Part shown: piece after piece, positions 1-64,000 of the stretch
Layout: the number at the start of each line of letters is the position of its first letter
Position numbering within the stretch: the stretch's first letter is position 1
Origin: Lepidodermella squamata
Lineage: Eukaryota; Animalia; Gastrotricha
Direction: 5' to 3'
DNA: 64,000 nucleotides
Assembly (NCBI GenBank): GCA_047495785.1
Contig: JBLDXI010000032.1
Span: forward strand, 3,968,001-4,032,000
Made by a program: the position numbers and the translations under genes
Notes under the pieces: generated by a model
Database searches by the model: none
What the model was told of the DNA's origin: nothing
Seen by the model: the letters and a program-made list of their open reading frames with translations, nothing else

Positions 1-9644: not shown

Positions 9645-10531
9645 TGGCTGAATAAATAACAAAGAAACGCCTTTTTGACGAGGAAGAGGTCATCTGGAAG
9701 CTAGTACACTGGTCGAGGTAAACAGGAAGGTGGCTACGCGCCTAATCTGATGCGGAGGTAACGCATTTTTCTTCACACCTCAGTAAGAGCGTGGCCTGCC
9801 GAGTGGAAAGCTCATTGTGTTTTTTTCAATTTTCAATTTTCCTTGTCGGCCATAGTTGAGTTTCTCTTTATTTCCACCCGAAATAACCCAGACGCTACGT
9901 CACATGAACACAGAGTATTAGACTGAAGCTTAATGTCAGTTTCGCTGTATATATTTGGCTCAATAAGCTAGCCGAAAATCCACACTAATAACACGGGTCC
10001 CTTTTTTACCTGATGCGTCCTGAAAGCAATCTAATAGATCGAACAAGGGCATATTGTTATGGTATCGATTTATTGATCGCGAAAAAGCCATTAATTATGA
10101 ATATCCACAAATATCGATCGGCGATCAATAATTACGCGTAAACGACGTGGCTCACAAGATTAAAAGCTCAATGCCTGGTCATTTTATTCAATTGAACAAA
10201 ATGTGAAAAGCACCGCAGCCGAATCGAGAATTCAGCTGTACAGGTTCTGTTACAGCGCCAAAGATTTTCTTGAATTTTACACCTTCATGAGCATTTTGGC
10301 ACCGATAAACTATTTGAATAGGGCTTGATCTGTGGCTGTGCTATCTGGTCCTTTGTGTCTAAGTGGGAGGTCTGAGATAAGCGTCTTATAGGCGAGGTTC
10401 TACGTATAGCTGAGATAGTCAAGATTACGTGTTCACAAAAAGGTCGCGTGCCCAAACTTATGCCTTTATTTCTTATTTTAAACAGTTCATTTTTTATTAT
10501 AAATTGTGTCAATTAGTTTCTGCGTGGAGGA

Positions 10532-11413
10532 ATGACGTGCCACCAGGCTCATAATATACCATGGCAAAACTTGGTCGAATGCTACGGTATCAACGATAAG
10601 TTGCAAGCAATGTCCATGGGACCTAAATCGCCTGGCTTCAAGGAATTCACTGAACCACTTCGCAAGAAATTGGCGCATTTTGTCAAGTGTTTTCAGTCAA
10701 CAGTCGATAATTTTGCCGAAACGGAGCGAAAGAAATTCTCTGGCGAAGAGCTAGCCAATTTAAATCTGAATGACCGTCCTCTTTACTCAGACGAAGACCT
10801 GGTCACTCCATTCAGATCGCGATACATTGATAGAATTTCCGACGACTTCAAAAAACTGTCTTACTGGAAGCAGGAGAACTTGAACAAGGAAATCGCAGCT
10901 CAAATCGTGAAAATTTTTATTGGAAACAACAATCTTCTACCTCTGATGCGCTTAGCAAAGGCTGGGGTTGATCTGAACGCGCTAGGCTGGGTAACTTACA
11001 GCAACTTTTTCCACTACGGCGCTAAGCGAATTCTAGAAGATTCACTCCAGCTCTATTTACACACCAATCTAGCAATCGCCAAGGCTACCGTCGACTCATT
11101 CACTCGCGAAGGTTTCCATCCGGAAATGGGGGCCTTTATTCGATCGGAAATACAGAGCGGCTCTGATTACGACACTCAGTTGGAACTGTTTTTCAGGCCA
11201 CATTTCGAGCCGGAATTGGGCGTGTTCCGCGGCGAGACTGCAGCTGAGAAGACTGAAGCAGCCCGGAAACTGATTCACGAATCTTTCCGCATGATTTACC
11301 AGTACGCCATGATAGCGAAAGAATGCGGCAAACCGGTTGATGTTCAGAAAGAACTCACTGTTTGCCTGCGCTATTGTTTTAAACTTGAGAAATTGACCCC
11401 TGAAGAATTTTGA
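10532..11413 (+). CDS. Intronless uncharacterised 293-aa protein
   Basis: Uninterrupted ORF with AATAAA just after the stop. Its 3' part is duplicated at 23157-23543. No motif recognised. Confidence 0.7.
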   Translation: MTCHQAHNIPWQNLVECYGINDKLQAMSMGPKSPGFKEFTEPLRKKLAHFVKCFQSTVDNFAETERKKFSGEELANLNLNDRPLYSDEDLVTPFRSRYIDRISDDFKKLSYWKQENLNKEIAAQIVKIFIGNNNLLPLMRLAKAGVDLNALGWVTYSNFFHYGAKRILEDSLQLYLHTNLAIAKATVDSFTREGFHPEMGAFIRSEIQSGSDYDTQLELFFRPHFEPELGVFRGETAAEKTEAARKLIHESFRMIYQYAMIAKECGKPVDVQKELTVCLRYCFKLEKLTPEEF

Positions 11414-11728
11414 ACAATAAAAATGTGACGTGGGTTAAATAATAATCAGAACAAGGCTCTTGAGATTTCATGGCGACATGAATCCGTGGGTTCGCAATGA
11501 ACCACTTCACGGAAAGCACAGGAAACTAATGCTACAGCAGTCAAAAATCAGCGTCCGAACTTTAATAATATCTGCAAATAATAACCGGAAATTGCAAAAG
11601 CTAATAAGCTTGACTGCGCCTATAAGCTGCCGTTTCCGGGTAAATTCAGTCAGGCAGGCAGATCACAACCGATTTCCTACTAAAACCACCTTTCTTCGAA
11701 TTCCACATAAATTATTTCTTTGAGAGAT

Positions 11729-12092
11729 ATGAATTTATTCGCTTGCTTTGTGATCTTAATTGTCAGTATTTTCGCGATTTTCAGCGAAGTGAGGGCCGGC
11801 AATAATGGCGCCAACAGTAGAGACCAAACCAAGGACGAAATGTCGAGTCAGTGAAACCGAAATTTGTCTATTTTCGATTCAATATTCTCTCGATTTCTTT
11901 GCAGAAATAAAAAGCAAACTCGCGAAAGACGACCCGGCTAGACTGGAGAAGATCATCTCATCAATAATCACACATCGTCGCAAAGTTCTTAAGGAACAGT
12001 GTCTGGCTCTACTGGTTCCGAGGCGTGTTTGCGAGAATCGAGAGGCAATGTATCGCTCAGGAGATCCATCTCGAAAAACCAAAAACAATTAG
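11729..12092 (+). CDS. Secreted CX9C peptide family, member 2 (exons 11729-11846, 11905-12092)
   Basis: Signal peptide MNLFACFVILIVSIFAIFSEVRA; GTCAGT..TTGCAG phase-1 intron in an A|AA codon; CLALLVPRRVCENREAMY. Confidence 0.8.
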
Positions 12093-12198
12093 GAATACTC
12101 CAGTTTTCTTAACCAAAACAATGTGGAGGTCCGAGGTGGTAGTAGTTTTATTGAAAAATTACAATAAATGGTAGGGTAGCAGTCTAGTTTCTCACCCA

Positions 12199-12282
12199 AC
12201 CAGAGTGCTCGAGTGGTTTAAGAGGTCAGACTTAAGATCTGATGGGAGTAATCCCGCGTGGGTTCGAACCCCACCTCTGGTA
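12199..12282 (+). tRNA. trnL-TAA: tRNA-Leu(TAA), copy 2
   Basis: Identical 84-nt cloverleaf; T5 terminator. Confidence 0.97.
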
Positions 12283-12344
12283 ATAGCTTTTTAGTATTTT
12301 TTTTAGTGAACTGAGGCGGGCCTACAGTTTAGTTAATCAAGTAG

Positions 12345-14764
12345 TCAGCAATGTATTTTGTAGCAGAATTCGTTGATTCGAGGACTGAAATAAAGTTTTG
12401 TTGAGACGGACAATTCACGAAAAAGTTGTGACTTACCAGCTTCGAGTGCAATCGTATGCGCAATCAGGCCTGAAACAGGCGCCTGAACCCGAACAAGCCC
12501 CTATTCCGTTCATGCACCCGTTACCAATAGCACTCCTCGCTTGAACGACAACAGGCCGCTCGGATTCTGTAATAAAGTATTAATTTGCCACAGTTGAAAA
12601 TAAATGTTGAGAAAATACTGACCGATTTCGCTTAAACTACGGTCGGTTCTCAACTCCCGCAAAATTGCCCCTCTTTGCGCTTGAATGATCGAATCGCCTG
12701 ATTTCTCATCGAATGCCGTCAAGCGGCAAGAAACATGCAGGTGGATTTCATCACGGCAATATTTCTGCTTCAACAAGTACTGATCACCTGAGCCATTGAT
12801 ATTGCCGGCTTCGAATCCGGGAATCGACCAAAGGTAGTCACCTTCGAATGACCATTCGTAACGGAATCTGATGCGATTGTTAGCAGCCGGGCATGAACAG
12901 GCCATGCATGTCAACAAGCAATCGCCTATTTCCGCTTCAGGAATAGACATCAGATTAACATCGCGAGAGTTCAAAGTTCGAACTGAGATTCTTTTAATGC
13001 TAGCATAGCTAAAATCGATTCGAAAATTGACAGTTTCAGTCGACATTGCCGGTGGTAACTCTGCAGTAAACTGTCCCTGGTACTTGCATTGGCAGTTTTC
13101 GATGAAGTCAAGACATGTCTGCTTCGACGATGAATAAATCGATCGGAACCCTATTTGATCAGTATTTGATCGAGCTGAGAAATATGGCTCGGTAGACTTG
13201 AAAGCTACGAGTTTTTGATTGCTAACCAACTTGGGCTTGAGATTTCGCGATTTCGTGGCATTCAGCATTGAACCATTTGAAAATCGAATTGTAGGCGTCA
13301 CAAACATCGAGCTTTCGCAGTTGTCAAATCCGCCGAATTTTGTGACAGGTTTGCTCGTGAAGAAAAATTTCCGATATTTGCCTTGACCTGTCGGAATCAG
13401 CCGAAGTTTCAGACTGTAGTCATTTCCGACTTCGTATTGCAAAGTTTTCCCGTTATACCAAGTAAAAAACAACTTCATGTCGGTAACTTCCAGTAATTTG
13501 CGGGAATCTGCACTTGTGGCATTGCTTTGATTTATTAGCGGCGGGATTGCTAAATGGCTGAAAGAGACATTAAAAGTCGCTCGATCGTCTTCAATATCTT
13601 CGACAGTTTTCAGAATTAAATCGCCGGTGATGGATTTAATCTGTGGACAAGCTGGTTTTGAAACGCTGTAAATGTATCGACGTTCCAGAGGGAAGTCGCT
13701 GAAAATATGAATTAGAAGTTGAAGCTGTTAAATTATTAAAAATTATTAAAATTACGGATGATTTGCAACAAGACTAGAGAATTCGAGCTTAAGAGAACTT
13801 CCCAAGCTTGCTTTGACGAGAAATTGAGGTTTAATCGGCTCATGAACTGGTTCGCCACTAACTGGATGGAAATCGATTGGTTTGAAGTAACCAAAGCCGA
13901 CATGGAATTCGAACCACGGGGATTCTTTGCAAGTTTGAAGGTTGAATCTACCAGTAAAACGCTTTTCAGCCGACTTGACCAGACTTTCGCCGGTGGAAAC
14001 AGATTCCAAGGATTCGCCAAACATTACTTTTGCCACCAGAATCTCAGGCTGAACTGTTAATAATTCGGTGAATTTTGACATAATTATACTGTGGTTTTCA
14101 GTACCTTCGACGTATAGACGAGAGTAGGCCCCATTGGAGCCTCGATAATGTGTCGCTGAGCTTGAACAATGGCCGTAGTATTGGCCGTTCATAGCATAGG
14201 CATTAACGTTCTTTACTTCGAACCACGTCGTTGTCGAGTTTGATTTCATCGATTCGACTTGAATAGGATAGAGGCAGTCGCGGAAGTTTCCAACAATACA
14301 TTCGTCGTTTCGAATAGATTCGATAGAGTTAGGTTGAATAATCAGTCGGCTCACGGTAACACCCCATGAGCAAGGTGGCTGGAGGTAAAAGCTTATCGAC
14401 GCCAGCTCGCCGTAGCGAATCGATTCAGGACCATGGATTGTCAGGACTCCGAGAGTTTGATTTTGCAAAGCTGAATTGAAGGGAACATTTTAGGAAAAAA
14501 ATAGTACCAGAGGTGGGGTTCGAACCCACGCGGGATTACTCCCATCAGATCTTAAGTCTGACCTCTTAAACCACTCGAGCACTCTGGTTGGGTGATTTAC
14601 ATAAATGAAAACCCGGCTTTAGATTTATACAAGCAACAGTTAATTGAAGTAATCCCTTGTCAGTTAGGAAAAAAATTGAAAAAATGGCATTAATAAAACT
14701 TACCCCTGGCAATATTCGAAAGGCAGTAGACCACCAGTGCTAAGCTAAGAAAGCAGCGATTCAT
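12345..14764 (-). CDS. Secreted multi-Ig-like-domain protein with Cys-rich C-terminal tail (about 6 exons)
   Basis: Signal exon MNRCFLSLALVVYCLSNIAR. ORFs 13752-14468 and 12510-13478 are joined by GT-AG introns. Ig-like LTCMACSCP..YEW..VSCRLT; tail CMNGIGACSGSGACFRPDCAYDCTRSCPRINEFCYKIHC. Confidence 0.6.
14505..14588 (-). tRNA. trnL-TAA: tRNA-Leu(TAA), copy 3, in intron 1 of the Ig-like gene (sense)
   Basis: Identical cloverleaf inside intron ~14471-14704. Confidence 0.97.
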
Positions 14765-15106
14765 TTCACCTGGAATACAACGATTTTGGCTTCCCAATCA
14801 TCATCTGCAGCCTATGCGGACGATACTCATCATCGCATTCATTTTCCATTATTGTTATATCATGACTGATAGCTGCGGAAGTAGCGCAGTTCCGTTGGCA
14901 TGTGTCCAAAATAATTAATTACACCATGATAGGTTTTTACATTTCCAATCAAAGCCTTCGTGGGTTGGAATAACTCATTTTTTTACCTAAAGAGGTATTC
15001 CGTTTTTATTGCAGACATTATCTGCATTCAGTGCGCTCTCGACATGTAAGGCTTAAGACTTGAAGATTAAGCGACCAAAAGAAATAAAACAAATAAATGT
15101 GAGAGA

Positions 15107-15695
15107 ATGTACTGGCACCCAGCGCCAACATGTACCCGAAAGTGGCCTTTCAAACCTGCTCTTTTAATGCTGCAAGCATGGGCTGCAATCGCATTCCTCC
15201 TTCAACCAGGTATAGGCGCAAATAATTAACTTTTTCCAGATAATTTGGGACTTGATAAAATTTAGCCGCTGCCGTGATTTGCTATGAAGGTGCTACTCTC
15301 TCGAGCAGCGTGACGAGTAGTTTCCCGACGTGCTCTCTACCAATCGGCAGTTGCTATGTTAGAACTAGCTTTTTAATTGATTTAGAAATATAGCTTCGAT
15401 TTGCTTTCGTAGAAAAATGTGACAACAACTATTGATGGAACTTTCTTTGATCGAGGCTGCTTGACTGCCTGTTACGGTGGTCTGACCGGTTACAGCACCG
15501 CAATGAGTGTTCAGTAATTTTATATAAAATTTTCAAAAATAATATGATGAGCATTTTTTAAACAACAGAACATTTTGCTGCATTCTCGACCGATGCAACG
15601 GTGACTGCGATGTCCGATTTATCAGCCGGAGGTTTTTAATACTTGTTATGATTTTCCAATTATTGCTTAAAATTTGCCTGGCAAGGTTACAATAA
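15107..15695 (+). CDS. Ly6/uPAR three-finger protein A (4 exons; alternative start 15167)
   Basis: Spliced ..AAVICYEG..TC..GSCY|K..DRGCLTAC..TFCCILDRCN followed by a hydrophobic tail. Confidence 0.8.
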
Positions 15696-16007
15696 AAGAG
15701 ATTATTCTGGAATGGCAAATAAATTTCTACAAATTTATAACACAGGAAATATTTTTCATGGCGTTGAATTAAGCGCTCTATGCTACTTTAATGCTGTGTG
15801 TATGCTGATTAAATAAAATGTCACGCCGCACCTAAAAGACAATACGAAACAACGCGCCCAGTACAAAGCTAAGGTGTCGGTCCGAGCTTAAAATTATAAG
15901 AGCAAATAATATGACCAGGAAGTGGCCTGTGCTGTCATTAGAGAAGACAGAAAGGCGTCTTCAAGTTAGCTTTATTGCTCGCTTTTCACCAATATTACGG
16001 ATTAACA

Positions 16008-16518
16008 ATGTTGATGGTAATATTACTTGCTACGTTGTCAACCAATGTTGGAAAAGGTAAAACAGACCAAGTGCTAACAATAGATATAATTTAGTTATAT
16101 TTTCCAGTTTCCTCGGAGATCAACTGCTATTCTGGCATGATAATAGGAAATTCTCTGACTTCCCTACCCGATGAGAGATGCTCAACTAGTGGATTCTGTA
16201 CTGTAAGAATTTATTACCCTTTTGCGTTTTGATTTTACCAGCATTTTCCGTAAAATTGATCAGAAATCGGTGGTAAATGGCTTATACGCGACCTACACGA
16301 CTCGAGACTGTTCTTTGGCGTGTAGAGAAGGCAGCGTTATCGGCGCGGCGGGGAACTCGAACTACACGTATTGTTGCTCGGCGACCATGTGCAACAGCGG
16401 CTATTCATTGACAGCTATTTTACTCGCTCCATGGCCGCAATGTCACTTGACTCAGCTGACCATTGTATTGGTCTCTTTCTCGCCTATTTTCGGCTACTTC
16501 TACACAAAAATCAGTTAA
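16008..16518 (+). CDS. Ly6/uPAR three-finger protein B (3 exons)
   Basis: INCYSG..RCSTSGFCT|K..RDCSLAC..YCCSATMCN plus GPI-type tail. Confidence 0.85.
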
Positions 16519-16551
16519 AATAAATTTGACCAAAATTTAGATATTTTATTC

Positions 16552-17004
16552 ATGGTATATTTGGCATCAATAGTCCTATTAGCTTTATTGACAAATTCAG
16601 GTAGGGAATTTTTCTGTCAGCTATTTAGGATTTCTGTTCATTTTCGAATTTAGAAGCTCAAGTTATTTGTTACACTGGCACAAGTTTCAACGAAACGCCG
16701 CCTTCGACAACTTGCTATACCAGCGGATCTTGTTTTGTGAGAAGTTTGAGTCGGAATTTCGCCAAGTTATTCGAAATTTTCAATTTTTTTTTAGAAAACT
16801 ATAAATTATCGCTCGACTTATACGTCGTGGAATAGAGGCTGCGTCGTTGATTGCATTCCGGGTGAAACTTACTACAGCACAGGGGGCGGTCTTGAGACTC
16901 ACTGCTGCTCCTTGTTTTATTGCAATTCTTCCGATTCGAACCTCAATCTGAACTATACAGCGATTTTCATCTCAGTAGCGCTCGCAGCCATGAGATTTCA
17001 TTAA
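16552..17004 (+). CDS. Ly6/uPAR three-finger protein C (3 exons)
   Basis: VICYTG..TCYTSGSCF|K..RGCVVDC..HCCSLFYCN plus GPI-type tail. Confidence 0.85.
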
Positions 17005-17184
17005 ATAACGTTCACACATTATTTTGCTCACATTTCAAGTTGCGCGTGTGGCTTTCGGCCTTCTTAATCCTTTCTACAATAAAGATTTGAAGGTGTTTTA
17101 CTCAAGTGCCTTTCAAGTCCACACTCAGTGCTCTGCCCGCAATTTTCGGTACAATTTATTCCTACCGGTCAAATAAAAAATGCG

Positions 17185-17656
17185 ATGAACAGCCTTGTCA
17201 GAATCAGCCTTGCCGTGATTTTTTTCACGCTGTTCCTTTTTTCGGCTGAAGGTGAGCCGGTTTTTTGACGAAAATAATATACAATTTTTCACATTTTTTT
17301 TCAAGTCGATTGTTATGCTTATACCACATGTTACTATGGGACGGTTTACGGCAACAAAACACTTCCGCCTGCAACCTGCACAACAACCGGGTTATGTTTT
17401 GTATGAATTTGTTGCATTAATCTCCACCTTAAAAACTAAATTTTCGGTTTAGAAAATTTACCAGCCTTCCCTGAATAATTCCAACTTCCGAGGCTGTGCA
17501 TTTCAATGTACAGAAGGAAAGACTGCTCAAGCGGAATCTGGAACGGCATATCAATCGTGCTGCATATCTGACTACTGCAATCACACCTTTCGGATACAGA
17601 CAGGCTCTTTATTAATCTTTGCAGTAATATCTGTTTTTCTAGAACTCGCAACTTGA
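17185..17656 (+). CDS. Ly6/uPAR three-finger protein D (3 exons)
   Basis: TTCYYG..TCTTTGLCF|K..RGCAFQC..SCCISDYCN plus GPI-type tail. Confidence 0.85.
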
Positions 17657-18070
17657 TTCTTCAAGCATTTTTGTTTTGTCTCGACAAGAATAAACATATT
17701 CAGCTATTCTTTTGTGATAATATATCTACATATAACGGCCCTCCAAATTGGGAACAGTTGTTGCTAAAAATGAGCATAAAAAACAAAACCTGATGCACAT
17801 TATTTTGGAGAGCTTTCGAGGTAAGGAATCATTTTTTGGGCCATAATATTGCTGCATTTCATTGCAGTGCGTATAATAAATAATACCAACTATCCCATAT
17901 TATACGTCTGGGCAGATAATAAAAAAACGAAACCGCAGTCCAAGTCGATAAAAAAATGCGCGCGCTATATATCAAAAAGCGCGCAATTATATGAGGTCCG
18001 TTTGGCGGCCGCTGCTTTAACCGACCGGTCGTTACACTTTCGAAAAGGCTCATATTAACGGCTTATCGTC

Positions 18071-19973
18071 ATGGCTGCTTTTCAATGTTCGACTTTGCCT
18101 GATTCACCGGCTTTCGCTTGGATCCCACAAGACTGGATACCCTATGTCATTGGGTTCCACTGCCAAAATAGCAAAAGCATCCTAGTCTGCTTGAGTAAAC
18201 TTCCATCGAAGCCGGCTGAATTCGACGCAAGTTCAGTTTGGCGCATCAATAACGTTTCGAAGCTTCGGTTCGAGCTTGAATCGCTGCGCCGGAAACGCGT
18301 CGATGACATAATTTCCAACGGGCGTTCAAACGGCGCCGTATTTTTGACGGAAAATCAATTGCTGGCTTACGAGGGCGCAAAATTTGATCCTAGACCGGGT
18401 GAAGAAGGCAGTTCGGGGCCGAGATGCGACTGGAAAACGATCGCTAAGGTGCAGTTCTACAATTAATCAATTTGTTCTTTCATTTTTTTATAATTTTAGG
18501 AGGGCGTTATTCACGCGGCTATAAGTGAGCGCCATGGAGCTTACGTGAGCAATGAAGGAGAGCTGTGGACCTGGGGTGGCGCTTCATTGCCAGAAGAGAG
18601 CATGCTGAGACTGCTGGGTCGAACTCACGGCAACCACGATCCGGCTAAGGCTGATTTGAATTTCAAGCAGCAAATCATGTTTGTCCGAGTCGCTTGCACG
18701 CCCGACTGCACGTACGCACTGGATAATCGTGGCCAAGTCTATTCAACTTTGCTACAAAAATTTCTCAACTTTGAAGTAATTTTCGATTTAAAAAAATCCT
18801 CCTAAAATTTGTGTATTTTTTTAGGGTGATCCTGTTAATCAAATCTCAGCGGGTTACAATCACGTTTTGGCTCTAACGCATTCTGGTAAAATTTTCTCAT
18901 GGGGCGTCAACTCGTATAATCAACTTGGCTTCCAATGCTACAACGACGCCGTTACGGAGCCGAAACAAGTTCACGCGTTCAACCAACACCGCCCGGCTAT
19001 AGGCGTTGTAGCCGTTGAAAATTCATCCCTAGCTGTCGGGCATGAAGGCACGGTTTACATTTGGGGCGCTTGTAAATTGCCGAACTCAGTGGCTAACGGG
19101 AAATTACCACCGTTCAGCAAGACCCTAGTCCCAACTCCGCTCTACGATAAAAGCCTACTATCGACGTTATTCGAAGACATCAGCCACACGTGCACGCCGT
19201 GTTTGATCAAGGTAAACCGAGAGGCTATCGAGGCTAGGGTGTCGCTGAGTGATCCATGGCAACTGGATGACCCGTCGAACAGCGATTTCAAGGTCATTGT
19301 CGGGGGTCGGATCATCTATACACGCAAGGAGTTGCTTATGGAAAAATCGACGCATTTTAAATTGTTGGCGCTGAACAAAGCGTGGCAAGGAAATTCGCGG
19401 AATCAGATCGAAATCGAACACACGACTTACGAAGCTTTTCGAGGATATCTTTTCTACTTGGAACATCATCAGTTCCCAGATTGGCTGCAGGTTCATGACG
19501 CGTTCAACCTAGCCGAATTGGCCGAGTCCTACGAAGAGTACGAGTTGAAATATGAATTGTGAGCTTGAAATTCGATGAATTTATTAAAAAAATTGATTAA
19601 TCTTATTTTTAGACTTGAATGGGCTTTGCCTCGATTCTTGACAATTGAGGATGTTCTGGCTCTTTACGTTCACTCTGTTCGGATCAAAGCTCACAAAATC
19701 ACGCGCCATAGCACGAATTTTATCATCAACAATTTACCGGCCATTCTGGGAACTTCCCCGGTCGACAAGCTGCCACCAGACGCCAAAGCCCTGGCTACGA
19801 TAATTCAGACGGCTTTTCTCAGCGGCGTTCTTAAGGCTGACAGCATTGAAGACGGCGGCAGCAGCATGGATGGCGAGCCGCGTGAACTGCCCTTAATTGT
19901 ATCACGTCATCAATCTGTCAGCCAGTCTTCGCGCCGTCCTTCCAGCGTCCGATTTGACTTTAATAATAATTGA
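18071..19973 (+). CDS. RCC1 and BTB domain protein (RCBTB-like), paralog 1
   Basis: RCC1 repeats GELWTWG, GKIFSWGVNSYNQLG, GTVYIWG; BTB SDFKVIVGGRIIYTRKELL..FRGYLFYL; three short introns. Confidence 0.85.
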
Positions 19974-20288
19974 TAATAATTGATAACGCTTTTATTTATT
20001 TACCTGAGCATTACCTCCACCTTTGCCCTTTGCAAGTTATTAGGCAGCATGCAGCTCATTAGAATTTTTTGTCTTCCTAATCTGCCGTGGAAATCTATGC
20101 AGTTTATTGATTTTTTTCAAATAATTTCTGGATTTTTTTTCGTTACTCATTTAAACTGTGAGGTGAAAAATAAATTTATTTTTTTGAAGAGCTACCGCAC
20201 CTTTGTTCCAAGCTGTAATACTTTGGTGCAAGGGGCTGAGATTTCGAGGTTGTAAACAATTTGGCTGCGGACACTTTTTTCTTTAGGA

Positions 20289-21359
20289 ATGAGAGCTTTT
20301 GTAGTCGCTCTGTTGCTGGAAGTGACATTTCAATGCGAAAACACATCGCCTAAAAGGCAACAATTAGCCCTACGATGGACCACCGTAGCCAACTCATTGG
20401 CTGATTATTCGAAGCAGCAACCAGGAAATTCGCAACAATGTGGCCATAGCAAGTACTGGAATAACGGCAATTTTCCGATTGGCGAAGGAATTGTTAATGG
20501 CCAATCAGCTCGGCTACATGAATTCCCGTGGATGGCACTTCTAGAGATCGAATCTGGCATGGAATGCTCAGGGTTCGTGATTGGACCTGAGTCAGTCCTC
20601 ACAGCTGGTCATTGTTGCCCAAAGCAGGAGAGGTAGCTAAAATAGATATCTTAGCAATTGAAAATTATAGGTTGTGTTGTTGTTTAGTGGCTATGGTATT
20701 GAAGTCCTTTTAGGCGCCCATGGATTTTCGCCTAATTACACGCAGAAGCAATATGTACCACCTAGGAATATCTTTCGCCATCCCAATTTCGAATTTGTCC
20801 CGAGTGCCGATGAAACAGCTCCTAAGTCTTACGTTAACGACTTCTGTGTTATAAAATTGCCAAGTACAGTACATTTAAGCTTCCTGTAGATAGGATGATA
20901 ATTTGTCGATTTCCAGAAAAATTGAATTTCACCCAGTCGAACGATGTTCAACCAATCTGCCTGCCAAAGTCTTGCGCCGATACGTGCCAACCTGGAGAAA
21001 CTGTTCAAATAGCTGGCTGGGGTTATAAATTACTCCAAAACGATCCGGATGTATTACAAAAAGCGACTCTGCCAGTTTTGGACAACTCCGAATGCTCCGG
21101 GCTTTGGTTCAGCTCGCCAATGCCTGATAACGTCTTGTGTCTCGGTGGCATTCCCAACCGGAATCTCAATGGCAATGTCATGGGCTGTAAAGGTGACAGT
21201 GGCGGTCCGGCAATGTGCTTCAAAAACGGCTATTTTCAGGCAGATGGCGTCAATTCCTTCGGCAGCAAGGACTGCCCAGATTCGGATGATTACACACCAG
21301 CTGTTTACGGCAGAGTTTGCTACCGGCCAATTTTAAGGTGGATCAGAAGTTTCCTTTGA
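20289..21359 (+). CDS. Secreted S1 serine protease with a non-trypsin S1 pocket
   Basis: IVNG..EFPW, TAGHC, NDFC, GCKGDSGGP. Gly at the position equivalent to 189. Confidence 0.9.
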
Positions 21360-21409
21360 TGACCATGAAAACTTTGAAATAAACTAATTAGAAGGTCATT
21401 TATCACCCA

Positions 21410-21493
21410 ACCAGAGTGCTCGAGTGGTTTAAGAGGTCAGACTTAAGATCTGATGGGAGTAATCCCGCGTGGGTTCGAACCCCACCTCTGGTA
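21410..21493 (+). tRNA. trnL-TAA: tRNA-Leu(TAA), copy 4
   Basis: Identical cloverleaf; T5 terminator. Confidence 0.97.
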
Positions 21494-21547
21494 ACAATTT
21501 TTGAGGATTAGAAATAAACATTAGTCGTAAGGAGTATAAATAAAGCC

Positions 21548-21570
21548 ATTATTATTATTATTATTATTAT
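21548..21570. repeat. (ATT)7 microsatellite
   Basis: Direct reading. Confidence 0.9.
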
Positions 21571-21813
21571 AAACATTCTTAAGCTCAGTTTTATTCCGTA
21601 AAAGTGAGAAACTGATAGATATGAGGTTTTAAGGAGGATTACTTGGTATATGAGGCTTCGTCAATGCAGGAACTTGGAACGATTTTGAAGTCATCGATGG
21701 CATATAGGATCCTAATAATTAAACAATTTCAGCGTCAATGCGAGCATGTGATTTTATCTCAAGTTCCAATTTAATATATTTTTTATAATCGTAAAAAGAG
21801 ATATGATCTTGAG

Positions 21814-22220
21814 TCAATGTTCTCCGGCCAATATTTTGCGGGCGATGAGTTTTGCCCAGATGTAGAAGCTAACGTTGTTGTCGCAGATAGCCCTAGATCC
21901 CAGCTGAGCGATACACCGTTCCATGCGCTGCCGCTGAACCTGCGCGTAAATCATGCGACTGAGGGCTCGCAGTATGGCTATTTCGTCCTTTGCAATCATC
22001 AGGTCGATGTAGGTTTCTAAACATTCAGTTTTTGAGTAAAGTGATAAGATTATTGCGCGACAAACTTACTCAAACCATCGACGAGCGTATTTCGGTGTTT
22101 CAGCGTTTCATGTCGATGAGTGACGCGATTCCTCCCTTCACCTGAAACATCTTGCTTGAAAAAAGATCCAAGGAACGAAGTTAAAATCAAGAATTGACAA
22201 AGCAAAGTTGAGTAGCGCAT
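21814..22220 (-). CDS. Secreted CX9C peptide family, member 3 (exons 22220-22070, 22016-21814)
   Basis: Signal peptide MRYSTLLCQFLILTSFLGSFF; GTAAGT..TTTAG phase-1 intron in an A|AA codon; CIAQLGSRAICDNNVSFY. Confidence 0.8.
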
Positions 22221-22620
22221 TTCCACAGATTTTCCCGATATCGCACCGAACGCATTAAGATAGAATCGCTTTCAACTTTCATTTGTAGACAACAACACGG
22301 GCAGTGTTTGACTTGTTTGTCACTGAAAACGCAAAAACCAGTGCAACCTATTAACACCTGTAGACGTGAAACACAAACAGGATTTTCGAAATTTCTCGTT
22401 CACTTGTCAGTTTTATGAATTATGTTAATGTTAATTAAATTAAAAGGGGAGACGATGTGCTCTCGAAAGAGGATGCGACTAATTAACCCTCTCCTAATTA
22501 GCGCCGACCTGCTCATCGTGCACTAAAAGTATGTGCTTTCGCCCGATATTTCAATTAACTAAAGTATTTCAAGGCTGAATTTGAAAAAATTCTAGAAAAT
22601 CACAGAGGCGAAAAAGCTAT

Positions 22621-22704
22621 TACCAGAGGTGGGGTTCGAACCCACGCGGGATTACTCCCATCAGATCTTAAGTCTGACCTCTTAAACCACTCGAGCACTC
22701 TGGT
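22621..22704 (-). tRNA. trnL-TAA: tRNA-Leu(TAA), copy 5
   Basis: Identical cloverleaf; both flanks homologous to those of copy 2. Confidence 0.97.
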
Positions 22705-22789
22705 TGGGTGATGAAATAAATCTGAAACTGCTACCATTTATTTAGATACCTCAATAAAATTACTACCACCTCTGACTTTGTTTTGGTGT

Positions 22790-22911
22790 TTTTCAATTGT
22801 GTTGTTAAAAATCCGAATTGTTCAATGTTGTTATTGGAGGCGCTCACTTCGCTGAAAATTGCGAAAATAATGAAGATAGAGATCGCAAAACAAGCGTATA
22901 TCCCTCATCAT
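22790..22911 (-). pseudogene. Pseudogene of CX9C peptide 2 (signal exon only)
   Basis: YACFAISIFIIFAIFSEVSA frame is out of register with the ATG; intron and exon 2 are deleted. Confidence 0.7.
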
Positions 22912-23156
22912 ATCTCTTTCATACGTGGAATAATTTATCTCGGAGGAATAATTTACGTGGAAGTTGAGGAAAGGTGGCTTTAGTAGGAAATCGGTTTTGA
23001 TCTACTTGCTTGACTGAATTTACCCTGTAGCGAAAGTTTATGTGCTTTGCGTGAAGTGTTTCATTACAATCTCACGAACAGATTCATATCGCCATGAAAT
23101 CTCAAGTACTTCTGATTATTCGTCCTGCATATAAGCTATTACGTCATATTTATTGT

Positions 23157-23543
23157 TCAAAATTCTTCAGGGGTCAATTTCTCAAGTTTAAAACGATAGC
23201 GCAGACAAACGTTGAGTTCCTGCTGAATATCAACCGGTTTGTCGCATTCTTTCGCTATCATGGCGTACTGATAAATCATGCGGAAAGATTCGTGAATCAG
23301 CTTCCGGGCTGCTTCAGTCTTCTCAGCTGCAGTTTCGCCGCGGAACACGCCGGATTCAAGATCGAAATATGGCCTGAAAAACAGTTCCAACTGAGTGTCG
23401 TAATCAGAGCCGCTCTGTATTTCCGATCGAATGAAACCTCCCATTTCCGGATGGTAACCTTCGCGAGTGAATGAGTCGACGGTAGCCTTGGCGATTGCTA
23501 GATTGGTGTGTAAATAGAGCTGGAGCGAATCCTCCAGAATTCG
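23157..23543 (-). pseudogene. 5'-truncated copy of the 293-aa orphan gene
   Basis: 85 of 95 aa identical over the C-terminal ORF; homology stops abruptly at ~23543. Confidence 0.8.
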
Positions 23544-24209
23544 TGAACCAAATTACGCCAAATTAACGAGGAATCCTCATGAAATTGTCTACACGAGGAT
23601 AAATAACCTTGGCATACCCAACAATGTGGCCATCACCGGTTGGTAACTTCTAACACTTGTTCGATTGTACAGCAGATATAAAATGAATCCTTAACTGATC
23701 TAGGACATCATCGTAATAATACAGTTACCCCATGGCAAAACTTCAGACCGATTCAGCAAAAAAATCTCTGAAAAAGCTCCGTGATGAACACAGACAAACA
23801 TATTTTAGACATGAATATTTATTATACATAAAAGTATCGAGCTTGCCAAGGCTTGGACACCTCGGTAATCGTCATATTTGGGTTATCCATTACTCGATAA
23901 ACTCATAACATTATACTAATAATTTGCTTGCTCTGCTCATATACTTACGCTATTTTGAGACACGGCATGATGAAAAAATTGAGACCCGCCTTGATATAAC
24001 ATTATAATAATTTTCAGCTAAAAACAATGAGGGTGGTTAAACTGTTATAGAATAATAATTATGAATTCAGGGAAGTTGCCGTGCTGGTAAAATTTGTAAA
24101 CGACGCTTAGCAGTTGTTTCCCGTTTGATGCGTTCTAATTATAATAAACAACAATAACACAGGCCTGTTCACTGTACACCGTCTCACCTGCAACTGTTAG
24201 TTACAAACC

Positions 24210-27200
24210 ATGGAAACGTCTCTTGATTTTCGCGAGCGGCAAATTGACGTCTCGATTCACAATAGTGGCCACGTAATTGGCCAGTCGCCTCCAGAAATCG
24301 AAACAGCCAAGACTGGTCCATCGACTGTTCAAGCAGAAAAGAAGCGATCTTCGATTTCGAAGCTAAAAGCCAGCGCAAACCAGGCGCGCAAATCCTCGGT
24401 CAATATCGGCAGGAATCTTCTAAATAATATTTTCGAGTCGCTACCAAATGCAGTCAAAACTCGCATCAAACCAACCAAGAAGGATCAAGGTATCGAAGAC
24501 GTGGATGTTACGAAAAAATCGGCTAATTCTGGAGATGAAAATCAAGAGAGAGGAAACTGGTCAAATCAGGCTGAATTTATCATCAGTTGCATAGGAGTAA
24601 AAAATTGTTTTCCTATTTAATGACCCAATTAACCAGTCTCTCCAAAGTTTGCTGTAGGTTTGGGCAACGTGTGGCGGTTTCCTTACGTTTGCTATCGAAA
24701 TGGAGGCGGCGCTTTCCTGGTAATATATTGGATTTTATCGGCACTAGTCGGCTTCCCTATCATCGTGATTGAACAAAGTATCGGGCAATACACGAGCCAA
24801 GGCCCGCTTCACTGTTGGCAATTTGCCCCAATAATAACCGGCGTTGGTCTTTCAATGGTAGCCGTAAGCTTCATCACAGCTATTTACTACGACATTGTTA
24901 TTGTTTGGGCTGTTTATTACCTGTAAAATTATTTCAATTTAAAATTCTGAAAACTCGTGAATATTCGAATTATTCAGATTTGCCTCATTTACGACGAATT
25001 TACCATGGGAAACTTGCGATTTTGAAAAATGGGCTGACTATCGGTGTGAAATGCAGCGGGTTGATTGCCAGCCGGGCGCCGAGCATGTTCAAGGAGGCGA
25101 TGGGTTGTGCTACAACGCCTCGGAAATCGGATTCAACGACCCGAACCGTATCACCGATTCGTCGCTATTTGCAGCTCATGGCCCGTTTATGCTACCCATC
25201 GAGTTCCTATCAGCAATCGAACGCAACTCTTCGACTGTTGTCGGGGTTTGGAACGAGACATTAGCCGAGCAGTGGGGCATCAAATCCGTATTGGCGTCAG
25301 CTCAATATTACCAGTGAGAATTTATCTGAATCCGAATTTCTTTCTAATTTAAATATTCAAGTAATTTCGTGCTGGGAAACGGCGATCCTAGCGTTAGCTG
25401 GACGAATTTCGGCCAACCTCGATGGCCCCTAGTTCTCTGCCTGTGCTTAGTTTGGATCGTTATCTTCTTTAGCCTCCTTAACGGCATCAAAACTAGTGGC
25501 AAAGTTTGGAATTTTCGCCAATTTTCTGGATATTAAACATTTGATTTTTCAGATTGTATATGTTACAGCGTTGGCACCATACGCAGTGTAAGTCCATTTT
25601 AAAGCCTAAAAACTGAATATTTTTCTCAAATTAAAAACAGTTTGCTAACCCTTATCGTTCGAGGAGCAACGCTACCTGGGGCTAATGAGGGTATAATGTA
25701 CTTTTTGACGCCTGATTTCGACCAAATCGGGAAGCCTGAAGTTTGGTACGCAGCTGCCGGCCAACTCTTCTACTCGCTATCAGCCTGCTGGGGCGGAATG
25801 GTTACCTTAGCGTCTTACAACCGATTTCAAAAGTAAGCGCAATTAATCGAAATAAAAATCTTCACTACGCGTTTGATGTCGTCATAGCAACATCATCCGA
25901 GATGCCTTGATCGTCGTTTTCGCGGATACTTTTACCTCCTTCATAGCTTCATTCGCAATATTCAGCGTCATCGGTTACGGTGCCTTCATACTGCAAAAAC
26001 CAGTCGATAAAGTAGTTGAAGCCGGGGCTGGTTTAGCCTTTATCGTTTATCCAAAAGTTCTATCTTCGTTACCTGGAGCCGTAGGATTCTCAATTATTTT
26101 CTTTCTCATGCTCATTTTTATAGGCCTTAGTTCTCAGGTAAGGAAATAGTGAGCTAATTAATGGAGCTAATTCTTCTTTCTTCTTTACATTTGTCTATAG
26201 TTTAACTTTGTGCAAACTTGCTACACTGCAATATTGGATGTTTTTCCGAATTTGCGGCGGAATATTCGAACGAAATACGCAACTTTATTCGTTGTTTGCG
26301 TTGTATGTTTCCTACTCGGCCTACCATTTGTTTGCCCGGGCGGGTCTGCACTTCTCCAGCTTTTCGACGCGTATTGCGCAACCTGGGCGATTCTACTGAT
26401 GGGCGTTCTTGAAACAACGTCAATTTGCTGGATTTACGGCTTTCAACGCTTCACGAAGGACCTAAAGCTCATGATGAAATGGCTGCCGTTGTTGCCTGCT
26501 CGAATTCTGGCTGTCGCTCTGTGGGGCTTCATCACGCCGGGAGTTTTGAGCGTAATTTCGGGTTAAATTCAGTAAAAAATTGAATTTTTGTTCAAATTAT
26601 TTCAGTTCATCATGTTTTTTATCTGGATAAAATACGAGCCGAGAAGCGTTAGTACAGAGGAGGGAGTCGGATGGTTTCTGACTTGGTTCGTGGCGATTTG
26701 GATGCCCCTCTACGCTGTATGGATAATAGCCACTGGGAAAGGCAGCCTGAAAAATCGAATCATAGCCGCGTTCAAGCCAACCGTGAAATGGGGCCCGTAC
26801 CTCGATAGATTTCGATCGCAAGCGAAACACCTCGATAACATCAGGCGGATTAAAACTGCCCCGGGGTCTCTGAGTCAACTTCCAACTATTTCGGCCACCT
26901 CTGACCATCCGAAACGTAAGAAAGCCCCTGCTGTTAGCACAGATCCAAAAGTCGCCTACCGAGTTATCCACCGTAAACAACGCGACGAAATACCGAATTC
27001 AGGCAGCTCGACAAGTTCTGCCTGCCACTCGTATGAAACTGTTGATTTGGAAGAGTGGCAAGAACGCCTCGGTCGAACATTGGAGCGAAAACGTAACATG
27101 GAACAACCTTCAGGTAGTAGCAACGACGTGGACCTGAACAGTGGCCGGTCGAGTGCTTCGGCATTTTGGTCGACTTCAGTCACTAGCCATACGATAATGA

Positions 27201-27229
27201 TAGAAGGCGAACGTGTTCAGTACATTTAG
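24210..27229 (+). CDS. SLC6 Na+/Cl- amino-acid transporter (glycine/proline/nutrient amino acid type), paralog 1, 9 exons
   Basis: [13 protein letters not shown]|[23 protein letters not shown] (Gly rather than Asp in TM1), [18 protein letters not shown]. Confidence 0.93.
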
Positions 27230-27363
27230 AGAAAATCCTATATCATAACACCTACTTGTATTACGTAATTATAAAACATGCTTGTTGCGCAATAAACTAT
27301 AATCACCCGCGTTCAAAGGAGATTTTTCAAGTCAGAAGTTATTTTTGTGTTCTCAATAAAACA

Positions 27364-29570
27364 ATGTTGACTTGTCGACAGCTTCCTGAGTGGGCGATTT
27401 TCGATAAAATTCCTCGCCCTTTAGTTAGACAGGTGACTGCTTTTCACGTGTTTGGCAACAGCAACGAGCTGATTTTTTGCACGGCTGATGAGCGCGTTTA
27501 TCGAATCGATACTGAGTCGAACGAATGCGTTGAGCTGCTGCCCCTCCGCGGCAAGCAGATCCAGCAGTTGGTAACTAGCGAAAGAGGCGCGATTTTGGTA
27601 CTGACTCAAGACCATCTGTACTCTTTCGGCAACAACCAGTACGGTCAAGTTGGCAACAGCGAGACGGGCGGTGAATTGAAAGAGCCTTATCTCTTATCAT
27701 CGCTCCCTGTATTCGCTCAGGTATGAAAAAATAGGGACCTACAATAAGGGAATTAATTATTTAAATTTTTTCAGGATCGATTGATTCATGTATCGATAGG
27801 GTGTTATCATTGCGCTGCAGTCTCTGAATCTGGCCAGCTGTTTACCTGGGGAGCATGGAGAGCTGGTGGGCTGCTTCGGAAACTAGGTCATAACGAAAAT
27901 AGCCTCACTCCGAACCGAGTCGACCAAGCCAACCACGTGCCGAAGATTAATACGGGGCATCAATTTGTCAGCGTTGCTTGCAATTCAGACACGACTTACG
28001 CCATGGACATTGAAGGCAATGTTTATTCATGCGGCGACAACTCTTTTCTCGATTTCAACGTAAATTTTCTTTAATTTCAAGATTTTTTCAGAATTATCAC
28101 AGAGCGGTTCTAATTTGGGATATATCTCTCGGGTTAAATGGGTTGCGTTTATAAAATTTGAGAAATTACCAAGCTCAAGGAGGGATCCAAATCGGTGGGG
28201 TAAATTGAGTTGTTTGACATTCAAAAATTGTTATTAAAAATGGCTATTTTGGCTAGTCCTTTGATGAGTTTCTGCTGCCGTGTTTAACTTACTGGAAAAG
28301 CAGTATTAAGGTCAGTTCTATCAAGAAAAATCATTAATATTCGGTAAGCTCAAGTGGCAAATCGAAATTTGTTTATCGGCAATTCTTGAATATATTTCCA
28401 TGATCGAAGCTCACAATTTTTGTCCAGAATTTGCACTGACTCATATAATTATACTCCAAAGCATTTACAGGGCGAGAAAATTGTGCAAATGTCGTGTGGG
28501 TCGGGTTATAATATGGCGCTTTCCAGCTACGGCTCCGTATTCGCGTGGGGTAAGAATGACGAGAAGCAACTCGGCCTTCAAATCGAAGATCACTGGATCC
28601 GAGAACCGCGTCGCCTCGCTGCCTTCGACAACCCGTACATGCGCATTGTGTCGATTCTCGCCTTCAACGCAACATCTCTCGCTCTATCCCACAATGGCGT
28701 TCCTTTTGTCTGGGGCGAAACACGCCTGTCAGGTAAAGTTCAAATGTACCACGCCCAGGCTGAACGTGGCCTTGAAGAGCAATACAAAAAGGCTAACAAT
28801 TACTACTACTGGATGTTGCCAAGAACCTGTGTTAGCTCAGTTCCAACCCCGGCTTCAGCTGCATCGCACGGTTCACTTTTCGCTGCCCTCCAGGAAGAAA
28901 TGATCGGACCTACTATTACTCCTCATTTGATCAAAGTAAACATTTGAAAAATTATGAATTATTTAAAATCAATTAATAATTTCAGATAATCAACGAAGAA
29001 TCTGTTGCTCTGAACGGTTTTGATTCCATGTTCGAAGACCCGAGCACTGCCGATTTTAAGATTCAAGTCGAAAATCAAGTGATTCCAGCTCACCGTTCGG
29101 TTCTTCTCAATAGATCCGGCCACTTCCGGACAATGCTCTCGCCAATTTTCCCGAGCCAGTGGCGCGAGGGTCACGACAATTTTCTCGAAATCAAAGACGT
29201 GCCTTATGCAGTTTACCGAGCTTTCATCCTGTTTCTATACAAAGGCTCGCTGCCAGATGGCCTAACTATCGACGAAGCATTCGCGCTTACCGATATTGCC
29301 GATTTGTATTTCCACGAAGATTTGAAGCTGAAAGTTTTCGACTACGCCTTGTCACGGTGGTTGACAAAGGAAGATGCGTTTGAGCTATGCGGCGTGGCAC
29401 TGAAGAAGAAGGCTGACATGGTTGTAAGTCGGTGCACCTCGTACATCTTAAACAACTTGAGTGCAGTAACGAAGCTGGCTTCATTCGATAAACTGCTCGA
29501 TTTCATTGATCCCAAGGACATTCTTGCTATTTACAAACAAGCTAATCAGGCTCAACTTTTCAAAACCTAA
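27364..29570 (+). CDS. RCC1 and BTB domain protein (RCBTB-like), paralog 2
   Basis: LYSFGNNQYGQVG, GSVFAWGKNDEKQLG, ADFKIQVENQVIPAHRSVL..YRAFILFLY. Confidence 0.88.
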
Positions 29571-29623
29571 TTATTTCTGTCCAATTTTTGTAATAAACAT
29601 ATTATTTTACTGTAAAATGCTCG

Positions 29624-32331
29624 TTAATTTTGCATATTTTCAATAACAATCGAAACTTCTGGCTTATGGGTTTCGTTCTTTTGGTCATTATTGCAGCATT
29701 CGTCGTGTTCAAAGGTTCGATTGATCTGACTCGTACATTCCCCAAGTTCCATGACTGATTTTGAAGTCGGTATAGCTTCACCTTTGCGGTGCTTCTCAAC
29801 CGAAAAATCAACTGGCGCCGTCTGAATTTTGACCAACTGGAGGTGCTTCGCTTTAGATCGAAAGCTTTCGAGGTAGGGTCCGAAACTGGGCGATGGTGTG
29901 AATGCATGCTTGATTCTCTAAATAAAACGAAATTAGATTTGAATCTTTTGAAACTTTTGTAATTACCTCAATCGGGGATCCTTTGGCTTTGTAAATGACC
30001 CAAATTGCTGCTAACGGAATCCAAATAGCAATAATCAGGGTTATGCACCAGCCAAGTGCCTCTTCAAGCGGACTTTCACGAGGTTGATAATTAGCCCACG
30101 AGAAAACCATGATGAAAGTCATGATTCCAGGCGTGAGAATGCCCCAGAAAGTTACCATGAAAATGTGAACCAGTCGCGTTGGTAACCATGGCATCATTAG
30201 CTTCAGGTCAAAGGTGAAGTTCTTGTAGCCGTAGATCCAGCAGATTGATGTTACTTCGATAATTCCAACTAGGAAAACCGACCAAGAAACTGTATAAGCA
30301 TCAAAAACCTCCAACAATCTGGACCCGGCCTTGAAAAGAAGATTTCAGCCTAATTTAGCGGAATAAATTAAATTTACAGGGCACATGTAGGAAATTCCGA
30401 TTAGAAAGACCGTAATGCAAATACAAGCGAATGCTGCTGTTTTTCGCGCAAAATCTCGTCGCAAAATGGGAAATAAATCCATCATGGCGGTAAGAACAGT
30501 TTGAGCTTGGTTGATAAGAGTGCTGAAACCTATGCAGATGAGCATTAGGAAGAACAGGATCGAGAAGAAAACAGCGCCGGGTAGTTGGGCCAGAACTTTC
30601 GGGTAGACGATAAAAGCGAGACCAGTTCCGGCCTCGGCTACTTTCTCAACCGGTCGGTTCAAAACCTGGGCGCCAAAGCCGATAACTGAGAACACCGCGA
30701 ATGATGCGATGAATGATGTGAAGGAATCTGCGAATACGACGATGAAAGCATCTCGCAGAATGTTGCTGATAAAACATCAAACATGAAACGTTAAACTATT
30801 TTTGATCGAAAATGCCTCACTTTTGGAATTTGTTGTAAGAGGACAGGGTGATCATTCCACCTTGCCCAGCTGATAATGAGAAGAATAACTGGCCTATATG
30901 TAAAAAAATGCGGAAATGGTCCAAAAAGTTGCCAAATCCAACCTGAAGCGGCATACCATACCGAAGGAACTTTCATTTTCTCGAAATCGGGAGTTAAAAA
31001 GTAAAGAATTCCGTCCTTTGCTCCAGGTAAGGTTGCGCCGCGAATTATCAAAATTAGCAAACTGAAAATTTCAAAATTTTAAACCGGAAAAATTGTGAGG
31101 AAATAATTTTACACAACATAAGGCAGCAGAGTCGTGAAGTAGACGATTTTTCCGCTCGACTTGACTCCATTGAACAGGCTCAGGAACACTATTATCCAGA
31201 CTAAAAGCAGGCAGAGAACCAGCGGCCACTTCGGAACTCCGAAGTTTTCCCAATCGAACCCGAGATCTCCATCACCGAGCACATAATTACTAACATATTT
31301 TCCATAAAGGAACTTTCTCCCCTCATTTAAAAGATTTACTGATAATATTGTGCAGAGGCCAAGACGCTTTCAACGTTCCACTCGGTCGTCAATGTTTCGT
31401 TCCAGTATCCTAGAACGGTCGAATGGTTACGGCTGATGGATTCCTCGTCGACTAGGGTCAAGTTTTCGTAGTCGAACATTTGGTAGAATTTTCGCTTCTC
31501 GACAAACGTGGCGTTGTAACACAAGCCATCAGGTCCTCGGATGAAGTCGCGAGTAACGTTGGTATTAAGGCAGTCAAGACGCTGCATTTGACAGCGGAAA
31601 TCGGCCCAATTTGAGTAGTCACATTCATGCCATGGCAATTCGCTGGTAAATGACGCGAAAAGATAGTAGAATCCCCAGGCGATGACAATGTCGTAGTACG
31701 TGCAGATTACGAAACTTCCAACCACCATCGATATACCCACCCCAGTCACTATTGGCGCAAATTTCCAACAATGGAGAGGTCCTTGACTTGTGTATTGGCC
31801 GATGCATTGCTCTGAAATAGGAAAAATTCTATAGCGATAAATCTACCCATTCAAGTGTTACCGAACAGGATTATCGGGAATCCAACGAAGAAGCTCAAGA
31901 TCCAGTAGATTACCAAGAATGCTCCTCCACCATTTCGATAGCAAAGGTAAGGAAAACGCCATATATTACCGAGACCAACTGCGAACTATTAACATTTGGT
32001 AACTAGTCAATTAATAATTAGCAATAGATTTTTTTACGCCGACGCAGCTTAGGACGAATTCGACTTGGTTAGACCAGTTTCCCCGCTCTTCGTTCTCGTC
32101 TCCAATATGCGGGCGATAGATTCCTTTCTGGTCAGATTCCTCTATGCCATCGACAGTCTTTCCCCAAAAATAGGTTAATAGTTGGAATAGACACTGACTA
32201 ATTGTAAATGCAACCTTGATTTTCACATCAGCCGCCGATTGTTTCGTCGTTAGCTTTTTAATAGACGCTGGCAATGAGCCAATAAATTTCTGAATGCTAT
32301 TCCTCCGTTTCGATTCATTCTGGTCAGCCAT
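29624..32331 (-). CDS. SLC6 amino-acid transporter, paralog 2
   Basis: [44 protein letters not shown]; spliced C-terminus ends ENMQN. Confidence 0.93.
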
Positions 32332-32667
32332 TTGTTAGCATTTGACAAGGTGCTGATGCAGTACGAATAAGTTACTTGAACTAATTGTTTTTTGGAAATG
32401 CCTTGAGAGTTTTCGTATTTTCTTGAAGTTAAGAACTTTACACCCCGCACCCAGATAGGCTTAACAAGTCGGGTCATCACATGATTTTACGCGCCGCTAT
32501 TGTTGACCACTGCGGATAAACAACACGGCAACAAGTACTGAAGCAACAAGTGCACTTGAATCTCTCATGTAGGAATATTAATTACAATGCTAAAGGGGTG
32601 ACCAAGAAGCATTGAATTTTCATAATTTAATTACACCCATGATAATATTCTCAGTTTTATTCACTGT

Positions 32668-35000
32668 TCAAATTTCCACGTCATTTGCACTTTTAACCCC
32701 AAAAAGTTCGTTATATGATTTGTTAGTGCTCGCGGTTTCCAGGCTTAAATTGGACACTGTCGCGATGGTTACCATGGTAGACTCAGGTTTCATCCTGAAA
32801 CTGTTTGAAAGCGAGGTCTCCCTCCGAAACTTTTCCAAATAAGGTCCAAAACTAGGCTTTGGCACAAATGCAAGCCGAATTTTCTAAAAAAAAGCAAATG
32901 ACGTAGATATATTTATTAGTTGAGATTTTTTACCTGTGAAATAGATCCCTCGTTTTTAACGATGACGTAAATAGCTGTGGCAGGAATGCAAATTGCAATC
33001 GATAGGCTAATACTCCACCCTAACAGCTCCTCGTAAATATTCTCCCTAGGTTTGTAATTCACCCAGAAGAACATCATGATGAACTGAAAATGAAAGATAC
33101 AAATAAATCCACCATAATTATTGTCAAAGGCTTACGCAGAGTATACCAGGGGTTATGATACCCCAGAATGAAACGATGAACACCCGGCTGAGTTTCTTCG
33201 GAAGCCAAGGCATCATGAGTGCTAAATTCTCGGAATATTTTCGAGAGCCGTAGATCCAGCAGGCCGATAAAATTTCGATGATTCCAATAAGCAAAATCGG
33301 CCAAGACAGAGTGGAAGTATCGAAAATTTCCAGCAATCTCGGCCCAGCTGGGCAGAGGAAAGGCAAGCCGAGTAGGAAACAAACACAGCAAATGCATGCG
33401 AAGGCGATAGCTTTTCGTCCTTTATTGACTCTAAGGCCGGGAAATAAGTCTAAGGTCACCGTAAGGACAGTTTGAGCTTGGTTGAAAAGCGAAGTAAGGC
33501 CAATGCAGACGAGCATTACGAAGAAAATGATGGAAAAGAAGACGGATCCGGGAAGTTGAGATAGAACTTTCGGGTAAACAATGAAAGCAAGTCCAGCACC
33601 GGCCTCTACCACCTTGTCAACAGGCCTGTCCAGGACTGTAGCTCCGAAGCCGATAACAGAAAAAACGGCAAATGACGCGATAAATGAGGTGAAAGAATCT
33701 GCGAAAACCACGATTGCCGCATCTCTTACGACATTACTAGAAATTTCAAATGAAAAAAGTTCGAAAATTATTGGAAAATCTCACTTGTTAAACTTGTTGT
33801 ATGAGGCCAAGGTTATCATTCCTCCCAGCCCTGCTGATATTGAGAAGAAAAGCTGACCTGCTGCTGTGTACCAAACGGAAGGCGACTTCATAAGCTCGAA
33901 ATTCGGCGTGATAAAATAGCGAATTCCATCAATAGCTCCAGGCAGGGTTGCTCCTCGAACAATGAGAATAATTAGGACAACGTAGGGCATCAACGCCGTG
34001 AAATAGATCGTCTTGCCGCTTGTTTTGATGCCATTGAAGAGATTGGCGAAAACGATGATCCAAACTAGAAGTAGGCACAAAACCAAAGGCCATCTCGGGG
34101 TGCCAAAGTTGGCCCAATTAAAGACAGTTTCGTCATCGCCAAGAACGAAATTGCTATAAATCAATTAATGAGAATTGCCAATTTTTTTAGGTTTAATCTT
34201 ACTGAAAATATTGAGCTGAAGCCAATACGCTTTCGACTTTCCACTCTGATGTCAGAGTTTCATTCCAGTAACCAACAACAGTCGAAACATTCCGATTTAT
34301 ATCGGTCGCGTTGTCGATGAAAGTAGCGTTGTAGCACAAGCCATCTTGACCGCGCAGCAAAGTTTCGGTTTCATTAAGGCAGCTGACTTTTTTCATCTCA
34401 CATCGGTAGTCGGCCCATGTCGAATAGTCGCAGTTCTGCCATGGCAGCTCGCTTGTAAATGAGGCAAATAGGTAGTAGAATGACCACGCGATGATAATGT
34501 CGTAGAAGATGGCAATTAGGAAGCTTATTGTTACCATGGCAACGCCAATACCAGTTACGATTGGGGCATAATTCCAACAATGGAGTACGCCCAAGCTTGC
34601 GAACTGGCCGATACTTTGTTCTGTATGATAAAATAATTTCAATTATTAAATAATTATTTTTCTTTGATTTTACCGAATAGAATCACAGGAAATCCAACAA
34701 GAGCACTAAGGATCCAGTAAATGATTAGGAAAGCCCCTCCTCCGTTCCTGTAGCACAGGTAAGGAAACCTCCAAATGTTCCCAAGTCCAACTGCAAACTA
34801 AACAAATAATTTAAATATTGTTAAGATTCGTTGTCCAGAATATATCCTACCCCAATGCAACTAAGAATGAACTCAGCTTGGTGAGCCCAATTCCCTCGAT
34901 TTTGGGTTTCCTCTGCCACGTCCTTTTCAGCCACCTTCGGATCGCATCTCTTGGTTGATGATGAAACCAAAGCTTTAAGTCGCTGCCATAGACGAGTCAT
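32668..35000 (-). CDS. SLC6 amino-acid transporter, paralog 3
   Basis: [26 protein letters not shown] and the same downstream motifs. Confidence 0.93.
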
Positions 35001-35786
35001 TATAGAATTTTGTTCGGAGTTTCAACTACTTTATGGCCAAACGAGAGCGGAACCCAATGACTCTTGGGGCAAGGAGTGTTGGTCTATATAGGCCCAGGTG
35101 CATTTCGAAACGTAAACATGTTGCTCCGGATAGGTATCTTATGACGTATTGACTGTTTGGTAAAACAACGTTTTCATCGTTAAATTTGTGCTCGACGTCA
35201 TTAGCATTGTTGCTTCATATAGGATATTACGATAATTATATTATATAATTGCGCATATGCCAAGTTCAAAATAACAAAAGTAATTGTTTACGAGTTTGAT
35301 GACACTGTTACCTTCCAACGCCGCAATGTACTGGATGCGGGTGCGAGAGAGGCTCACTTAGTAAATCATCATTAAAAATCTACACGACAGGTGACATCAT
35401 CGATGATTCCCTTGAAGACATTCAGCTAATAAGCATGGCCGTTGAGCTTATTATAACTGCTGGCATCGATGCACATAAAAAAATCGTGATTAAAAATACC
35501 CACGCATCAAACAGCCACGCGCTTATGGGTCAAATTGCCACCTCACATCGTCATCAATATTGTCTTGGTAAAAATTTTATGCACGAATATGTTGCTTCAG
35601 ATTTGTACGCGGTAATAAAGATGAGATGATTAGCTGATAATTGGGCACAAATTCAAGCCATTCCACTTGATTAGCGGGATCCAGCCATAATTACCAGTAT
35701 CAGTGATAAAGACAAATTTTTGCATTTAAACTTGCGAGACATTGCAGCTTTTTAAACTTTCTAATATTTTTGAGGCAAAAGCAACG

Positions 35787-38141
35787 ATGCGGCTCTTTAT
35801 TCATCTCATCTTTATGTTGTGTGCAGCAGCAATAAATGCTAAAGATTCACAGATAAAGCCAAATAAGTTGTCGATGCTAGTTATGATCGCTTTCACTGGC
35901 GCAGAGCCTCGCGATGGGAAACTTTGCCGAGCTGTATCTGAAATGCTGGCAGAAACTGTCAATAAATCGCCGGATATTCTGCCCAACTACCACATCGAAC
36001 TGGACTTCCAAGACGAGGGTCCCAACGCATTTTACGTGCCGAAACGAGCGGTTGACTTCAGTAGAAAATTTGACGATCCAGTCAATAAAAATTTGACCCA
36101 AAGCCTCGTGACAGTTGGGCCGAATTTCGCGACGGGTTGTCAAAGGTATGGCTCCATGGTTCATGAGCTCGGTATGGTGACAATAGCAACGGCTTGCCTG
36201 CTACCAACAGTCACAGCGAATCGCCGATATTACCCGAATTTGTATCGGCAAAGAATATCAGGTGAATACGCTGCATATCCTCGTCTTCGATTTATCCGAG
36301 ACATCGGAAAATGGCAGGAAGTCGCTGTGTTTGTCTACGCTGGAAACTGGGTGAACTATCTCATCGGCCTCGAGTTCGAAAAGGCGGCTAGAATCTACGG
36401 TACACAGCTGTCATGGTTCAACGCAGCTGTTGATCCGAGTGATGAAATTATGGCATCTCTTCGTGACAGCAAAATTCGCGTGATTATTGCTGAAATGGTC
36501 GATGTTAGTGTTCTGATTCGATTCATGTGCCAAGCCTACAAATTTGGCCTGACTGGTGGGCGATACGTTTTCATCGCTACAACCACGTCTCTTACCGACC
36601 CGTACCGCCAACCTGAGGTTATTTCACCCGGCTGCACGAGGGACATACTAGCTGAGCAGTCGAAAATCACATTTTGGATTGGGGCGACATTGTCGGCCTT
36701 CGAGAACAACGGCCCTGTGACGAAATTGGGGTATGATCTAGCGGAATATGAAAGGCTGTTCGATTCAAGGACGAATACGTCGAGGACCCCCGACTACGAC
36801 CGTCGCCATGTTTGCCACGACAGTCTTTTCCAAGCTATTATGACTCTTGACCTGGCCGAGCGCGAGTTGGCGAAGGCAAATTTGTCATTGAAATCCGTTC
36901 GCCGCGATTTTTCCACCGTTGCGCGAATTGTAAATAAAAGCGCGGGCATGGTGGATTATGTTGGCCTTCGCGCTGGTTGGTCGCATTATTCTGACCGGCT
37001 TGAAATGGACTATGAAACCCAGGTTATCCTGCAATGGTCTCCAGCTACATCGTTCACGCCGATTTTCAAGGTAACACGTCCGAAAATTCAGGGAAATCTC
37101 CAGGCGATAAACGACCTTGCATCTTATTCTCTAACGAAAATGAACGACATTATGTGGCTGACAACGTCGAAATCTCCGCCGAAAAACAGGCTTGAAACTC
37201 TTGAAGTACCGGTTGAAATAACCTCTTTTGCTGGTTTTGTTACAACTGCTGTAGTTGCCGGCCTTCTAGTCGCGCTTTATACCATAATTTTGGGTTTGAC
37301 CTTGATTTATCGAGACAAATTAGCAGATCATCTACCTCTTAGTAGGACGATTCTTGTTGTGGGAAGTTGTTTGCTTACAGTCTCAACCCCAGGATTCCTC
37401 GGACCCTCCGATGTTATTCTCTGTGGGGCCAAAGTTTTCGCAGTTGTTGGCTTGAATTTAATCAACAGTTACCTGGCTGCTCGAGTTTTATTCATTCTCT
37501 TCGATGGTTCGGTAAAAAATGCAAAAAAACTGCAGAAAAACAAGGTAACTTCGTCGAAGTACGTGTCGAATCTCGAAAATTCGAGTATCGAGAAATTGCC
37601 AATCGATCAAAAGAAATGTATCAAGCGTGAGCGAATCATTTCACTTGCTTGTCTGACTTCGACTGCAATCGTGGGGCTTTTACTGATTTTCTGGAAAGTT
37701 TTCGATCAATCTCAGATTGTTTCAAAAAATATGTCAAGCTACTATGACGAAAGCAACGACGTGATACTGGACTATCATGTCGTAGTGTGTGAATCTGCCT
37801 ATGAAACTTATTGGTTAGCTGCTTTGCTTTCGATTCAAATCTTAATACTAGCCCCGGCTTGTTTTGTCATATATGAGCTGCGCAAGTCGACCCTCTCTGC
37901 TGAGCTAGCTCAGTTCAAATTGGTGGCGCTAGCAATCATCAACCAAGTGACGATGTTACTAGGCTTTGTTCTGGTGATCATCGTTGTCAGTGACATACCA
38001 TCGCGGCAAATCTTCTTGGCAATCGGCTCTTTGATGTTGTCTCTTCCGCCTGTGGTTTTCCTTTTTTCGTCTGATATTACGAAACATAAGCACGCTTTGA
38101 ATCAAGTTACATCTTTAGTGGATATTCAAACTATGAATTAG
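35787..38141 (+). CDS. Intronless class C GPCR (divergent GABA-B-like: Venus flytrap plus 7TM, no Cys-rich domain)
   Basis: Signal peptide, VNKSPDILPNYHIEL, RRYYPNLYR, FMCQAYKFGLTGGRYVFI, seven hydrophobic segments, VVCES before TM5, short tail. Confidence 0.85.
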   Translation: MRLFIHLIFMLCAAAINAKDSQIKPNKLSMLVMIAFTGAEPRDGKLCRAVSEMLAETVNKSPDILPNYHIELDFQDEGPNAFYVPKRAVDFSRKFDDPVNKNLTQSLVTVGPNFATGCQRYGSMVHELGMVTIATACLLPTVTANRRYYPNLYRQRISGEYAAYPRLRFIRDIGKWQEVAVFVYAGNWVNYLIGLEFEKAARIYGTQLSWFNAAVDPSDEIMASLRDSKIRVIIAEMVDVSVLIRFMCQAYKFGLTGGRYVFIATTTSLTDPYRQPEVISPGCTRDILAEQSKITFWIGATLSAFENNGPVTKLGYDLAEYERLFDSRTNTSRTPDYDRRHVCHDSLFQAIMTLDLAERELAKANLSLKSVRRDFSTVARIVNKSAGMVDYVGLRAGWSHYSDRLEMDYETQVILQWSPATSFTPIFKVTRPKIQGNLQAINDLASYSLTKMNDIMWLTTSKSPPKNRLETLEVPVEITSFAGFVTTAVVAGLLVALYTIILGLTLIYRDKLADHLPLSRTILVVGSCLLTVSTPGFLGPSDVILCGAKVFAVVGLNLINSYLAARVLFILFDGSVKNAKKLQKNKVTSSKYVSNLENSSIEKLPIDQKKCIKRERIISLACLTSTAIVGLLLIFWKVFDQSQIVSKNMSSYYDESNDVILDYHVVVCESAYETYWLAALLSIQILILAPACFVIYELRKSTLSAELAQFKLVALAIINQVTMLLGFVLVIIVVSDIPSRQIFLAIGSLMLSLPPVVFLFSSDITKHKHALNQVTSLVDIQTMN

Positions 38142-38761
38142 ATTGCTTCAGAACCAGGAGCATGCATCCAATAAAAATTGTTGTACTTACTTAACCTTCG
38201 CGTTTCTCAAGATAAAAAATAGACATGTGAGATAAATTAGTTTGATAATCACTGATAAAGTGAATAAAAAACAATACTTTTTTATCTAAAATCTATCGAA
38301 AAGTCGAAAATGAGACTATTGAGCTTTTCCATTGTTTAATATGGAATTTAGGCTTTTTTCCTGTGAATTTAAAATTTCTTTAGGTTAATCCGTGATAGAT
38401 AATGGATGGGAGATGTCCCTCAAAGATCTAATTTTTGCAAAAACACACAAATTGTTTGCGTTGGAGGTTGGAAACTCGGAAAATGGTTACCCAACTTCTC
38501 TGGGACGCGCTGTAAAAGAACCGGAAGATCTCAACAGCTTCCGAAATTTGTCTGAATTGTCTAAACAGCATTCTACTAAATCCATTCATTTTCTTGTACC
38601 TGCAGTCAACAAATTTAGAATTGGTTGAATTTTTCCAGCTCTGCCTTGGGAAAAGTTAATAAAGGCCAACGTGATAAAATTGGAGGTGAAATAAATAACT
38701 TTTATTTAAAAAAAATTGCAGATGAAAAAATGATATGAAAATTATTCATCAATTTCAACTT

Positions 38762-41700
38762 TCACACATCCCTGCAGGATGGCTTGTCAAATAGGCATGG
38801 TGTAGTGTCCGCGCCCAGTTGCCGCAACTGACGAACAACGGTGAAGCGTTTATCCTGGGACGCATATTGAATAGGCAGAAGGCCGTTCCTGTCATCTTGC
38901 GCATCCACTATTGCTTTTATAGCGGCACTATTATCGCCGGGGCGATTTTCAAGTTGTTTCAGCAACGCCGTTGCAGCGTCTCTGCCGTCAGTTCGCCCAG
39001 GCTTGATTCCATCTCGCCGCATCGCAATAGCCAGAGGCGTGAGGCCATACGAGTATCGGTCGTTCATTAAGCGGAGAATGACTCGCCAATGTTGGTTTTC
39101 AAGCAACGCCGTTACAGTGTCGCCGTCATCGCGGGCCGCGGCCATCATGAGGGCAGTCATGTTGTTTCGACGGTCTCGCCGTCGCAGGTTAACGCCACCT
39201 TCTAACAGCATGCGAACTACGCTGGTTTGGCTGTTGTTAGCTGCCAGCATTAGCGCCGACATGCCGTCTTTATCGATCAGGTCAGGTGGTTCCAACCCGT
39301 CGCGGAGAATTCGAGCTATTTGCAAGTAACCGGCCTTGGCAGCTATCATAAGAGCCGTAGTGCCGTTCACATCCTGTTGATTGATGCCAGGATTGTTCAT
39401 GCTGAGAACGACCTGAAAAAATAACAAAAAACTATTATTCCTATAGTGTCGGGCATCTGTAGAGCTGTTCAAATACTTGTGTCCAAATGAACCTAAATTA
39501 TTGCCAGAGTTGGGAAAAATTAGGCAAAAATCAAATTTCGCCGTTCCTTTATGAAGCGTAATAGGAACGAAATCAATTTTAGTTTCTCCTTGATCACCCA
39601 ACCAGAGTGCTCGAGTGGTTTAAGAGGTCAGACTTAAGATCTGATGGGAGTAATCCCGCGTGGGTTCGAACCCCACCTCTGGTAAAACAATTTTTTCCCT
39701 AAAATTGCTTAGTTATAATTCTTGTAAACCTGAAGGGCTGATAAGCTATTGATTTCTGCTGCCGCCATCAGCGGGGTACGGCCTTCATTCGTTTTCGCGC
39801 TTGGATTGGCACCCAATGCCAGCAAGGCCGAAGCCGTCTGCGTTTGCCCGGCTCGAATTGCGTAATACAAGGCCGTCCGGCCAGAAGCATCGCGATCGTC
39901 GACATTTGCACCATTATCACTCGCTAAATTCAACACCGGGTAGGATGCGCCGTTTAATGCCGCTATCATGAGAGCGGTCGCATTGTCCTCAGATCGCGCG
40001 TCAACAGCGGCTCCTTTGCCAATCAGCAGCGCGCATATCGCAAATGCCGTATTATTATTAGATATCGATGCTGCCGAGAAAAGCGGCGTCTCGCCTCTCA
40101 AATCCCTGGCATTAACATCCGCACCAGCAATAATTAACAAGCGAGTTTTTTCACTCGAATTCGACGCATGAAACAGAGCTGTGCGTCCCTTCGAATCGCG
40201 AGCGTGCAACGACGGGGAATGATTGAGAAGCAGTCGCAAGACTTTTGTGCTGTTATTAGTTGAGTTAGATGCCCACATTAGCGGGGTCATGCCGTTCTCA
40301 TCAGATGCGTCAACGTCAGCGCCGGCTGCTAACAGTTTTTCAGCTGATATATCTGCATTACCCGCCGAACTGTTAGCGACACGCATCAATGCACTGATAT
40401 TTCGGTGATCGGCAGCATTAACGTCAGCACCGGCTTTGATAAGCTCATCGAATAGATCTGGAGAATTCGAGTCCGCCGCCCTAATTATCGCCGATTCTTC
40501 CTTTCGATTTTTCGAGTTGACGTCGGCGCCGTTTCGAAGCAACACCCTGACAACGCTTCTGGAGACCGAGACATTTCTCAGGGCGACTAACAGAGCTGTC
40601 TCGCCGCTGAAATCGGAGGCTTCAATGTCCGCACCAGCGTCGATCAAACATCGCGCTGTTGCAGCGAGACCGAACTTGGCCGAGTACATTAGAGGCGTCC
40701 AACCGAAGCGGTCCCTTGCGTCGATTGTAGCCCCGTGATCGGCGAGTAACGCAGCGACTTCAGCTTGTTTAACGTCGGTTGTACCGCGGGCAGCATGAAT
40801 CAGCGGGGTGGCGTCGTCGTGATCTTCTGCGTTTATTTCGACACTTGAATTCAGCAGTAGAGAAACCGCGTCTCCCAGCCCAAATCTCGCTGCTATATGG
40901 AGAGGCGTTAATTCAGTGTTTAACGTTGCTTCATTGACAGAGGCGCCTTTCTCAATCAATGCCTAAAATAATATTTCGGAAAACATTTCGCTAGAAAATG
41001 TAACTCACTTTCAATATTCCAACTTTCGGCTTGCTGGCCGTAAGACTTAACAGCACAATTCCACGGCCAGCTTTGCTACGTCTCGTCGCATTGGCGCCGC
41101 GTTCCAGCAGCAAGCGAGTTAAAGTTTCGTGGCCATTCGCAGCAGCCAGCATCAGCGGCGTCGTTCCTTCGCCATCAGGGTCGTCAACCGCGGCGCCCAT
41201 ATCTAACAGCTTCCTTGTAATGCCAATTTCCTCGCCGTAAGCGCTCACGGCGGCGATCAAAGGTGTCGTGCCTGGGTAGACGTTGTCATCAGGCTTGTTA
41301 GGACTCGCCCCGTTTGAAAGAAGCAACATTGTGCAGTTGTAATGGCGGTTGATGATCGCAGCTGTAAGGGCTGATTGGATTGATAATTTAGCCCCTTGCT
41401 TGAGAAGGTTAGCGACTATTTCATCGAAACCCCTAGCAGCAGCGTCGTGTAGAGCTGTCGCTCCAAATTTGCTGGAGATATCGAGTGTAGCGTTATTTTT
41501 CCCCAGTAGATATTCAATCACTGACGCATCCCCGAATCGAGCTGCTGCTATCAAAGCTGTAACGCCATTTACATCTTGGACGGTAAAATCGGTTGGGCTG
41601 CAAAATCAAGCACTCATAGAAAGACTCGGATTTCAGAAAGCGCAAAAACTGAATTACGAAAAATTAAATTATCGAAGAATGTCCTAAAATAGCGATGCCG

Positions 41701-44358
41701 TAAATCAGCTACGGATCATAAGAATAAGCTATTGAGTTCTGAGAAACAAACCCTGCTTCGGCCAGAGCAGAAATAGCGTCTCGACCAAGACCAGATTCGG
41801 CGGCGAGAATTAGAGCATTAGCTCTGCGTTGCTTATCGCGAATGTTTATGTTAGCGCGACCGTCTAGCAGCAGCGCCATCACCCGTTCATTTCCACTAGC
41901 AACAGCCATCATCAGTGGCGTCCGCCCGAGATGGTCTGGGGCGTCAACGTAGGCTCCAGCTGAGAGCAGAAATTTCGCAATCATCTGTTTGCGATCACCC
42001 AGCGATTGATCACGGTTGGCTGCCAACAACCACAGAGCAGAACGACCCTGATTGTCTCGAGTTGCCATATTCATTACTGCCGATTGGACGAGAAATTTAA
42101 CAAGCCTGTAGTCAAGCGCTTCGACGGCGTAGTGAAGAGGTGAAAATCCTCGATCATCTGTAGCGATAACCAGCTGCTTCCATAGACTTTCTGGCGATAT
42201 TGACTTCATGAATTTTGCAACAGTTACGTTTCTCGTAGTTCGACATAAATAGATCAGTGCTGAGAACCAATTTTTATCATTTTCATAATTTTCCACATGC
42301 GTTTTTTCTGGCATAAACCTGCTGTATATCAGTTTAATTATTTCAGTATTGCTCGTTTCTATCGCTGTTTGCAAAGGCATTTGTTGCCGCCAGCAGTCGA
42401 CATTATCCGACATATAGGATTTAAACATAATTTTCAAACACAATCTGCAGTTCGATGCAGCAGCCAGTGACAAGGCACGACCTTTACACTGCTCAGTGGC
42501 GTCAAACGTTCGCGATAGCTTATGAACTAGCCGCAAATGTTCACCGAGAACGGCTAGCTCCAACGGCTGGTATGATGAGCCATTCCAGTTGAGGGTAATA
42601 TTGGCACCAGCATCAAGTAATAATCTAGCTACATCCCGTCTTGACGACTTTTTGTCACAGCTGAATAACGCTACAAGCTGCAGACAAGTTGCCCCATCGT
42701 TGACCGATGCCTTTTTCTGACAAACGCCCTGGCTAGTGTAGCGGCGGTCATCGCGCCAATCAGGGTCGAAAATTTCAGAGGATGCGTTGATTTTCTCAAT
42801 CATTTTCCTCACTTTAGTAATGTTAGAGACTTTACAAGCGTCCATCAATTCGTGGTAGAGATCGAGTTGGGTGCAGCGACCCGGCTCCGTCCAAGATCCG
42901 TTATTTTTCTCGAGGCAGGTGATATTACTGGGGTAGAGAGGGTGGAGACGGAAACCGGGCTTACACTGCAAAGTTAGGACTTCTGAGCCAGGAGCAAAAT
43001 AGCCATGCCTTACTTCAGGAACCGGCCCGCAATCGAGTTCAGGTTTAGCTGTAGTCGATTTTTGAGTAGTCGGTAATGCGCTTGTGGTCACCTTGGTGCG
43101 ACGCGGTGCATCAGGCAGGGTGGCTGTTACCACACGTGAATAACGAGCTATTGTTTGGTTTATCCACCTCACCGCCGAGCAAACTCTAGCGTAGACACCT
43201 GGCTGATTGTAGAAGCCACACGCTGCGCCGTAGGATACAACGCCGACGACGTGGCTTCGATTGCCAGCTAGGCACATCAGGGGCGATCCGCTGTCGCCGC
43301 GGCAGGTGTCCAGACCCGGCTGGGTCGAGCCGGCGCAAAGTTGAGCGGCGCTCACGTTGCGATACCCGGTCAACTGCTGGCACAGGTCGCGTGAATACGC
43401 GGTTAATTGAACTTTTTTAAGGCCTTTCGAAATCGCCTGACCGCTCGGCGTGAATCCCCAACCGCCAGCCGTGTACTCGAGGCAGCCGTCCGATTTCGGA
43501 TTTGTCCGCTGCTCGTCGGTTTCATCAGCGTCGCAGTAGAGTAGACCCGTTGAAGGAAGGCAAACAGGGCGGACGTAATCGTCGTAGTACATAGGATAGG
43601 TCAACTTGACGAGAGCCAAGTCGTATTGATAAGTTGTATCCGAACTATTGTATTGGGGGTGGATGAAGTAAGTTGATGTCGTAGTTTTCTGTTCATGCCG
43701 CTCCTCCTCAGGCGCCGACAAATTTGTTCGACCCAATGCAACGTTAATCCTAAAAAAATAGAAAATTGAGCTAAAATGGGGGAATTCCTCGATATACATA
43801 CGCAACAAGCTTCGAAGATGAGACTAAGCAGTGAGCTGCAGTTAGAAGCCACTCATTTGCTATAATGCTGGCCCCACATGGCCGGTAATTAGAGGCAGCC
43901 TCAAATTGCATATCCAACTTAGCCATCCAAGGAATTTGCCCTTCGTACGCGTATTCCATGTCGAAATTTCCTAGAGAAGAGGGTGGTCGTTTGGAGACCT
44001 CTCCACATTGATTCTTCTCGACTATATTAAAAGAAAATTTTCACTTCGCCGAAATAAGTGGGTGGCTGTGCGTACATCTTTGTGGCTCACAGCCGCCTAT
44101 AGCTGGGCTGAATCGCCCCTGATCGTTATCGCCTATAAAGCAAACACTTCGGGCAACTGTTCCTGGTGCTAGAATATATCCAGGATGACAAATTAGATTG
44201 ACTGATACGCCGCCGTTGACTGCGCTGCCTTCAGGCAACTCCTTTCCATTGTGCAGGAGCAGCCGGCCCTGGGAAATTGCAGGGATTGGACACCCTGATG
44301 CTGAAGTTCGACGGGCGGTTATCAATACTAGAGACGCGAACAAAAGTTGGCTAATCAT
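38762..44358 (-). CDS. Secreted Sushi-trypsin protease-Sushi-ankyrin repeat (~30) fusion, ~1657 aa (exons 44358-44076, 44021-43802, 43749-41752, 41597-41009, 40962-39730, 39412-38762)
   Basis: All five GT-AG introns keep the frame. TAAHC, DLAL and DTCRGDSGSP triad. The protease C-half, second Sushi and first ankyrins lie in one uninterrupted exon. Confidence 0.85.
39601..39684 (+). tRNA. trnL-TAA: tRNA-Leu(TAA), copy 6, antisense inside intron 39413-39729 of the protease-ankyrin gene
   Basis: Identical cloverleaf; T6 terminator. Confidence 0.97.
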
Positions 44359-44987
44359 CTATAAAACGGGACATACTTGGCCTCTAAAAATGAGGGATAT
44401 CCACGCTACGTCAATGAGAAATTAAGCTAAAACTTTCTGTTTCAAGGTTTTTTGCTTGATGGAAGGATTGAGATTTTTTTACTTTAGGGATTTATAGCTT
44501 CAGGTTTTTCCTTTTCTGTTCATAAGCTTACGGTTGATGGTTGAGCTTTTTTGTATTTTCTTCACTTTGCCAATAGTGGTTACCTTAAGCTGAGTTAAGC
44601 CGATGACTCAAGTTTTTCAGTGCTTGGAATCTTACTCGTATCAGCTTCCTTCTTTTTCTTCCAATAGTAACAGATTCTCCTTAAGTTCTGCTTAATTGAG
44701 CATGACCGAAAACCATGGAAGAAATCTATGTATAAAGCTGCCAAGGGCTGAAGAAAGTCGATCTAATTGAATGGCAATAAAGTAGCTTTTGCTAATCGTG
44801 CGGAAAAAGTATTGATCCGCAATTTATTTAGCGTTACGCGTAAAAAAAACGGCGTGATTGCCATATCCGGGTGAAAGTATTTCTTTTACGCGCTCTCGAT
44901 CAAGGCTAAAGACGGCTTGTATCCGCTCTTATTTTCGCCACTGTCTAACTGCCTGCTTCTATGCAGATGAGATCTGTAGGAACTAAA

Positions 44988-45402
44988 ATGGACTGTGGGC
45001 CAGTTTTATCCGCAATTAGTTTGATATTAATATCTGCTCGATTCGCATTTTCCCAGAGCAATTTTATATCTTGCTATGAAGGCATAGCATCGAACAACAC
45101 AATACCAGGCGGGATTTGCTCAACCACTGGCCAATGTTACGTTAGTCCTTGTTAGAAACTTATTGAGAAATGAGTCGAATTTTTTTATTTTTTAGCGTCT
45201 TTCAATCGAAAAGAAATCACTGACTTACGAACGCGGATGTGCAGATCAGTGTAAAAGCGGAATTTTAATAAATCCGCGAGCTGGAGGCTCGTCATGGGAA
45301 AATGACTGCTGTGACTCTGATTTTTGCAATTCATCCTACATTAACAGGGTTATTCGCCTCCCGTTTCCTTTGTTACTCAGCTTTTTATACTATTTGACCT
45401 AA
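44988..45402 (+). CDS. Ly6/uPAR three-finger protein E (2 exons)
   Basis: ISCYEG..ICSTTGQCY|R..ERGCADQC..DCCDSDFCN plus hydrophobic tail. Confidence 0.85.
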
Positions 45403-45584
45403 TATTTTGTTTCGAATAATAAAATTCTTATTTTATGTATTAATTATTTAGATGCAGCTGGTGAAAAATTTCAAGTTTGCACTAAGCATTCCATGAAAAA
45501 ACACCTTCCTACCGGTATCTGGTAGATAGGATGAGCCTTAGTCACGCCATTCAAGCATTTTTACCTGCCAGTAAACAAACAAAG

Positions 45585-46301
45585 ATGAACAAGTTTTACA
45601 TGCTACTGTCCTTACCCACCAGCTTAATTTTTTGGTTATGCATTACTCATCAAGGTTAATTTCCTATATAGTAGCTGCTGTAGCGATGGCATAATCATGA
45701 TTCTGCGATGTAGGTCTAGGCTTGGAATGTGCTTATGGTGTACCCGGGAATTCCTATTTCCTTTCAAACGGCACGAGCAGCTCGAGCAGCTCAAATAGCT
45801 CAAATAGCACTGGCTCAGCAGTTAGCGGCCTAGTTTGCAACACCGAATATTACTGTTATCGAGTAGGAAATTATAATTATTTTGAACTATTCTATCTAAT
45901 GCTTTATTCAACAGCTTCAAACTACAGTGAGTGGTTTGGTAAGCCAACTCGGCCGGCCATTCAACTATAATATTTACGCGAATCAGACAAATACTACGAC
46001 ACCGTATACAGGGTACGTTCCACCTGAAGGCCCTCTCAATTCAATTTGGGTGACCTACATGGGATGCATCAACAACTGTGATCGCATTTACCAAGTTCTG
46101 CCGAATAATGTTAACGTAACGTACGGCTACTACTCGAAGCAGGTCTGCTGTCGAGACTCAAATTTGTGCAATTTACCTAGCGGTGGCGCGGCTGTTGATT
46201 CCGGCTATATAGTCTCATCTTCACCAAAAATTGGACCTTTCATCATTTTAATAATTTTAATAATTTTTTTTAATCTCGCATTTTCAAATGAGAATAGCTA
46301 A
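45585..46301 (+). CDS. Ly6-like protein F with expanded Ser/Thr-rich loops (3 exons)
   Basis: LECAYG..(S-rich)..VCNTEYYCYR|..(insert)..MGCINNCD..VCCRDSNLCN plus GPI-type tail. Confidence 0.8.
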
Positions 46302-47010
46302 ATAATAGAGTAAAACAGAACTTATCATTGTTTTAAAAATGAATAATTGATTAGAAGTTTGAACTGAGCTGAACAAGCTAGGGTTGTTGCAAAGATCTGT
46401 CCTATTGCAACAGTGAATTTTGGTGAAGAAACCGAATAAAGGCTGGGCAGATTCAGCCGTAGGTGATTTTCTTAGCAGTAGAACGTCGCAGATTTCTATA
46501 CATCCGAGTTCAAATCTTGGCAATAGGCTAGACGGTGTCGTTGTAGGTATTGCTGTTGGTCGAGGTGTAGTTCTATTACTTGAAAATGTAAAGTTCTGAC
46601 GAACGGTTTGTCGTGGGGCTGTTGTAGTTGGTCGGGTCAAAGGTGCAGTTGGCGGCGTAGGCGGAGTTATTCTAATAGTTCCAGTTCCAACAGTGGGCGG
46701 GGGCCTTGTGGTAACTGGTAGAGTGAACGGCGACGGTCTGTTTGTTGGGAAAGTAGGCCCAGAATTGGTCATAGGTCTGAGAATCCGGTTTGTTTGGATC
46801 TAAACATAAAAATTCCTCAAAAAATGTGATTAATTTTCAAATTGAAATACCCGATAGCAAAATTTTGCAGATGTGCAGGTATTTCCGTCGCTCGTCGCAC
46901 AAATCAGGCCTTCAACTTTGGAAAAATCACCGCTATCCACAGAAAAAATCTGCTCAAAATTTACCTATTTCCGTTATTGGCAAAATAGCCATAATTTTTA
47001 ATACCTGCAT
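46284..47010 (-). CDS. Ly6-like protein G with Thr/Pro mucin-like insert (3 exons)
   Basis: LICATSDGNTCTSAKFCYR|..T/P-rich..LGCIEICD..HCCNRTDLCN plus tail. Confidence 0.8.
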
Positions 47011-47097
47011 TGCGGCGAGGGTAAAAACTGCGAAAGCTCAGTTAACAATAATGTCCCAAGTCGCACCTTTTGTTCGTAAAATCAACATTCTTGTCTT

Positions 47098-47695
47098 TTA
47101 TTTTAGCAGAATAACGACATGTAAAAACACCAAATGCGTTATAAACACTGTTTCAACTGTTTTAAATCGCGACAAAGCGCTGTTGAAGAATGACGGATAG
47201 TTGCAGTAGTCTGTCCTGTTACAACACACGATTTTACGGTAGTAACCGTAGACCGGAACTTTCAGCGGCGGTTTGGTTGCTTTACGGTTAGAGTCTGGGT
47301 ACAGCCAGTCGCAGGACTCGGAACAGCCCAGGTCAGTTTTCCAAATCGAATTAGCCCATGGCAGGGCGGCTGAGGCAATAGGCCGAACGCTTGTGGCTAC
47401 TGATGCAGCAGGTTGAGTGGTAGTGGTTGCTGATGTAGCTGGTTGAACGGTAGTAGAATTCGACGCTTGCCGTGCGTTTCTAACGATTAATTGTGCTATC
47501 TGGTTGGTGTATTGAATCTATTTAGAAAAATCTGAATTTGCTGGTCCAATTTCATGGCAAATCTTGGCGAACCCGGTAACAGTAATAAAACGTGTCGCAT
47601 TGCCCACCGTCCGTTGTTACACATCGCCTTGCAACGCCGTAAACAGACCTTGAAAACCATATCAGTATCAGCCCGGTTAAATTTACTACTAACAT
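47098..47695 (-). CDS. Ly6-like protein H with Thr/Ala-rich insert (2 exons)
   Basis: MLVVNLTGLILIWF..RCVTTDGGQCDTFYYCYR|..LGCSESCD..VCCNRTDYCN plus tail. Confidence 0.8.
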
Positions 47696-48131
47696 TTTTC
47701 CGGTGAAAATAACCCGAGTTTTTGGAAATTTCCGTACATTTTAACCGGCTGTTTTCTTAGCCGGTTAATTATTACAGGCATCACATTATTTTTTGTTATG
47801 AGATTGAGCGTTAAAAGTGCGATCACTTCCACTCGCTCTTTTGTCTAGAGTGTTTACCTGCAGAAAAAACGGCATTGAGAGAAAGAAGGAAAGTCCTTAT
47901 TCACACGCTTGTCTCGGTAAAAACACATCAGCGTAGTAGTAAATAACCGCAGCAGGCCCCATATTATTATGCACGTTGTGTTTGAAAAATCTGCTGCGTT
48001 GGAATAATAGATATTTGGCCGGGCCAGCCCAGGCAACACCTGGTGCGCTCATAAAGCATAACGAGTCGAGATTTCTCTATGTCTGCACGAGCGTGAAATT
48101 GATCAGACCTCGACAAAGTCGACTGTCTGAA

Positions 48132-48632
48132 ATGAAAATCCTCATCTTCACCCTGGTCCTACCGTTTTATAAGCACGTCTCATGCGACTCTCGAACAATT
48201 TCAGGTATTCTTTAATTCCTAGAATTTTAGTGAAATATCGATTTTTTTCCAGTGAAAGGAGCCGGCGATAGTTTTTGGAAATTGATTAAAGAACAGGCTG
48301 ACAATGTTACTGCTGAGATAGACACCGGAAATCTGACTCGTTCCGAGGCCGTTCTTGAATCGGATACAACACCCTTCTATTACCATTTCGCTCGCAGCGT
48401 TGATTATCATATCGTGGCATTTGTCGGAATTTTCGGCACTTGGCTAGTCATCTCTATCATTCTGATAATTCTTCTCTTCTATCACGCAAGTGGCTGGCGA
48501 ACTTACGGCAAATCAGCGGCGGCTGCTAGGGACAAACGGCACGCCTCGGCATCGAGTAATAACAACGACGCAAATGTGAAATATTACCTGGACGAAGATA
48601 AGCAGATGATCTCGGCTACGACATCAGTTTAG
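48132..48632 (+). CDS. Small single-pass type I membrane protein of unknown function (2 exons)
   Basis: Signal peptide MKILIFTLVL, intron ~48205-48252, TM IVAFVGIFGTWLVISIILIILLFY, C-terminal TTSV (PDZ-type motif). Confidence 0.7.
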
Positions 48633-48695
48633 CTTTTGTTTTAGTTTATTCCACCTCTTTCTTACTGTTTTATAGTCAATAATAAACAATTCGAT

Positions 48696-51650
48696 TCATT
48701 TTCTCCGCTTTGTTTTCCGAGTGCTAGGGCAGCATGATTTAGTCGCCGGGCCAAATTGGCTCAGCGCGATCGGGAGAACGATGCACATGTATGAAAAACC
48801 GGTCAAAACTGATAAGAGAAATGTTTTAAAAAACGCGCGAAGAATTGCGTTGCCTGATGTTGAAGTCGCTATGACGGCTAGGAACGTCCCAACTGCAGCT
48901 GGGCCTGTCTCGCTGATGACAAGAGCCATGAGACGACATGCCTTTTTCGTCCGAATTTCTGCTCCAGTTAAACGGCGCTTTGGGGAATGCTCTTCAACCT
49001 GAATTGTTGTAAACGTGTAGATGCAGTGGCAAATGTAATCGGCTGTTGCGCCGATAGCCATCATTATGTAGACGAGAACAAGTGGGTCAAGGCGGCAGCC
49101 CCATAAAAGCAAACCAGCCAGGGTGTGCGTGATAATTGCAAGTGATGCAAAAACCATCCAAAATAGGCAAATCGGATTTCTGAAAAAGTAATTAAATTAA
49201 ACGGGTCAACAGCATTCTGAATAACTAACGGGATCATGACCATAGACGTGACGACAGTGCTCGCTACGGTTATCAGGGCAAAGTAGACGAAGGTGTAGGG
49301 CAACTCTACGATTTGCGCATAAATCCTGAAGAATCGCAGCGCATCGCCCATGTAAATTTGCAAATCGGCCGATTCGTATGATTTTCTGAACGTTTCCAGC
49401 TTAGCGGATAAATCGGCGCCTCTTTCCATGTCCGCCATGTCTTTGATATGGAAATTTGTTACGAAAACAAGACGCTCGTTGTCTTCGCCGTCGGTGGTTA
49501 AAACAGGCCGTAATTTCTCATTTTTCACCCGATTCGCAACCAAGTCAATAGCAGTTTCTAGACTAACAGCCGGTACTACATCTTTCCCGTAATCACGAAT
49601 AGGCACATTGTTGAATCGATCGTCCCAGAAAAATGTCTTGTGTACTGTGACGCGTTCCGCAAGTTCAATGACTTTCCGGCGAATTTTTGTAAAATTTCTG
49701 CCGTATTGCTGCGTGGTCAGATTGAACATGACCTGTAAAACTTGGCCGTCCGAAAAATCGCTGAAGTACTTGTGATAATTTTTGACGAAATCATGCGCGT
49801 TCGATTTGTCGTGAGCAAGATCTTCCGGCCGAAATCCGCTTTGCAGTTGAGTTCCAATTACGACAGCCGATCCAATTAATAGAGAAATAACTACCAAGGC
49901 AACTATCGATCTTGAGAATGGATGCAGCATTATTGGAGCAACTTTTTGTTCAATAAATTTTTCAGCTGCGGTCTCAGAAACTTCCTCGGCTGATGTACTG
50001 TTCTCAATTTTGGGATTCCCATACGTGAAAAAAATATTCCAGAGCACCGAATGGTTTTCTAAATCTGGTCAAAATTATACAAATTATCTGCGAGAGATTT
50101 CTAATAAAATTACCTTCTTTCTTTCGCCGTGAAACTTTGAGGCAAATGAAAAACACGGAATGGCGCTCATTTTTCTCCCATGAATCGGAAAAAGCTAATG
50201 TAGCCATGAATACCGTCATCTGAAGCCAGAAATCGAACGCCAGCGTCCATAACGCAAAGTTGGAATAGTTTTGTATAGCTGGGTATGGCACCGCAGTGCC
50301 GATGCAAAAATCCAGGATCGTCATAACAAAGGTCACAAATATCGAAGTCCCTCCCTCTTGTAGGGTTATTTTCGTACGCTCCTCACGCGGCAAATTCACG
50401 CTTGTCCGATGCCAGTTACCCATTAATATGAACATGTCGTCAAGACCGATGGCTAACAAATATACGTAAAGCCCGATAATTCAGATTATTGACAGGTTTT
50501 TACCTAAAGCCATCAGTGGGACAGGAATTAGATAGGTGTAGAACATGTCGCCTATCCAAAATTGGGCCCCGAAGCCGGCCAAACAAGCCAGGCCTGTGCA
50601 GCTTATTCCAGCTATGGCACACCAAGGTTTCGAATTCAAAACATCGGTATGTATCGATCCGATCAAAACCCAAGCAATCACGCACAAGAAACTGACAGCG
50701 ATTTTGGGCAACTCGCGAAAAATGACAGCGAAAAACTCGTCGTACAACTGCATGTAAATTTGCCAATAAACTGATATTGACTTGTAGCGATCACTTGTCG
50801 ATTTCAGCTTGTTGCTAAGGGACTTCTCCCGAGACTTTACCTCCGGCGTATTGGGTAGCATGTATTGAAACATCATGGCTTTAACAGATTTAATTTTCGA
50901 ATTGTAGTTGTTGCTAGGATCTTCCCGAACTACTCCGCCAAGCAAATTTGTGAAAATTGTATCTGGAGGTGGAGCTTTATCTCTGTAAAAAATTGTTGGG
51001 ATCGCCATTGAGGGATAAGTAACCAGTTCGAAGAATGACAGAAGATTGCCCGTGCTTTCTAGCACTGATGATTTTTCGTCGCCGAAAATTTCGAAATGCA
51101 CTCGTTTGAGATCCCAAACGTCGCAGCACAGGCCATCATTACACCCGAGAGCCTCTCGAACTACGTCGTTCAGCTTCATAATATCGAAAAAGGATTGATT
51201 GTTGATCAAATCGGCTGAGCGCCCGGTTACGATGACTGATTCGATTCGCCACGTTTCCACCCCGTCTCGGCATGGATCGCCGATGTCGAATTTTGTTAAA
51301 TTTACATCTTGAAATAACGGGAAGCTTTTGATCGGATTACCGGTTCGCGACGTGTTCAAAAATTTATTCATCATCCTCGCATCGTCTTCGTACCTGCTCC
51401 CAGTTGAGAAAAATTGATCGACTAAGCCATCAGCATCTGTTGGGATTTTTATTCGGTATAAACCAGCTGCGGATACAAATGCAGTAACGAGGCCAGCGAT
51501 GAGAAAAATGATGGGATATTTCCCTAAAATGTAGCCATAGCAACCGAAAGCCCAGGCTACAACGTCGGGGAGAATTCGATAGGAAAGTTTAGGGAAATTG
51601 GGTAATCCAAAATTAGCCTTAGTTCCATCACCATCGCTCGCTGACGGCAT
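48696..51650 (-). CDS. Patched-domain (PTCHD3/Ptr-like) sterol-sensing RND protein, paralog 1
   Basis: IGLDDMFIL, EGGTSIFVT, AIGATADYICH; multi-TM pattern; three short introns. Confidence 0.88.
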
Positions 51651-51836
51651 TATTTAATCGTAAGAAATGAAGCGTGATGCCATGAAATGCTAAGCCTTTG
51701 TTACGCACATATTATTGAAACAATAGAAAGTCATAAAAAACTGCTGTTTACTTTCTTTTGTTGAATAGCATACAGGGCGTTAAACGCAGGTCTAGTTTTT
51801 TATTATATCACATCGAATTTAAAGTTTATCAAAAAT

Positions 51837-54800
51837 TTAAAGTTTCCTTGTCATCGACCGTTGATGGTGGTGGTGGTGGTGATGATGATGTTGCTGAGTT
51901 GTGTGTGAATGCTGGCTTTTAACGACCTCAACACTGCTTAGATCATCGCCTGGTTCAGACTCACAGCAGGTTTTGCTAACAGGTCCAAATTGGCATAAAA
52001 CAACGGGTAGAACCACGCACATGTAAGTAAATCCGGCCAGGATTGATAGGAAGAAAACTTTGAAGAACGACCGAAGAATCGCGTTGCCCGACGTTGATGT
52101 CGCGATGACAGACATAAATGTCCCGACTGCGGCGGGCCCGGTTTCCGTTACGACTAGAGCCAGGAGGCGGCACGATTTTTTATAACGAATTTCAGCCTGG
52201 GTCAGGCGCCGTTTCGTTTTCGGCGAATATTCTTCAACGTCTATTGTCGTAAATGTGTAAATACAATGGCAAATGTAGTCGGCGGTGGCGCCAATTGCCA
52301 TCATGATATAGACCAGGGACAAAGGGTCGAGACGAACGTCCCATAGCAGCATCCCAGCCATGGTGTTTACAATAATCCCAATCGAAGCCATGATCATCCA
52401 AAATAGGCAAACAGGGTTTCTAGAAACAAAAAGTAATGAATCAAAGCAACGCCAAAATCGGATTCAACTTACGGAATCATTATTACAGCAGTAATGGCTG
52501 TAGCTGCCAGGGTGATCAGGGTGAAGTAGATAAATACGAATGGTAATGAGACAATTTGCGCGTAGATTCGAAAAAATCGCAAAGCGTCGCCCATGTAAAT
52601 TTGAAGGTCAACCGGGTCTTCGAAAGCTTTGCGAAACGTTTCCAACTTTCTCGACAGCTCCGCGCCATTATTCATATTTGTCATTCCTCTAAGTTGGAAC
52701 GTTGCCAAGAAAACGAGTCGCTCATCACCGGCATCATCGATTATTAGTCTTGGCTTATAATTCACGTCCTTGACTTTGTCGGCGATGATCGAAATAGCCG
52801 TGTCGAGATCAGTCTTAGGACCAACATTATGGGCTAAATCTCGAATTGGTATCAAGTTCAGCCTGCTATCCCAGAAATAATGCTTATGCACGAGTATTTG
52901 ATCGGTGAGTAAAACGACGCGTTCGTAAATGTGATCGAATTTGCGTTCGAAAGGCTCCGTCGTCATGTTGAACATGACCTGCAGTTTTTGGCCCTCGGTA
53001 AATTCGGCGAAATCTCGCTGGAAATATTTGACAAAGCCATGCGCGTTGGATCGATCATTCGCAAAATCTTCCGGTCTAAATCCGATCTGTAGCTGGGTTC
53101 CAATGACAACGCCAGAGCCGGCTAAAAGTCCTATGGTTACGATGGCGATGATTGCCCGAGATATAGGGTGAAACATGACTGGCGCAATCTTTTCCTCGAT
53201 GTATTTCTCAGCAGGAGGTATTTCAACCTCATCCAAGATTTCACTTGAAATAATTTGCCGAGAAGAGCTCGATGAAGTTTCCTCGCTGATGACGGCCAAC
53301 TGGGGATGATGAGGAATTTCCGAACTGGTTTTTGCGACTGGGTTACCATATGTATTGAAGATTATCCAGCAAAGTGATCGCTTTCTCAATTGCTTCCGGG
53401 TCCTTTTTGTTACAATCTGACAAGGCAGAATAGAGTGCTTTTTATTCTTCTCCCAGCTATCAGACAGGGAAAGCGCGGCCATGAAGACCGTCATTTGAAG
53501 GAAGAAGTCGAAAGACAGCGTCCAAAGAGCGAAATTTGAGTAGTGCTGAATTGCCGGGTAAGGAATCGCCGTGCCGATACAAAAGTCCAAAATTGTCATC
53601 ATTACAGTGACGAAAATCGAAGTTCCACCCTCTTGAAGGGCGATTTTCGTCCTTTCCTCTCTAGGCAGCTTCACGCTAGTTCTGTGCCAAGTTCCCATCA
53701 AAATGAACATATCATCCAGCCCGATGGCTAACGAAATTTCATTGATTTTTAGATCTTATGAAATTTGAACATCGCTTACCTAAAGCCATGAGAGGGACAG
53801 GTACTAAATAGGTGTAGAATTCATCCCCAATCCAAAACTGAGCTCCAAAACCGGCTAAGCAGGCCAATCCAGTACTGCTGATACCAACCATGGCACACCA
53901 CGGTTTCGAGTTCAAAGCATCGGTATGTAACGCTCCGATCCAGACCCAAGCAATAACACAGAGGAAAGTTACAGCAATTTTAGGAACTTCGCGAAAAATG
54001 ATCGCGAAAAACTCGTCGTAGAGTTGCATGTAAATTTGGTAGTAGGCCCCAATCGCTTTGTACTTACTCTCGGCAGCATCCATGACTCGTGACATCCGCT
54101 TCTCGGCCTTTCTAGTATCAGCCGTATCAGGCATCATGTATTGAAACATCATCGACTTGACAGATTGTATCTTTGCATTGTACAAATTATTGCCATCGGT
54201 TGTTTTTACTCCGCCTAATAAGTTGGTCAGGACAGTTGGAGGCGGGGGCGTTTTGCCTTTTTTAACCAAAGCAGCAGGTATAGAGGTTGCAGGAAACGTC
54301 GCGAATTGGAAAAATGAAATCAAAGCACTACTGCTCTGAGCAATTGGAATGTCATCTGCTCCGAAAATTTCGAACTGAATGCGCCGTAGGTCCCAAACAT
54401 CGCAACAAAAGCCGTCATCACAGCCCAGGGCAGTTCGAACAGCGTCATTCAGGGATAAAATGTCGCTGAATGACTGATTGTTCAAAATATCGATGCCACT
54501 TTTGCTGGTAACGATAACCGACTCGATTCGCCAGGTTTCAACGCCGTCACGGCACGGGTTGTCCGCGTCAAACTGGGTCAAATTGATGTCTTGAAATAAC
54601 GGGAAGCTTTTTATCGGATTTCCAGTCCGGCTCGTATTTGTGAACCTGTTAATCATTATCGCATCGTCCTCATAACGACTTCCCGTCGAGAAAAATTGGT
54701 CGACTAAAGCGTCGGCATCTGTCGGAATTTTGATGCGATGAAGACCAGCAGCAGCGACGAAGGAAATGACTAGGCCAGTTGATAGGAAAACAACCGGATA

Positions 54801-54953
54801 CTTGCCAAGGACGTAGCCGTAACATCCGAAACACCAGGCTACGATTTCAGGCAGAATGCGATATGACAGTTTCGGAAATTTCGGCAGGCCGTAGTTTGCT
54901 GTCAAAGGTTTGCTGGTGGCGCCATGGGTTGGCTCTTCAGATTGCGCTGACAT
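51837..54953 (-). CDS. Patched-domain protein, paralog 2 (poly-His tail)
   Basis: Same motifs; clearly paralogous to 48696-51650. Confidence 0.88.
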
Positions 54954-55654
54954 GCTTTTATGTAGAGCACGGTGAATTAAAGTTTTTATTCAGTAGCGCT
55001 CCAGTAAGCGTTTGTGCTTTAAAGTGAACACATAACTACAAAGGAAAAAGGGACCAAATAAACGTGATGAAAATTCTCGAAGCTTCTCATGGATTAAATC
55101 TCAAAATAAGCTTCAGGAAAGAGGTCAACTTTTTCAATCGAATAGAAAATAAAGGGGAAATAGATAGGAATTTAAAAAAAGTCTTACGCTGGACCTCAAA
55201 TGCCTAACAGGTAACTCCTTGAACAGGTTTTATTCTATTAACAACTACTTGGTCTCGCACTGAAATGATTAAAAAAATTAGTGGACAATCGAGGGAACAG
55301 CGCGTAACATTATTTTCTCATGTCAAAAAACAGAACAATTCTGGCTGGAATGAAAGGTGCGCGCAGTTATGTGCAAACTTTTTGTCCAAGACGCCGACAC
55401 TCAGGCAAAAAGTTTTTCAGCAAAAAGCATGTGCATGAAACGAGAAAAAATCTGTGCTTACGTTACAGCGGTAGCAAAAGACATTACTGAGAAAAAACAA
55501 AACAAAACAAACAAGTGTGTTTGTACGTATGTGAACCATTAAACCAGGAAGCGGACAATGAATAATCTACCTATTTTTTGGCTGGCATATATGCCTGACC
55601 TGAATTTGCAAAAATTACAAAACTATTGTCCCAAAGAAAAAAGGGTCTGTATAG

Positions 55655-56135
55655 TCGCACTTGAATAACTACGCGCCTTTATCTATTCGTACCTAAAAGG
55701 GGTTCCAACGGCGGATAATTTAAAATTTGTTTGCTCACATGAGTCTACGGTTGAAACCGCGAGTATAAGGCTCATACTTCACCAGGTTGGAAAAAGCGAT
55801 TCAAGTATAAGCTCCGGCGGAATCTCGCGCGAGTGTCTCACATTTGATCCCGCAGTCTTCCCCCAAGCGCCCCGCGCCAATGCGGGAAGATGGTGTATAT
55901 TTAGATGATGAAGTAAAATTTCAGGAAGGTTAGGAAGCTGAAGATCAAGCTCAAAGATTAGCTTGATTCACAGCAAATAAGCATGATAAGGCTAGATCGT
56001 TTATTCCAAGCATGTGAAGTATGGGCCTTCTGAGTTTCAACCGTAGACTATTTTTAGCAAATGAGTTTCAGTTATCCGAAGCTGGAACCCCTTCTAAGCG
56101 CGAAACGTCGAAAACGCGTACTTGTTCAAGCACGA
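55655..56135. mobile_element. Degenerate ~480-bp foldback/MITE with long imperfect inverted arms
   Basis: AGTCTACGGTTGAAAC (55742) / GTTTCAACCGTAGACT (56034); AAGGCTCATACTTCAC / GTGAAGTATGGGCCTT; AAGGGGTTCCA / TGGAACCCCTT, nested in order. Confidence 0.75.
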
Positions 56136-56291
56136 AGATCCACTCCGGAAAAATACGTTTCAGGATTGTATCTCAGGGTTTTTAATTTTAATTTCGGAAT
56201 TACATAAGATCAGAATATCAGAATGTTAGAAACTTGATCGAATCGACCACCAAGTACTCTCTAACAAATAGGTTTCGGCCTAAAGTTAAAG

Positions 56292-56540
56292 CTATGAAAA
56301 ACTGCAAGCTTTACTTGATTGTCGGAAGTAAATCTTAGGATTAAAATTTTCAGAAAAAACTACGCCATTAGGTATAAATTTCAATGATTGGTCGCTGTAA
56401 GATGAAATAATGAAGTGATAGCTGTTTCCTGTGCTTTTAAAGAGTAATTTGCTGACCGCTACTCGAGAAAGTAGACTGGCAGCAGCTATTCGGCAGAACG
56501 ATACCAGGCAGAATAGTGAAGTTGAAACGATTTTCGACAT
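56292..56540 (-). CDS. Possible small secreted peptide
   Basis: Hydrophobic N-terminus and an upstream GTCACATGAC E-box; no other support. Confidence 0.2.
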   Translation of the reverse strand: MSKIVSTSLFCLVSFCRIAAASLLSRVAVSKLLFKSTGNSYHFIISSYSDQSLKFIPNGVVFSENFNPKIYFRQSSKACSFS

Positions 56541-56798
56541 TTCGGTTAGAAAGCATTAGCAATCACTCAAAATTCTGCATCGAACGGCTGTCAGCAACTA
56601 CGTCACATGACTGTCGGCTGTACTTGGAACAATTTGTGGGTGTTTGCATGACAGAAAAATTACACTAAACTACGACAGCTTTAGTATTTTAAGAAGGAAA
56701 AAAGTCCTTTCACTGCTATATCGTAGCCTCAAAAAAAACCGACTTGATTCTGATATGCACGTGAATAAAGCTAAAAGCGTGAACAAAGAGCGTTAGCA

Positions 56799-58797
56799 TT
56801 ACAACGGAGCATCACTAGGGCACACGTTTTCGTCCATTATAGCTAGTGGCAGAAACAGCAACAATGGCAGACTTGTTGCCAACCCGGCGTATATCACGAA
56901 TACTAAACAGTCGAAGCGCGTCAACAACTCTTCCCACAGGCGATTATTCCGCATTCGCCGCGCTTTACGCCGCTCTTTCGCCGTGTGTGCCGAGTTGCTT
57001 TGGATGGCAGACAGCGGCGAGTGCAGTTCGCTCTTACTTGTCGCAGGGCGAATACTGCCGTGTTTGACCACCTTTATCGGCTTGAACGTCTCCCTTTTCG
57101 ACTTGTTTATACAGGTCTTTTTCAGACATGATTTGCATATTTTACGACACGATTCCAATGTTCGAGTCTTGCGATTGAACCGCCATAATTCGGTCGATGG
57201 AGGGTTCCATAGCAACGGAATTAATCGCAACACGGTAACGGCTGTTTTAGGCGGTTTATCGGTTCTTTTAAGGAGGCCCTCGACAATGACTGATTGAAAA
57301 ATGCTGGCTGCTGACATCAAGATCAGCGTGATTATGTAGTCGGATAGAGCTGAAATCGCCTCGCTTGATTTCGGCAACTGGCGACTGATGATGGTTTGGA
57401 AAACGACCAGGGTGAGTACATTAACAGTCCCATAGCCAATGCGATCTGATAGTGTTCTAAGAAATAAAGGAATTGAAAAAATCGAAAAAATCGATAAATT
57501 GTTCGGAGTTACTTTTCTGCTGGGATGAGGAAAACGACCAGTTGAGTGACTGATAATGTAGCGCACTGTAAGGACAGGATGTAAGGTAAGAACGGATTTT
57601 TTTATTTTTCCAAACCGGAAAAATGAGATTGACGATGTAGAATGTGGTTTTTCTCCGGACGACAATGTTGAATCGAACTCGAGAGAATGTGTCGATCGAG
57701 TTTGTGAAATTATACGTATAGTTGAAAATATGTGAACTTCTGTGGCAGATTTGCCATTGGGGAGATACAATGTTCATATCGATAAGCGCCTCTGAATTTT
57801 CGTTGAATAGCAAAATTGAAGAGTCCATTGACCAAGATTCGAATTCGAAATGGCACTGAAATAAGGCGGATGCAATACTTTTCCTTTAGATAAGTGGTCA
57901 TTACTGTTTGAATGTCAAACGGGAACGTGACAAGTCTCAAATTGCACCAAGTTCTTGCTGTTCCAGACGGCACAAACTGAATGGAAAAATTACGAAAATT
58001 ATTTTATAATTTGCGAGTTTGATTACCTTGATTATTCCATCATGACAAACACGAACTAAAAATCGCTGGTCTTTAGTAATAACGTACTGATTATCGACGC
58101 TGTTAATCATCTACCAAGTAAAGAAACCGACTATTCTTACTCTGAAATGGTATTAAGGTATTAGCTCACCCCAATGTCAGGCATCCATACCTGTTCACGA
58201 AAATGATGAATTAATTGAATAATTTAAAATTAATAAATTAAAAGAGCAAATTTGCTGACTTTGCTAGGGTGAAAGGTTACAGATGAGATGTTGTTGAACT
58301 TGGAAGGTTCCCAGAAAATTCGCTTATTCCGCCATTCCTAATTCGGAAATTCGGAGGTGAAAATTGAAAATGGGAAAATTAACATTATTTTTACCATGAA
58401 AAGCGCAATAACAGATTCAAAGATGCCATCCTTCTCGACGGTATTCTTCACTTTGATCAGCAAAAGGTCCAATCTGACAACAGTTGGTCGCTCAGGAGCG
58501 GCCTTAACATGTGATTGCGATTCATGCTATAAAAGTTATGAGATCAGAAAAATCTCTAATAATACCTCTTTCGACTGATTCTTCAAGATATCATGCAACA
58601 ACTGATTTGGCGTTATTTGCTCGTGATCGTGATCTGTCCATTTTGATGAAAGAATGTATCCCATATAATGGTGCCGTTGTTGATAGCTCACCTTCTGGCT
58701 CATCCGAGACAACTTTTTTGATTCCGGCAATTTTCACGCCACCGCCATCAGCTGTTACAAAAGCTAGCGTCAACTGTAGAAAAAGGAATCGGTACAT
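56799..58797 (-). CDS. Cys-loop ligand-gated ion channel subunit (nAChR-like, non-alpha), paralog 1
   Basis: CNLRLVTFPFDIQT|C loop, RRKTTFYIVNLIFP|C, M2 SDRIGYGTVNVLTLVVF, M4 WEELLTRFD. Confidence 0.9.
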
Positions 58798-58917
58798 GGT
58801 ACATGTGAGGGCTATTTTTGAAAAAGATGGTGGACTTTTTCAGTGCCTTCATCAGCCAATTTGTTCCCAAGAGAATAAACTGTCATTTTTATCAATTCAT
58901 TTTATTCAGTATTTTCC

Positions 58918-60945
58918 CTATATTTTTACAGGGCAAAGCTCTTCGTCTATCATAATTATAGGCAGGAACAAAGCTAGCGGAATAGCAACAGCTAAAATCA
59001 GGCTGAAAATGAACGCAAGACAGTCGAATCGCGTCATCAAATCCTCCCATATTCTGTTATTGCGATACCTCACCGTTTTCGCGAGCTCACGTTGAGTTGT
59101 ATTGAAACTAGACCTTGATCGTCGATGAAACTTCGCAGGTGATTTGGATGCTACCTTATTGCCATGCGGTAGGATAGACGATAACGATTCGAAAGTTTCG
59201 TTTTGCGAAATCGGCCGGAAACTTCCGCTCTTGATTCTGATCCGTGCGATATTATCAATGCCCTGAATAATCGGTTCGATTTTTGACGATTTTCGACGTC
59301 CTTTTTGGCTCTTCCTCAATTTATCCAAGTTTCTAATAGATTCTGATAACTCCAATTTAGCCTTATTTTGGCTTGGGGTCGGCGGATCCCATAAAAGAGG
59401 CATTTTACTCAGCACCGTTATAAGCCATTTAGGTGGAGAATCGTCCTGACGCCGGTGCGATTCTGCGACAAGCACTGACTGAAGAATTGCGACGGCAGAC
59501 ATTAAAATTAATGAAATTATGTAATCGGAAAGAGCTGATATCGCATCACTCGACTTGGGTAGTTGCCGGCTGATAATTGTCTGAAATACGACCAAGGTGA
59601 GGACGTTAACAGTCCCATAACCGACTCGATCGGAGCCAGACCTGAGATCGAATCTATAATTAAGGTTTAATGTTGAAAAATTCTCACTTTTTCGACGGGA
59701 TAGTGAATACCAGCAACTGAGTCAACGAAAGAGTTGCGCACTTTTTAGAGAAAAATTAAGGAGGTCTCACGCTTTATATTGAATTTACCGGAAAAATCAA
59801 GTTGACAATGTAGAAGGTGCTTTTCCGACGGACGACAATGTCGAAGCGTAATCGCGAAAATGTATCGCGAGTATCAGCAAACGAGTACGTGTAGTTGTAG
59901 ACTAAAGCGCTACGGTGGCACAGAGACCACTGCGGCGAGGTGAAGGAGCCGTCGATTATAGCTTGCGAATTAGGGTCGAAATTGAAAATTTCAGCATCCA
60001 TCGACCAGGATTCGAACTCGAAATGGCACGTTTGAATGTCGAATGGGAATGTCACCAGCCTGAGGTTGCACCAAGTTCGCGCAGTTCCAGTTGGCACAAA
60101 CTTCGGCACAAAAATTAAAATTCTCGAAGACGGAATCTGAGAATTCTTACTTTCACGATGCCATTGTGCGATAGTCGTGCTAAAAACGTTTGATCTTTCG
60201 TGATGGCGTATTGATTTTCCGCACTGTTGATCAACCCGATATCAGGCAACCACAGCTGGACATTAAATAAATTAGGATGGAATGACACAGGATCGGATTG
60301 ATGCTACCTTTGATGGATGAAACTGTAACGATGTAATATTGCTGAATCTTTCTGGATCCCAAATGAGTCTCCTATCCGTCCAAAACTACGGTAACAATGA
60401 CTTAACTTAGAGGATAGACTGATTCATCAAATTACCATAAATAAAGCTATTACAGACTCGAAAATGCCTTCTTTTTCGACTGTATTTCGCACCTTCATCA
60501 GCAACAAATCGACCTTGACTGTCATTGGCCTCTCGGGCATAACCTGTACATTTCAATGCTGTAGAAACTGCGGGATGATTTCCTATAGTTATACTTCTTT
60601 AGGATGGCTGTCGAGGATTTGATGCAGTAATCTGTTGGACTTGTCGTCATTGTAGCCAGCCTTCCTACGAATTTCCCCGGGTCTAACGATTTTCTTTGTC
60701 TGCAAGTCGAAAACATAATCGACATCGCCAACGTCGTAGTTGCTCGCTATCTGATTTTTCACGATTTCTTTGTTTAAATAATCTGAAATTTCTGCTGGAG
60801 AAAATTGGAGTTTAATTCAGTCAAGTTTATTACCTTCTCTCGCAGGGGTGTGTAATGTATTTTCGAAAACTGACGGCTTCAACAGCGAGCAATAAAAATG
60901 TTTTAGAAAAAATTGAAAAATCAGAAATATTTCCAGAAAGTCCAT
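58918..60945 (-). CDS. Cys-loop channel subunit, paralog 2
   Basis: WLPDIG, CNLRLVTFPFDIQTC, FESWSMD, M2 SDRVGYGTVNVLTLVVF. Confidence 0.9.
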
Positions 60946-61027
60946 TTTTGTTTATTTTGTTTGGAATAAAAATTATATTAATTATTAATTATATTTTAGC
61001 TGTTTTTGTTTACTTGTTTTCATGGCA

Positions 61028-63329
61028 TCAATCGACATGATCTGTTTCCCGAAGTTCGCATCCATCACCGTATAGCCAAACCGGCACGAAAATGACTGCT
61101 GGAATGGCGATGCAACACGCGCAGTTGATTAGGAATACGCCAACGTCAAGCCGCGTGACAACTTCCTCCCACAGGCGCTCCGCATCCTCACGGTTCGCCG
61201 CTCTCGACTCATTATCGACTCGGTTTTTATCCGGTTTCGCTACGCGAGTTTTCATCGCGCCGCGTTTAATTACGCGAGTCGTGTTCGGCTTTTCGCCGCC
61301 CAGACTGCCCGATCGGCGTAAATCTGAGCAGAACCTCGATAATTCAGCCATTTCAATGTTGTCTAGCTGCGAATTTGAGCCGCTACACACAAGATACTGA
61401 TGCCGAGACGATTTCGCTCGAAGATTGATCAGCGAACTCTGCGAGAGGCTTTTCGAGCTCAAGCAATACAGCTCGTTGCAGTAACAATAAGATTTGTTGT
61501 TAGCCCAAGAGTTGCGCCGTGTTTCAACGACAATCGCCTGTTTACTGCTTCGAAAACGCTGCCGCATCTTGTAGGCGGGCGATGGAGCGGCCGTTTTCGA
61601 AACAGCAGCGTAGTCTTTGACCTTGGCGCCGATGTGAGTGAATTGAGGTTTTACCCAACGATTTGAGCAGTCAAATGAGGAAGGAGTTGCCCATAGCAGT
61701 GGGACATAACGAACGAGTTTGACGAGCGTTCTCGGCGGGGGTTGTTTCCATTTTAGGAGAACTTGGGCGATAATTATCGATTCTAGCATGATAACGGCAG
61801 AGCATACAGTCAGCGCCACGACGTAATCGCTCAGCGTCGATACTGCATCGGAAGTTTTAGGCTGTTAAATAATGGCTAAAATTGAGAAATCCACCTTAAT
61901 GATTATAAAAGCAAACCATTTCCTCTGTCAACGTCGTTTGAAAGACAACAATATTCAAGAAATTGAAGATGCCAATTTTTAGCCGATCAGGCTTAGTCCT
62001 AGAAAATCATTCATTTCATAGAAAGATGAATTTATTTTAAGCCGAATATTTTACTTGATCGGCGGGATAGCGAACGTCATCAGCTGCATAACGGCGATGA
62101 TGGTACACGGGTAAACTAGATTGACGATGTAGAACATGCTTTTCCGACGAATCACAACTTCGAACCGTAGCCGAGAAAATGTGTTATGCCCCGAAAAGTT
62201 GTATGTGTAAGGGTAGACTTTCGCTCCAATATAACACAGGTCCCATTGAGCGCTAAATTTAGCGAAAAAAATACCTATGAATTTAATTAGCCTCATAATT
62301 TTATACCTGTTGAGACGATCGTCGAGAAGCATTGTAGACTCTTGAGAGAACTCAAACTTAGCAGTGTCCATGGTCCAGCTTTCAAAGTCGTATGTGCACT
62401 AGTAATTTAAATGGGATACATTGAATTCAAAAATTCGAAAAGCTCTCACTTTTTGAGTATCGAATGGGAAAGTAGCCAGGTGTAAATGGCACCAAGTGTT
62501 GACGCTACCGGTTGGAATGTATCTAGCGTGTCCGTTGTGTGATAATCTCACGAGAAATTGGTCGTCTCGTGTTAACGTATACGGTCCATCCTCGCTGTTC
62601 GACATCTGTAAATGTTGTAATTTGAATTAGTGGCGGAATTCGTTGTATGCCTTACCGCTATATCCGGGACCCATATTTGATTTGTTTGGAAAGTTAAAGC
62701 TGTGATGTTTCCGAACTCAGAGGGGTTCCAAGTCAGTCTTTTGTCTTCCCATTCCTAAATTATAGGATAATATGATATCGGCTTAATAAAAATCGGGCAA
62801 AATTACAAAATTTAAAGCAACAACTGATTTCAAAGTTCCGTCTCGTTCGTTGGAGCTGATGACTTTGATCAGAAGCAAGTCACACCGGACTACCATGAAG
62901 CGTTCCGGCATGATTTCACGGGGATGTTCGTGTAGCAGTAAATTAACCAGTTCACTCGTCATCACTTGATTGTCAAAGGCAGCATCCCCACTCGATATCG
63001 ACAATATTTTGTGATGGCCAACTTTGACTTCCTTCAAGTCTAGAAAATTGAAAAAAATCAATTGTAAACAAAATAATTTCTAATTGTTAGTTACCCAGTC
63101 TATTAGTCGTTGGAGCCTTGTTAGCGAAATGCGCGGCCTTTTTCGGAGTTGGTGTAGATGGGTCAAAGTAATAAGTTTTTCGGTCTTGAATAACAGACGT
63201 TTCTGAAATGAGGTTCCACGCCGGGATGAAACTGACGTTGTCGTCAGATGACCAGCAATTAACGCGTGACCTGGCTACGCGACAAGTAATTAACAGCGCT
63301 ATTTGCACAACGCTACATCCGAATAACAT
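61028..63329 (-). CDS. Cys-loop channel subunit, paralog 3
   Basis: WVPDI, CHLHLATFPFDTQK|C, M2 PDRLKIGIFNFLNIVVF, WEEVVTRLD. Confidence 0.9.
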
Positions 63330-63540
63330 GCTATTTCAATCATTTATTACTAATAGTCTATCGCATGAGTTCAAAAACTGACCGCATAAAATGTTCGGAA
63401 AACAACAATCGCGCAGTGACCACAGTGGATAATTTTTATTCAAATTCAATTATCTTTACACAGTTTATCGCTGATATATGATATTTCTGTTGTCTTTACG
63501 CCAGGACAAGGGAAAACAACAATGCGTCGTAAGAATGAGT

Positions 63541-64000
63541 TCATGTGTCGTGCGCTTCGTCCGAATGAAAATCGGACCCGAAATCGGCAAGTGGGCACGC
63601 GTCCTCTGCTGGTGGCGTAAACAGGTAGATGGGTATGACGAAGGTTAAAATCCCGCAAACTATGAAAACTAGAGAATCGAATCGTGTGAAGACCTCCTCC
63701 CATAACAGTGCATTTCTACGTCGGCTCGACTTTATTTCGGCTTTCAACTTTTCGAGCTCCAGATTTTTCGATTTGTGAGCGCTAATTGAGCCGTGACGAT
63801 GAGTGAAGCATGACGAGAAGTTGTCAACGATTGGTTCGGGCTTCATCTTTGATTTAACTGCGCGAAAGGTCGAGGTGACAATCACTGGCCGGTTGTCACT
63901 AGCCTCAAGAATCGGCGTTAAACAGCAATAATTTCTAAATCTGAACTTCCGAGCCGATTTGTTTTGCCTGACGCTCTTCTTTATAGCAGCAATAGGGGAC
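63541..64000 (-). CDS. Cys-loop channel subunit, paralog 4 (3' end only)
   Basis: LWEEVFTRFDSLVFIVCGILTFVIP M4 homologous to the paralogs. Confidence 0.8.
   Translation of the reverse strand, partial: SPIAAIKKSVRQNKSARKFRFRNYCCLTPILEASDNRPVIVTSTFRAVKSKMKPEPIVDNFSSCFTHRHGSISAHKSKNLELEKLKAEIKSSRRRNALLWEEVFTRFDSLVFIVCGILTFVIPIYLFTPPAEDACPLADFGSDFHSDEAHDT

Follow-up and report, generated by a model that had tools for sequence, protein, structure and literature searches.

In the complement-type CCP proteases, CCP modules lie beside a trypsin-type S1A domain, and in MASP/C1r/C1s and factor B/C2 a CUB-EGF-CUB or VWA region and tandem CCPs are located N-terminal to the protease. Ankyrin arrays of animals are nearly always cytosolic, the usual exception being the latrotoxins, which are secreted and carry an N-terminal pore-forming helical domain and a latrotoxin C-terminal domain. 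Vampire-bat DSPA-alpha1 belongs to the same class as single-chain tPA. In single-chain tPA a Lys156-Asp194 bridge has been described, and known exceptions to the Ile16 insertion retain an acidic residue at position 194, according to the available text of two papers (PMC13194640, PMC5773063). The available text of PMC13194640 also describes PRSS23, which keeps the triad but lacks Ile16, showed no activity and has also lost Asp194. Here we describe a locus that joins a protease and 30-33 ankyrin repeats in one chain, likely secreted and N-glycosylated; we tentatively propose, as a reading with a fair amount against it, that the repeats bind a target and that the protease is switched on without an activation cut.

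The gene occupies 38762..44358 on the minus strand of the 64,000-nt stretch of Lepidodermella squamata DNA that was analyzed (the window). The spliced model has six exons and encodes 1657 aa with zero internal stops, a 4974-nt open frame within the window, and its five introns (54, 52, 154, 46 and 317 nt) are all GT-AG. The chain comprises, in order, a predicted signal peptide, a weak CCP, the S1A protease, a Thr-rich linker, a CCP and the ankyrin repeats (Table 1), confirming the protease-ankyrin fusion that an earlier note, made from the sequence alone, had pointed out. A single 704-codon open frame of exon 3 holds Trypsin (E 2e-32), Sushi (E 5e-5) and ankyrin families in Pfam, which places the passage from protease through CCP to ankyrins inside one exon, in accord with the note. 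The junction was also bridged in single contigs of sequencing run X2 from a 97% and an 86% copy; together with the single frame, these contigs rule out a misassembly or a gene-model merge. A separate downstream ankyrin gene is unlikely because introns 3, 4 and 5 each interrupt an ankyrin repeat with the register preserved. The initiator ATG lies immediately 3’ of an acceptor-like TTTTATAG, and no candidate for an upstream phase-0 coding exon was found within 1.2 kb.

Table 1. Features of the protease-ankyrin gene and their positions in the window
Feature	Residues (aa)	Position	Strand	Basis or remark
Exons 1-6		44358-44076, 44021-43802, 43749-41752, 41597-41009, 40962-39730, 39412-38762	-	
Predicted signal peptide	1 to about 21	44296..44358	-	Hydropathy only
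CCP/Sushi-like domain 1, divergent, four Cys	23-90	44089..44292	-	Pfam Sushi, sub-threshold
S1A trypsin-type protease, interrupted by intron 2	100-368	43149..44007	-	Pfam Trypsin, triad
Non-canonical activation segment	109-116	43957..43980	-	Solved mature chains, gapped alignment
Thr/Ser/Pro-rich linker	369-407	43032..43148	-	9 Thr in 38 residues
CCP/Sushi domain 2	408-460	42873..43031	-	Pfam E 5e-5, above cut-off
Six degenerate Cys-rich ankyrin-like repeats	462-700	42153..42869	-	AlphaFold2 model, structure matches
Variable patch, end of repeat 5 helix 2 and loop to repeat 6	644-657	42283..42323	-	X2 differences
Canonical ankyrin array	701-1657	38765..42152	-	Exons 3-6; Pfam, own-repeat HMM
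tRNA-Leu(TAA) gene		39601..39684	+	Within intron 5, strand opposite to the protease-ankyrin gene
AATAAA motif		38701..38706	-	About 55 nt past the stop codon

Among all 9-, 11- and 15-residue stretches of the protein, those with the highest hydropathy lie at the N-terminus. The linker and the second CCP proposed earlier were both recovered, the latter with 42% identity to Sushi units of the ENA protein P0038, whereas the first CCP is weak in Pfam (Sushi E 0.17, 12.7 bits versus a cut-off of 20.7) and matched a Sushi of P0038 at E 6e-5 in a pairwise comparison. The adjoining of CCP modules and a trypsin-type S1A domain recalls MASP, C1r/C1s, factor B/C2 and Limulus factor C. Unlike these proteases, the present one has a single sub-threshold CCP before the protease and one after it, followed by a C-terminal ankyrin array, and Pfam scans detected no CUB, EGF, VWA or lectin domain.

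The triad, pocket and core cysteines place the protease among the trypsin-type S1A peptidases, in agreement with the earlier assignment, and its activation site departs from that family. His158, Asp211 and Ser321 correspond to His57, Asp102 and Ser195 within TAAHC, DxAL and GDSG motifs, and the specificity pocket is formed by Asp315 (Asp189), Gly342 (Gly216) and Gly352 (Gly226). The core cysteines of pairs 42-58, 168-182 and 191-220, along with Cys122, are present as Cys143, 159, 291, 306, 317, 345 and 231, the bonds being predicted from the residues. Gly193 is retained, as are Asp194 (Asp320) and Cys100 with Cys231, the 1-122 pair that links two-chain forms. The earlier note had read the usual R-IVGG activation site as replaced by SSLGNFDMEY, and indeed no Arg/Lys15-Ile/Val16 site was found in the activation segment by an ungapped count from solved mature chains, which places N113-F-D-M at positions 16-19, or by a gapped alignment, which places S110-L-G-N there. 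Besides this protein, two rows of the alignment lack Ile/Val16, one a polyprotease domain and the other a dead enzyme. A single-sequence fold of the protease with the proximal repeats reached a pLDDT of 35, too low for use.

The same secreted fusion could still be a conventional zymogen, in which a non-trypsin activator cuts before Leu111, the hydrophobic N-terminus acts as Ile16 and the ankyrins only localize the enzyme. The retained Cys100, Cys231 and Asp194 would suit this scheme, L111-G112 can be aligned to V17-G18, and non-basic residues precede Ile16 in several homologues. However, Leu111 sits two residues off the canonical register, and Asp115, Met116 and Glu117 fall where nearly all printed rows have small residues after Ile16; we consider this explanation unlikely. 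The loss of the Ile16 site might instead point to a pseudoprotease scaffold that always stays short of the active form and, together with the CCPs and ankyrins, functions in binding or as a cofactor; precedents are PRSS23 (in the available text of PMC13194640) and P0038, in which a Sushi array accompanies a dead protease. P0038, however, has lost His57, Asp102 and Ser195, whereas our protein has kept the triad, Gly193, Asp194, Asp189, Gly216, Gly226 and the core cysteines, and position 194 is acidic in the known Ile16 exceptions, just as in our protein (available text of PMC13194640 and PMC5773063). A scaffold role seems to us just as improbable as the conventional zymogen.

Activation without a cut, which we prefer, draws on a second residue, Lys279, which we take to be Lys156. 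Among 69 homologous domains with Ile/Val16, three carry Lys at position 156. A basic residue at this position is also common to the relatives of the protein, Arg being present in P0133, whose activation site is K-VLLG, so Lys156 need not be compensatory. With Lys156 and Asp194 both kept, the proposal of cofactor-type activation gains a concrete, if sequence-based, handle. Single-chain tPA offers the closest parallel, having an intact triad, Asp194 and Lys156, no need for the Ile16 insertion and accessory modules that bind a surface or substrate (available text of PMC13194640 and PMC5773063). It differs in its finger/EGF/kringle modules and its cleavable Arg15-Ile16 site, and homology is confined to the S1A domain; the tPA salt bridge is predicted here from the residues.

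The ankyrin portion consists of tandem 33-residue helix-turn-helix repeats recognized by Pfam, by an HMM built from the protein’s own repeats, by an AlphaFold2 model and by structure matches. The HMM detected 25 repeats with iE < 1e-3 and two weak ones, and the model of aa 462-833 (mean pLDDT 80.7) contains 10 helix pairs, five of which the HMM did not catch; the total is thus 30-33 repeats, in line with the roughly 30 first estimated. In the model the proximal repeats form an ankyrin stack whose best structural matches are DARPins, AnkB and MIB1. The extra cysteines noticed in the first ankyrins are real: Cys content is 3.8% in aa 464-700 versus 0.5% beyond, the higher value being attained by 3 of 95 control ankyrin spans. 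The repeats are on average only 29% alike, so the array is not the product of a recent internal expansion.

Several features support the earlier view that the protein is extracellular: the signal-like N-terminus, the lack of a transmembrane helix (the highest 19-residue hydropathy across the protein is 1.40) and an excess of N-X-S/T sequons. The array contains 21 sequons versus 9.2 +/- 2.7 expected from shuffles (z 4.3), a z attained by 1 of 95 control ankyrin proteins and an observed/expected ratio attained by none; these controls are search hits, presumed to be cytosolic. Asn residues lie in sequons in 27.6% of cases, compared to 7.0 +/- 4.2% in the controls (maximum 19.4%). Neither the ankyrin consensus nor local composition accounts for the sequons: the excess persists when residues are shuffled within windows of 10-66 aa (p <= 0.002), and just 3 of the 21 use the consensus Thr/Ser. 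The turn between helix 1 and helix 2 carries a sequon in 6 of 24 repeats versus 109 of 2343 control repeats, and two control proteins exceed this. The excess over both shuffles and controls supports secretion, and we consider the protein likely to be secreted and N-glycosylated. An array of 30 repeats that has gained glycosylation sites would mean an ankyrin fold refitted for extracellular work, and the sequon excess might serve as a sequence signature for finding other secreted ankyrin proteins.

Like the secreted latrotoxins (PDB 7ptx, 9go9, 7pty), this likely secreted animal protein has a long ankyrin array, and the arrays share generic ankyrin similarity. The latrotoxin example invites the suggestion of a toxin, also made earlier, or of a component of a feeding or defense secretion, with ankyrins that recognize a receptor on prey or host in the manner of the latrotoxins. 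In widow-spider venom-gland transcripts, ankyrin domains and serine protease domains are each frequent, appearing on separate domain lists (available text of PMC4758249). Nevertheless, our protein has a CCP-protease N-terminus, Pfam scans detected no latrotoxin family, no pore-forming or transmembrane segment is present, and exon 5 favors ankyrin-1 (E 4e-68) far above the latrotoxins (E 4e-38 or weaker). The toxin suggestion is left without support and appears very unlikely.

Further copies of the gene were visible through contigs of sequencing runs X1 and X2. An X2 contig of 1250 nt spans aa 401-817 of the 97% copy with 37 differences and no gaps, and a second spans aa 328-525 at 86%, its listed indels netting to 0 or 3 and thus in frame; the latter copy is likely a paralog. 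Parts of exons 2-6 are represented in additional contigs at 81-90%, whose indels either preserve the frame or lie within intron 4. Of the 30 listed X2 differences, 11 fall in the 41 nt of the variable patch, where 7 of 8 changed codons are nonsynonymous. Across the ankyrins the codon differences of the near-identical copy comprise 17 nonsynonymous and 5 synonymous ones, in the same proportion as the sites themselves (3.4); the differences look neutral, and the ratio may fit diversifying selection but equally relaxed constraint. That copy also carries an insertion of two letters at 40265, seen in one contig with a depth of 105.6. The resulting frameshift, near aa 1263, would terminate the protein about 44 codons on, after about 23 of 33 repeats. 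The frameshift and the neutral-looking differences could indicate a chimeric gene under weak constraint, in which only a short form matters, ending for example at the X2 frameshift or in intron 3, where the exon 3 frame reads on to a stop at 41709, with distal ankyrins that are in decay or not expressed. Yet the full frame is open in the window, the diverged copy stays in frame at 10-19% divergence, the sequon excess runs through aa 700-1657 (16 versus 7.3 expected), the repeats bear no mark of recent expansion and exon 4 has about 90 codons without a Met. We regard weak constraint as distinctly unlikely. One low-depth X1 contig passes from exon 5 directly to the final 11 nt of exon 4, a weak hint of splicing; read by hand in the gene’s frame it has a stop a few codons ahead of the junction, and X1 includes genomic DNA.

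The best single-domain relative of the protease is P0133 (protease and 5 Sushi; 163 bits versus 143 for the next), and P0133 and P0038 (15 Sushi) grouped with our protein at an SH-aLRT of 87 in a tree made by a quick method, with support below 95 and long branches. In both of these ENA proteins, the nearest to ours by score and by tree path, a signal-like N-terminus and an S1A domain precede Sushi units that share the W..PGRC type with ours, at identities of up to 42%, but ankyrins are absent, as is a CCP ahead of the protease; P0133 moreover has a near-canonical activation site that is missing here. Since the nearest relatives are secreted proteases with Sushi arrays, the ankyrins probably replaced such an array. 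The best full-length ankyrin matches were 29-35% identical, the named ones being from insects and fungi. For a neighboring SLC6 exon, the top matches (56% and 48%) were to unnamed proteins, and those with names were molluscan, at 42-43%. Bacterial matches were generic (25-50% in the best segments), all NCBIfam rows fell far below cut-off and no close bacterial donor emerged, so the endosymbiont origin raised earlier gained no support; ankyrin repeats this distant align too unreliably for a tree. The apparent novelty of the architecture has held so far: none of 154 proteins (the best 150 of 96,198 hits among 1.84 billion representatives, plus four) matched both the protease and ankyrin parts, and no description was found in the accessible portion of the open PMC and bioRxiv literature. 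No ankyrin family was listed in 4 and 30 word-index hits, none of 95 metagenome candidates was confirmed, the 80 of 225 metagenome protease loci examined had no ankyrin or Sushi match, and none of 67 bacterial ankyrin loci carried the protease. Searches of this kind are biased toward long proteins with many repeats or depend on words in common, and a distant relative may escape them.

The cut-free activation that we favor could have arisen and could operate as follows. In a lineage-specific protease-Sushi family, the C-terminal Sushi array would have given way to an ankyrin array, which would then have become suited to the secretory route by acquiring sequons in its surface turns; its proximal repeats are rich in Cys. 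The protease would rest in a zymogen-like state until the chain docks, through its ankyrin and CCP modules, on a surface or substrate; the active form would then be stabilized by the Lys156-Asp194 pair as in single-chain tPA, and the bound target would be cut after Arg or Lys. The most probable setting is defense or the recognition of self and non-self, with digestion, reproduction or matrix remodeling as alternatives. That the ankyrins bind a target or gate the activity, and that the role is immune, as put forward earlier, are both inferences. In its fullest form, which we hold to be rather doubtful, a glycosylated, allele-variable ankyrin recognition arm switches on the attached protease without a cut, a one-chain extracellular sensor-effector derived from the Sushi-to-ankyrin swap. 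A long repeat module that sets both target and activation would, if true, be the naturally occurring equivalent of a DARPin-targeted protease. If active without the Ile16 switch, the protease would be a further natural example of a kind with few known members (tPA, C2a); C2a has a non-canonical 194 ion pair according to the available sources.

Both folds also occur in one chain in a bacterial ankyrin and trypsin-fold cluster of the ESM Atlas (53 members; score 0.89, where a value below 0.9 is a lead only). Its members differ in being bacterial, about 480 aa long and devoid of CCPs, suggesting that they are convergent with the Lepidodermella protein rather than homologous.

We found that the minus-strand gene lies in eukaryotic sequence with short GT-AG introns, and that its five open frames between 38762 and 44358, together with the short exon 2, give six exons whose spliced product runs to 1657 aa without an internal stop. 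Exon 3, read in one frame, has Pfam matches to Trypsin, Sushi and ankyrin families, and exons 4-6 match ankyrin families as well, in agreement with the earlier note, which had put the junction of protease and ankyrins within one exon. Two CCP domains had been proposed; the second (CCP2, after the protease) was recovered as Sushi in exon 3, whereas the first gave a match below threshold. No short stretch of the protein is more hydrophobic than its N-terminus, consistent with the claimed signal peptide, and no transmembrane helix was found elsewhere, cryptic or otherwise (maximum 19-residue hydropathy window, 1.40). An HMM built from the protein's own repeats recognized 25 clear and 2 weak ankyrin repeats. 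The AlphaFold2 model of aa 462-833 has ten helix pairs (pLDDT 80.7) and matches DARPins, AnkB and MIB1, suggesting that the Cys-rich, degenerate aa 462-700 are also ankyrin-like and that the total is 30-33 repeats, close to the thirty or so first counted. Introns 3-5 each fall inside a repeat and preserve the repeat register.

Misassembly at the junction, which the earlier note had named as a refuting outcome, is countered by two contigs of sequencing run X2. One, of 1250 nt, aligns gap-free with 37 differences over aa 401-817 (CCP2 and ankyrins); the other, 86% identical, spans aa 328-525, from the protease end to the second repeat. Further contigs of 81-90% cover parts of exons 2-6, the indels listed being in frame or within intron 4, and we infer that these 81-90% pieces represent one paralog. 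Since the junction is bridged in both the 97%-type and the 86% contigs, the alignments indicate that at least two diverged copies carry the fusion, which arose before they separated. X2 is probably from another individual because it differs from the window where a single contig covers; in some parts the two are identical. One low-depth contig of the second run, X1, joins exon 5 directly to 11 nt that match the end of exon 4 and occur once in the window. This is a weak hint of splicing, because X1 also contains genomic DNA and the contig's loose end, read by hand, has a stop in the gene's frame.

None of the 154 matches examined (59 to the protease part, 95 to the ankyrin part) covered both parts, and word-index, metagenome and bacterial genome scans likewise gave no two-domain protein. 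The literature searched (open PMC, bioRxiv) gave no description of this architecture, as the earlier note had supposed; a study of widow-spider venom-gland transcripts lists ankyrin and serine protease domains separately (PMC4758249). Latrotoxin and MASP/C1r/factor B identities were rejected for the fusion protein, and a toxin is a very improbable reading. The ankyrin-part matches were generic (29-35% identical). The best single-domain match, P0133, is a signal-bearing protease followed by five Sushi units, and in P0038 fifteen such units follow a dead protease. Both clustered with our protein in a quickly computed 90-row tree (SH-aLRT 87, long branches; 2 of 91 matches, one short and one a near-copy, omitted). 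The simplest history would be that all but the first unit of a Sushi array gave way to the ankyrin array. P0133 and P0038 apparently represent a family, so far unnamed, of secreted S1A proteases and pseudoproteases whose C-terminal Sushi arrays number 5 to 15 units.

The fused protease keeps the triad and Asp189, as first noticed, along with Gly216/Gly226, the oxyanion-hole residues and core cysteines; the Ile16 site, reported as replaced, was absent in both registers examined. By its catalytic features the predicted enzyme is an S1A member, but one that lacks the activation site of the family. Activation by an unusual cut is unlikely in our estimation, and a pseudoprotease scaffold, which the dead relative P0038 favors but the intact triad here does not, is equally so. 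The protease retains Asp194 and has Lys at position 156; among 69 homologous domains with Ile/Val16, 3 share this Lys (72 of 90 rows anchored). According to one source, the handful of S1A enzymes known to dispense with N-terminal insertion all retain an acidic residue at 194, and the Lys156-Asp194 bridge of single-chain tPA is cited (PMC13194640); another describes the same bridge (PMC5773063). PRSS23 also lacks Ile16 but has lost Asp194, and is reported to be inactive (PMC13194640). Lys156 should not be over-read, as both relatives have Arg156, one beside a near-canonical activation site.

The ankyrin array carries 21 sequons against 9.2 +/- 2.7 in shuffles, bearing out the abundance noted before, and the excess persisted under local shuffles (p <= 0.002). 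The controls were 95 ankyrin-rich proteins from the searches, not proven to be cytosolic; their mean z was -0.7, and one reached the query's z and none its ratio. Sequons take 27.6% of the array's Asn, against at most 19.4% in any control, and only 3 of the 21 use the consensus Thr/Ser. Of 24 anchored repeats, 6 have a sequon in the helix1-helix2 turn, compared with 109 of 2343 control repeats, although two control proteins exceed the query. Copying of one unit was ruled out as the source of the excess, as the repeats are on average 29% alike. The proximal repeats are enriched in Cys, as the earlier note had seen. Together, these observations argue well, if indirectly, for transit of the array through the ER. 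We tentatively prefer the reading of a single-chain recognition protease that is secreted and glycosylated; its ankyrin arm would bind the target and Lys156-Asp194 would stabilize the enzyme.

Codon counts rest on 30 of the 37 differences in the 1250-nt contig. Among those listed, 4 of 5 changed codons in CCP2 were synonymous, compared with 17 of 22 nonsynonymous in the ankyrins; the contrast gives a Fisher p of 0.03, or 0.11 when the variable patch (aa 644-657) is left out. The ankyrin proportion equals the site ratio of 3.4. The patch holds 11 listed differences in 41 nt, exceeding all 5000 random placements. The near-identical copy in X2 has two extra letters at 40265 in exon 5, which we read as a frameshifted allele or copy (shift near aa 1263). 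Ankyrin variation and frameshift would fit a recognition arm that varies in sequence and length, and equally decay of that X2 copy; a weakly constrained chimera seems improbable, somewhat less so than a toxin.

Features neighboring the fusion gene
Feature	Position	Strand	Remarks
Six identical tRNA-Leu(TAA) genes within 30 kb	9561-9644, 12199-12282, 14504-14588, 21410-21493, 22621-22704, 39601-39684		alike in a few bases upstream and in a T-run downstream; last inside intron 5 of fusion gene
Second, ordinary secreted trypsin-family gene	20289-21359	+	canonical R-IVNG site, intact triad motifs, 28% to fused protease
Intron-free 457-aa ORF	4846-6219	-	signal-like start, hydrophobic C-terminal tail
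Intron-free class C GPCR-like gene	35730-38141	+	ANF_receptor domain, hydrophobic C-terminal half; convergent with fusion gene
Local tandem expansions	24200-34700, 18800-29600, 48700-55000, 56800-64000		SLC6/SNF transporters (at least 3), RCC1-BTB genes (2), Patched/sterol-sensing pieces (several), Cys-loop channel pieces
Two small Cys-rich ends with hydrophobic tails	45585-46799	opposite strands	adjoin 5' end of fusion gene

The 457-aa ORF is possibly a beta-propeller, with no Pfam match and a best PDB E of 0.49, and the Cys-rich ends are Ly6/three-finger-like. Four of seven start codons examined (44358, 6219 and 8471 on the minus strand; 20289 on the plus strand) lay 0-2 nt after an AG in T-rich context, the pattern expected of spliced-leader trans-splicing or of an intron in the 5' UTR. 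Summed X2 contig depth reaches about 3000 at the intron 5 tRNA but 80-230 in the surrounding sequence, which suggests many more tRNA-Leu(TAA) copies than the six in the window.
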